Origin: Chrysemys picta bellii
Taxonomy: Eukaryota
Reading direction: 5' to 3'
DNA: 64,000 bases
NCBI RefSeq assembly: GCF_011386835.1
Contig: NC_088807.1
Span: forward strand, 24,614,001-24,678,000
Every line of letters begins with the position of its first letter. Position 1 is the stretch's first letter. The notes beneath the pieces were generated by a model. It made no database searches, was not told where the DNA came from, and was given only the letters and a program-made list of their open reading frames with translations. The position numbers and the translations under genes were made by a program. This document shows, one piece after another, positions 1 through 64,000 of the stretch.

Positions 1-459
1 CTTCCCAGGGCTGCAGAGGCCGAGAAAGCCGAAAGCCCACCGGGCAATCGCGGAAATGCAGCTGCCTCTGGGGTGGAGCGAGCTACTTGTCCTGCTCTCC
101 GCAGTACTGCGCCCCCTAGCGCCCAGCCCTGACTGCCAGGGGAGAGTGCCCCTGCCAAGCACCCCCTCCCAGCAGCCCGGTGCCCCCTAGTGCGGCGTTG
201 CGGGGTTCGGGCAGCAGTGACTGTACGGCAGTAGTAGTAGTAGGTTGTTACCCCTGTGCTGGGCAGGGCTCAGCAGAATTCCCAGAATTCCACTGCAGGT
301 CCCGCCCTCCACCCCCCCACGGCGACCCACTCATCCAATCAGAAGGCACAAGTCACAGCATGTGGCTTGCTGGAGGGGGTGTCACAGGGAGCCAATTAGG
401 GAGAGGGAGGGGGAGGGCGGGGAAAGGCTGGGGGTTGGTGCTATGAAGGGACACCCCAC

Positions 460-870
460 AGTAACACCCTGCAACAACACATGCCATGACCACACCCCAC
501 TGCAACAACACCCACCCAAACTGGAACAACACCCCACAGTAACACCCATGCAGCAATAACTCCCAGTGCAACAACATACAGAGCCTGCAACAACACCCAC
601 TGCAACAACACAACACCACACACCGCAACAACACCACACACTAACACCCAATGCTGCAACAACATCCACTGTAACAACACACCCACCCACACTGCAACAA
701 CACTCACCGCAACAGCATATACAGAGCCTGCAACAACACCCTGAGTTCTCAACAACACCCACTGCAACAACATCCCCACAACAATACACTGCAACAACCA
801 CCTCTGCAACAACACTTACACAGCTCACAACACACAATGCAAAACCACACACACATTGCACCCCCTGCAA
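460..870. repeat. CAA/CAC-rich degenerate minisatellite
   Basis: Recurrent CTGCAACAACACCC-type units of about 20-40 bp; the ORFs here are low-complexity by-products. Confidence 0.8.
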
Positions 871-1245
871 AAACACAATATGTGGCAAGTGATGGGTGGG
901 GGGGAGCCAGCGGGGTCTCGGGGCGCAGGGCGAGCAGAGCAGGCCGGGGCCCTTCTGAGCATGGCGCCATTGTACCCCGGGACAGCTAACACTGAGCTCT
1001 CCTGGGGATCGACGGGGCCTATCTTAGCGCTCTGTTCCCCGAGCCGAGCCGGCCAAAGTCCTTCCAGAACGGGATCGTCCACAGGGGGCAACGACCCCCC
1101 CACCCTAAAACAATTGTTTGAGATTGGGGGGGGGAGGAATAAACACTAGGGTGCGTTTTTATTAGATTCTTGGCCCAGACGCTATAAAACGTCCCCACAC
1201 TTACGTCAGGTTGGAAGTGATCTCCAGAGGCGACCGCAGAGACGT

Positions 1246-1775
1246 ACCTGGGACCCCACATGTCCGTTCCCATCCTGGGACCCCACAATGTACCTGGGAC
1301 CCCACAACGTTCCCATCCTAGGACCCCACAACGTACCTGGGACCCCACAATGTTCCCATCCTGGGACCCACACGTCCGTTCCCATCCTGGGACCCCACAA
1401 CGTACCTGGGACCCCACAATGTTCCCATCCTGGGACCCCACAACGTACCTGGGACCCCACACGTCCGTTCCCATCCTGGGACCTCACAATGTTCCTGGGA
1501 CCCCACAACGTTCACATCCTGTGACCCCACAACGTATCTGGGACCCCACATGTCCGTTACCATCCTGGGACCCTACAACGTTCACATCCTGGGACCCCAC
1601 AACATATCTGGGACCCCACACGTCCATTCCCATCCTGGGACCCCACAACATTCCCATCCTGGGACCCCACATGTCCGTTCCCATCCTGGGACCCCACAAC
1701 GTACCTGGGACCTCACACGTCCGTTCCCATCCCGGGACCCCACAATGGTCCCATCCCGGGACCCCACAACGTTCC
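1246..1775. repeat. Tandem repeat built on CTGGGACCCCACA (19-27 bp variant units)
   Basis: More than 20 visible copies of CTGGGACCCCACA followed by ACGTAC, ATGTTCCCATC or CGTCCGTTCCCATC. Confidence 0.9.
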
Positions 1776-2629
1776 CATTCCCATCCTGTTTGCAGCCACC
1801 CACCCCCCAGCTTTGGGGGGAACCCAGTCGGACCAGGGGAAGCCGGGGGAAGGGGCGAGCGAGAGTCTGCACCCATTCGATTGCACTTGGTGGCAAGAGG
1901 GAAAAAACTGAAAAATGGAGAAACGTTTCTTGCAAGGCTAGTTCGGGGGCAGGGGGGACTCAGGAGTTAATCCGGGACGTGCTCAGTCCCTCACAAGGGT
2001 CCCAGCCCGAAGCTGGGTCAAACGCCAGCTCCATCAGCAGGGCCCGAGCACGAGACCCCGGCAAATTGCAGCCACCTCTGGGGTGCAGCGCGGCGGCTGT
2101 TAACGGAAGGGCCAAGGACAGCAGGGGCCCCGCGTGAGATTGAAAGGGGGCTTTCAAAACCACAGTGTCCTCCTGCATCAGCCCCCTGCCCCATGGCGCC
2201 CCCCAGCCTCCGGCCCTGACTGCCAGCGAGAGCGCCCCCCACCCCACAGCGCCCCACAGCACCCGGCCCTAGCTGGGATCCTCAGACCCCCACTTCCAGG
2301 CCCAGGGAACCCAGGCGTCCGGGCAGCTCCGGGAAAAACAAGCCCCGTCACCGATCTCTGCCGCCCCCCGGGGAGTGACGCAGGGCCAACGGGGAGAACC
2401 CAGGCGTCCGGGCTCCCAGACCTCCCCCCAACCACTAGTCCCCCTCCCCTCCCAGAGCCGGGAGAGAACCCAGGAGTCCTGCAGCAGGGGAAGGGTTAAA
2501 CCCGTCCCACACAGGCCCCGCCCATCTGACGTCAGGCCCCATAGGCCACGCCCCTTTGGTACTTTCATTCAAGATGGTGGCTGGTTCCTTGTGACAGGTA
2601 GGAACTTCCTACTCCCCTCCCCCCCCCAG

Positions 2630-3390
2630 CCGGGTACAATGGAATCTCCCTATCCCAAGAGCAGGGGGCTGCAGCCCCCCCCCCAGTGCAATGGAATCTC
2701 CCTCCCCCCATAGCAGGGGGGCAGCGGGGGCTGCAGCGTCCCCCCCCCAGTGCAATGGAATCTCCCTCCCCCCATAGCAGGGGGGCAGCGGGGGCTGCAG
2801 CGCCCCCCCCAGTGCAATGGAATCTCCCTCCCCCCATAGCAGGGGGGCAGAGGGGGCTGCAGCGCCCCCCCCCAGTGCTATGGAATCTCCCTCCCCCCAT
2901 AGCAGGGGGGCAGAGGGGGCTGCAGCGCCCCCCCCCCAGTGCTATGGAATCTCCCTCCCCCCATAGCAGGGGGGCAGAGGGGGCTGCAGCGCCCCCCCCC
3001 CAGTGCAATGGAATCTCCCTCCCCCCATAGCAGGGGGGCAGAGGGGGCTGCAGCGCCCCCCCCCCCAGTGCTATGGAATCTCCCTCCCCCCATAGCAGGG
3101 GGATAGCGGGGACTGCAGCGCCCCTCCCCCAGTGCTATGGAATCTCCCTCCCCCCATAGCAGGGGGACAGCAGTGCCCCCCTCAGTGCAATGGAATCTCC
3201 CTCCCCCCATACAAGGGGGGCAGCAGTGCCCCCCCCAGTGCAATGGAATCTCCCTCCCCCCATAGCAGGGGGGCACCAGGGGCTGCAGGGGCCCGGGGCC
3301 CCCCCCGCGCGCAATGGAATCTCCCTCCCACCATAGTAGGGGGTGAGTGGGGGCTGCAGTGCCCCCCCACGCAATGGAATCTTCCACCCC
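2630..3390. repeat. About 60-bp minisatellite (GCAATGGAATCTCCCTCCCCCCATAGCAGGGGGGCAG...)
   Basis: About 12 head-to-tail copies visible at roughly 60-bp period. Confidence 0.9.
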
Positions 3391-3654
3391 CTGCCCCCCA
3401 TGTTCTATGCAGCTGTTTCCCTAGGTGCCCTGCCCCAGAGCTGGCTGCACCCCAGCGCCAGGCTGTTGCTCTCTGCCCAGCCGCAGGGTGACGCTTTCGC
3501 GCTGGGAGTAGCTGGGGGCTGGTTTTCACCCCACGGCTGCACTGGCCCCAAAGACCCCAGTTTTCAGCAACCTCCCCCCCCCCCCCCCACCCGACAGCCC
3601 ACGCTAGGTGGGTGCTGTCAGCTACAGCCACTGCTGTTCCCTCACTCCCCTCCG

Positions 3655-4150
3655 GAGCCAGGGGGAACCCAGGAGTCCAGGCTCCCAGCCCCCGTGCTCT
3701 AACCACTACATCCCACTCCCCTCCCAGAGCCTGGGGGGAACCCAGGAGTCCTGGCTCCCAACCCCCGTGCTCTAACCACTACATCCCACTCCCCTCCCAG
3801 AGCCTGGGGGGAACCCAGGAGTCCAGGCTCCCAGCCCCCGTGCTCTAACCACTACATCCCACTCCCCTCCCAGAGCCTGGGGGGAACCCAGGAGTCCTGG
3901 CTCCCAACCCCCGTGCTCTAACCACTAGACCCCACTCCCCTCCCAGAGCCTGGGGGGAACCCAGGAGTCCTGGCTCCCAGTCCCCCCGCTCTGACCACTA
4001 GACCCCAATCTCCTTCCAGAGCCAGGGAGAACCCAGCGTCCTGGCTCCCAGTCCCCCCGCTCTGACCACTAGACCCCAATCTCCTTCCAGAGCCAGGGAG
4101 AACCCAGGCGTCCTGGCTTCCAGCCTCCCCCCCCCCCCAGCTCTAACCCC
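3655..4150. repeat. About 60-bp minisatellite of the dispersed GAACCCAGGAGTCCTGGCTCCCAG family
   Basis: Tandem copies here. The same unit recurs at about 2390, 8940 (rev), 13820, 23300 (rev), 30410, 31780 (rev), 48080 and 49160. Confidence 0.9.
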
Positions 4151-4422
4151 CAGACCCCACTCAGAATTGAGGGGTGCTGGCAGAGCAGGGGGTGAGGGGA
4201 GCCTAGGGTTGGGATAGCAGGGGGAAGGTGAAGGTGCGGCAGGGGGCACTGGGCTGCAGGGTGAGTGAGGGGGGGCACCGGGCTGTGAGGTGAGGGTGTG
4301 GGGTGGGGTGCTGGGGGATGAGTGGGGGGGGCACTGTGCTGCGGGGTGAGGGCGGGGGGCGCTGTGTGTCTCACTCTGCTCCCTTCTTCCCAGGCTCTGT
4401 CCCCCCCCCGTTGCCTCCCCCC

Positions 4423-4599
4423 ATGCGGCGCTGCTCGGACTCCTCCTGCCCCGTCACCAATGGCCTGCGCTTGGAGGGCCCGGTGCCCGTGGAGCTGCCC
4501 CGGGGGCCGGCGCCGGACGAGAGCCCCGCAGCTGAGGCGGGCCCAGGCGCCGGCACCGGCACCGTCAAGGTCTATCTACCCAACCAGCAGCGCACCGTG
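4423..4599 (+). CDS. ARAF: A-Raf serine/threonine kinase, first coding exon (start of Ras-binding domain); rest of gene not in window
   Basis: Acceptor ttcccag at 4393, ATG 4423, 59 codons ending GTVKVYLPNQQRTV, then donor GTGAGG at 4600. This matches the RAF-family GTVKVYLPNKQRTV|V exon boundary. The short N-terminus and the UXT/ELK1/CFP neighbourhood point to ARAF. Confidence 0.85.
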
Positions 4600-4702
4600 G
4601 TGAGGGGCCCCTTCGCCGGGGGGGACGGGGCGGGGGACTCCAGGGCAGGGGCTGGGAGCAAGCAGGACCCCAGCCAGCCTCTCGCACAAGCTGACTGGAC
4701 CA

Positions 4703-4970
4703 AATGACCGGAGGGTAGCTAATGTGACGCCAATTTTCAAAAAGGGCTCCAGAGGTGACCCCGGCAACTACAGGCCAGTGAACCTGATTTCAGTACCGGG
4801 CAAACTGGTTGAAACTCTAGTAAAGAACAAAACTGTCAGACACAGAGATGAACATAATTTGTTGGGAAAGAGTCAACATGGTTTTAGTAAAGGGAAATCG
4901 CGCCTCACCAATCTACTAGAATTCTTTGATGGGTCAACAAGCGTGTGGACAAGGGGGATCCAGTGGAGAT
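4703..4970 (+). mobile_element. CR1 LINE ORF2 (reverse transcriptase) fragment, cut by assembly gap
   Basis: Translates ANVTPIFKKGSRGDPGNYRPVNLISVPGKLVE...SQHGFSKGKSRLTNLLEFF and, after a frameshift, DKGDPV; typical CR1 RT N-terminal region. Confidence 0.9.
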
Positions 4971-5470
4971 NNNNNNNNNNNNNNNNNNNNNNNNNNNNNN
5001 NNNNNNNNNNNNNNNNNNNNNNNNNNNNNNNNNNNNNNNNNNNNNNNNNNNNNNNNNNNNNNNNNNNNNNNNNNNNNNNNNNNNNNNNNNNNNNNNNNNN
5101 NNNNNNNNNNNNNNNNNNNNNNNNNNNNNNNNNNNNNNNNNNNNNNNNNNNNNNNNNNNNNNNNNNNNNNNNNNNNNNNNNNNNNNNNNNNNNNNNNNNN
5201 NNNNNNNNNNNNNNNNNNNNNNNNNNNNNNNNNNNNNNNNNNNNNNNNNNNNNNNNNNNNNNNNNNNNNNNNNNNNNNNNNNNNNNNNNNNNNNNNNNNN
5301 NNNNNNNNNNNNNNNNNNNNNNNNNNNNNNNNNNNNNNNNNNNNNNNNNNNNNNNNNNNNNNNNNNNNNNNNNNNNNNNNNNNNNNNNNNNNNNNNNNNN
5401 NNNNNNNNNNNNNNNNNNNNNNNNNNNNNNNNNNNNNNNNNNNNNNNNNNNNNNNNNNNNNNNNNNNNNN
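4971..5470. other. Assembly gap (500 N, placeholder length)
   Basis: Run of N; must hide most of ARAF and UXT exon 1 if the join is correct. Confidence 1.
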
Positions 5471-5630
5471 TGAGGTCCCGCACCGCCGCCTCGGATCCCG
5501 TGTGTCCCCCGCCGGCCCAGCCGGTGCCCCTCGCCCCCGACCCGCCGGCCCAGCCGCCCCCCCTCGCCCCCGCCCCGCCGCCCCCCGCCGGCCCAGCCGG
5601 CGCCCCTCAGCCCGTGTTGTTGTGCGGCAG

Positions 5631-8524
5631 GCGGGTGCAGCAGCAGCGGGAGGAGGTTTACGAGAAGATCACTCAGCACATGTGGCTGAAGACGGTTATT
5701 GAGCGTTTGCAGGTAATGACCCCCCCACCCCCCACCCCCGTCCAGCCGCCTGCCCCTCCGCCCGGCTGGGGTGTTCTTGTGGGGTCTCTGGCCGGGGGGG
5801 CTGCGGGGTCTCTGGGCGAGACCGGGGGGGTGAAGGGGGGGTCTCAGCGGGGGAGCTGCAGGGTCTCTGAGCAGGGCTGGGGGGCTGCGGGGTCTCTGGG
5901 CGGGGGTGGGGGGGCTGCGGGGTCTCTGGGCGGGGGGGCTGCGGGGGTCTCTGGGCGGGGGTGGGGGGGGCTGCGGGGTCTCTGGCCGGGGGGTGACGTG
6001 CCCTCTCTGCCTGGCAGGAGGCGGGCGGCCGAGCGGTGCAGACGCAGGTGGATCTGGGCTATAACTTCTTTGTCAACGCGGACGTGTGAGTGGCAGGGCC
6101 CTCAGGACACCCCCCCAATCTTGATCCTGCCCCCCACCCCTTGCCCCCAGGAACCCCGCCTGCGCCCCTCTGGGTCTCTCTCTCACTCCCTCATCAGATC
6201 CCTCAACACTCTCTGGGCCCCCTCCCCCCAACCTCACCCCCGGGACCCCCTCCTCCTCCTCCTCCGATTCCACCCCACGTGAACCCCTGACACCCCCAGA
6301 TGTCCCCTCAGGGTCCCTCCCCCCCTACCTCCCACCCCAACCTCACCCCCGGGACCCCCTCCTCCTCCGATTCCACCCCACGTGAACCCCTAACACCCCC
6401 AGATGTCCCCTCAGGGTCCCTCCCCCCTACCTCCCACCCCAACCTCACCCCCGGGACCCCCTCCTCCTCCGATTCCACCCCACGTGAACCCCTGACACCC
6501 CCAGATGTCCTCTCAGGGTCCCTCCCCCCTACCTCCCACCCCAACCTCACCCCCGGGACCCCCTCCTCCTCTGATTCCACCCCATGTGAACCCCTGATGT
6601 TCCCTCACCCCAGTTCACCGATTGTGGCCCCTTTGTAACTCCTATATCCCCTGACGCCTGGAGCCCCCTTATGCCCCCCCACTAATTCCACCCCCTGAGC
6701 CTTCCCCCGGGACCCCCCTTCACCCCCCACCTTGATTCTGGCCCCCTTGGAACTCCCCCAGGACCCCACATATTTCCTCACACCCCCTCCCTGGCCCCTG
6801 GGCCCCCTTCGCATCCCCCCACCCTCTAATTCCCACCCCCAGAGCGTCACCCCTACACCCCAGCATCTGATCCTGCTCCCCCAACCCCCGCAGAATCCTC
6901 CTGCCCCCCTCAGGTCCCCTAAACTTCCCCCCAGACCCCACCAGGTGCTCTCTTCAGCTCCCTGCTTTCCCACAGTGCTGCCCCCCAGGCACTCGGTGTG
7001 GCCGGGGCCCCCACCCCCTCCACTGCATGACCCCCCCCAAAATCTCCTCGTCTCGCAGGCCTGACACCTCCAGGATCTTCGTGGCGCTCGGCTACGGGTT
7101 CTTCGCGGAGCTGACGCTGACGGAGGCGCTGCGCTTCGTGGAGAGGAAAACCAAGTTACTGATCGAGTGAGTGGGGGAGACGATCCCCCGCCCCACACCC
7201 TCCCTCCGTGGGGCTGGTCCCCAGCCACCCCTCCCCAGAACCGGACAAGCCATCCTCCGCGGCGTTATATGCAGCTGTTCCCCAGCTTGTCCCCACCCCA
7301 GAGGCAGCTGCATTCTGACACTGGGAGCTAACCAGGGCACGGGCCAGAATTCCTTGGGTCTGTGCGGGACCCAGCAAAATGGTGGCCCCACCTCAGTCAC
7401 GGTCCATGCAGGGTGAAAGGGGACCCCAGAATGTGCAGGGCCCCCCCATCTCCTAACACTGCCCCATCGGGCGTCTCTCTTGCGCAGGCTCAGCGAATCC
7501 CTCACCAAGGACTCCGCCAAAATCAAGGCCAATATCCGGATGGTCTTAGAGGTAATGCGGGGTGGGGTTGCAGGGACTGAGAGGCCAGAAAGGGGCACTC
7601 GCCCCGGGCAGGCAGGGTGGGCACTGGGGGGCACTGTGCCATGGGGAGTGGGACGGGGGGCTTGGCAGGAGGTGCTCTCCCCTGGCAGTCAGGGCTGGGC
7701 GCTGGGAACAGGTTGGGGGGCTGGGCAGGGGGCGCTCTCCCATGGCAGTCAGGGCCGGGCGCTGGGGGACACCATGGGGCAGGAAGGAGGGTGGGGCGCG
7801 CTCTGCCCTGGCAGTCAGGGCCGGGCGCTGGGGGACACCGTGGGGCAGGGAGGAGGGTGAGGGGCTGGGCAGGGGGCGCTCTCCCGTGGCAGTCAGGGCC
7901 GGGCGCTGGGGGCACTGTGGGGCAGGGAGGAGGGTGAGGGGCTGGGCAGGGGGTGCTCTTCCCTGGCAGTCAGGGCCGGGCGCTGGGGGGCACCGTGGGG
8001 CGGGGTGGGCGGGGGGCTGGGCAGGGGGTGCTCTCCCCTGGCAGTCAGGGCCGGGCACTGGGGGGCACCGTGGGGCGGGGTGGGCGGGGGGCTGGGCAGG
8101 GGGTGCTCTCCCCTGGCAGTCAGGGCCAGGCGCTGGGGGGCACCGTGGGGCGGGGTGGGCGGGGGGCGCTCTGCCCTGGCAGTCAGGGCTGGGCGCTGGG
8201 GAGCACCGTGGGGCGGGGTGGGCGGGGGGCTGGGCAGGGGGTGCTCTCCCCTGGCAGTCAGGGCCGGGCGCTGGGGGGTACCGTGGGGCGGGGTGGGCGG
8301 GGGGCGCTCTCCCCTGGCAGTCAGGGCCAGGCGCTGGGGGGCACCGTGGGGCGGGGTGGGCGGGGGGCGCTCTCCCCTGGCAGTCAGGGCTGGGTGATAG
8401 GGGGGTTCTGAGGTTTCCTTCCCCCCCCCAATGCCCCGTTTCTCTCCCCTCCCCCCAGGGCCTGCGGGAGCTCCAAGGCTTCCAGGACCTGCCTGAGGAC
8501 CCCAGAAGAGACGTCGCCCTCTAG
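5631..8524 (+). CDS. UXT: UXT (prefoldin-like protein), 5'-partial; exons 5631-5712, 6018-6085, 7059-7166, 7488-7551, 8459-8524
   Basis: All introns are GT-AG with consistent phases. Spliced peptide [27 protein letters not shown]|[23 protein letters not shown]|[36 protein letters not shown]|[21 protein letters not shown]|[21 protein letters not shown] matches recalled UXT ([34 protein letters not shown]...GLRELQG). Confidence 0.95.
6235..6600. repeat. About 120-bp C-rich tandem repeat (3 copies) in UXT intron
   Basis: CCCCGGGACCCCCTCCTCCTCCGATTCCACCCCACGTGAACCCC unit recurs at about 120-bp spacing. Confidence 0.85.
7620..8395. repeat. G-rich 45-60 bp minisatellite (CTCTCCCCTGGCAGTCAGGGCCGGGCGCTGGGGGG) in last UXT intron
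   Basis: About 13 copies; the reverse complement of the same unit is seen near 120-175, 2200 and 22030-22460. Confidence 0.9.
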
Positions 8525-8726
8525 CCCCCCCCCCCCGGAAATCCCAGGGGGACACTGGGGGAATCCCCACCCCCTCCTGCTGTGTTCACCTGTCCCATGG
8601 GAGCCAGGACTCCTGGGTTCTCTCCCTGGTTCCGCTCCCCCCCAAGCCAGTCCCGCCCCTCGTGCTGCCTCAGTTTCCCCTGCTGTTCCTGGCTGCAGCG
8701 TCCTGTCATCTCATTTCAACTGTGAA

Positions 8727-8732
8727 AATAAA
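8727..8732 (+). terminator. Polyadenylation signal of UXT
   Basis: AATAAA 200 bp after the UXT stop codon, followed by GT-rich sequence (GTGTGGCTGGTGTTGTGT). Confidence 0.75.
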
Positions 8733-9229
8733 GACTCCGACTCGGGGCCGTGTGGCTGGTGTTGTGTCTCCGTCGGCCTGGCCTGGGGGGTGCGGGGACC
8801 CCCCCTGGCCCCCTGCTCTGCCCCTGGGGGACCCCCAGCTGGCCCCCAGAGCGAGGGCAGAATTCGGGGGAGCTCAGTTTTAACCCCGGGCGTGGGGCAA
8901 GGAGCCAGGACGCCTGGGTTCTCTCCCCAGCTCTGGGACGGAAGGGGGGGTCCAGGGAAGGGAGGGGGCTGGGAGCCAGAACTCCTGGGTTCTCTCCCCG
9001 GTACTGGGAGGGGAGTGGGGGCTGGTGGGGGGGGAGGAGGCTGACAGGCAGGACGCCTGGGTTCTCTCCCCGGCCCTGGGAGCGGAGTGGGGGCTGGCAG
9101 GCAGGACGCCTGGGTTCTTTTCCCAGCTCTGGCAAGGGAGTATGGGCGGGGGGAGGGGTTGGGCTCCCCCAGCCCGGGAGAGAACCCAGGCGTCCTGATC
9201 CAGCCCCCGCCCGTCTCCCTTTCCCCTCC

Positions 9230-9478
9230 CCTCCGCTCTCTCCTCCCCCTTCCCTGGTGCATGTGACAGGCCCCGTCAGCAGCCGCCGCATCCCCCGTCT
9301 CGCTGGATCCGAGCCACGGCGCCCCCCCGCCCCCGGCTCCGGACCTGCCGCCCCCCCCCACCGGGGCCGGGGCCCCCACCCGGCCGGCGCCGCGGGACCC
9401 GGGACTTTCCCGGCCGGCGCATGCGGCGGAGCTCGGCCAGCTCGGGGGGCCGCTCGGAGCGGAGCTGAGAACCTGCTG
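9230..9478 (+). promoter_or_regulatory. CpG island, probable ELK1 promoter / first exon start
   Basis: Dense CpG, non-repetitive, lies between the UXT poly(A) signal and the ELK1 coding exons. TSS not determinable from sequence. Confidence 0.55.
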
Positions 9479-10695
9479 GGACCAGTGGCTGGTTGTGCTG
9501 GGACCAGTAACCGGCCAGGGACCAGCCTCTGGGGACCAGTAACCAGCCACTGGGACCAGTAACCGGCCAGAGACCAGCCACTGGGGACCAGTAACCAGCC
9601 ACTGGGGACCAGTAACCGGCCAGAGACCAGCCTCTGGGGACCAGTAACCAGCCACTGGGACCAGTAACCGGCCAGAGACCAGCCACTGGGGACCAGTAAC
9701 CAGCCACTGGGGACCAGTAACCGGCCAGAGACCAGCCTCTGGGGACCAGTAACCAGCCACTGGGACCAGTAACCGGCCAGAGACCAGCCACTGGGACCAG
9801 TAACCGGCCAGAGACCAGCCTCTGGGGACCAGTAACCAGCCACTGGGGACCAGTAACCGGCCAGAGACCAGCCACTGGGGACCAGTAACCGGCCAGAGAC
9901 CAGCCTCTGGGGACCAGTAACCAGCCTCTGGGGACCAGTAACCAGCCACTGGGGACCAGTAACCGGCCAGAGACCAGCCTCTGGGGACCAGTAACCAGCC
10001 ACTGGGACCAGTAACCGGCCAGAGACCAGCCACTGGGGACCAGTAACCAGCCACTGGGGACCAGTAACCGGCCAGAGACCAGCCTCTGGAGACCAGTAAC
10101 CAGCCACTGGGACCAGTAACCGGCCAGAGACCAGCCACTGGGACCAGTAACCGGCCAGAGACCAGCCTCTGGGGACCAGTAACCAGCCACTGGGGACCAG
10201 TAACCGGCCAGAGACCAGCCACTGGGGACCAGTAACCGGCCAGAGACCAGCCTCTGGGGACCAGTAACCAGCCTCTGGGGACCAGTAACCAGCCACTGGG
10301 GACCAGTAACCGGCCAGAGACCAGCCACTGGGGACCAGTAACCAGCCACTGGGGACCAGTAACCGGACAGAGACCAGCCACTGGGGACCAGTAACCAGCC
10401 TCTGGGGACCAGTAACGGACCAGTAACCAGCCACTGGGGACCAGTAACCGGCCAGGGACCAGGCACTGGGACCAGTAACCAGCCACTGGGACCAGCCACG
10501 AGGGACCAGTAACCAGCCACTGGGACCAGTAACCGGCCAGGGATCAGCCACGGGGGACCAGAACCAGCCAGTGGGGACCAGTAACTGGCCAGAGACGAGC
10601 CATTGGGGACCAGTAACCAGCCACTGGGACCAGTAACCGGCCAGGGACCAGCCACTGGGACCAGTAACCAGCCACTGGGGACCAGTAACCGGCCA
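9478..10695. repeat. 1.2-kb VNTR of GGGACCAGTAACC(A/G)GCCA 19-28 bp variant units
   Basis: Dozens of GGACCAGTAACC cores alternating with AGAGACCAGCCTCT or AGCCACT spacers. Confidence 0.95.
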
Positions 10696-10849
10696 GCACG
10701 GACCTGGGGGGCTCGGGGTCCCATGGAGTCTCCGGGCCCCGCGGCCGCGCTGACGGGTGAGTGGGCGGCGCTGGGATGGAGCCACCTCGGGTGGGGAAAA
10801 CCTCACAGAACGTCAAAGGTATCGGGGCGCCCGACTGCTGGGGGGGAGC

Positions 10850-11890
10850 CCCCTGGCCAGCCCATCGCCCCACTCCCTGCCCCACGGCACCCCCTGCGTC
10901 CCCTGGCCGGCCCCTCGCCCCACGGCACCCCCTGCGCCCCCTGGCCAGCCCCTTGCCCCACTCCCTGTCCCATACCACCCCCAGCACCTCCCTGCCCAGC
11001 CCCTTGCCCCATGGCACCCCCAACGCCCCCTGGCCAGCCCCTCGCCCCACTCCCTGCCCTACGCCACCCCCAGAACCTTCTGGCCAGCCCCTTGCCTCAT
11101 GGCACCCCCCTGCCCAGCCCCTCGCCCCAATCCCTGCCCCATGGCACCCCCAGCGTCCCCTGGCCAGCCCCTCGCCCCACTCCCTGTCCCATACCACCCC
11201 CAGCACCCCCTGGTCAGCCCCTTGCCCCACGCCACCCCCAGAACCCTCTGGCCAGCCCCTTGCCCCATGGCACCACCCTGCCCAGCCCCTCGCCCCACTC
11301 CCTGCCCCATGGCACCCCCAGCGTCCCCTGGCCAGCCCTTCGCCCCACGGCACCTCCCTGCCCAGCCCCTTGCCCCATGGCACCCCCAGCGCCCCCTGCC
11401 CAGCCCCTCGCCAAACTCCCTACCCCATGGCACCCCCAGCGTCCCCTGGCCAGCCACTCGCCCCACGGCACCTCCCTGCCCAGCCCCTTGCCCCATGGCA
11501 CCCCCAGCGCTGCCTGGCCAGCCCCTCGCCCCACTCCCTGCCCCACACCACCCCCAGCACCCCCTGGCCAGCCCCTTGCCCCACTCCCTGCCCCACGCCA
11601 CCCCCAGAACCCCCTGGCCAGCCCCTTGCCCCACAGCACCCCCTTGCCCAGCCCCTCGCCCCACTCCCTGCCCCACGGCACCTCCAGTGCCCCCTGCTCA
11701 GCCCCCACCCCACTCCCTGCCCCACGGCACCCCCAGCGCCCCCTCCTCAGCCCTGTGCCCCATGGCACCCCCCAACCCCCTGCCCAGCCCCTCGCCCCAC
11801 TCCCTGCCCCAAGGCACCCCCCAGAGCCCAGCCCTGATAGCCAGGGGAGAGCTCCCTGCCCAGCCCCTCACCCCATTCTGCCCCACAGCA
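10850..11890. repeat. C-rich tandem repeat (CCCCTGGCCAGCCCCT(C/T)GCCCCA...GGCACCCCC)
   Basis: Repeated 20-35 bp modules across about 1 kb. Confidence 0.9.
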
Positions 11891-11965
11891 CCCCCGATCA
11901 CCCCCGCCCCCCCCCCCGCACGGAGCGTTCACGGTTTGATCCAACTGCAGAAAATCTTATTTTAG

Positions 11966-12006
11966 GCCAAATCCTGAAATTTCCTTGTGGGGAGAAGAAG
12001 AATAAG
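11966..12006 (+). other. Candidate small 5'UTR exon of ELK1
   Basis: Unique AT-richer island between two GC repeat arrays, with acceptor ttattttag|G at 11965 (alternative ctgcag| at 11950) and donor AAG|GTGCCC at 12007. Confidence 0.35.
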
Positions 12007-12009
12007 GTG

Positions 12010-13520
12010 CCCGGTGGCGGGGGGCTGCGGGTCGGGAGTGAGGGGCACCGGCGGTGCCGGGGGGGGCTGCGGGTCGGGGGTGAGGGGCACCGGCGGTGCC
12101 GGGGGGGGCTGCGGGTCGGGGGTGAGGGGCACCGGCGGTGCCGGGGGGGCTGCGGGTCGGGAGTGAGGGGCACCGGCAGGGCAGGGCTGGAGGAGGGCTG
12201 TGGGTCGGGGGTGAGGGGCACCGGCGGTGCCGGGGGGGGCTGTGGGTCGGGAGTGAGGGGCACCGGCGGTGCCGGGGGGGCTGCGGGTCGGGGGTGAGGG
12301 GCACCGGCGGTGCCGGGGGGGGCTGCGGGTTGGGAGTGAGGGGCACCGGCGGTGCCGGGGGGGCTGTGGGTCGGGGGTGAGGGGCACCGGGGGGGGCTGT
12401 GGGTCGGGAGTGAGGGGCACCGGCGGTGCCGGGGGGGGCTGCGGGTCGGGAGTGAGGGGCACCGGCGGTGCCGGGGGGGGCTGCGGGTCGGGAGTGAGGG
12501 GCACCGGCGGTGCCGGGGGGGGCTGCGGGTCGGGAGTGAGGGGCACCGGCGGTGCCGGGGGGGGCTGCGGGTCGGGGGTGAGGGGCACCGGCGGTGCCGG
12601 GGGGGCTGCGGGTCGGGGGTGAGGGGCACCGGCGGTGCCGGGGGGGCTGCGGGTCGGGAGTGAGGGGCACCGGCGGTGCCGGGGGGGCTGTGGGTCGGGG
12701 GTGAGGGGCACCGGGGGGGGCTGTGGGTCGGGAGTGAGGGGCACCGGCGGTGCCGGGGGGGGCTGTGGGTCGGGAGTGAGGGGCACCGGCGGTGCCGGGG
12801 GGGGCTGTGGGTCGGGAGTGAGGGGCACCGGCGGTGCCGGGGGGGCTGTGGGTCGGGGGTGAGGGGCACTGGCGGTGCCGGGGGGGGGCTGCGGGTCGGG
12901 GGTGAGGGGCACCGGCGGTGCCGGGGGGGGCTGCGGGTCGGGAGTGAGGGGCACCGGCGGTGCCGGGGGGGCTGCGGGTCGGGGGTGAGGGGCACCGGCG
13001 GTGCCGGGGGGGGGCTGCGGGTCGGGGGTGAGGGGCACCGGCGGTGCCGGGGGGGCCTGTGGGTCGGGAGTGAGGGGCACCGGCGGTGCCGGGGGGGCTG
13101 CGGGTCGGGGGTGAGGGGCACCGGCGGTGTCGGGGGTGAGGGGCACCGGCGGTGCCGGGGGGGCTGCGGGTCGGGGGTGAGGGGCACCGGCGGTGCCGGG
13201 GGGGGGCTGCGGGTCGGGAGTGAGGGGCACCGGCGGTGCCGGGGGGGGCTGCGGGTCGGGGGTGAGGGGCACCGGCGGTGCCGGGGGGGCTGCGGGTCGG
13301 GGGTGAGGGGCACCGGCGGTGTCGGGGGTGAGGGGCACCGGCGGTGCCGGGGGGGCTGCGGGTCGGGGGTGAGGGGCACCGGCGGTGCCGGGGGGGGGCT
13401 GCGGGTCGGGGGTGAGGGGCACCGGCGGTGCCGGGGGGGCTGCGGGTCGGGGGTGAGGGGCACCGGCGGTGCCGGGGGGGCTGTGGGTCGCGGGTGAGGG
13501 GCACCGGCGGTGCCGGGGGG
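12010..13520. repeat. About 40-bp G-rich minisatellite (GCGGGTCGGGAGTGAGGGGCACCGGCGGTGCCGGGGGGGGCT) in ELK1 5' intron
   Basis: About 35-40 near-perfect copies. The core GGTCGGGAGTGAGGGGCACCGGC is also dispersed at 15590, 22750, 32195, 36975 and 59620. Confidence 0.95.
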
Positions 13521-13561
13521 GGTCAGGCCCCTGTCCCACGCTCTCCCCGCCCCCCGCAGTC

Positions 13562-15917
13562 ATGGACCCCTCGGTGACGCTCTGGCAGTTCCTGCTGCAG
13601 CTGCTGGAGCAGCAGACCAACGGGCACCTGATCGCCTGGACGTCGGGCGACGGCGAGTTCAAGCTGGTGGACGCCGAGGAGGTGGCCCGGCTCTGGGGGC
13701 TGCGCAAGAACAAAACCAACATGAACTACGACAAGCTCAGCCGTGCCCTGCGCTACTACTACGACAAGGTGACCCCGCCCCTGCCAGGACCCGGGCGTCT
13801 GGGCCCCGCCCTCCCCGAGCCGGGAGAGAACCCAGGAGTCCGGGCTCCCAGCCCCCCCCCACTCTCATCACTAGCCCCCACTCCCCTCCCAGAGCCGGGA
13901 GAGAACCCAGGAGTCCTGGCTCCCAGCCCCCCCTGCTCTAACCACTAGACCCCATTCCCCTCCCCGAGCCGGGGAGAGAACCCAGGAGTCCTGGCTCCCA
14001 GCCCCCCCTGCTCTAACCACTGGTCCCCACTCCCCTCCCAGAGCTGGGGAGAGAACCCAGGAGTCCTGGCTCCCAGCCCCCCCTGCTCTAACCACTGGCC
14101 CCCACTCCCCTCCCAGAGCTGGGGAGAGAACCCAGGAGTCCTGGTTCCAACCCCCCCCCACTCTATCCTCTCTCTTTCCAGAACATCATCCGGAAGGTCA
14201 ACGGGCAGAAGTTCGTCTATAAATTCGTCTCGTACCCGGAGCCAGCCGGCGCGGAGGGGGCCCGGGAGGAAGGGATGCTCCGGCGGGTGGAACCGGCCCT
14301 GACCGAGTCCCGGCTGGGGGAGGGGAGCTCCGGGCCCCCCAAGTCCCTGCGTGGGGGGAGCGTCCCCCGGAGTAGCCGTAATGAGTACATGCGCTCGGGT
14401 CTGTACTCCACTTTCACCATCCAGTCGCTGCAGGCGGCCCCCCCAGGGCGAGCGCCCCGCCAGGATCCCCCAGCCCTCTGCAGCGAGCCCCTGGACCCCT
14501 CCGACCTGGCCCCCGGGAAGATGGAGGAGATTCCCCAGCTGGAGATCAGCATTGAAGAAGCAGACGAGAGCGAACCACTGCAGGTGAGGTGGCCCTGTCG
14601 CCCCACCCCAGAGGTGGCTGCATCTCAGCGCCGGGCGAGCCGTCCCCGGGCGGCGTCACGTGCGGCTGTTTCGCAGCTGCCCCGCCCCAGCACTGGCCGC
14701 ATTTCTCCCTCTTGCCCCCAGGTCTTTGTGGCGCCGGAGCCCCTGGATGCAGAGCGCCCCCCCCCAGAGGCGACGCCTCCGCGGGACCCCGGGCTGCGGC
14801 CGGTGGTGGTGAAAGTGGAGGCGGAGCGGGAGACGGAGGGGTCCCCGCTCCTGGTCCTGATCGACGCGGGGGTGAAGCAGGAAGCGCCTCCTGCCGAAGA
14901 GGCCCCCAGGGGGACGGAGGCGGAGCTCCTGGCGGGGGAGGGGCCTCAGGAGGAGAAGGGGGAGGGGGTGTCTGGGGGCGCCCCCAGCGAGGGGCACGGC
15001 CCGAAGGGGCGGAAGCCCAAGGACCTGGCGCTGCCCTCCCTGCCCGGGCAGGAGAAGATCAGCGCAGCCGGTAGCTCCCTGCTGGCGCCCGGCGGGGGAG
15101 CGGGCAGCGGGCTGACGCCAACCACCGTGATCTCCACACACGCACTAGTGAGTGGCTATGGGGCGGGGGCGGGGGAGGGGGCATGGGATCTGTGGGGGAG
15201 GTGCCTGGGGCCTAGGGGGAGGGATCTGTGGGTGGGGGAGCGGCCTGGGTGTGTGGGGAAGGATCTGAGGGTGGAGAAGGGGCCTGGGTGTGGGGGGAGG
15301 GATCTGTGGGTGGGGGCGGGGCTTGTGGTGGGGGTGGGGGCTGCAGGGTCTGGGGGATTGGAGGTAGGGAAGGGGTCCTTGGGTGGAAGGGGTTGTGGGG
15401 AGGGAGCTGGGGTTGGACGGGGGATGGGGTCTCTCTCTCTCACTCTCACCGCCCCCCTCTCCTGTGCAGACCCCCGTCCTGCTGACCCCCAGCTCCCTGC
15501 CACCCACCATCCACTTCTGGAGCACCCTGAGCCCCATCGCCCCACACAGCCCCGCCAAGCTCTCCTTCCAGGTATGCAGCGGGAGTGAGGGGCACCGGCA
15601 GGGCTCGGGGGGGGAGGGGGGGAGCCCATGGCTGGGCTAGTGGGGGACTGCAGGTCGGGAGTGAGGGGCACCGGCAGGGCTGGACTGGCACGGGGCTGCG
15701 GGTCGGGAGTGAGGGGCACCGGCAGGGCTGGGGGGAGCCCAGGGCTGGGCTAGCAGGGGGCTGTGGGTCGGGAGTGAGGGCTATGGTCAGTGGGTCACTC
15801 CCCCACCTCTCCCCACAGTTTCCTTCTAACTCTGGTGGGCAAATTCACATCCCCTCGCTGAGCGTGGACGGACTCTCCACTCCGGTCGTGCTGTCCCCGG
15901 GGCCCCAGAAGCCGTGA
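13562..15917 (+). CDS. ELK1: ETS transcription factor ELK1, complete CDS (about 411 aa); exons 13562-13768, 14182-14583, 14722-15147, 15470-15571, 15819-15917
   Basis: ETS domain [15 protein letters not shown]...[21 protein letters not shown]|[21 protein letters not shown]-box [20 protein letters not shown]-domain [12 protein letters not shown]-domain [34 protein letters not shown]|FP...[10 protein letters not shown]. All introns GT-AG, phase 0. Confidence 0.97.
13800..14160. repeat. About 67-bp minisatellite (GAGAACCCAGGAGTCCTGGCTCCCAG family) in ELK1 intron
   Basis: 5 tandem copies. Confidence 0.9.
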
Positions 15918-16589
15918 GTCCAGACATCCGTCCGTCCGTCTCTCTCCGCTGCTGGTGGAGCTTGCTGGGGCAGCGCCCGTTCCGCACCTGGATTCTTGTC
16001 CCAGCCCTGTGGGACTGTTTACCAGGGTGGCCGGATACGTCCGAATCCTGCTTCGGACCGAGAGCCCTGCTTGGTGTCAGCGGTGGGATGGGAGTTGGAG
16101 CACGCCGCCATTCCGCCTCTAGGGGGCGCAATGTGGGACATTCTCCTTGGTGCTCACTCGCCTGCCCCCCCCCGCATACACACACATCTTGGGCCTTGCA
16201 GCTCTGACCCCATGTTTCTGGGGTCGTTGTGTTTATTCCCAGCCCGGCTGGTTCAGGGTGTATTTTCGACGTGGAAGGATACGTCCCTCAGGGACTGGGG
16301 TGTGGTTCGGGCGCTAGTTGTGGGGGTGATTTTATTTATTACCCGGGGCCGCCTGGCCCTGGTTTGAAACCCTCCGTTGGTAGCCTTTGTCGGCCCTCCC
16401 CATGCCATAGCCTCCTCGTAGCTCCTCTTTGTGCGGGCTCTACGTCAGCCATCTTTGTTTCGAGAGGGTAGCCGAGTCGGCCATGTTTGTTGTGGCTGGA
16501 CAGGGTGTGTGTGTGTGTCTGTGTGTGTCTGTGTGTTGGTCATCTTTGTTTGCTGACATCACACACGCCGCTCATCCCCGTGGTTTCGG

Positions 16590-17200
16590 CAGAGGAAGAA
16601 GTCCTGTTCTTCACTTCTTGTTCCTTGATTTACTTCCTGGAGGTCAAAGGTCACCTCCTTGAGTTGCCGTAGAAGCGGCAGGCGGAGGAAGCCCCGCCCT
16701 AATTCCCTCCTGAAGGTTGAAGGTTGCCTGTTCGTCACCATGGAAACGGCCGAGAGGGAAGTCCCGCCCGCTGATTTCAGGGGCTGTTTCCTTCCTTGCA
16801 AAGCCTGTTTCCTTGATTTATTTCCTGACGATCAAAGGTCACCGTGGAAATGGCGGCAGAGGGGTCCCACCCCTCACACCTGTCACAGGGAGGATTCCTT
16901 CATTTGTCTCCCATTTGTTGCCCGGGAAATGACAGCCGAGGAAGTCCCGCCTTTTGAGGACAGTCGCCAGGGGCTCCCTTGACTTCCTGCCGGCCCACGA
17001 GCTCCGCAAAGGAGGAAGTTCTGCCCTGTTTCCACTCTGCTACTTCCTGTTCAAAGTGCGCTGATTCTGGGGAAGTGCCAAAGGAGGATGTCCCGCCTTA
17101 TTAATGTCTCATCTACTTCCTGTGAGTCAAAGGCCACCTATTCTGTGGACGGGGCAAAGGAGGAAGTCCCGCCCTTCTCGCTGCTGTTGACTTCCTGTTA
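16590..17200. promoter_or_regulatory. Degenerate 70-95 bp tandem array rich in ETS (GGAAGT/ACTTCC), GC-box and DR1 motifs, in ELK1 3'UTR or 3' flank
   Basis: GGAAGT at 16757, 16940, 17014, 17071, 17162; ACTTCC at 16632, 16982, 17042, 17115, 17190; perfect AGGTCA-A-AGGTCA at 16641-16653. Regulatory function is inferred, not shown. Confidence 0.5.
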
Positions 17201-18639
17201 GTCCCACAGGGGGCTGCACTGCATCATACGGGAAAGGGCTGCCTTGTCTTCTTGTTTTGATACCAAAATTTTCCGGGGCTGTGAGCTTCTTGCTCGAGAT
17301 ATAGATCTATATTTTTGTGGGGCCATCCCAAGGGGCCGAAATTTCCAAATGTCATTATTTAGCGCCCCGCGGGATTCCCAGCTCCTTTCTATTTTTCAGA
17401 GAGTATATTGATATTATTGAGCTATGTGCATTGAGCATATACAAATCTACAGGGCTTGGCGCTAATTACCTGCTGGGCCGTCTTTTTTAATATATAAAAT
17501 GGTTCTATTTTTGAATGGGGAAGAGGGAGGGCTGGAGGGGGTGGAAGTGACCACCCTAGATTTCAGGGCGGGATTTGGAGACCGATTGGAGGCAGTAACG
17601 CGAGGCCGAGCGCTTAATTTCCGTCCCCATGGTGTAGATCGGGGGACGCCGTCGCTGCTGGTGTTAACGGAGCAAGACTTCTCAGGGAAGGTGGCGTCAG
17701 CTGAATGAGGGCGGGAGGGGGGTGTAATTAGACGGCAGTTGTTGGCCGTGGCCCCGTTGTCTCGCTCATTGGCCAACAGACACCTTTGTGCTTGAAAGGC
17801 AGCGTCGGCCACCTCTCTGAGGTGACCCTCCTCCTTCCCCTCGGGGCGGTTTTGAACCGTCGTAATCATGCTGGTTTGCACTGGCAAGGCCCCTCGGCTC
17901 TGCCCATCTCTGCCCGGCGCATCAGGCACTTTGGACGACCTGTGACACCCTGGCGAGGCACCCAGGAGCGGCTTCATGCACGAGCCATGGCTGAGCCTGG
18001 AGCCAAGAACGGGGAGGCCAGGAGGGTGCCGAGGAATGGGCTCCGGCGACGCCCCGGCTGAGACACGCAAACCATGAGTCGAACACGTGCTGTGAGGCCA
18101 ACATGGATGAGCCATGAATAAAACACATGCAACACATGAGTAAACCACAAGGAGCATGCGTGTAAACCATGGATCAATCACGTGTGACAACAGGAGGAAG
18201 TCATGAGTAAGCCATGTGTAAACCACGTGTAAACCATGTGTAATCCATGAGTAAACCACAAGTAACTCATGAGCAGAACACGTGCTGCCGAGGGTCGGCC
18301 ATGAGCGGACCCCGTGTGCTCTCTGTGCCGGCTCGCCGGGTTTTCAGAGCTGTTCTCTGCTGTTGGGGAGAGGCCCTGGCCCTGTTTTTACCCCCTGCAC
18401 CTACCCCATGGGGGTTGCCAGCTGCCGCACCCTGGCGCGGCCACCGTCCCAAAGCCGCAATGTGGGGCGGTTGAGCTGTTTAGTTTCCTGTGGGGCAAGG
18501 ACGGAGCTGTTGGGGGGGCGGTGGCCGGGGGGGCGGGCAGTGGGGACCCGGGCCTGGCTGGCGACTGACGTGGCTTGGAGATTTCCAGCCTGGGGAATTT
18601 ATCTAACCATGTATTGACATTGGGCCAGTATGGGGATTG

Positions 18640-18870
18640 GAGCCGGGGATCCTACCGTGGTGTGCGGGAGTGGATCCTGGGATCCTACCACGCCGTGGGG
18701 GAGTGGATCCCGGGATCCTGCTGCGGTCTGCAGGAGTGGATCCTGGGATCCCACCATGCAATGTGGGAGTGGATCTCGGGATCCCACCACACTCTGCGAG
18801 TAGATCCTGGTATCCCAGGTACCATGTGGGAGCTGATCCCAGGATCCTGCCGTGCTGGGGTGGATCCAAA
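18640..18870. repeat. About 30-bp degenerate tandem repeat with GGATCC cores
   Basis: GGAGTGGATCC(T/C)GGGATCC units, about 7 copies. Confidence 0.75.
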
Positions 18871-19019
18871 GGCAGCAGCCCCCCCCCATCTGTTCTTTCC
18901 CATCCATGTCCCTGTCTCTGCCTTGTTAACCCCCCCGAGCCTCCCCCCCTTTGTCCTCCCTCAGGCTGGGGTGGGGCACCTGCTCGGTGCGACGACTCCC
19001 CCTGGTGACCTGCCCTGTA

Positions 19020-19025
19020 AATAAA
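19020..19025 (+). terminator. Candidate distal ELK1 polyadenylation signal
   Basis: AATAAA followed by T-rich sequence; implies a 3'UTR of about 3.1 kb. Confidence 0.45.
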
Positions 19026-19794
19026 TCTATTTTTAAACGATCTAATCGGCCTCCTTTGTCTCATGGGGGGAGGGGGGAATGTTCGGCCTCCTTTGTCTCA
19101 TGGGGGGGGGATGTGGGTCAGGACCCTGGCAGAGGGGTGGGCAGTGGGGGGGCATGAAGCAACTGGACAGGTTGGCAGTGCGGGGTGGGGACCGAGATGG
19201 TCAGGGCCTTGGTGGGGGGCAGGGATGAACTGGGGGGGGGGCAGTGCTGTGGGAAATGGCTGGAGGTTACTGACCCTCCCCCCCCCCCCCCGGTCTGTCC
19301 ACTCCCGGCCTCAAGCCCCTTGTCATGGCAGGGGCATGGCTGGGCCTGGGGCGACCGCGGGTGTGGGGCCCCCAATGTGGGGGGCAGGGGGGAGTGCCAG
19401 CCGTTTGGTGTCACGGAGAGCGCCGGGGGGGGGGGGCAGACATTTACTGCCGGGCCCCACAGGCCAGCAGCATCTCTGTCCCTGACCAGTGGGCTGGGTT
19501 TGTAGATGGCTCAGCGCTGGGTCCGGATTGGGGGGGCCGTTCTCAGGCAGGGCTGGGCTGGCAGTGGGCTGCAGGTCGGGAGCGAGGAGCACCGGCGGAG
19601 CTGGGGGCGGGGGATCTCATTTCTCACCCTCCCCCCCGCCCCCCTCCCAAGCCAGCCAATCTGGCTGGGAGCAGGTGCCCCCTAGAGGGGCAGTCTGGCC
19701 CCACGGCTCTGAGCAGGGCAAGGCAGGGGAGGGGGGGTACCATCTCCTGAATGACCCAGACAAAACCCCACATTTCTTCTTCCAACTCCAGAGC

Positions 19795-19800
19795 TTTATT
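19795..19800 (-). terminator. Candidate polyadenylation signal of the LRRN-like gene
   Basis: TTTATT on + (AATAAA on -), about 285 bp beyond the stop codon at 20084. Confidence 0.55.
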
Positions 19801-20083
19801 CGGCAGCCTCCAGCGGCTCCATCACCTCATCCCTTGGTCCTGGGCGGGGGGGGGTCCCACTTCCCTTCCCCCCTCCCCCGGCGCCTGGCTGCAACAACTC
19901 CGTGGCGAGGCCTTGGGAAAGACGCGCCTTTGTGCTACTTCTGTGTGTGTGTGTGGGTACAGATGGGGCAGCTCCCCCTTGACACCCCAAATATAGGCCG
20001 GGGGGGGGTGCGTGGAGGCAGGGTTTGGGGCAGTGATGTCCCCCCGCCCCTTCCAAATTTTTGCATGTGTCTCCTGCCCGGGT

Positions 20084-21956
20084 TCAGGGCTGCCAAAGGC
20101 ATGTCTTGGAGGTGTCGATGTGGGAGGCTGTCGGGGGGTCTCCCTCCGCCTCTCCCAGGCTGAAGGGGGGGGGATAGAGCTCGCCGAGCAGGAGGGCGGC
20201 CGGGGACTGTCGGTAAGGCTTGAGGGCAGCCCGGCAGCCCAGTTCCCGCAGCCACCGGCCGGCGTAGCAGGCCAGCATCACCGCGCACAGGGCCACCAGC
20301 AGCGAGCCCGTCATGGCCGCCAGGGCCACGCCCCCCGGCCCCCGCCCGGCCAGCCCCAGCCCCGCCGTGGTCACGTTCAGGCAGGCCCGCTGCGTGCCTG
20401 GGGACGCCGGAGCAGAGGCAGTTGCGAGGGAGAAGTCCTCGGTCGCTCGGGAGGATGCCGGGATTGCCGTGGCGGATACGGTTGCTAAGGAAGATGCAGC
20501 AGTTGCCAGAGAGGATCCGGTTGCTAGGGAGGCGGCGGTTGCTAGGGAGGAGGTGGTTGCTGCGGAGAAGGATCCGGTTGCTAGGGAGGCGGCGGTTGCT
20601 GTGGAGAAGGATGCGGTTGCTAGGGAGGCCGGTGCGCCGGAGGATGCTGTTGCTATGGCGGAGGGCGTTGCCGCGGTGGCCGGGGTGGGCGTCTCCGTGG
20701 CCACCAGGCTCAAGCAGATCTCGTAGTGCGTGGCCGGCTGCAGGTGCGTCAGGTTGACCTGCCGGTAGTCCAGCGGCACCTGGGCCGTGTAGCTGAGGTG
20801 GGGGCTGTGGATGTGCACGGTGGCCGAGGTCCAGTGGGGGCCGGGGGGCTAGCGAGGCTCTGGGGGGGGCCCATGGAGACCAGTCCCCCCCAGTCCACTC
20901 CACCACCACAAAATGGGACTGGACCTTCTTCGTGAGCAAGGCTGGACCGCCCCTGCCGCCCCCCTTCCCCCCTGGCCTCCCCGCCGCGCCCCCCAGCACC
21001 TCCAGCATCAGGGCGCGGCTGGCCGAGCCCGCCTCGTTCCGCGCCACGCAGGTGTACTGCCCGGCATGGGCCGGTCCCACCCCGACCAGCTCCAGGCCCC
21101 CCCGGCCTGTCCCGAGCCGGCCAGCCTCTCCCCGGCCGGCCCCAGCCAGGAGATCTCCGGGGGTGGCTCGGCGCTGGCCGGGCAGCTCAGGGTCACGGAG
21201 CCGCCGGGCGCCACCACCAGCCTCTCAGGCCAGCCCCGAGGGGGGAACGCCGGGGGGCAGCCCCGGCTCCCGCTGCCCTGCAGCCCCGCCCGCAGCTCCC
21301 CGATGGGGTTCTCATTCAGGTCCCGGAACCTGAGCTGGGGCAGGCGGCGCAGGGCGGGCGCCGGCACCCGGGCCAGCCGGTTGCGGAAGAGCGAGAGGCT
21401 CTCCAGCCCCTGGAAGGCCTCGGCCGGTAGGTCCCGCAGCCCCAGGCCGGCCAGGCCCAAGCTCTGCAGCCGCCCCAGGGGCCGGAAGCCGCCCGCCTCC
21501 AGCCGGGCGATGGGGTTCTCGCCGAGCATGAGGATCTCCAGGCGGGTCAGGGGCAGGGGCGGGAACCAGCCGGGGTCCACAGCCCGCAGCCGGTTGGCGT
21601 TGAGGTGCAGCCGCAGCAGCCGGGCCAGGCCGGTGAAGGCCGAGCAGGCGATGGAGACCAGGCGGTTGTGATTCAGGTACAACTCCTCCAACGCCGCCAG
21701 CCCCCGCAGGCAGCCCGCGGGCAGCTCCTCCGGCCGGTTCTCCTCCAGGTAGAGGGTGAGGAGGCGGGGCAGGCCGGCGGGGGGCAGGCGGGGCAGGCCG
21801 GCGGGGGGCAGGCGGGGCAGGCCGGCGGGGGACAGGTGGGGCCAGGCCGGCGGGGGGCAGGCTGCCGGGCGGTTCTGGGACAGGTCCAGCTCGGTCTGGC
21901 TGGGCAGGCGCCGGAGCTCGCCGGAGAGCCGGGCGATCTGGTTGCCCCGGGGGCAT
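20084..21956 (-). pseudogene. Leucine-rich repeat neuronal protein 1-like (LRR-Ig-FN3-TM), degenerate or frameshifted
   Basis: LRRs TELDLSQN...LTLYLEEN...LEELYLNHN...LRLHLNAN...LEILMLGEN...LESLSLFRN; Ig VTLSCPASAEPPPEISW...YTCVARN; FN3 SPHLSYTAQVPLDYRQVNLTHLQPATHYEICL...ACLNVTT; TM ALAAMTGSLLVALCAVMLACYA; tail LGELYPPPFSL...HIDTSK resembles LRRN1 LNELYPPLINL...QVDTSR. Two frameshifts (near 21100 and about 20840-20890), internal LRR/LRRCT deletion, no signal peptide found. Confidence 0.8.
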
Positions 21957-22029
21957 CTGGGAAAGAGGGAGGGGGACATCTATGGACACCGGCATGGAGA
22001 GCCCCCCCACAGCGCTCCACGGGAGACTG

Positions 22030-22460
22030 CCCCCTGCCCAGCCCCCCTGCCGCACCCCCTGGCCTGCTCCCCGCCCCCCAGCTCCCCGCAGTGCCCAGCC
22101 CTGACTGCCAGAGGAGAGTCCCCTGCCCAGCCCCCTGACCCTGCCCCACAGCGCCCCCTAGTGCCCAGCTCTGACTACCAGGGGAGGGCGCCCCCTGCCC
22201 AGCCCCTGACCCTCCTCCCCGCCCCACGGCGCCCCCCAGCATCCAGCCCTGCCTGCCAGGGGAGAGACCCGTGCTGAGCCCCCTGCCCCTGCCCCACAGC
22301 GCCCCCTAGTGCCCAGCCCTGCCTGCTAGGGGAGAGCAACCCCTGCCCAGTCTCCCACTCAGCCCCTCGCCCCACGGCACCCCCCAGTGCCCAGCCCTGC
22401 CTGCCAGGGGAGAGCCCCATGCTGAGCCCCCTGCCCCGCGGTGCCCCCCAGCGCCCAGCC
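22030..22460. repeat. C-rich minisatellite (CCCAGCCCTGACTGCCAGGGGAGAG family) replacing the expected LRRN 5' coding region
   Basis: Reverse complement of the 7620-8395 unit, about 7 copies. Confidence 0.8.
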
Positions 22461-23299
22461 CTGCCTGCTGTTGTCGGGGGATGGGTGTGTTTCCGCCCCC
22501 GCCGAGGGCGCTGCACCCCCAATCTGTCCATTCCAGGTGTCACGTGGGGATTTGCTGGCATAGGGGGCTGGCAGCAGCAGGGAATGCTGGGTAATTGCTG
22601 ACCTAGTTAAATCACTGCAAAGCACCAGCTCCCCCCCCACACACCCCGCAGCAGAGCCCCCCCAACTCCCGGCCCCTCCCTCCAGGACCACACAGGGGAA
22701 GGGCTGACGGGGGCCTCAAGCCAAACCTGTCGCTCGTGGGGAGTGAGGAGTCAGGAGTGAGGGGCACCGGCAGGGCTGGGGGGGGGGGCAGGGCTGGGCT
22801 AGCGGGGTCTGCGGGTCGGGAGTGAGGGGCACCGGCAGGACTGGGGGGGTCAGGGCTGGGGGGGGCTGTGGGTCGGGAGTGAGGGGCACCGGCAGTACTG
22901 GGGGGGCAGGGCAGGGCTGGCAGGAGCTGCAGGTCGGGAGTGAGGGGCACCGGCAGGGCTGGGGGGACAAGGCCTAGATATTGGCTGGGTGCCAGGCGTG
23001 GGGGGGGGGGGATTTGTTTCCAGCCTGGAGCAGTAGCAACAGAAGCCAAACGTCATGAAGGGGCGTCTAAAAATAGACCCGTCAGAGAAGGGGGGGGCGT
23101 TGGGATGGAGGCGCATCAGCCCTGGGCTCCCCCACCCCCCAGCTCTGCCGGTGCCCCTCACTCCCGACCCGCAGCCCCTGCTAGCCCAGCCCTGCCCCCC
23201 CCAGCTCTGTCCTATGGCTCTGTGCTGGGGGAGGCCGGGAGCAGGAAACAGCATAAAAACCAGAAACAAGGGATCAAAGTGAAAGTGCGGCGGTGGGAG

Positions 23300-23640
23300 G
23301 AGGGGGGGCTGGGAGCCAGGACTCCTGGGTTCTCTCCCCGGCTCTGGGAGGGGAGTGGGGGCTCGTGGTTAGAGCAGGGGAGCTGGGAGCCAGGACTCCT
23401 GGGTTCTCTCCCGGCTCAGGGAGGGGAGTGGGGGCTGGTGGTTAGAGCAGGAGGGCTGGGAGCCAGGACTCCTGGGTTCTCTCCCGGCTCTGGGAGGGGA
23501 GTGGGGGCTGGTGGTTAGAGCAGGAGGGCTGGGAGCCAGGACTCCTGGGTTCTCTCCCGGCTCTGGGAGGGGAGTGGGGGCTGGTGGTTAGAGCAGGGGG
23601 GGCTGGGAGCCAGGACTCCTGGGTTCTCTCCCCAGCTCAG
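23300..23640. repeat. About 65-bp minisatellite (reverse of the GAGAACCCAGGAGTCC family)
   Basis: 5 copies of GGGAGCCAGGACTCCTGGGTTCTCTCCC. Confidence 0.9.
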
Positions 23641-24034
23641 GGAGGGGGGCGGGGGGGAGCAGCTCTACTGAGGGTGGGGGTGGGAATCTCACACCCACAT
23701 TTGCCTGGTTTCCTGTTCCAGGGTCTGACAGTTGGAAGCAGGAGGCTCATGAATATTGATGAGGCTCTTGAATAATTGAGCCAGTTCCCAGAAGCCCCTG
23801 CTCTGGGCTGACCCCATTGCTGATGCTGCCTCCGCACACTCTGGGCGGGGGGGGGGGGCTGAGAAACAAGGGCGCAGGCCTGGGTGTGCTCGGGGGGCCC
23901 TTGCTGGATACCTGGTGTGTGGGCTCCCGGCGGGCCCCAGGGCAGGGACTGGCTGGCTCGGGGGGGAGGTGGGGACTGGGGCACTGGCTCCCTTCTGGCC
24001 CCAGGACGTGGGGCACCGGGCCTGTCCCCTCTAG

Positions 24035-26670
24035 GGGACAGATGGATGGGGCAATGGGGGATAGATGGGGTGTAGGGGGACAGATGGATGGGGCATAGGG
24101 GATAGATGGGGTGTATACAGATGGATGGGGCATGGGGGATAGATGGGGTGTAGGGGGACAGATGGATGGGGCATAGGGGGATAGATGGGGTGTAGGGGGA
24201 CAGATGGATGAGGCAATGGGGGATAGATGGGGTGTAGGAGGACAGATGGATGGGGCAATGGGGGATAGATGGGGTGTAGGGGGACAGATGGATGAGGCAA
24301 TGGGGGATAGATGGGGTGTAGGAGGACAGATGGATGGGGCATGGGGGATAGATGGGGTGTAGGGGGACGGATGGGGCATGGGGGATAGATGGGGTGTAGG
24401 GGGACAGATGGATGGGGCAATGGGGGATAGATGGCGTGTAGGGGGACAGATGGATGGGGCATAGGGGGTAGATGGGGTGTAGGAGGACAGATGGATGGGG
24501 CATGGGGGATAGATGGGGTGTATACAGATGGATGGGGCAATGGGGGATAGATGGGGTGTAGGGGGACAGATGGATGGGGCATGGGGGATAGATGGGGTGT
24601 ATACAGATGGATGGGGCAATGGGGGATAGATGGGGTGTAGGGGGACAGATGGATGGGGCAATGGGGGATAGATGAGGTGTAGGGGGACAGATGGATGGGG
24701 CAATGGGGGATAGATGGGGTGTAGGGGGACAGATGGATGGGGCAATGGGGGATAGATGGGGTGTATACAGATGGATGGGGCATGGGGGATAGATGGGGTG
24801 TAGGGGGACAGATGGATGGGGCATGGGGGATAGATGGGGTGTAGGGGACAGATGGATGGGGCAATGGGGGATAGATGGGGTGTAGGGGGACAGATGGATG
24901 GGGCATGGGGGATAGATGGGGTGTATACAGATGGATGGGGCAATGGGGGATAGATGGGGTGTAGGGGGACAGATGGATGGGGCAATGGGGGATAGATGGG
25001 GTGTAGGGGGACAGATGGATGGGGCATGGGGGATAGATGGGGTGTATACAGATGGATGGGGCATAGGGGGATAGATGGGGCGTAGGGGGACAGATGGATG
25101 GGGCATAGGGGGATAGATGGGGCGTAGGGGGACAGATGGATGGGGCAATGGGGGATAGATGGGGTGTAGGGGGACAGATGGATGGGGCATGGGGGATAGA
25201 TGGGGTGTAGGAGGACAGATGGATGGGGCAATGGGGGATAGATGGGGTGTAGGAGGACAGATGGATGGGGCAATGGGGGATAGATGGGGTGTAGGGGGAC
25301 AGATGGATGGGGCAATGGGGGATAGATGGGGTGTAGGGGGACAGATGGATGGGGCAATGGGGGATAGATGGGGTGTAGGGGGACAGATGGATGGGGCAAT
25401 GGGGGATAGATGGGGTGTAGGGGGACAGATGGATGGGGATTGGGGATAGATGGGGTGTAGGGGGACAGATGGATGGGGCATGGGGGATAGATGGGGTGTA
25501 GGGGTGTGACGAACTGGGACTGTTCTTACTGTGGTCTGTGAATGCTGACAGGGGAGTGTGGCTAGGATAGTCTGCATTGGAGGATGGGAGTCTGCCCGAA
25601 GGCGAATACCTGAGCGTGTAACATGAGAACCCAGGAAGGGGTTGAAGGCCAGGTGACACCTTGGCCCGGGAAACTGAACAAAGGCTGTGGGAGGGGTCGC
25701 TGAAGGCAGAGTGTTGGAAGCGGGCTGGAGAGAGGCCTGGGAGGCAGAGATGGCTCTGACCCCCCCCCAAAGGGGGGTGGGCTGGGATGCCCTGGGACCC
25801 CAAGCTGGACTTAACTGAGGGGGTCCTGTTGTCTGTGCCTGCAAGACCTGTCTTGGACTGTATTCCTGTCATCCAAATAAACCTTCTGCTTTACTGGCTG
25901 GCTGAGAGTCATGGTGAATCGCAGGAGGCCGGGGGTGCAGGGCCCTGAGTCCCCCAATACTCCGTGACAAGGGGGACCGATGGATGGGGCATAGGGGGAT
26001 AGATGGGGTGTAGGGGGACAGATGGATGGGGCAATGGGGGATAGATGGGGTGTAGGGGGACAGATGGATGGGGCATGGGGGATAGATGGGGTGTATACAG
26101 ATGGATGGGGCAATGGGGGATAGATGGGGTGTAGGGGGACAGATGGATGGGGCAATGGGGGATAGATGGGGTGTAGGGGGACAGATGGATGGGGCATGGG
26201 GGATAGATGGGGTGTAGGGGGACAGATGGATGGGGCATGGGGGATAGATGGGGTGTATACAGATGGATGGGGCAATGGGGGATAGATGGGGTGTAGGGGA
26301 CAGATGGATGGGGCAATGGGGAATAGATGGGGTGTAGGGGACAGATGGATGGGGCAATGGGGGATAGATGGGGTGTAGGAGGACAGATGGATGGGGCATA
26401 GGGGGATAGATGGGGTGTAGGGGGACAGATGGATGGGGCAATGGGGGATAGATGGGGTGTAGGGGGACAGATGGATGGGGCATGGGGGATAGATGGGGTG
26501 TATACAGATGGATGGGGCAATGGGGGATAGATGGGGTGTAGGGGGACAGATGGATGGGGCAATGGGGGATAGATGGGGTGTAGGAGTACAGATGGATGGG
26601 GCATGGGGGATAGATGGGGTGTAGGGGGACAGATGGATGGGGCATGGGGGATAGATGGGGTGTATGCAGA
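24035..26670. repeat. About 41-bp minisatellite (GGGGGATAGATGGGGTGTAGGGGGACAGATGGATGGGGCAAT), interrupted by a solo LTR
   Basis: About 50 copies over 24035-25504 and 25970-26670. Confidence 0.95.
25505..25969 (+). mobile_element. Solo LTR (465 bp) of an LTR retroelement
   Basis: TGTGACG...CGTGACA termini (TG..CA, short inverted ends), AATAAA at 25876, 5-bp TSD AGGGG (25500-25504 / 25970-25974). A closely related copy lies at 62952-63425. Confidence 0.92.
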
Positions 26671-26703
26671 TGGATGGGTGGGTAGCTAGAGGTGTGTAGT
26701 ACT

Positions 26704-27832
26704 GCTGGGGGAATTCTGTGCCAAAGAATTAAAAATTCTGCACCAAAAAATATACAAATTCTGCACACAATATTTTAAAATTCTGCAACTTTTATTTGTC
26801 AAATAAATGCAGAGGCTCCAGCCTGGCCTTGGGGAGCGGAGGCCACTGATGGCACAGAGGTGGGAGATCCCTGTGCAGCTCCCCCCACCCCCCAGACACG
26901 GACTCAGCCGTGAGGCTGCACCCAACCCTGGCACAGAGCAAGGACCAGGCCTGCCCCAGAAACACCCCAGGGCCCTGCCCTTCTGTGCCAGGCACACCAG
27001 GTGTGGGCGGGCCAGTTCAGCAAGGCAGGAGCCAAGTGTGTGTGGGGGGGATCCAGGTGTGGGTGCGGGCGGCTCAGTGGGGGATACGGGTGCAGGGCAG
27101 ATCTGGATGCACAGGGGCTGGTTGGGGGGTTCTGGGTGCGACAGTAATGGGACGTTGCAGGGGGGTCCGGTGAAGGTGCTTGGGGGTCCAGGTGTGGGGT
27201 CTCAGTGGGGGGTCCAGATGCTGGGGGAGTGGGGCTCAGTGGGGTGGGGATCCAGATGCAGGTGGCTCGTCGGGGTGGTCCAGGTGCAAGGGGAGGGGGG
27301 CTCATCGGGGGCAGGTTCTGTGTACCGGGGGGTGAGGCTCGGCAGGAGGGTCTGGGTATGAGGGGGTCTGGATGCACAGGGGTTGGGCGGATGGGGGAGC
27401 AGCTCCCTGTACAGGGATCCCTCCCCCTGCAGCTGAGGATCGACGGGTGGAGGAAGCGTGTGTGTGTGTGTGGGGGGAGTTTGCAGCACTTCCTACAGAC
27501 AGGGGAGAAATCTGGGGGTGGGTCTGACCCAGCCTCGGATGCCGTGCAGGGGAAGAGGACGTCCTGTCCTCCCCAGACCAGCTGGAACTAACAGCTGAGC
27601 CCGGCGCAGGGTAGGTGCCGGGTCTTCCCCAGTTCCACCCCTGCCCCATAGCGATTTACCTCTCTGCCAGCTGCCCTGGGCCCCCGAAACATACTGCTGG
27701 GGAGGGTCATGTGACTGCTCTTGTGGTTTCCCTTTGCTTCCCTGTCAGAAAGTCATCTTTCTGCGGGGAAGCAAGGAAATCTGCAGGGGACATAAATTCT
27801 GTGCATGCGCCGTGGCGCAGAATTCCCCCAGG
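26704..27832. mobile_element. Probable non-autonomous DNA transposon with terminal inverted repeats
   Basis: Left CTGGGGGAATTCTGTGCCA and right TGGCGCAGAATTCCCCCAG are inverted repeats, with subterminal AATTCTGC repeats. No TSD could be identified. Confidence 0.55.
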
Positions 27833-27839
27833 AATAGTG

Positions 27840-30112
27840 TGGGGATGGAGGGATAGATAGAGGGTGTGTTTGGGGATAGATAGATAGATAGATCAATGGG
27901 ATTATTAGGATGGATGGATGGATGGATGGATGGATGGGTAGACACATGGGGTAGATGGGGATGGATGGATGGTTGGGTTAGCAGGTAGGTAGATAGAGAG
28001 GGGGGTTGGGATGGATGGATGGGTAGGTAGATGTGGAGATGGGGATGGATGGATGGATGGGATTAGCAGGTAGGTAGATAGAGAAATGGATGGATGGGCA
28101 GGTAGATGGGGAGATGGGGATGGATGGGTGGGTAGGTAGATGGGGATGGATGGGTGGGATTAGCAGGTAGGTAAATAGATAGAGAGGGGGGTTGGGATGG
28201 ATGGATGGATGGGTAGGTAGATGGGGATGGATGGATAGATGGGGTTAGCAGGTAGGTAGATAGAGAGGGGGGTTTAGGATGGATGGGTGGGTAGGTAGAT
28301 GGGGATGGATGGATAGATGGGGTTAGCAGGTAGGTAGATAGAGAGGGGGGTTGGGATGGATGGATGGGTAGGTAGATGGGGATGGATGGATGGATAGATG
28401 GGGTTAGCAGGTAGGTAGGTAGATAGAGAGGGGGGTTGGGATGGATGGATGGGTAGGTAGATGGGGATGGATGGATAGATGGGGTTAGCAGGTAGGTAGA
28501 TAGAGAGGGGGGGTTGGGATGGATGGGTGGGTAGGTAGATGGGGATGGATGGATAGATGGGGTTAGCAGGTAGGTAGATAGAGAGGGGGGTTGGGATGGA
28601 TGGGTAGGTAGATGGGGATGGATGGATGGATGGATGGGGTTAGCAGGTAGGTAGATAGAGAGGGGGGTTTGGGATGGATGGATGGGTAGGTAGATGGGGA
28701 GATGGGGATGGATGGGTGGGTAGGTAGATGGGGATGGATGGATAGATGAGGTTAGCAGGTAGGTAGATGGATAGAGATGGGGGTTGGGATGGATGGATGG
28801 ATGGGTAGGTAGATGGGGATGGATGGATAGATGGCGTTAGCAGGTAGGTAGATAGATAGAGGGGGGGTTGGGATGGATGGATGGGTAGGTAGATATGGAT
28901 GGATGGATGGGTGGGGTTAGCAGGTAGGTAGATAGAGAGGGGGGTTTGGGATGGATGGATGGGTAGGTAGATGGGGAGATGGGGATGGATGGGTGGGTAG
29001 GTAGATGGGGATGGATGGATAGATGGGGTTAGCAGGTAGGTAGATAGAGAGGGGGGTTGGGATGGATGGATGGATGGATGGGTAGGTAGATGGGGATGGA
29101 TGGATGGATAGATGGGGTTAGCAGGTAGGTAGGTAGATAGAGAGGGGGGTTGGGATGGATGGATGGGTAGGTAGATGGGGATGGATGGGTGGGGTTAGCA
29201 GGTAGGTAGATAGAGAGGGGGGTTTGGGATGGATGGGTGGGTAGGTAGATGGGGATGGATGGATAGATGGGGTTAGCAGGTAGGTAGATAGAGAGGGGGT
29301 TTGGGATGGATGGATGGGTAGGTAGATGGGGATGGATGGATGGATGGGGTTAGCAGGTAGGTAGATAGAGAGGGGGGTTTGGGATGGATAGATGGGTAGG
29401 TAGATGGGGAGATGGGGATGGATGGGTGGGTAGGTAGATGGGGATGGATGGATAGATGAGGTTAGCAGGTAGGTAGATGGATAGAGACGGGGGTTGGGAT
29501 GGATGGATAGATGGGGTTAGCAGGTAGGTAGATAGATAGAGGGGGGGGTTGGGATGGATGGATGGGTAGGTAGATGGGGATGGATGGATGGATGGGGTTA
29601 GCAGGTAGGTAGATAGAGAGGGGGGTTTGGGATGGATGGATGGGTAGGTAGATGGGGAGATGGGGATGGATGGATAGATGGGGTTAGCAGGTAGGTAGAT
29701 GGGGATGGATGGATGGATGGGGTTAGCAGGTAGGTAGATAGAGAGGGGGGTTTGGGATGGATGGATGGGTAGGTAGATGGGGAGATGGGGATGGATGGGT
29801 GGGTAGGTAGATGGGGATGGATGGATAGATGGGGTTAGCAGGTAGATAGATAGAGAGGGGGGTTGGGATGGATGGATGGATGGATGGGTAGGTAGATGGG
29901 GTAGATGGGGATGGATGGATGGGTGGGTTAGCAGGATAGGTAGATAGAGAGGGGGGTTGGGATGGATGGATGGATGGGTAGGTAGATGGGGTAGATGGGG
30001 ATGGATGGATGGGTGGGTTAGCAGGATAGGTAGATAGAGAGGGGGGTTGGGATGGATGGATGGATGGGTAGGTAGATGGGGTAGATGGGGATGGATGGAT
30101 GGGTGGGTTAGC
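27840..30112. repeat. Compound (GGAT)n/(AGAT)n minisatellite of about 60-80 bp period
   Basis: Unit GGATGGATAGATGGGGTTAGCAGGTAGGTAGATAGAGAGGGGGGTTGGGAT repeated over 2.3 kb; almost no C on the + strand. Confidence 0.95.
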
Positions 30113-30814
30113 GGTGGGTGGTCCCTGCCGTTTCATACGCTGCTATCCAGGCTTTTCCCTGGATCCAACTGACTCGAAAGGCTCCCAGGGGAGGGTTGGG
30201 AACAGAAAACAACCCCCGCTCGTGGGGTTCCTAGCGCGGAGCTGCCCTGTGGGGAGCTGCCGGGGAAACGGCTCTCGGGGCCCGGCTCCCTTTTCTGCTA
30301 AAGTTGGATAAAAAAATCCGTGTGTGCCAGCGACCCATGGGGCAGAACCAACCAGCGATGGACAGATGCACCGGACCTGCCCCAGTGGAGCAACTGAGCT
30401 ATCTCACTGGGAAGAACCCAGGAATCCTGGCTCCCAGACCCCCCTGATCTGACCCACCAGACCACACTCCCCTTCCAGAGCTGGGGAGAGAACCCAGGAG
30501 TCCTGGCTCCCAGCCCCCCACCGCCACCCACTGACTCAAACTTCCTCTTTGGGGTTTGTCCTGATCATTCACTGCAGCTGTGACCAGGTGGTCAGTCTGG
30601 CCTGGGACCCCTGATCCCAGCCTCCCCCCCTCATGCCCCCAACCCGACACCCCCACCACACTGCACTATATTCAGGGATGGGGGGGAGCCTCAGGTGTGA
30701 GTGAAGGAAACTTTCAAACCCAAGCTGGGGCCTCGCCCTGACCCCCATGTCCTGTCCTTCCCAAGGGCCATCCGAGCTCCTTAGCAGAGAGCGCGAATTG
30801 GAGAGAGACACGGA

Positions 30815-31490
30815 GGGGCGGGCCAGGGGGAGGATGGACAGACAGACAGAGGGAGGGAGAGAGGGATGGACAGGCAACCAGTGGGATGTATGGACAAGTG
30901 GACAGACAGACCGCACAGTGGTTGGATGGACAGACGGATGGACGCAGATGGACTGATGGACAGATGGATGGACGGAAGGACAGCGCGGTGGGTGGACGGA
31001 TGGTGTGGTGGGTGGACGGACAGATGGATGGAGGGACAGACAGGTGGATGGACAGACGGACGGACGGGTGGACAGACTGGTGGATGGACACGTGGTGGGT
31101 GGATAGATGGACATACGGATGGATGGACAGACAGAGAGGTGGACGGACAGACGGGCGATGGACGGACAGACAGGTGGCCGGACAGATGGGTGATGGACAG
31201 ACAGGCGGTGGGTGGATGGATGGACAGGTGGACAGACTGGTGGATGGACACGTGATGGGTGGATAGATGGACAGATGGATGGATGGACGGACGGACAGGT
31301 GGATGGACAGACGGGCGATGGACGGACAGATGGGTGATGGACGGACAGACAGGTGGCCGGACAGGTGGCCGGACAGACGGGTGATGGACGGACAGACAGG
31401 TGGCCAGACAGGTGGCCGGACAAACGGATGGATGGATGGACAGACGGGTGATGGACGGACAGGTGGGCGGATGGATGGACGGACAGGCAG
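30815..31490. repeat. GGAC/GGAT/AGAC low-complexity repeat
   Basis: Purine-rich tetramer mosaic. Confidence 0.85.
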
Positions 31491-33144
31491 CCGTCGGGGC
31501 GGGCAGGGGGCGCAGGGGGGACCCCGGGAGGCGGCTCCGCCCCCCCCTCACCTGGCCCTCGGGCTGCCCCGGCTCCCACTTGCCTCGCGGAGTCCCGGCA
31601 CCAGCTGCTGAGGGGTGGGGCGGAAACAGCCTGGCCACGCCCCACCATGGGTGACGGACAGGTGGCTCCGGCCAATGGGGGACGAGGGGCCACCCACAAG
31701 GAGACCACATCGCAATGGGGAGGGGGGGACGTCATGGGGAGCGGCTCAGCCCTTGGAGGGTGACAAAACTGGGGAGGGGGAGCCCGGACTCCTGGGTTCT
31801 CTCCCCGGCTCTGGTAGGGGAGTGGGGTCTAGTGGTTAGAGCGGGGGGGGGGGGGCGCTGGGAGCCCGGACTCCTGGGTTCTCTCCCCGGCTCTGGGAGG
31901 GGAGCGGGTTCTGGTGGGTTAGAGCAGGGGGCTGGGAGCCCGGACACCTGGGTTCATTCTGTCCCATCGCCCCATAGCGGGGCGGCTGTAGGAGTCACAG
32001 TGGTGACGCTACCTGATGACTTCCAGGGATTCACTCCCCACTTTTCTCTCCCTGAGAGAGGGGGAGACCCCTCCCCCCCCGTTCTGGGAACCTGCCCCCA
32101 GGAATCATCGGGGAGTTTCTGGAAACCTCACTGCTCAGGGGACCCAGGGGGGGGAGTTGGCGTCTCCAGGACAGCGGCTGCAGGGAGTTAACTCTGCCGG
32201 TGCCCCTCACTCCCGACCCGCAGCCCCCTGCCAGCCCAGCCCTGCCGGTGCCCCTCACTCCCGACCCACAGCCCCTGCCATCCCAGCCCTGCCCCCCCAG
32301 CTCTGCCGGTGCCCCTCACTCCCGACCTGTAGCCCCCTGCCAGCCCTGCCCTGCCGGTGCCCCTCACTCCCGACCCGCAGCCCCTGCCAGCCCAGCCCTG
32401 GGCTCCGCCCCCCCCCCCGTGCCCCTCGCTCCTTTCCATCTGAGCTTCCCCTCGGTTTTGGGTTTCTGGCCCGTGTGTGTTTTGTGGTCAGGGGCGCCCT
32501 CGAGTGGCCGCGTCTGGCACGGTCCCGATGCGCCTGCAAACGGACCAGGCTTGGGCCAGGGGTCTGCTGGGGCCTGGCCCCCCAGAGGGGAAAGTCCAGG
32601 AGGGGGGAGGGGTGGGGACTAGTTGAGGAGCCCCCCTCCCCCACTTGCTAAATGGTTAGTGGGACGGAGCCTGTGCCCGTGGGAAGGGGCGGTTCGAGGA
32701 AAGCAGGATCGGGCCCAGACCAGCCGGCAGGCGACAGACACAGCAATTGGAAAACTCGCTGGAGTAAGGGAAGGAGTCAGAATTCGGATCCCTGGGACAA
32801 TCCTGGGAATGGTGAAATGTGCGCGGACGGAGGGGTCGTTTTGGGAGCTAAGCCAGCGATGGAAGGAAAGCGAGTGACCTCGGCAGTGCCGGGAGGGAAT
32901 TAAGCCGTTGAACTTTGTGAAAACGTTCAATAGGAAAAGTGTCATGGAAAGAGACGTCTTGGTGTCTTTGCAGCCCTTCTGAGGGGAAAACGACATCCCA
33001 AAGGAATGTCTGCAAATGGGGCACACACAAAAAGCAGTGTTAGAAACCCTGAGCCAGAGGTGGGGCCATGAGCACAAAAGAAACAGTTACCCCGGATGTA
33101 AACATGGATCTGGCTAATATAATGTTACAGACGAATATAATGCA

Positions 33145-33865
33145 CTGCTCCAACTAGGGACCGAGTGGCTAGACAGCAGTTCTGCAGAAAAGGACCTGGG
33201 GGTCACAGTGGACGAGAAGCTGGATATGAGTCACCAGTGTGCTCTTGTTGCCAAGAAGGCTAACGGCATATTGGGCTGTATAAGTAGGGGCATTGCCAGC
33301 AGATCGAGGGACGTGATCGTTCCCCTTTATTCGACATTGGTGAGGCCTCATCTGGAGTACTGTGTCCTGTTTTGGGCCCCACACTACAAGAAGGATGTGG
33401 ACAAATTGGAAAGAGTCCAGCGGAGGGCAACAAAAATGATCAGGGGGCTGGAGCACATGATTTATGAGGAGAGACTGAGGGAACTGGGGTTGTTTAGTCT
33501 GCAGAAGAGAAGAATGAGGGGGGATTGGATAGCAGCCTTCAACTACCTGAAGAGGTTCCAAAGAAGATGGATCTAGATTGTTCTCAGTGGTGGCAGATAA
33601 CAGAACAAGGAGCAATGGTCTCAAGTTGCAATGGGGGAGGTCCAGGTTGGATATTAGGAAACACTATTTCACTAGAAGGGTGGTGAAACACTGGAATGGG
33701 TTCCCTAGGGAGGTGGTGGAATCTCCTTCCTTAGAGGTTTTTAAGGCCTGGCTTGACAAAGCCCTGGCTGGGATGATTTAGTTGGGGTTGGTCCTGCTTT
33801 GAGCAGGGGGTTGGACTAGATACCTCCTGAGGTCCCTTCCAGCCCTGATATTCTCTGGGTCTATG
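33145..33865 (+). mobile_element. CR1 LINE 3' fragment
   Basis: [51 protein letters not shown]...[22 protein letters not shown], followed by the CR1 3'UTR ending GGTCCCTTCCAGCCCTGATATTCT. Confidence 0.95.
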
Positions 33866-35114
33866 AGAAGTTAAACTATGGCAGGAATGTGCCTTTTCCC
33901 CAGGCCGTGTGCAGTGTATATTGGAGAAGGGGTACAAGAAATGCGAACCAAACATGTGACTCCAAAGGGAGCCACCATCGGTTGGGTTTTCGTTTTCAGC
34001 TCGCTGGGTGTTTTGGAAGCAGGAATTGAACTCGAACCTCGGGTGGAAGTTGCTCATGTCCCATTTAAGGCCGAGTCTCTGAGCTCTGCTGAGGGCTTTG
34101 GCCCCAACAGCAGGCCAGAAAGTGTCTGTGTGGATGCAAATTACCTAAGTGAGGAAGGAAGGAGAGAACGGCCCAGAAACAGATAATGAACAGACCTGGT
34201 CAGCAAACAAACGACCTGAAAGCCAAAGGCTCAAATTATGACCCTCTAAAGGAAGGTGGGAAAAGGAGTCAAATCTAAGACAGGTTAAATAAAAAAATCG
34301 ATACTTTTGTGTGTGTGTCTGCCGGGCTGAAAGCTGAAGACAGGTTACATGCCGGACACCCCATCTTTTAATTCACCCAACCCCCAAGGATATAATTCAA
34401 TTAAAGCCCGTGCAAAGATTTCAAAAGAACAACGAACACACTGACCTCAAACCAGACGGTCTAACTAAAAGACATGGCATAACAAGAGACTTGGAATAGA
34501 GCTGATGTTAATATTAAACCCCGGGCTACATTTCATGTTAATAAGCACCCCTGTAACAATGCCTAGTGTGTATGATTTGGGGGAAAACGCCTTTAAGGTC
34601 AGAGGGTAATAACGCTTCTCAGCTATTGCCGGTGAATAAACTTAAAGCTGAGCACAGCAGAGAAAACATTACAAACTCGGTCTGCTGTATAAGAAGGGAA
34701 ACTGAGGCATGCCACCGTGTGAATTTAATAACTGAGAAGTGAGATAATTGCAACCTGGCCAGCCTATAGAACGGCCACACAGGGAAGTATGGGGTTAATG
34801 TCTCTGTTCTGCCTGCAATCAGCAAGGGTGTTTGTAACAGGAAGGGATATTTGAAGCAGTAATCTGCCACCCCCAAAGGGGTAGAAACGGGCTGTTGGGC
34901 TTTCAGAAAATCAGGAAAAGCCGGTACCAGCGGCCGAGCCACCCAGAATAGCACGAATCCACTGTCCCCACAGCGATGGTGTTTGGTGGTTTGTCTTGTT
35001 GCCAGGGGACTGGCGGAGGCCCGGCTCCCCGCCCTCCTGTGCGGTTTCAGCTCTCACTGGGACTGACCGAGCGGCACTAAGGACTGGGAACCTTAAGATC
35101 CAGCTGCAAAACCT

Positions 35115-35712
35115 TTTGGGGTGTGTGTGGGTGTGTGAGGTGTGTGTGTGTGCGGGTGTGTGGCTGTGTGTGGGTGTGGGGTGTCTGGGGTGGGTGTGTC
35201 TGTGCGCGGGTGTGGGGTGTGCGGGGGGTGTGTGAGGTGTGTGCGTGCGCGGGTGTGGGTGTGTGGCTGTGTGTGTGGGTGTGTGGGGTCGGTGTGTCTG
35301 TGTGTGGGTGTGGGGTGTGGGTGTGTCTGTGTGCGGGTGTGGGTGTGCAGGGGGGTGGGGGTGGGGTGTGAGGTGTGTGTGTGTGCACGCAAGGGTGTGG
35401 GTGTGTGGCTGTGTGTGGGTGTGAGGTGTCTGGGGTGGGTTTGGGTGTGTGGCTGGGTATGGGTGTGGGGTGTGCGGGGTGGGGTGGGTGTGAGGTGTCG
35501 TGTGTGCGCGACGCGCGGGTGTGGGTGTGGCTGTGTGGCTGTGTGTGTGGTGGTGTGGTGTGTGGCCGGGTGTGGGGTGTGGGGTGTGCGGGGGGGTGGG
35601 AGTGGGTGGGGGTCTGTGGCTGTGTGTGCGTGTGGGTGTGCGGGGTGGGTGTGGTGGCTGTGTGTGCATGTGGGTGTGCGGGGTGGGTGTGTCTGTGTGT
35701 GGTTGTGGGGTG
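35115..35712. repeat. (GT)/(GGGT)-rich simple repeat (mirror 61190-61802)
   Basis: Alternating GT tract. Confidence 0.9.
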
Positions 35713-35769
35713 TTGCCTCTCCCCTTTAAAAGATTCCGGATGCTTCTTATAAACACAACAACCGTGATA

Positions 35770-36200
35770 CCTATGTTCCACCAGTCACATCCCCCCGGCG
35801 CCTACGTTCCACCAATCACGTGCCCCCCGGCGCCTACGTTCCACCAATCACTCCCCCCGGCGCCTACGTTCCACCAAACACGTCCCCACGGGACCTATCT
35901 TCCACCAATCACGTCCCTGCGCTGCCTACGTTCCACAATCACGTCCCTGCGGTGCCTACCTTCCACCAATCACGTCCCCACGGACCTATCTTCCACCAAC
36001 CACGTCCCCCCGGCGCCTATGTTCCACCAACCACGTCCCCCCGGCGCCTATGTTCCAGCAATCACGTCACCCCGAGGCGCCTACGTTCCACCAATCACGT
36101 CCCCGCAGTGCGTATGTTCCACCAATCACGTCTCCCCGGCGCCTACGTGCCACCAATCACGTCCCCCTGGTGCCTACGTTCCACCAATCACGTCCCCGCC
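35770..36200. repeat. 30-31 bp tandem repeat containing CCAATCACGT (14 units; mirror 60520-61075 has about 18)
   Basis: Unit CGCCTACGTTCCACCAATCACGTCCCCCCGG; 8 of 14 units have an intact CCAAT. Confidence 0.9.
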
Positions 36201-36413
36201 GCCACGCCGCCTCGGTGGCTGACCGCGCCTCGCTCCGTTGCGGTGACTTTCCCGGGGCATCGCCCCCGTCGGCTGGTGCAGGGGTCCCCGATCTCGCTGG
36301 GACCAGTCGCCTCGCAGGGCGCCCTCGACCAGGCCTGCGTGCGAGGAGAAAAAAAAGTGTCTCTTCTTCCCCCCCATGCGGCTCGGGGGCCGCCCGGCGC
36401 CGTCCGGGTGCTG

Positions 36414-36535
36414 CAGGGTGACCAGATGTCCCGATTTTATAGGGACAGTCCCGGTTTTGGGGGCTTTTTCTTATATAGGCTCCTATTACCCCCACCCCCG
36501 TCCTGATTTTTCACATTTGCTGTCTGGTCACCCTA
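36414..36535. mobile_element. hAT-type MITE (122 bp)
   Basis: TIRs CAGGGTGACCAGA / TCTGGTCACCCTA with a perfect 8-bp TSD GGGTGCTG (36406-36413, 36536-36543). An 8-bp TSD is diagnostic of hAT. Confidence 0.9.
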
Positions 36536-38472
36536 GGGTGCTGGGTGCAGATGACGTCGCTGCTCCCCGGGACGGTGCCCGAGGCGGGGAAGTGGTTGGC
36601 CATAAACAGGCCTGGTGGAGCTGGATTAAGCTCCGGTCTCTTGGGCTTGGCCCTCCGCCCGCTTCCTTGTTTGCTCTGCTCAGGCGCTTGGCTCCTCGGC
36701 TGCTGACGCAAGGGTTTGGTTTCCCTGGAAGCCGGGGTCCTTCCTCGTTCCCGCTCACAGGCCGCCCTGTCCCCGCCGTGCCCTTGGCCGGCAGGTTTCG
36801 AGGCTGAGGTCCGGGGTGCAGCTATGCGGCCCCCGTCCCCACCCCGGTTCTGGTTCCTTCTCACCTGCCCCACCGACCGGGCGGCGCTCATCTCCGAAAC
36901 GGCTTCCCTGGGGGACCCCGTCCGCATTGGCCCAATGGCCTCCTGGAGATGGGGGGGCATCGGAGGGGCACCCCCCCAGTCCTGCTGGTGCCCCTCACTC
37001 CCGACCCGCAGCCCCTGCTAGCCCAGCCCTGCCCTGCCCCCCCAGCCCTGCTGGTACCCCTCACTCCCGACCCACAACCCCTGCTAGCCCAGCCCTGCCC
37101 TGCCCCCCCAGCCCTGCTGGTGCCCCTCACTCCCGACCCGCAGCCCCTGCCAGCCCGGCCCTGGGCTCCCCGCATGACAATCAGGGTCCAGACACCCCAA
37201 AGGGAGAACAGGGGGTGGCAGACACTGGTGATGGACGTTCCCACCCGTTGCGCCCGGTCTCTCACGGGCGCACGGGCCACTCGGCGCTTGCCGGCCCCCA
37301 CGGGGGGCGGGGGGAGCTGTGGCCTCTCCCCACGTCGCCAGGTGGGGCTGATTGTTGCACGGAGCACCCAGCACCACCCAGCCTAGCGCCGGGCCCTGCT
37401 GGTGCCAGGCGAGCCGCGGGGCAGGCCAGGCCCCCTCTCGCTGAGGGGCGCGGGGGCCGCCACTCTGAGCCCCGGGCACTGAGCCGGGCGAAGCCGGAGG
37501 TTGGGGCTTTGGGACGTTACGTCCGCGGTGGGTCCCCTGCCCGCTCTCGCCTGGGCCCCTCTGGTTTCTTCTAGTCCGTGTGCCGGTTGTTTGGTTTGCC
37601 CCTGGGGCCAGTCCCAGCGGCTGGAGGGTGGGGGCCACGGTGAGCTGATAACGGGGGTGGGTTTTGCTCCTTGGGGGGTGATGGACTGGAGGGGGGAAGC
37701 CGGAGTGCCCAGCAGTTACAAATATGGGGGGGAAGATGGGGGGGGGGTCCTGCACACCAGGGGGAAGGCAGATGGGGAGGGCCCTGCATGGTGGGGGAGA
37801 GGCAGATGGGGGGGCTCCGCACGGTGGGGGGGGGAGGTAGATGGGGGCGCTCTGCATGGCGGGGGGGAGGCAGATGGGGGGCCCTGCACGCTGGGAGAGA
37901 GGCAGATGGGGGTGCTCTGCATGGTGGGGGGAGGCAGATTGGGGGAACTTCTGTGCGCTCCGAGCCACAGTGGGGCAGCACCAAATCTCCCCCCCCAAGT
38001 TACAAGGTGGGGGGGTTTAGGCCCCCCCACATTGCTGGTGATCTCCGAGACCTCCCCGTGCGGAGGTGGCTGGGGGCGGAGGACACCCCCCCACACACAC
38101 TCCCCCGCTGGGCACCCAGGCCCGGCCGGCCCCTCGCGGAGGCCAGAGCCAGGGACCAAAAGTCCAAGGTCCCGGCTGGCTGAGGGGAGGGGCCCTCGGC
38201 CGTGGGGTGGGGGGGGATGGGGGTCCCCCCCCGCACTACCCCCCAGGGAGCTGGAAGGAGACGGCCCAGGGCTGGGGAGGCTCAGGGTCCCCCCAAACCC
38301 ACTGTTCCCCTCCCCCTTGCAGAGCAAATGCCAGGGGGAAGTCCTGCGGGGGGGGGGGGAGTGGCTGATGGGAATTTCCTCCCCCCGCCCCACCCCCGCG
38401 GCTCAGTCGCTCTCTGTCGAGCTTCTGTGCAGCCGCTGTCTGTCCGTCCGTCTGTCCGTCCGCGCCAGCCCC

Positions 38473-41400
38473 ATGGAGGGGGCCGTGACCTTTGGCCTCT
38501 TGCTGGCCTTGTGCTGGGCCCTGGGCCCATTTGCAGGTACTGGGGCGGGGGGGGGGGGTTGTGTGTCTGAGCCGAGTGGGCCCCCCCCAGTCTGTCTGTC
38601 TGTCTGTCCCTCCGGCTGGTCTCACCCCCGACTCCCCCCGCAGATGCCCAGGAGGGACTTTGCTACGAGGACTTCGGGGCCGGCAAGTGCAAGTTGTTCC
38701 TGGGGGAGGACGTGTCCCAGGAGGACTGCTGCCAGAACCCAACTACGGGTACCGGCCCCGCGCCGGGGCGCCCTGCCAGTCCTGCCGGTGAGTGCCCCCC
38801 AGAGCCCCCCCACTGCTGCCAGAACCCCAACTACGGGTACCGGCCCCGCGCCGGGGCGCCCTGCCAGTCCTGCCGGTGAGTGCCCCCCCCCGAGCCCCCC
38901 CACTGCTGCCGGAACCCCAACTACGGGTACCGGCCCCGCGCCGGGGCGCCCTGCCAGTCCTGCCGGTGAGTGCCCCCCAGAGCCCCCCCACTGCTGCCAG
39001 AACCCCAACTACGGGTACCGGCCCCGCGCCGGGGCGCCCTGCCAGTCCTGCGGTGAGTGCCCCCCCCAGAGCCCCCCCACTGCTGCCAGAACCCCAACTA
39101 CGGGTACCGGCCCCGCGCCGGGGCGCCCTGCCAGTCCTGCCGGTGAGTGCCCCCCCAGAGCCCCCCCACTGCGGCCAGAACCCCAACTACGGGTACCGGC
39201 CCCGCGCCGGGGCGCCCTGCCAGTCCCGCCGGTGAGTGCCCCCCCAGAACCCCCCCACTGCTGCCAGAACCCCAACTACGGGTACCGGCCCCGCGCCGGG
39301 GCGCCCTGCCAGTCCTGCCGGTGAGTGCCCCCCCAGAGCCCCCCCACTGCTGCCAGAACCCCAACTACGGGTACCGGCCCCGCGCCGGGGCGCCCTGCCA
39401 GTCCTGCCGGTGAGTGCCCCCCCCGAGCCCCCCCACTGCTGCCAGAACCCCAACTCTACGGGTACCGGCCCCGCGCTGGGGCGCCCTGCCAGTCCTGCCG
39501 GTGAGTGCCCCCCCAGAGCCCCCCCACTGCTGCCAGAACCCCAACTACGGGTACCGGCCCCGCGCCGGGGCGCCCTGCCAGTCCTGCCGGTGAGTGCCCC
39601 CCCAGAGCCCCCCCACTGCTGCCAGAACCCCAACTACGGGTACCGGCCCCCGCGCCGGGGCGCCCTGCCAGTCCTGCCGGTGAGTGCCCCCCCAGGAGCC
39701 CCCCCACTGCTGCCAGAACCCCAACTACGGGTACCGGCCCCGCGCCGGGGCGCCCTGCCAGTCCTGCCGGTGAGTGCCCCCCCAGAGCCCCCCCACTGCT
39801 GCCAGAACCCCAACTACGGGTACCGGCCCCGCGCCGGGGGCGCCCTGCCAGTCCTGCCCTCGCCCAGCCCCCCCTGAGGCCTGTGCCGTCCCCGCAGCCA
39901 GGCCGAGTGGAGCGACTGGACGCCGTGGAGCCCCTGCTCCGTGTCCTGCGGGGAGGGGGTGCAGAGACGCAGCCAGACCTGCCTGGGGCAGGGCCAGTGC
40001 TCGGGGGGCCCGCGAAGAAGTGGGAGATACAAGCCTGCAGCCTGCAGGATTGCTGCCCGGGTGAGTTCCCCCCGCCCCCCCTCCGGCAGCGCCCCCCCCA
40101 CAGTCAGTGCCCCACAGTGCCCCCCCACGGCCAGTGCCCCCTGTGCCCCACAGCACCCCCCCCCACGGCCAGTTACCCCCTGTGCCCCACAGCGACTCCC
40201 CCAGGGCTAGTGACCTCCTGTGCCCCACAGCGTCCCCCCCATGGCCAGTGCCCAACAGCGCCCCCCCCCACAGTCAGTGCCCCACAGCACCCCCCACGGC
40301 CAGTGCCCCACAGCGCCCCCCACGGTGCCCCCCCATGGCCAGTGCCAACAGCGCCCCCCCCACAGTCAGTGCCCCACAGCACCCCCCACCGCCAGTGCCC
40401 CACAGGGCCCCCCATGGTGCCCCCCCGTGGCCAGTGCCCCACAGCGCCCCCCACGGTCAGTGCTCCACAGCGCCCCCCCATGGCCAGTGCCCCACAGCGC
40501 CCCCCACGGTCAGTGCCCCCCTGTGCCCAACAGTGCCTCCCCCCACGGTCAGTGCCCCACAGCACCCCCCACGGCTAGTGCCCCCTGTACCCCACAGCAC
40601 CCCCGCACGGCCAGTTACCCCCTGTGCCCCACAGCGACCACCCCAGGGCTAGTGACCTCCTGTGCCCCACAGCGCCCCCCATGGCCAGTGCCCCCCTGTG
40701 CCCCACAGCGACCCCCTCAAGGGCCAGAGCCCCACGGCACCCCCCACAGCCAGTGCCCCCCGTGCCGCACAGCGCTCCCCCCGGGCTAGTGACCTCCTGT
40801 GCCCCACAGAGCCCCCCAGGACCAGTGCCCCACAGCGTCCCTCACGGCCAGTGCCCCCCATGCCATACAGAGTCCCTCACGGCCAGTGCCCCCTGTGCCC
40901 CACAGCGCCCCCCAGGGACAGTGATGCTCTGTGCCCCACAGAGCCCCCCAGGGCCAGTGCCCCATAGCACCCCCCACAGCTAGTACCCCCCTGTGCCCCA
41001 CAGTGCCCCCCACAGCCAGTGACCCCCTGTGCCCCACTGAGCCCCCCTCCTGCAATGCCCCACAGCTCCCCCCACGGCCAGTGCCCCTCGTGCCCCACAG
41101 TGACCCCCCCAGGGCTAGTGACCTCCTGTGCCCCACATCGCCCCCCAGGACCAGGGCCCCACAGCATCCCCCACGGCCAGTGCCCCCTGTGCCCCACAGT
41201 GCCCCCTGCTGGAGACCTCCACCCCATGCAGACAGCACCCCACATCACCCAGCCGTGCACCCCACAGCGCCCCCCTAGGGCGAGTGGCCCTCTCTGCTCC
41301 ACAGCACCCCCTGGTGGGAGAGGCTGGGGCTGGCATAGCTGGGATTACCCCCAGGCTTCTCCCTCTCTCGCGCGGATTCAGCACTTTCACTTCCCTCCTA

Positions 41401-44400
41401 TGGGTGCTGGTTCCCCCCCCCGCCCCCACCCCCCGGATCTCCCCCCCCCACAGCTGGAAATGGAAACTTCCTGTTCCCAGCTGCTGGAGCTGCAGAGAGG
41501 CCCATGGCAGTGATGGGGGGCTGGGACGAGGGGTGACAGGGGAGGGGGAGGGGTTGTCACCCCCTATTGGAGCTGGGCTCTGAGGGGTGGGTGGGGGGCA
41601 GGAGGGGTCTCTGGGGAGGGGTGTGTAGGGGGAGGGGATCTCATGGGAAGGGCAGGTGGATGGGTGGTCTCAGGTGGGGAGGGGATCTCTGGAATGGGGA
41701 GGGAGCTGCCTCAGGTCCCCACCCCCACCCCAATCCGGTGCTGACCCCCTCCCCCCACCCCCCGCAGTGATGGGGGGCTGGTCGGCCTGGGGCCCCTGGA
41801 GCTCCTGCTCCGTGACGTGCGCCGAGGGGGTGAGGAAGCGCGTCCGAAGATGCACCGAGCCGGCGCCCATCTGCGGGGGCTCCTGCCCTGGCCCCGACTC
41901 GGACACAATGCCCTGTGACACCAACAAGATCTGCCCCAGTGAGTGTGTGTGTGTGGGGGGGGGGATGGGCCGGGGGGTGGGAGGGGGTGTAGTCCTTTTT
42001 TGACACCAGCCCACCTGATATCCTCCCAAGCCGGCTAGGGGAAGAGTGGCTCTGAACTCAACCAGGCCACATCCGAGAAGGAGACGTGCAGCATACGACG
42101 CCGAGGAAGGTGGGGTGGAATCAACGCGTAGCTACAAAGTGGGGACTAGGCGGTCGCACGGCTGAAAAGGATCTGGGGGTTTGAGCGGATCCCGAGTGGA
42201 ATAGGACTCTACAACGGGACGCGGCTGGGGGGAAGGCTAATCTCATTCTGGGTGTGTTAACGGGGGGGTCGCATGTGAGACACAGGACAGTCGTGGTCCC
42301 CGCCCCGGTCGGCACTGGGGGGCCCTGGTGGGGAGGACTGTGTCCGGCTCTGGGCGCCCTCCCGCATTAGAAAAGTTCGTGAACAAATTGGGGAGAGTCC
42401 AGAGCAGAGCAACCAAAAGGATCGAAGGTTTAGAAAACCCGACCTAGGAGGGACGGTTAAAAGAAACGGGGCACGTTTGGTCTGGAGAGAAGGAGACTGA
42501 GGGGGGACCTGAGAACAGTCTTTAGCTACCTCACGGGCTGTTCTAAAGAGGACACTGGTCAATTGTTCTCCGTGTCCGCTGAGAGAAGGACGAGACGTAA
42601 AGGGCTGAATCTACAGCCAGTGGGATGGAGGTTAGATATTGGGAGAAACTTTCTAACTCTCAGGGTCGCTCAGCTCCAGAATTGGCTTCCAAGGGGGCTG
42701 TGGGACCCCGTCATTGGAAGGTTTTAAGAAGAAGTTGGACAAACCCGTCAGGGATAGATTAGATTGACTTAGTCCTGCCTCTGCTCAGGGGGCTGGATTT
42801 GGTGACCTTCCGAGGTCCCTTCCAGCCCGACACATCTAGGATCTAATTCTATTCCATAGATGTTTTTATACTGCATTCATCCCGGAGTATCTGGTTGGGT
42901 GGGTAGGGGGATGGGTGGGGGACAGGATGGATGGCTGGGTAGGTGGATGGTTGGATGTGGGGGTGGGGGCAGGGATGGATGGTTGGGTGGTCGGATGGAT
43001 GGATGGGGAATGGGTTGTTGGGTGGAAGGATTAGTGGATAGGTGGATGGGGTTGGGTGGGTGCATACATGGGTGGGTGGTAAGGGATGGGTGGGTGGGGA
43101 GGATGGATTGTTGGGTGCTTGGACAGAAGGATTAAGGGGCGGGTTGAGGTGGGGAGGGGGATGGCTGGTTGGGTGGCTGGACGGATGGATAGGAATGGGT
43201 GGATGGATGGGTAGTTGGGTGGAGGGATGGGTTAGGGTAAGGGTGGGTGGATAGACAGCTGGATGGTGGGGAATTGTGGGGGCAGGGATGGATGGGTAGA
43301 TGGATGGATGGGCTAAAGGGTGGGTGGACACCTGGATGGGTGGGTGAGCAGACAGGGATGGTTGGGTGGATGATGTTGGGACCTTATCCACTCAGTTCCC
43401 AAGAACTCAGCTCAACGCCAAGCTCATCACGGAGGTTTCTCTCCTGGCACCCAGGGGCCCGACGCTGCGCTACTGAGGCTCACAGGTGCAGGGGGTGGGT
43501 CCAGGATGAACCATGCACCCAAAATACAAACACATTCACCAGCTGCTAAACACGTCCTCACACAGACGCCGCCCGCGCTCTCTGTTCTACATCCGCACAC
43601 ACACTCTGTGATCGGCTCCTTAGTTCCTGGGAGCCAATCTCTGGTCACACGTTCGCCATCCGCCTGCTGTTCCCTTATCTACTAACTACATATTTACAAG
43701 GCTGTTGGGAATTCAGGCTTTGTTACATTGTTTCGTGGCCTTGGTCAGAATAGACCTATAGCTGGGTGGGGAGTGACTGAGTGGACGGCTGGGTAGAGAT
43801 GGTCCAGTGGATGGATGCGGGTGGTGGATGGATGGTAAGTTGGATGGGGGGGATGGGTGGGCAGGGATAGATGAATGGTTGGGTGGATGGGGGAGCAGAG
43901 ATGGATGGGTGGGGGGGGTGCTTGAGTGGGGGGATGGATGGGAAGGGATGGTTGGGTAGTTGAATGGGGGGGATGGGTGGGAGGAGATGGTTGTGGGGGG
44001 ATGGGTGGGAAGGAATGGTTGGGTAGTTGAATGGGGGGATGGGTGGGAGGAGATGGTTGTGGGGGGATGGGTGGGAAGGAATGGTTGGGTAGCTGAATGG
44101 AGGATAGGTGGGAAGAGATGGTTGTGGGGGGAGGGGTGGGAAGGGATGGTTGGGTAGTCGTATGGGGGATGGGTGGGAAGGGATGAGTAGTTGAATGGGG
44201 GGATGGGTGGGAAAAGATGGTTGTGGGGGGATGGGTGGGAAGGGATGGTTGGGTAGTTGAATGGGGGGATGGGTGGGAAGGGATGGGTAGTTGAATGGGT
44301 GGATGGGGAGCAGAGATGGATGGGTGGGGGTGCTTGGGTGGGGAGATGGATGGAAAGGGATGGTTGGGTAGATGGTTGTGGGGGGGATGGGTGGGTGGGC

Positions 44401-46520
44401 TATGGCTGGGTCACTGGATGGGGGATAGGTGGGCAGGTGGGGGTGAATGGCTTCTCCCAATACTGACACCTGATCTCTCCCTCTCTGTAGCTCATGGTAA
44501 CTGGGGCAGTTGGGGGCAATGGGGGTCCTTGTTCTGCCACATGCTCTCCAGAGGACGTGAAGCTGAAGCCCCAGCAGCGTCGTTGGCGGGTTTGCAACAA
44601 CCCCCCGCCTTCCGTCATCCCTCCCGGACTCCCCTGCATTGGACCCACCAGTGAGGACCAGTCGTGCCCCGGGCTGCCCTTCTGCCCAGGTGAGAAAGAC
44701 CCTCCTGCCCCCCCTCTCCCCGAGCCAGCCAGTCCCCTGCCCTGGGGCCAGATGGGAGCCGGCGCCCTCCAGAGGGGGACAGGCCCTGCCCCGTTCCCCA
44801 CCCCCCCAAGCCAGCCAGTCCCCGCCCTGGGCATTCTCCCAACCCTCGGGGGAGGTTTCTCATGCTGACCTGTGTTTCTTTCTCTCTGACCCTGCGCCCT
44901 GCCTAGTGGACGGTGGCTGGAACAACTGGGAGACATCCAGCACCTGCTCGGTGACCTGTGGCCTGGGCCGGGTAACGCAGAAGCGTCTTTGTAACAACCC
45001 AGCTCCACGGCATGGTGGTAAGGCCTGTCTTGGCCTCAATACCCGGTCACATTTCTGCAACACCAAAATACCCTGCCCAGGTAAGGGGGCAGGGACAGAC
45101 AAAGAGCATTGGAGGGGGAAGTGGACACCCTCTGTCCCTGGAGGGGAGGGCAGGTGGAGGGGTGGGACAAGGGGTGGAGGAATGGAAGTATAGAGGAAAA
45201 GAAGAATGGATGGATCAGGAAGAGAATGAAGGGGTAGAAAAGTGATGGGATGCACAGAGAGATGGAGGGAGGAATGGAAAAGATGGATGGATGGAGGGAG
45301 AGATGAACGTGCAGTAAAATGATGGATGCGTGAATGGAGGGGTGCGTATTGGGATGGATGGAAGTAGAAATGGATGAATTAATGGATGGAGGGGTGAATG
45401 GATGAATGAATAGGTCAATGGGTGGGTGGATGGATGGATCAATGGTTGGTTGGGTCAATGGACAGATGGCAATGGGTGGGTGGATTGATGGCTAGGTCAA
45501 TGGATGGATGTTTGTGTGGGTCAATACATGGATGAATGATGGGTGGGCAGATTGTGTGTGGGTAGATGGATGGATGGGTGGTTGGATGGATGATGGGTCA
45601 GTGGTGGGTCGATGGATGAATGGATCAATGGTTGGGTGCATCTGTGGATGGATGGTAGGGTGGATGTTTGGGTGAGTCAGTGGATGGATGGATGATGGGT
45701 GGGCTGGTTTGTGTGTGGGTAGATGGATGGATAGCTCAATGGGTGGATGGATGAGTGGGTCAATGGGTGGATGAATGGATGGGTAAATGGGTGGATGGAT
45801 GGATGGGTCAATGGGTGGGTGGATGGATGGATGGGTGAGTCAGTGGATGGATGGATGATGGGTGGGCTGGTTTGTGTGTGGGTAGATGGATGGATAGCTC
45901 AATGGGTGGATGGAGGAGTGGGTCAATGGGTGGATGAATGGATGGGTCAATGGGTGGGTGGATGGATGGGTCAATGGGTGGGTGGATGGGTGGGTCAATC
46001 GGTGGGTTGATGGATGGCATGGATGGATGGATGGATGGATGGATGGATGGGTCAATCGGTAGGTTGATGGATGGATGGGTCAATGGGTGGGTGGGTGGAT
46101 GGATGGGTGGGTCAGTGGCTGGACGGATGATGGGTGGTCAGGTTTGTGTGTGGGTAGATGGATGGATGGGTCAATGGGTGGATGAGTGGGTCAGTGGATG
46201 GATGGATCAATGGTGGGTAGATGGATGGATGGGTCGATGGATGGATGATGGGTGGGCTGGTTTGTGTGTGGGTGGATGGATGGATGGGTCAATGGGTGGA
46301 TGATGGGTGGGCTGGTTTGTGTGTGGGTAGATGGATGGATGGGTCAATGGGTGGATGAGTGGGTCAGTGGATGGATGGATCAATGGTGGATGGATGGATG
46401 GATGGGTCAATGGGTGGATGGATGGATGATGTATCAATGGATGGATGGATGGGTGGGTGGGAGGACTCACAGTCATACTCTGTTGTCTCTGGGGGTCTCC
46501 CCGTCTCTCCCCCGCAGTGG
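38473..46520 (+). CDS. CFP: Properdin (complement factor P) copy 1, 3'-truncated at gap; exons 38473-38536, 38644-38787, 39898-40060, 41768-41938, 44491-44689, 44907-45080, 46518-gap; three 1-bp frameshifts as assembled
   Basis: Signal peptide [24 protein letters not shown]0 [28 protein letters not shown]1-4 with WxxW...CSVTC motifs, canonical splice sites. Indels at about 38740 (-1), 40014 (-1) and 44521 (+1) relative to copy 2. Confidence 0.9.
38724..39858 (+). repeat. About 89-bp tandem array duplicating the 3' end of CFP exon 2 plus its splice donor (mirror 57060-58105)
   Basis: Unit CTGCTGCCAGAACCCCAACTACGGGTACCGGCCCCGCGCCGGGGCGCCCTGCCAGTCCTGCCG|GTGAGTGCCCCCCCAGAGCCCCCCCA; 12 donors in this arm, 11 in the mirror. 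Confidence 0.95.
40070..41270. repeat. C-rich degenerate minisatellite (GTGCCCCACAGC cores) in CFP intron 3 (mirror 55620-56820)
   Basis: Repeated CAGTGCCCCACAGCACCCCCC and GGGCTAGTGACCTCCTGTGCCCCAC modules. Confidence 0.9.
42370..42858 (+). mobile_element. Older CR1 LINE 3' fragment in CFP intron 4
   Basis: Degenerate [13 protein letters not shown]-like coding end, GAGGTTAGATATT...AACTTTCTAAC 3'UTR motif and GAGGTCCCTTCCAGCCC...ATTCTATT terminus. Confidence 0.8.
42880..46460. repeat. GGAT/GGGT-rich low-complexity intronic tracts (42880-43380, 43760-44450, 45190-46460; mirrored at 50440-54010)
   Basis: Purine- and G-rich simple repeats between CFP exons. Confidence 0.85.
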
Positions 46521-47020
46521 NNNNNNNNNNNNNNNNNNNNNNNNNNNNNNNNNNNNNNNNNNNNNNNNNNNNNNNNNNNNNNNNNNNNNNNNNNNNNNNN
46601 NNNNNNNNNNNNNNNNNNNNNNNNNNNNNNNNNNNNNNNNNNNNNNNNNNNNNNNNNNNNNNNNNNNNNNNNNNNNNNNNNNNNNNNNNNNNNNNNNNNN
46701 NNNNNNNNNNNNNNNNNNNNNNNNNNNNNNNNNNNNNNNNNNNNNNNNNNNNNNNNNNNNNNNNNNNNNNNNNNNNNNNNNNNNNNNNNNNNNNNNNNNN
46801 NNNNNNNNNNNNNNNNNNNNNNNNNNNNNNNNNNNNNNNNNNNNNNNNNNNNNNNNNNNNNNNNNNNNNNNNNNNNNNNNNNNNNNNNNNNNNNNNNNNN
46901 NNNNNNNNNNNNNNNNNNNNNNNNNNNNNNNNNNNNNNNNNNNNNNNNNNNNNNNNNNNNNNNNNNNNNNNNNNNNNNNNNNNNNNNNNNNNNNNNNNNN
47001 NNNNNNNNNNNNNNNNNNNN
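46521..47020. other. Assembly gap (500 N) at the centre of the inverted duplication
   Basis: Run of N beginning 3 nt into CFP exon 7 of copy 1. Confidence 1.
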
Positions 47021-48333
47021 GAGGAGATGGGGAGAGAGGGGGAGGTGGGGAGGGAAGGGGCTGGAGGGGGAGGGTCTAGGGCTGGGGGATACTCGTGTGA
47101 CCCAGGAGCCCCATGGCCCAGCCATGCCGCTCTGGGCACCGTCCCCCGCTGGGTAAGGCCGCAGCGGGACGGGCGTGGGGCAGCGACGTTCAGGGGCACG
47201 CAGCCCCCCAGCCACCCGGGGGGGGGAGTCTCGGCGCTCACCCAGCCAAGCCCAGCAGGGAGCTAGACAAGGACCCACCAGCTCGCTGCTGGGCTCCAGC
47301 TTCTAAACAAGACTTGGGTGCCCCCCGCCAGTGGGGCAGCCCCCCCAGGGGTCCCACTCTTCCTTCAGGGCAGACCCCCCCCCAGCTCCAGCCAGATTCC
47401 AAGCCTTGGACCCCGGAAACTATTAGCCGAGCAGCGTTTGGGACTGAGCAGAAGGGAAACTGAGGCACGCGTTAACACCCCCCCCCCTTGGCAATGCCCG
47501 CGCCGTCGCTCCTTTCCACGACATGGACGAGCCAAGAAGACCTTGACAGGGTTGGGGGAGACTGACGGGACGGATTTAAATTCACCAGCCGCCCCGGTGG
47601 TAGCAGGAGCCCGGGGCCGGCACCGTGGAAGAGGAGACGGGGCAGAAGACGGTGGACACTCGGCCGGCGCCAGTGGAAAGCGGCTCCCAGCTCTCCGGGC
47701 TGGCCAGGCGCCGGCCAGCAGGGGCAGGGGAGAGGGAATCCCTGATCAGCCAGGAAAGGGCCCGGCTAGGAAGGCCAGGCGCGAGGTGGCCGGATGTGGC
47801 TTTCTTGGCCTGCGGCCTGGTGTGGCCCGTCCTGGGACGAGCTCTTTGAATCTGAAGGGCCGGGTGGGTTTCCCCAGAGCTGCGACACCATGTGCTACTG
47901 AGGGGGGGACCAGAGGAGAAGCTGGTGAGAAGGGAGGGAGGATGTGCAGGGGGGGCTGGAGGTCCAGGGAGGGGGGGATTCACAGTAGGGGGCACAGACA
48001 GGTGGGACAGACCTGGGCTCCTAACTACAGCTCTTCTGCGCCTCCCCCATGTAGATGCTCCTCCACCAGCAAGGCGTAGAACCCAGGAGTCCTGGCTCCC
48101 AGCCCCCCCCCCCCCCCCACCGCTCTAACCACTAGACTCCACTCCCCTCCCAGAGCTGGGGTGAGAACCCAGGAGTCCTGGCTCCCAGCCCCCCCGTGCT
48201 CTAACCACTAGCCCCCACTCCCCTCCCAGAGCCGGGGAGAGAACCCAAGAGTCCTGGCTCCCCACCCCCCCGCTCTAACCACTAGCCCCCACTCTCACAC
48301 ACACACACAGCTGGGCGGGGCCCATTCTCTCTC

Positions 48334-48339
48334 TTTATT
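48334..48339 (-). terminator. Candidate CFP polyadenylation signal; terminal exon probably starts at 48536
   Basis: TTTATT on +, and a strong minus-strand acceptor cctgttctttgcag| at 48537. Confidence 0.55.
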
Positions 48340-48599
48340 GTGATGGATGCAAAGGGGATTTCTGGGGGTCGGGGTCATAACTGCGGGGGGCTGCTGGGTG
48401 TTTCCATAGGGATCCCCTGGAAGGAGGGGGAAGAGCTGCTGGCGTGGGGATCCTGACCCCCTCCCCCCCCGCAGAAGGGGGGTGGGGGGAGGGGTCTTCC
48501 GGAGAAGCACCTTCGCCTGGCTCCTGCCAGATCCACCTGCAAAGAACAGGCAGTGAAAGGGTTAAATCAGAGACCCAGGCCCCTCCCCCCCCAGCCGCG

Positions 48600-48970
48600 G
48601 CGCCCCCTAGAGGGGACAGGTCCCTGCCCCATTCCCCACCCCCTGAGCCAGCCAGTCCCCGCCCTGGGGCCGATGGGAGCCGGCGCCCCCTAGAGGGGAC
48701 AGGCCCCGGCCCCATTCCCTGCCCCCCTGGAGCCAGCCAGTCCCTGCCCTGGGGCCGATGGGAGCCGGCGCCCCCTAGAGGGGACAGGCCCCGGCCCCAT
48801 TCTCCACCCCCCGAGCCAGCCAGTCCCTGCCCTGGGGCCGATGGGACCTGGCGCCCCCTAGAGGGGACAGGCCCCTGCCCCATTCCCCGCCCCCCGGAGC
48901 CAGCCAGTCCCTGCCCTGGGGCCGATGGGAGCCGGCGCCCCCTAGAGGGGACAGGCCCCGCGCCCCATTC
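48600..48970. repeat. About 80-bp minisatellite (CCCCTAGAGGGGACAGG...GAGCCAGCCAGTCCC)
   Basis: 5 copies; single related units at 23940-24040 and 44710-44830. Confidence 0.85.
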
Positions 48971-48990
48971 CCTAGTATTTCTCACACACC

Positions 48991-49076
48991 TCAAACATCA
49001 TCAGGATACCCATCGAAATCTAATGTGGGCTGGAGGTCTGAGCTGGCCAGGCGGGCTGACGATAACAGGGGCTGAT
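48991..49076 (-). CDS. CFP: Candidate extra last coding exon of CFP (DQPLLSSARLASSDLQPTLDFDGYPDDV*)
   Basis: Acceptor tctctgcccccag| at 49077; phase matches the donor at 49555; the stop is followed 1 nt later by donor G|GTGTGT. No homology support known to me. Confidence 0.35.
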
Positions 49077-49159
49077 CTGGGGGGCAGAGAACAGGTTCAT
49101 GACTACAAAACCTCAGCAGGACCCCCAGCCCCACAGGAATCCCTCCAAAGAGACCCGGC

Positions 49160-49520
49160 GCTTACCCCACTCCCCTCCCAGAGCCAGGATAGAACCCAGG
49201 AGTCCTGGCTCCCAGCCCCCCCTGCTCTAACCACTAGACCCCACTCCCCTCCCAGAGCCAGGGCGAGAACCCAGGAGTCCTAGCTCCCAGCCCCCCCTGC
49301 TCTAACCACTAGACCCCACTCCCCTCCCAGAGCCAGGAGAGAACCCAGGAGTCCTGGCTCCCAGCCCCCCCTGCTCTAACCACTAGACCCCACTCCCCTC
49401 CCAGAGCCAGGGAGAGAACCCAGGCGTCCTGGCTCCTAGCCCCCCGGCTCTAACCACCAGCCCCCACTCCCTTCCCAGAGCCAGGATAGAACCCAGGAGT
49501 CCTGGATCCCAGCCCCCCCC
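49160..49520. repeat. About 70-bp minisatellite (GAGAACCCAGGAGTCC family)
   Basis: 5 copies; also 48080-48300. Confidence 0.85.
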
Positions 49521-49555
49521 CCCCTCTGACCCACTCGACATCCCCCCCAGCTCAC

Positions 49556-52500
49556 CATATTCCTCCTCCTCCGGGCAGGGTGGCATATTGAGACATGGCT
49601 CCTTCTCCTCCACCTCCAGGGACTTCCCGTTGATGGGCTGGCACTGGGGCCAGGGTTTACCCCAGAAGCTGACGTTTACCGACCCGGTGCTCCCCACTCC
49701 CTGGGTCTCCATCCTGCGGGGGAGGGGAGAGATCAGCATCGGGCCCAGACCCCTCCCACGGGCCTCTGGATCAGACCCATGGGACCCCCACAGCTTGGTA
49801 TCCTTCCCCTCCCACCAGATCGGCCCCAACCCTGGTATCCCCACTCCTGGATCAGACCCACAGGCGCTGGTATGTCCCCCCTACCCCACCCCCAGCTGGT
49901 CACACTCACGAAAATTTGGGGTACGTGGGTTGGCAAACGCGCTTCCGAGACTTCATGGAGTTCTTCTCGCAGGGTGGGACGCAGAGACCCCAGGGACTCC
50001 AGTCGGACCACTGGCCCTCCACTGGGGAGCCAGTACAGACACCAGTCAGGTCAAGAGCCCACCTGGCCCGGTATCCCACCTGCCCTCCCCCCAAGTCAGA
50101 ACCAGGGGCCCCTGCAGCCGGGTACCCCCGCCCAGATCAGACCCCCGGGCCCCTCCAGCCCGGTCTCCCCGCCTGCCCCACCTCGGACACTCACATTTGC
50201 ACCGAAACATGTTGTAGCAGCTGCGGATATGGATAGTACTGCCCTCACAGCGCTTCCCATCGGGGCTGCGCCCCCGGCACTCCCGCGTCCGCCTCTGCTG
50301 CCCCACGATCTCCCGGCAGCTGATGCTCCCGGTGTAACCCGGCCGGGTGCAAGTGGACCACTCCCCCCACTCCGACCAGCGCCCGTCCACTGCGGGGGAG
50401 AGACGGGGAGACCCCCAGAGACAACAGAGTATGACTGTGAGTCCTCCCACCCACCCATCCATCCATCCATTGATACATCATCCATCCATCCACCCATTGA
50501 CCCATCCATCCATCCATCCACCATTGATCCATCCATCCACTGACCCACTCATCCACCCATTGACCCATCCATCCATCTACCCACACACAAACCAGCCCAC
50601 CCATCATCCACCCATTGACCCATCCATCCATCCACCCACACACAAACCAGCCCACCCATCATCCATCCATCGACCCATCCATCCATCTACCCACCATTGA
50701 TCCATCCATCCACTGACCCACTCATCCACCCATTGACCCATCCATCCATCTACCCACACACAAACCTGACCACCCATCATCCGTCCAGCCACTGACCCAC
50801 CCATCCATCCACCCACCCACCCATTGACCCATCCATCCATCAACCTACCGATTGACCCATCCATCCATCCATCCATCCATCCATCCATCAACCCACCGAT
50901 TGACCCACCCATCCACCCACCCATTGACCCATCCATCCACCCACCCATTGACCCATCCATTCATCCACCCATTGACCCACTCCTCCATCCACCCATTGAG
51001 CTATCCATCCATCTACCCACACACAAACCAGCCCACCCATCATCCATCCATCCACTGACTCACCCATCCATCCATCCACCCACCCATTGACCCATCCATC
51101 CATCCACCCATTTACCCATCCATTCATCCACCCATTGACCCACTCATCCATCCACCCATTGAGCTATCCATCCATCTACCCACACACAAACCAGCCCACC
51201 CATCATCCATCCATCCACTGACTCACCCAAACATCCACCCTACCATCCATCCACAGATGCACCCAACCATTGATCCATTCATCCATCGACCCACCACTGA
51301 CCCATCATCCATCCAACCACCCATCCATCCATCTACCCACACACAAATCTGCCCACCCATCATTCATCCATGTATTGACCCACACAAACATCCATCCATT
51401 GACCTAGCCATCAATCCACCCACCCATTGCCATCTGTCCATTGACCCAACCAACCATTGATCCATCCATCCACCCACCCATTGACCTATTCATTCATCCA
51501 TTCACCCCTCCATCCATTAATTCATCCATTTCTACTTCCATCCATCCCAATACGCACCCCTCCATTCACGCATCCATCATTTTACTGCACGTTCATCTCT
51601 CCCTCCATCCATCCATCTTTTCCATTCCTCCCTCCATCTCTCTGTGCATCCCATCACTTTTCTACCCCTTCATTCTCTTCCTGATCCATCCATTCTTCTT
51701 TTCCTCTATACTTCCATTCCTCCACCCCTTGTCCCACCCCTCCACCTGCCCTCCCCTCCAGGGACAGAGGGTGTCCACTTCCCCCTCCAATGCTCTTTGT
51801 CTGTCCCTGCCCCCTTACCTGGGCAGGGTATTTTGGTGTTGCAGAAATGTGACCGGGTATTGAGGCCAAGACAGGCCTTACCACCATGCCGTGGAGCTGG
51901 TTGTTACAAAGACGCTTCTGCGTTACCCGGCCCAGGCCACAGGTCACCGAGCAGGTGCTGGATGTCTCCCAGTTGTTCCAGCCACCGTCCACTAGGCAGG
52001 GCGCAGGGTCAGAGAGAAAGAAACACAGGTCAGCATGAGAAACCTCCCCCGAGGGTTGGGAGAATGCCCAGGGCGGGGACTGGCTGGCTTGGGGGGGTGG
52101 GGAACGGGGCAGGGGCCTGTCCCCTCTGGAGGGCGCCGGCTCCCATCTGGCCCCAGGGCAGGGGACTGGCTGGCTCGGGGAGAGGGGGGCAGGAGGGTCT
52201 TTCTCACCTGGGCAGAAGGGCAGCCCGGGGCACGACTGGTCCTCACTGGTGGGTCCAATGCAGGGGAGTCCGGGAGGGATGACGGAAGGCGGGGGGTTGT
52301 TGCAAACCCGCCAACGACGCTGCTGGGGCTTCAGCTTCACGTCCTCTGGAGAGCATGTGGCAGAACAAGGACCCCATTGCCCCCAACTGCCCCAGTTACC
52401 ATGAGCTACAGAGAGGGAGAGATCAGGTGTCAGTATTGGGAGAAGCCATTCACCCCCACCTGCCCACCTATCCCCCATCCAGTGACCCAGCCATAGCCCA

Positions 52501-55500
52501 CCCACCCATCCCCCCACAACCATCTACCCAACCATCCCTTTCCATCCATCTCCCCACCCAAGCACCCCCACCCATCCATCTCTGCTCCCCCATCCACCCA
52601 TTCAACTACCCATCCCTTCCCACCCATCCCCCCATTCAACTACCCAACCATCCCTTCCCACCCATCCCCCCACAACCATCTTTTCCCACCCATCCCCCCA
52701 TTCAACTACTCATCCCTTCCCACCCATCCCCCATACGACTACCCAACCATCCCTTCCCACCCCTCCCCCCACAACCATCTCTTCCCACCTATCCTCCCAT
52801 TCAGCTACCCAACCATTCCTTCCCACCCATCCCCCCACAACCATCTCCTCCCACCCATCCCCCCATTCAACTACCCAACCATTCCTTCCCACCCATCCCC
52901 CCACAACCATCTCCTCCCACCCATCCCCCCATTCAACTACCCAACCATCCCTTCCCATCCATCCCCCCACTCAAGCACCCCCCCCACCCATCCATCTCTG
53001 CTCCCCCATCCACCCAACCATTCATCTATCCCTGCCCACCCATCCCCCCCATCCAACTTACCATCCATCCACCACCCGCATCCATCCACTGGACCATCTC
53101 TACCCAGCCGTCCACTCAGTCACTCCCCACCCAGCTATAGGTCTATTCTGACCAAGGCCACGAAACAATGAACAAAGCCTGAATTCCCAACAGCCTTGTA
53201 AATATGTAGTTAGTAGATAAGGGAACAGCAGGCGGATGGCGAACGTGTGACCAGAGATTGGCTCCCAGGAACTAAGGAGCCGATCACAGAGTGTGTGTGC
53301 GGATGTAGAACAGAGAGCGCGGGCGGCGTCTGTGTGAGGACGTGTTTAGCAGCTGGTGAATGTGTTTGTATTTTGGGTGCATGGTTCATCCTGGACCCAC
53401 CCCCTGCACCTGTGAGCCTCAGTAGCGCAGCGTCGGGCCCCTGGGTGCCAGGAGAGAAACCTCCGTGATGAGCTTGGCGTTGAGCTGAGTTCTTGGGAAC
53501 TGAGTGGATAAGGTCCCAACATCATCCACCCAACCATCCCTGTCTGCTCACCCACCCATCCAGGTGTCCACCCACCCTTTAGCCCATCCATCCATCTACC
53601 CATCCATCCCTGCCCCCACAATTCCCCACCATCCAGCTGTCTATCCACCCACCCTTACCCTAACCCATCCCTCCACCCAACTACCCATCCATCCACCCAT
53701 TCCTATCCATCCGTCCAGCCACCCAACCAGCCATCCCCCTCCCCACCTCAACCCGCCCCTTAATCCTTCTGTCCAAGCACCCAACAATCCATCCTCCCCA
53801 CCCACCCATCCCTTACCACCCACCCATGTATGCACCCACCCAACCCCATCCACCTATCCACTAATCCTTCCACCCAACAACCCATTCCCCATCCATCCAT
53901 CCGACCACCCAACCATCCATCCCTGCCCCCACCCCCACATCCAACCATCCACCTACCCAGCCATCCATCCTGTCCCCCACCCATCCCCCTACCCACCCAA
54001 CCAGATACTCCGGGATGAATGCAGTATAAAAACATCTATGGAATAGAATTAGATCCTAGATGTGTCGGGCTGGAAGGGACCTCGGAAGGTCACCAAATCC
54101 AGCCCCCTGAGCAGAGGCAGGACTAAGTCAATCTAATCTATCCCTGACGGGTTTGTCCAACTTCTTCTTAAAACCTTCCAATGACGGGGTCCCACAGCCC
54201 CCTTGGAAGCCAATTCTGGAGCTGAGCGACCCTGAGAGTTAGAAAGTTTCTCCCAATATCTAACCTCCATCCCACTGGCTGTAGATTCAGCCCTTTACGT
54301 CTCGTCCTTCTCTCAGCGGACACGGAGAACAATTGACCAGTGTCCTCTTTAGAACAGCCCGTGAGGTAGCTAAAGACTGTTCTCAGGTCCCCCCTCAGTC
54401 TCCTTCTCTCCAGACCAAACGTGCCCCGTTTCTTTTAACCGTCCCTCCTAGGTCGGGTTTTCTAAACCTTCGATCCTTTTGGTTGCTCTGCTCTGGACTC
54501 TCCCCAATTTGTTCACAACTTTTCTAATGCGGGAGGCGCCCAGAGCCGGACACAGTCCTCCCCACCAGGGCCCCCCCAGTGCCGACTGGGGCGGGACCAC
54601 GACTTCCTGTGTCTCACATGCGACCCCCCCGTTAACACACCCAGAATGAGATTAGCCTTCCCCCCAGCCGCGTCCCGTTGTAGAGTCCTATTCCACTCGG
54701 GATCCGCTCAAACCCCCAGATCCTTTTCAGCCGTGCGACCGCCTAGTCCCCACTTTGTAGCTACGCGTTTGATTCCACCCCACCTTCCTCGGCGTCGTAT
54801 GCTGCACGTCTCCTTCTCGGATGTGGCCTGGTTGAGTTCAGAGCCACTCTTCCCCTAGCCGGCTTGGGAGGATATCAGGTGGGCTGGTGTCAAAAAAGGA
54901 CTACACCCCCTCCCACCCCCCGGCCCATCCCCCCCCCACACACACACACTCACTGGGGCAGATCTTGTTGGTGTCACAGGGCATTGTGTCCGAGTCGGGG
55001 CCAGGGCAGGAGCCCCCGCAGATGGGCGCCGGCTCGGTGCATCTTCGGACGCGCTTCCTCACCCCCTCGGCGCACGTCACGGAGCAGGAGCTCCAGGGGC
55101 CCCAGGCCGACCAGCCCCCCATCACTGCGGGGGGTGGGGGGAGGGGGTCAGCACCGGATTGGGGTGGGGGTGGGGACCTGAGGCAGCTCCCTCCCCATTC
55201 CAGAGATCCCCTCCCCACCTGAGACCACCCATCCACCTGCCCTTCCCATGAGATCCCCTCCCCCTACACACCCCTCCCCAGAGACCCCTCCTGCCCCCCA
55301 CCCACCCCTCAGAGCCCAGCTCCAATAGGGGGTGACAACCCCTCCCCCTCCCCTGTCACCCCTCGTCCCAGCCCCCCATCACTGCCATGGGCCTCTCTGC
55401 AGCTCCAGCAGCTGGGAACAGGAAGTTTCCATTTCCAGCTGTGGGGGGGGAGATCCGGGGGGTGGGGGCGGGGGGGAACCAGCACCCATAGGAGGGAAGT

Positions 55501-58358
55501 GAAAGTGCTGAATCCGCGCGAGAGAGGGAGAAGCCTGGGGGTAATCCCAGCTATGCCAGCCCCAGCCTCTCCCACCAGGGGGTGCTGTGGAGCAGAGAGG
55601 GCCACTCGCCCTAGGGGGGCGCTGTGGGGTGCACGGCTGGGTGATGTGGGGTGCTGTCTGCATGGGGTGGAGGTCTCCAGCAGGGGGCACTGTGGGGCAC
55701 AGGGGGCACTGGCCGTGGGGGATGCTGTGGGGCCCTGGTCCTGGGGGGCGATGTGGGGCACAGGAGGTCACTAGCCCTGGGGGGGTCACTGTGGGGCACG
55801 AGGGGCACTGGCCGTGGGGGGAGCTGTGGGGCATTGCAGGAGGGGGGCTCAGTGGGGCACAGGGGGTCACTGGCTGTGGGGGGCACTGTGGGGCACAGGG
55901 GGTACTAGCTGTGGGGGGTGCTATGGGGCACTGGCCCTGGGGGGCTCTGTGGGGCACAGAGCATCACTGTCCCTGGGGGGCGCTGTGGGGCACAGGGGGC
56001 ACTGGCCGTGAGGGACTCTGTATGGCATGGGGGGCACTGGCCGTGAGGGACGCTGTGGGGCACTGGTCCTGGGGGGCTCTGTGGGGCACAGGAGGTCACT
56101 AGCCCGGGGGGAGCGCTGTGCGGCACGGGGGGCACTGGCTGTGGGGGGTGCCGTGGGGCTCTGGCCCTTGAGGGGGTCGCTGTGGGGCACAGGGGGGCAC
56201 TGGCCATGGGGGGCGCTGTGGGGCACAGGAGGTCACTAGCCCTGGGGTGGTTGCTGTGGGGCACAGGGGGTAACTGGCCGTGCGGGGGTGCTGTGGGGTA
56301 CAGGGGGCACTAGCCGTGGGGGGTGCTGTGGGGCACTGACCGTGGGGGGAGGCACTGTTGGGCACAGGGGGGCACTGACCGTGGGGGGCGCTGTGGGGCA
56401 CTGGCCATGGGGGGGCGCTGTGGAGCACTGACCGTGGGGGGCGCTGTGGGGCACTGGCCACGGGGGGGCACCATGGGGGGCCCTGTGGGGCACTGGCGGT
56501 GGGGGGTGCTGTGGGGCACTGACTGTGGGGGGGGCGCTGTTGGGCACTGGCCATGGGGGGGCACCGTGGGGGGCGCTGTGGGGCACTGGCCGTGGGGGGT
56601 GCTGTGGGGCACTGACTGTGGGGGGGGGCGCTGTTGGGCACTGGCCATGGGGGGGACGCTGTGGGGCACAGGAGGTCACTAGCCCTGGGGGAGTCGCTGT
56701 GGGGCACAGGGGGTAACTGGCCGTGGGGGGGGGGTGCTGTGGGGCACAGGGGGCACTGGCCGTGGGGGGCACTGTGGGGCACTGACTGTGGGGGGGGGGC
56801 GCTGCCGGAGGGGGGCGGGGGGAACTCACCCGGGCAGCAATCCTGCAGGCTGCAGGCTTGTATCTCCCACTTCTTCCGCGGGCCCCCCGAGCACTGGCCC
56901 TGCCCCAGGCAGGTCTGGCTGCGTCTCTGCACCCCCTCCCCGCAGGACACGGAGCAGGGGCTCCACGGCGTCCAGTCGCTCCACTCGGCCTGGCTGCGGG
57001 GACGGCACAGGCCTCAGGGGGGGCTGGGGCGAGGGGTGGACGGGCTGGGGTTAGGGGCGAGGGCGGGACTGGCAGGGCGCCCCGGCGCGGGGCCGGTACC
57101 CGTAGTTGGGGTTCTGGCAGCAGTGGGGGGGCTCTGGGGGGGCACTCACCGGCAGGACTGGCAGGGCGCCCCGGCGCGGGGCCGGTACCCGTAGTTGGGG
57201 TTCTGGCAGCAGTAGGGGGCTCTGGGGGGGCACTCACCGGCAGGACTGGCAGGGCGCCCCAGCGCGGGGCCGGTACCCGTAGTTGGGGTTCTGGCAGCAG
57301 TGGGGGGGCTCGGGGGGGGCACTCACCGGCAGGACTGGCAGGGCGCCCCGGCGCGGGGCCGGTACCCGTAGTTGGGGTTCTGGCAGCAGTGGGGGGGCTC
57401 TGGGGGGGCACTCACCGGCAGGACTGGCAGGGCGCCCCGGCGCGGGGCCGGTACCCGTAGTTGGGGTTCTGGCAGCAGTGGGGGGGGTTCTGGGGGGGCA
57501 CTCACCGGCAGGATTGGCAGGGCGCCCCGGCGCGGGGCCGGTACCCGTAGTTGGGGTTCTGGCAGCAGTGGGGGGGGCTCTGGGGGGGCACTCACCGGCA
57601 GGACTGGCAGGGCGCCCCGGCGCGGGGCCGGTACCCGTAGTTGGGGTTCTGGCAGCAGTGGGGGGGGCTCTGGGGGGGCACTCACCGGCAGGACTGGCAG
57701 GGCGCCCCGGCGCGGGGCCGGTACCCGTAGTTGGGGTTCCGGCAGCAGTGGGGGGCTTCTGGGGGGGGCACTCACCGGCAGGACTGGCAGGGCGCCCCGG
57801 TGCGGGGCCGGTACCCGTAGTTGGGGTTCTGGCAGCAGTGGGGGGGCTCTGGGGGGGCACTCACCGGCAGGACTGGCAGGGTGCCCCGGCGCGGGGCCGG
57901 TACCCGTAGTTGGGGTTCTGGCAGCAGTGGGGGGGCTCTGTGAGGGCACTCACCGGCAGGATTGGCAGGGCGCCCCAGCGCGGGGCCGGTACCCGTAGTT
58001 GGGGTTCTGGCAGCAGTGGGGGGGCTCTGGGGGGGCACTCACCGGCAGGACTGGCAGGGCGCCCCGGCGCGGGGCCGGTACCCGTAGTTGGGGTTCTGGC
58101 AGCAGTCCTCCTGGGACACGTCCTCCCCCAGGAACAACTTGCACTTGCCGGCCCCGAAGTCCTCGTAGCAAAGTCCCTCCTGGGCATCTGCGGGGGGAGT
58201 CGGGGGTGAGACCAGCCGGAGGGACAGACAGACAGACAGACTAGGGGGGGCCCACTCGGCTCAGACACACAACCCCCCCCCCCCGCCCCAGTACCTGCAA
58301 ATGGGCCCAGGGCCCAGCACAAGGCCAGCAAGAGGCCAAAGGTCACGGCCCCCTCCAT
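49556..58358 (-). CDS. CFP: Properdin (complement factor P) copy 2; exons 58295-58358, 58043-58187, 56830-56993, 54954-55124, 52208-52405, 51819-51991, 50195-50389, 49910-50021, 49556-49713; one 1-bp frameshift as assembled (exon 6, about 51899)
   Basis: Full TSR0-TSR6 architecture: TSR5 [14 protein letters not shown]...[23 protein letters not shown]6 [18 protein letters not shown]...PKF|SMETQG...NVSFWGKP...[17 protein letters not shown], matching recalled human LKGSWSEWSTWGLCMPPC...NVTFWGRP...EEKRPCLHVPAC. Exon phases are all consistent. Confidence 0.93.
54040..54525 (-). mobile_element. CR1 3' fragment (mirror of 42370-42858)
   Basis: Reverse complement of the CR1 fragment in copy 1. Confidence 0.8.
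57060..58105 (-). repeat. About 89-bp exon-end / splice-donor array of CFP copy 2
   Basis: 11 CACTCACCGGC (minus-strand CCG|GTGAGT) cores. Confidence 0.95.
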
Positions 58359-60186
58359 GGGGCTGGCGCGGACGGACGGACGGACAGACAGCGGCTGCAC
58401 AGAAGCTCGACAGAGAGCGACTGAGCCGCGGGGGTGGGGCGGGGGGAGGAAATTCCCATCAGCCACTCCCCCCCCCCCCCGCAGGACTTCCCCCTGGCAT
58501 TTGCTCTGCAAGGGGGAGGGGAACAGCAGGTTTGGGGGGGACCCTGAGCCTCCCCAGCCCTGGGCCGTCTCCTTCCAGCTCCCTGGGGGGTAGTGCGGGG
58601 GGGGACCCCCATCCCCCCCCACCCCACGGCCGAGGGCCCCTCCCCTCAGCCAACTGGGACCTTGGACTTTTGGTCCCTGGCTCTGGCCTCCGCGAGGGGC
58701 CGGCCGGGCCTGGGTGCCCAGCGGGGGAGTGTGTGTGGGGGGGTGTCCTCCGCCCCCAGCCACCTCCGCACGGGGAGGTCTCGGAGATCACCAGCAATGG
58801 GGGGGGGTCTAAACCCCCCCCACCTTGTAACTTGGGGGGGGAGATTTGGTGCTGCCCCACTGTGGCTCGGAGCACACAGAAAGTTCCCCCAATCTGCCTC
58901 CCCCCCGCCATGCAGAGCGCCCCCATCTACCTCCCCCCCACCGTGCGGAGCCCCCCCATCTGCCTCTCCCCCACCATGCAGGGCCCTCCCCATCTGCCTT
59001 CCCCCTGGTGTGCAGGGCCCCCCCATCTTCCCCCCCATATTTGTAACTGCTGGGCACTCCGGCTTCCCCCCTCCAGTCCATCACCCCCCCAAGGAGCAAA
59101 ACCCACCCCCGTTATCAGCTCACCGTGGCCCCCACCCTCCAGCCGCTGGGACTGGCCCCAGGGGCAAACCAAACAACCGGCACACGGACTAGAAGAAACC
59201 AGAGGGGCCCAGGCGAGAGCGGGCAGGGGACCCACCGCGGACGTAACGTCCCAAAGCCCCAACCTCCGGCTTCGCCCGGCTCGGTGCCCGGGGCTCAGAG
59301 CGGCGGCCCCCGCGCCCCTCAGCGAGAGGGGGCCTGGCCTGCCCCGCGGCTCGCCTGGCACCAGCAGGGCCTGGCGCTAGGCTGGGTGGTGCTGGGTGCT
59401 CCGTGCAACAATCAGCCCCACCTGGCGACGTGGGGAGAGGCCACAGCTTCCCCCCCCCCCCCCGTGGGGGCCGGCAAGCGCCGAGTGGCCCGTGCGCCCG
59501 TGAGAGACCGGGCGCAACGGGTGGGAACATCCATCACCAGTGTCTGCCACCCCCTGTTCTCCCCTTGGGGTGTCTGGACCCTGATTGTCATGCGGGGAGC
59601 CCAGGGCCGGGCTGGCAGGGGCTGCGGGTGGGGAGTGAGGGGTACCAGCAGGGCTGGGGGGGCAAAGCAGGGCTGGGCTAGCAGGGGCTGCGGGTCGGGA
59701 GTGAGGGGCACCAGCAGGACTGGGGGGGTGCCCCTCCGATGCCCCCCCCCCCCGTCTCCGGGAGTCCATTGGGCCAATGCGGGACGGGGTCCCCCAGGGA
59801 AGGGGGCGGACAGGGAAGCTGTTTCGGAGATGAGCGCCGCCCGGTCGGTGGGGCAGGTGAGAAGGAACCAGAACCGGGGTGGGGACGGGGGCCGCATAGC
59901 TGCACCCCGGACCTCAGCCTCGAAACCTGCCGGCCAAGGGCACGGCGGGGACAGGGCGGCCTGTGAGCGGGGAACGAGGAAGGACCCGGCTTCCAGGGAA
60001 ACCAAACCCCTTGTGTCAGCAGCCGAGGAGCCAAGCGCCTGAGCAGAGCAAACAAGGAAGCGGGCGGAGGGCCAAGCCCAAGAGACGGGAGCTTAATCCA
60101 GCTCCACCAGGCCTGTTTATGGCCAACCACTTCCCCGCCTCGGGCACCGTCCCGGGGAGCAGCGACGTCATCTGCACCCAGCACCC

Positions 60187-60308
60187 TAGGGTGACCAGAC
60201 AGCAAGTGTGAAAAATCAGGACGGGGGTGGGGGTAATAGGAGCCTATATAAGAAAAAGCCCCCAAAACCGGGACTGTCCCTATAAAATCGGGACATCTGG
60301 TCACCCTG
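60187..60308. mobile_element. hAT-type MITE (mirror copy)
   Basis: Same TIRs; TSD CAGCACCC at 60179-60186 and 60309-60316. Confidence 0.9.
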
Positions 60309-60519
60309 CAGCACCCGGACGGCGCCGGGCAGCCCCCGAGCCGCATGGGGGGGGAAGAAGAGGCACTTTTTTTTCTCCTCGCACGCAGGCCTGGTCGAGG
60401 GCGCCCTGCGAGGCGACTGGTCCCCGCGAGATCGGGGACCCCTGCACCAGCCGACGGGGGCGATGCCCCGGGAAAGTCACCGCAACAGAGCGAGGCGCGG
60501 TCAGCCACCGAGGCGGTGG

Positions 60520-61075
60520 CGGGGACGTGATTGGTGGAATGTAGGCGCCGCGGGGAAGTGATTGGTGGAACATAGGCACCAGGGGGACGTGATTGGTGGC
60601 ACGTAGGCGCCGGGGAGACGTGATTGGTGGAACATACGCACTGCGGGGACATGATTGGTGGAACGTAGGCGCCTTGGGTGACGTGATTGGTGGAACATAG
60701 GCGCCACGGGGACGTGATTGGTGGAACATAGGCGCCGGGGGGGACGTGGTTGGTGGAAGATAGGTCCCGTGGGGACGTGTTTGGTGGAAGGTAGGTCCCG
60801 TGGGGACGTGATTGGTGGAACGTAGGCGCCGCAGGGACGTGATTGGTGGAACGTAGGCGCCGGGGAGACGTGATTGGTGGAAGATAGGTCCCGTGGGGAT
60901 GTGTTTGGTGGAACGTAGGCGCCGTGGGGACGTGATTGGTGGAACATAGGCGCCGAGGGGCACGTGATTGGTGGAACGTAGGCGCCGGGGGGCACGTGAT
61001 TGGTGGAACGTAGGCGCCGGGGGGCACGTGATTGGTGGAACGTAGGCGCCGGGGGGATGTGACTGGTGGAACATA
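60520..61075. repeat. 31-bp CCAAT-containing tandem repeat (mirror, longer allele)
   Basis: GGGGACGTGATTGGTGGAACGTAGGCGCC units. Confidence 0.9.
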
Positions 61076-62951
61076 GGTATCACGGTTGTTGTGTTTATAA
61101 GAAGCACCCGGAATCTTTTTAAAGGGGAGAAGGAAACACCCCACGGTTCTTGAGAGTACAATTTAAGCACGGAAATCAGCATATGCTTCTATTCACACAC
61201 ACACACACCCCGCACACCCCACACCCACACACAGACACACCCACCCTGCACACCCACCCACACACACAGCCACACGCCCACACCCACACACAGCCACACA
61301 CACACCCCGCACACACACACACACACCCTGCACACCCCACACACACACACGGCCACACACCCACACCCGGCCACACACCCACACCCACACACAGCCACAC
61401 ACCCACACCCGCGCGCGCGCACACACACACACCCCTCACACAGCCACACACCCACACCCTTGCGTGCACACACACACACCTCACACCCCACACACACCCC
61501 GCACACACACACCTCACACCCCACACCCCCCCTGCACACCCACACCCGCACACAGACACACCCACACACACCCCGCACACCCCACACCCAGACACACCCA
61601 CCCCACACACCCAGCCACACACCCACACCCGCGCGTGCACACACCTCACACCTCACACACACGCCACACACCCCACACCCGCACTCAGACACACCCACCC
61701 CAGACACCCCACATCCACACGCAGCCACACACCCGCACACACACACACACACACACCTCACACCCCACACACACACCCCCACACACACCCCCACACACCC
61801 CAAAAGGTTTTGCAGCTGGATCTTAAGTTTCCCAGTCCTTAGTGCCGCTCGGTCAGTCCCAGCGAGAGCTGAAACCGCACACGAGCGCGGGGAGCCCGGC
61901 CTCCGCCAGTCCCCTGGCAACAAGACAAACCACCAAACCCCATCGCTGTGGGGACAGTGGATTCGTGCTATTCTGGGTGGCTCCGCCGCTGGTACCGGCT
62001 TTTCCTGATTTTCTGAAAGCCCAACAGCCCCTGTTTCCACCCCTTTGGGGGTGGCGGATTACTGCTTCAAATATCCCTTCCTGTTACAAACACCCTTGCT
62101 GATTGCAGGCAGAACAGAGACATTAACCCCATACTTCCCTGTGTGGCCGTTCTATAGGCTGGCCAGGTTGCAATTATCTCACTTCTCAGTTATTAAATTC
62201 ACAGGGTGGCATGCCTCAGTTTCCCTTCTTATACAGCAGACCGAGTTTGTAATGTTTTCTCTGCTGTGCTAAACTTTAAGTTTATTCACCGGTAATAGCT
62301 GAGAAGCGTTATTACCCTCTGACTTTAAAGGCGTTTTCCCCCAAATCATACACACTAGGCATTATTACAGGGGTGCTTATTAACATGAAATGTATCCCGG
62401 GGTTTAATATTAACATCAGCTCTATTCCAAGTCTCTTGTTATGCCATGTCTTTTAGTTAGATCATCTGGTTTTGAGGTCAGTGTGTTCGTTGTTCTTTTG
62501 AAATCTTTGCACGGGCTTTAATTGAATTATATCCTTGGGGGTTGGGTGAATTAAAAGATGGGGTGTCAGGCATGTAACCTGTCTTCAGCTTTCAGCCCGG
62601 CAGACACACACACAAAAGTATCGATTTTTTTATTTAACCTGTCTTAGATTTGACTCCTTTTCCCACCTTCCTTTAGAGGGTCATAATTTGAGCCTTTGGC
62701 TTTCAGGTCGTTTGTTTGCTGACCAGGTCTGTTCATTATCTGTTTCTGGGCTGTTCTCTCCTTCCTTCCTCACTTAGGTAATCTGCATCCACACAGACAC
62801 TTTCTGGCCTGCTGTTGGGGCCAAAGCCCTCAGCAGAGCTCAGAGACTCGGCCTTAAATGGGACATGAACAACTTCCACCCGAGGTTCGAGTTCAACTCC
62901 TGCTTCCAAAACACCCAGCGAGCTGAAAACGAAAACCCAACAGATGGTGGC

Positions 62952-63425
62952 TGTGACGAACTGGGACTGTTCTTGCTGGGGTGTGTGAATGCTGACAGGG
63001 GAGTGTGACTAGGATGGTCTGCATCGGGGGATGGGAGCCGGCCCAAGGGAACATACCTGAGCTTGTAACATGAGAACCCAGGAGGGGGTTGGAGGTCAGG
63101 TGACTCCGGGGCCCGGGAAACCGAACAAAGGCTGTGGGAGGGGTCGCTGAAGGCAGAGTGCTGGAAGCGAGCTGGAGAGATGGCTGGAGAGATGGCTGGG
63201 AGGCAGAGATGGCTCTGACCCCCCAAGGGGGGTGGGCTGGCATGCCCTGGGACCCCAAGCTGGACCTAACTGAGGGGGGCCCTGTTGTCTGTGCCTGCAA
63301 GACCTGTCTTGGACTGTGTTCCTGTCATCCAAATAAACCTTCTGCTTTACTGGCTGGCTGAGAGTCATGGTGAATCGCAGGAAGCCGGGGGTGCAGGGCC
63401 CTGAGTTCCCCAATACTCCGTGACA
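62952..63425 (+). mobile_element. Solo LTR (474 bp), same family as 25505-25969
   Basis: TGTGACG...CGTGACA, AATAAA at 63332, 5-bp TSD GTGGC (62947-62951 / 63426-63430). Absent from the mirror site at 33971-33975. Confidence 0.93.
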
Positions 63426-63544
63426 GTGGCTCCCTTTGGAGTCGCATGTTTGGTTCGCATTTCTTGTACCCCTTCTCCAATATACACTGCACACGGCCTG
63501 GGGAAAAGGCACATTCCTGCCGTAGTTTAACTTCTCATAGACTC

Positions 63545-64000
63545 AGAGAATATCAGGGCTGGAAGGGACCTCAGGAGGTATCTAGTCCAACCCCCTGCTC
63601 AAAGCAGGACCAACCCCAACTAAATCATCCCAGCCAGGGCTTTGTCAAGCCGGGCCTTAAAAACCTCTAAGGAAGGAGATTCCACCACCTCCCTAGGGAA
63701 CCCATTCCAGTGTTTCACCACCCTTCTAGTGAAATAGTGTTTCCTAATATCCAACCTGGACCTCCCCCATTGCAACTTGAGACCATTGCTCCTTGTTCTG
63801 TCATCTGCCACCACTGAGAACAATCTAGATCCATCTTCTTTGGAACCTCTTCAGGTAGTTGAAAGCAGCTATCAAATCCCCCCTCACTCTTCTCTTCTGC
63901 AGACTAAACAATCCCAGTTCCCTTAGCCTCTCCTCATAAATCATGTGCTCCAGCCCCCTGATCATTTTTGTTGCCCTCCACTGGACTCTTTCCAATTTGT
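63545..64000 (-). mobile_element. CR1 LINE 3' fragment (mirror of 33401-33865)
   Basis: Reverse complement of the CR1 3' end. Confidence 0.93.

Follow-up and report, generated by a model that had tools for sequence, protein, structure and literature searches.

A probable pseudogene of Lrrn1b between ELK1 and CFP in Chrysemys picta bellii

Beside ELK1 in Chrysemys picta bellii lies an intronless minus-strand sequence with LRR, Ig, FN3 and TM segments, which raises the question of what gene this is and whether a protein can still be made from it. The sequence was described in a first-pass annotation of the window, by which we mean the whole stretch of 64,000 nucleotides that was analysed (contig NC_088807.1, positions 24,614,001 to 24,678,000). 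Reading frames, Pfam and alignments bore the description out over ~20084-21949, with two frame breaks. The NCBI model at the locus (P0001), named 'LRRN1-like [Chrysemys picta bellii]', is protein-coding, has 318 aa and spans 16 kb. Our analysis indicates that 20084-21944 on the minus strand is very probably an in-place unitary pseudogene of Lrrn1b, also called NLRR-6, zfNLRR or si:ch211-180f4.1. Lrrn1b is the fourth member of the LRRN family, a family of single-exon neuronal LRR-Ig-FN3 transmembrane adhesion proteins. The lesions, a neutral pattern of substitution, the placement in a tree and the synteny carry this reading.

A fourth LRRN paralog is already known, having been named zfNLRR in 1999, XlNLRR-6 in 2006 and Lrrn1b in 2007. 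Zebrafish zfNLRR (Bormann et al. 1999) and XlNLRR-6 (Wolfe and Henry 2006) represent a divergent Lrrn1-like gene, ~30 residues longer, which Andreae et al. 2007 named Lrrn1b and traced to an early vertebrate duplication of Lrrn1 (PMC2225406). The same study reported that LRRN coding regions lie on one exon and that mammals and birds are without Lrrn1b, and suggested a loss 'in the amniote lineage' while reptile genomes were awaited (PMC2225406). The earlier proposal of an unrecognised paralog is thus overtaken, both by these publications and by the NCBI model of the locus, whereas its remark that no counterpart is known at human Xp11 agrees with the report of only Lrrn1-3 in mammals (PMC2225406).

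Place of the sequence in the LRRN family

In word searches, run on the separate ORF pieces, the 323-residue LRR/Ig piece found LRRN-type proteins only. The best matches were the locus's own model and then the 'LRRN1-like' proteins of Malaclemys and Gopherus; a frog protein and the fish 'si:ch211-180f4.1' protein align over ~220 residues with 50-52% of positions identical (E 1e-51 to 1e-62), a similarity well beyond what chance would give. Searches with the frog and the Emydura proteins as queries brought up a large group of proteins of about 710-860 residues. The group comprises amphibians (a salamander, a caecilian and frogs, including the Xenopus laevis 'Neuronal leucine-rich repeat protein 6'), fishes (coelacanth, lungfish, bichir, sturgeon, gar, bowfin and many teleosts, with zebrafish si:ch211-180f4.1 among them) and reptiles (many squamates and a few turtles). 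Among the best 120 matches of the frog-query search there was no mammal, bird or crocodilian; with the Emydura query the only mammalian protein was the true LRRN1 of a mole, near E 1e-188, alongside frog LRRN1 proteins. Frogs have both genes, as seen in Ascaphus (P0159 versus P0030) and Leptobrachium (P0158 versus P0027). When solved structures were searched by sequence, the LRR/Ig piece matched generic LRR proteins (IGFALS, LGR5, TLRs), which do not discriminate the family, and the C-terminal piece had no match.

The placement was examined in a tree of 46 sequences (quick IQ-TREE search, LG+C20+F+G4, 714 columns; support is SH-aLRT from the quick search), into which the three window pieces entered as one translation whose two breaks were filled with X, used for the tree only. 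The set held 21 proteins of the new type, five true LRRN1, seven LRRN2 (two of them from birds), two named LRRN3, six cyclostome proteins, amphioxus and two invertebrate outgroups, and no shark. The LRRN2, cyclostome and amphioxus representatives and one credible LRRN3 came from a large representative search that was dominated by giant multi-repeat proteins. The window sequence falls inside the NLRR-6/si:ch211-180f4.1 clade (SH-aLRT 100), there among the turtles (100) and the hidden-necked turtles (100), with Chelonoidis as its neighbour (90). True LRRN1 (99) and LRRN2 (99; mammals, birds and fish) form separate clades. A pipefish 'LRRN3' falls in the Lrrn1b clade, which left a single long-branched fish LRRN3, and the order among the LRRN paralogs and cyclostome genes is not resolved by these 46 sequences.

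A recent LRRN1 retrocopy that landed by chance beside ELK1 would likewise be intronless, and the automatic names at the locus do say 'LRRN1-like'. We regard such an origin as extremely improbable: all LRRN genes have a one-exon coding region (PMC2225406), the orthologs of Emydura, gar, gecko, zebrafish and Spea are single-exon, the sequence lies outside the true LRRN1 clade, and in frog and turtles alike the gene lies between CFP and an Ets gene. The phylogeny, in which the window sequence does not nest within LRRN1 and its clade stands apart from both LRRN1 and LRRN2, therefore upholds the first-pass view of an ancient fourth LRRN paralog.

Comparison with named relatives is consistent with this placement. 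XlNLRR-6 of Xenopus laevis (B7ZRX8) and si:ch211-180f4.1 share with the window their clade, the domain order and the single coding exon, as well as the motifs ...HSPHLSYTAQVP..., NLTHLQPAT.YEICL, YPP..SL and IDTSKT..WQP; we provisionally equate si:ch211-180f4.1 of zebrafish with zfNLRR from the matching length (744 aa) and the clade. The window sequence, unlike the fish and frog proteins, is dead, with two frame breaks and without start, signal peptide, LRRNT, last LRRs and LRRCT, and it shares with sauropsid orthologs an extra Ala/Ser/Thr stalk of ~100 residues that the fish and frog proteins lack. The closest intact comparison is the Emydura macquarii 'LRRN1-like' protein P0132 (844 aa), whose locus has ~69-82% DNA identity to the window along its length and has the same neighbours, stalk and tail. 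Emydura is uninterrupted, whereas the window is frame-broken and lacks 688 bp of the Emydura locus through two large deletions. LRRN1 (NLRR-1) has the same architecture and about 50% identity and belongs to a separate clade; LRRN2 (NLRR-2/GAC1) and LRRN3 are of the same family and architecture, LRRN2 forming its own clade and LRRN3 being represented in the comparison by one long-branched fish sequence only.

Lesions in the remnant

The intact single-exon gene of Emydura, 844 codons long and with a genomic translation equal to the annotated protein, served as the yardstick for the lesions (Table 1). The remnant is colinear with this ORF, and its coding region thus lies on one exon. Pfam finds four LRR_8 stretches, and ~7-8 repeats survive. 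The two halves of the Ig domain are in different frames and both align to the Emydura Ig domain. Pfam recognises FN3 weakly and on its C-terminal half only, whereas the alignment to the ortholog FN3 is clear; the domain is frame-broken. ORFs 1 and 3 share a frame modulo 3 and ORF 2 is shifted, so the two breaks cancel and the original frame is restored, as had been claimed at first pass.

Table 1. Features of the Lrrn1b remnant and its surroundings, in window positions.
Feature	Position	Strand	Evidence and remarks
ORF 1	21979..21008	-	LRRs and first Ig half; Pfam LRR_8 E 4.8e-30, Ig_3 E 1e-4; 323 codons
ORF 2	21080..19935	-	First ~85 codons: second Ig half (GQYTCVARN; I-set E 0.011) and FN3 start
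ORF 3	20818..20084	-	FN3 end (Pfam fn3 weak, E 0.19), Ala/Ser/Thr-rich stalk, TM, tail
Stop codon	20086-20084	-	Closes the tail ELYPP...IDTSKTCLWQP
Probable pseudogene body	20084..21944	-	Emydura codons ~68-844 and stop; tblastn with Emydura P0132, tree
5' deletion junction	21944..21945	-	~298 bp gone; blastn against Malaclemys L003; also in L001
Surviving LRRs, roughly LRR2-LRR8	21290..21949	-	Pfam LRR_8 E 4.8e-30; Emydura alignment
24-nt tandem repeat x4.2 (GLPRLPPA units) in LRR2/3 region	21762..21862	-	Tandem Repeats Finder; DNA alignment
390-bp in-frame deletion junction	21286..21288	-	Emydura codons 268-397; between direct repeats GCTGCGGGxGGG
Ig (C2/I-set) domain, split by 1-bp deletion at 21095	21010..21260	-	Pfam halves; alignment
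FN3 domain, split by 8-bp deletion at 20842/20843	20720..20950	-	DNA alignment; Emydura codon 568
Ala/Ser/Thr-rich stalk	20400..20720	-	Tandem Repeats Finder; like region in Emydura P0132 and Anolis P0039
18/39-nt tandem repeat inside stalk	20474-20629	-	Tandem Repeats Finder
TM helix and cytoplasmic tail	20087..20329	-	TM 20329-20261, VALAAMTGSLLVALCAVMLACYA; tail of the family pattern (YPP...; ...DTSKTY.W), aligned to Emydura, Xenopus NLRR-6 and coelacanth
ELK1 ETS domain (context)	13580..13800	+	Motif scan, ...MNYDKLSR
CFP (properdin) thrombospondin repeat (context)	39908..40000	+	Motif scan

The 5' end of the gene is missing. By tblastn, neither the window nor L001, the second Chrysemys assembly, has a match to Emydura residues 1-67, whereas Malaclemys still has this region. 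By blastn, positions 1-110 of the Malaclemys segment L003:29601-30150 correspond to window 22054-21944 and positions 409-500 to window 21945-21855, so that ~298 bp are lost: ~93 bp of 5' flank together with codons 1-67, which held the ATG, signal peptide, LRRNT and first LRR. We mapped the 5' deletion by blastn, as the global DNA alignment pairs flank with coding sequence at this end and is unreliable there. The 'MSPSLFPRCP' start of ORF 1 (21979-21950) is read-through of former upstream DNA rather than a start of the gene's own. An apparent splice acceptor at ~21957 was likewise found by blastn to be former upstream DNA at the junction of the 298-bp deletion. Just upstream, at 22043, a 70/148-nt minisatellite starts (Tandem Repeats Finder).

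A second large deletion removed the last ~5 LRRs and the LRRCT cap: tblastn gave no match to Emydura residues 268-397 in the window, and the junction of this 390-bp deletion is identical in the window, in L001 and in Malaclemys L003. LRRNT, LRRCT and the signal peptide are thus absent from the window, having been removed by the mapped deletions, and since orthologs have caps and signal peptide we judge their absence to be secondary.

Smaller lesions lie between and beyond the large ones. At Emydura codon 96 there is a 1-bp deletion, and the expanded 24-nt repeat comes directly after it. At break 1 one base pair is missing from codon 467, where the window reads GCC-TGGAG, Emydura GCCCTGGAG and L001 GCCGTGGAG; L001 is without the 1-bp loss and has a G there. 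Break 2, an 8-bp deletion, is shared with Malaclemys; in L001 a deletion of 38 bp runs across this position. The first-pass annotation placed both frameshifts at homopolymer runs, which does not hold: break 1 adjoins a G7 run and is not inside it, and break 2 removes 8 bp between two C runs and is no homopolymer miscount. L001 has lesions of its own: besides the 38-bp deletion, 10 bp are gone at codon 491 and a TAG interrupts the first of the retained LRRs. In Malaclemys ~244 bp of the LRR region are missing, and other indels also break the frame.

Over 376 alignable codons, dN/dS between the window and Malaclemys is 0.95 (dN 0.095, dS 0.100), with 38, 29 and 35 differences at the three codon positions; against Emydura omega is 0.52. 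This pattern fits neutral drift since the emydid ancestor. With the ATG deleted, the frame broken twice and a dN/dS of this size, the locus does not qualify as a functional gene. The first reading of a decaying gene is borne out by the large deletions, the frame breaks and this ratio, while the added suggestion that the gene may be less broken than it appears has to be reversed: start codon, signal peptide, LRRNT, ~5 LRRs and LRRCT are gone, and it is more broken.

From these lesions we infer an order of decay. Constraint on Lrrn1b would have been lost in the Chrysemys lineage. The 390-bp deletion of the C-terminal LRRs and cap probably took place in the common ancestor of Chrysemys and Malaclemys; afterwards Chrysemys would have lost the 298 bp with the start codon, signal peptide and N-terminal cap, and small frame-breaking indels, differing between haplotypes, would have accumulated later. 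A membrane-inserted LRRN protein can no longer be made from the locus.

Two haplotypes and their contigs

Reads were consulted as Logan contigs, not as raw reads. The run that holds the locus best, X1, possibly derives from the individual of the assembly, and X8 is from a different sample and study. Contigs of X1 cross both small breaks and both large junctions with 0 differences to the window; one (20875-21163) carries the window allele at break 1 and another (21240-21791) spans the 390-bp junction. Two X8 contigs (20653-20941 and 21029-21287) have the window alleles at both breaks, again with 0 differences.

Between the window and the L001 haplotype there are 55 substitutions over ~1.9 kb. 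The L001 substitutions at 21164, 21194, 21216, 21227 and 21239 are found in a second X1 contig and in contigs of X2, and X2 also has those at 20830, 20835 and 20874. Because these contigs carry exactly the substitutions that distinguish L001, both haplotypes are real, and they seem to co-occur in one animal (X1). One X2 contig has 8 nt that are absent from the window, plus one extra base in the adjacent C run; with two further small indels in this contig, the X2 frame in the Ig-FN3 segment may be open or broken.

These data bear on whether the gene is intact in the animal and broken only through assembly or polishing mistakes in homopolymers. Such mistakes would agree with a base composition of 73% G+C rich in G and C runs, with the mutual cancelling of the two small frame breaks and with the absence of the 1-bp deletion from the second assembly. 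Nevertheless we hold this to be very unlikely. Both small deletions recur unchanged in contigs of X1 and, from another sample and study, of X8, a result that also disposes of the first-pass suspicion of probable consensus errors; two assemblies have the 298-bp and 390-bp deletions, and the 390-bp junction is identical in another genus; the second assembly is broken by a stop codon and by 10-bp and 38-bp deletions of its own; and the substitutions look neutral.

A different doubt is whether the remnant is still transcribed and has kept a residual role or gained a new one, for example as a non-coding RNA or as a truncated cytosolic LRR-Ig fragment. In favour, the locus still has a coding model of 318 aa at NCBI, for which some transcript evidence may exist; contigs of X8 and X14, guessed to be RNA runs, lie on parts of the remnant at a depth of 2-5; and a 323-codon ORF persists, which is long for a dead gene. 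The ORF persists largely because 73% GC makes stop codons rare, and long chance ORFs occur in every frame of the region. Moreover, the remnant has no signal peptide or start codon of its own, the substitutions look neutral, the haplotypes differ by indels within the would-be ORF and L001 has a TAG there. The RNA label on X8 and X14 is a guess and their coverage is patchy and found just as much 3' of the stop, so that these low-depth contigs could be transcription or contaminating DNA. A residual or new role is thus improbable, and we infer that the Lrrn1b pseudogene has no function left at the locus.

Position of Lrrn1b and its loss among turtles

The window has ELK1 (+), the remnant (-) and CFP (+) in this order, and the same order and orientation of CFP, gene and Ets gene is found in the frog Spea bombifrons and in Malaclemys, in both of which a TSP1_CFP_C gene adjoins the ortholog. 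The CFP-ELK1 interval therefore carries an Lrrn1b ortholog in other vertebrates too, in keeping with the idea of an old paralog at this place. In Chrysemys and Natator the Ets gene is on the same side of Lrrn1b; in Emydura, Lrrn1b is followed by a 424-aa gene colinear with the ELK1 of the window and then by a prefoldin-domain (UXT-like) gene. The neighbour within 10 kb in gar is an OTU-domain gene, and zebrafish and gecko have no called neighbour within 10 kb of the ortholog. Because the order is kept in frog and turtles, the position beside ELK1 is at least tetrapod-old.

In the tree the Lrrn1b clade spans ray-finned and lobe-finned vertebrates, and the duplication thus predates their split. 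Lrrn1b would have arisen before bony vertebrates diverged and would have held its CFP-ELK1 position in tetrapods. The first-pass annotation places LRRN1-3 in paralogous chromosome blocks. A strict whole-genome-duplication origin, as first proposed, is plausible for Lrrn1b, which would make it a candidate 2R ohnolog; a paper search found no literature joining LRRN1/2/3 with whole-genome duplication.

Lrrn1b is intact in fish, amphibians, squamates and side-necked turtles, the latter represented by Emydura and by Pelusios castaneus (P0139), which looks intact at the protein level. In Natator the gene is also broken: it keeps LRRNT through LRRCT, a cap cysteine is replaced (VDGDD), several LRR asparagines are lost, and there are several frameshifts and a stop in the tail. 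The tortoise genes look broken as well, judging from the Ensembl-type models of Chelonoidis and Gopherus, which are gene models rather than DNA and show out-of-frame stretches and skipped parts. On balance we favour the view that Lrrn1b survived into sauropsids and was lost piecemeal, having become a pseudogene in hidden-necked turtles of at least two families (Emydidae and Cheloniidae) with lineage-specific lesions. Lrrn1b would then not have been lost once at the base of the amniotes, in contrast to the suggestion of 2007.

Together these results correct the record in that the "missing" fourth LRRN gene is the long-described Lrrn1b/NLRR-6, and the turtle locus, protein-coding "LRRN1-like" in public annotation, is very probably a pseudogene instead. 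They bring no new mechanism and add modestly to the known history of one neuronal adhesion family and of the CFP-ELK1 (Xp11.23-type) block. If the piecemeal loss is true, Chrysemys still segregates two dead haplotypes that are ~3% divergent, and turtles would allow animals that have a neuronal/lens adhesion gene to be compared in nature with animals that lack it.

Two haplotypes of the Lrrn1b pseudogene

Comparison of the Lrrn1b pseudogene (window 20080-21960) with its counterpart in the second Chrysemys assembly or haplotype (L001:25180-27014) detected 55 substitutions (~2.9%), along with differing indels. This divergence represents unusually high diversity, and the stretch has a GC content of 73%. 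At five of the sites that differ between the window and L001 (21164-21239), sequencing run X1, whose Logan contigs best match the window and which possibly derives from the assembly's individual, carries the L001-type state, suggesting that both pseudogene haplotypes are present within this sample.

Repeats and inverted duplication toward CFP

We noticed that, in the window, the DNA separating the pseudogene from CFP consists mostly of densely packed G-rich minisatellites. Read depth over these minisatellites exceeded that in unique parts by a factor of hundreds to thousands. The window also contains a large inverted duplication, with two arms of ~12.5 kb sharing 90-98.6% identity and flanking an assembly gap; this structure could be a real palindrome or a false haplotype duplication.

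Repeats, duplication arms and gap in the window
Feature	Window position	Details
G-rich minisatellite	22043-22437	70/148-nt units
G-rich minisatellite	23303-23655	73-nt units
G-rich minisatellite	24034-26664	42-nt unit x64
G-rich minisatellite	28117-29998	78/155-nt units
Inverted duplication arm 1	33970-46520	CFP thrombospondin repeats at 39908, + strand
Assembly gap	46521-47020	flanked by both arms
Inverted duplication arm 2	50387-62952	CFP thrombospondin repeats at 56983, - strand

Public gene models and names

The NCBI model P0001 (L001:10001-26120), a 318-aa 'LRRN1-like' protein, is the pseudogene annotated as coding: its start codon is taken from a tiny upstream exon 15 kb off and it ends within the Ig domain. 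The Malaclemys model P0010 includes long stretches translated out of frame. In the family tree, the pipefish protein P0160 (Nerophis lumbriciformis 'LRRN3 isoform X2') groups among ray-finned-fish Lrrn1b proteins and not with LRRN3, hence the automatically assigned name is probably wrong.

Lrrn1b in gar and sauropsids

Within 10 kb of the gar Lrrn1b ortholog (L004:19256-22232) lies neither ELK1 nor CFP; its neighbour there is an OTU-domain gene, a candidate for the block's OTUD5-type gene. Sauropsid Lrrn1b proteins (squamate and turtle orthologs, including Anolis P0039 and Emydura macquarii P0132) exceed their fish and frog counterparts in length by ~100 residues, owing to an Ala/Ser/Thr-rich, repeat-built stalk that separates FN3 from the TM helix. 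The Lrrn1b stem branches are long, reaching 0.45 changes per site for sauropsids and 0.51 for turtles.
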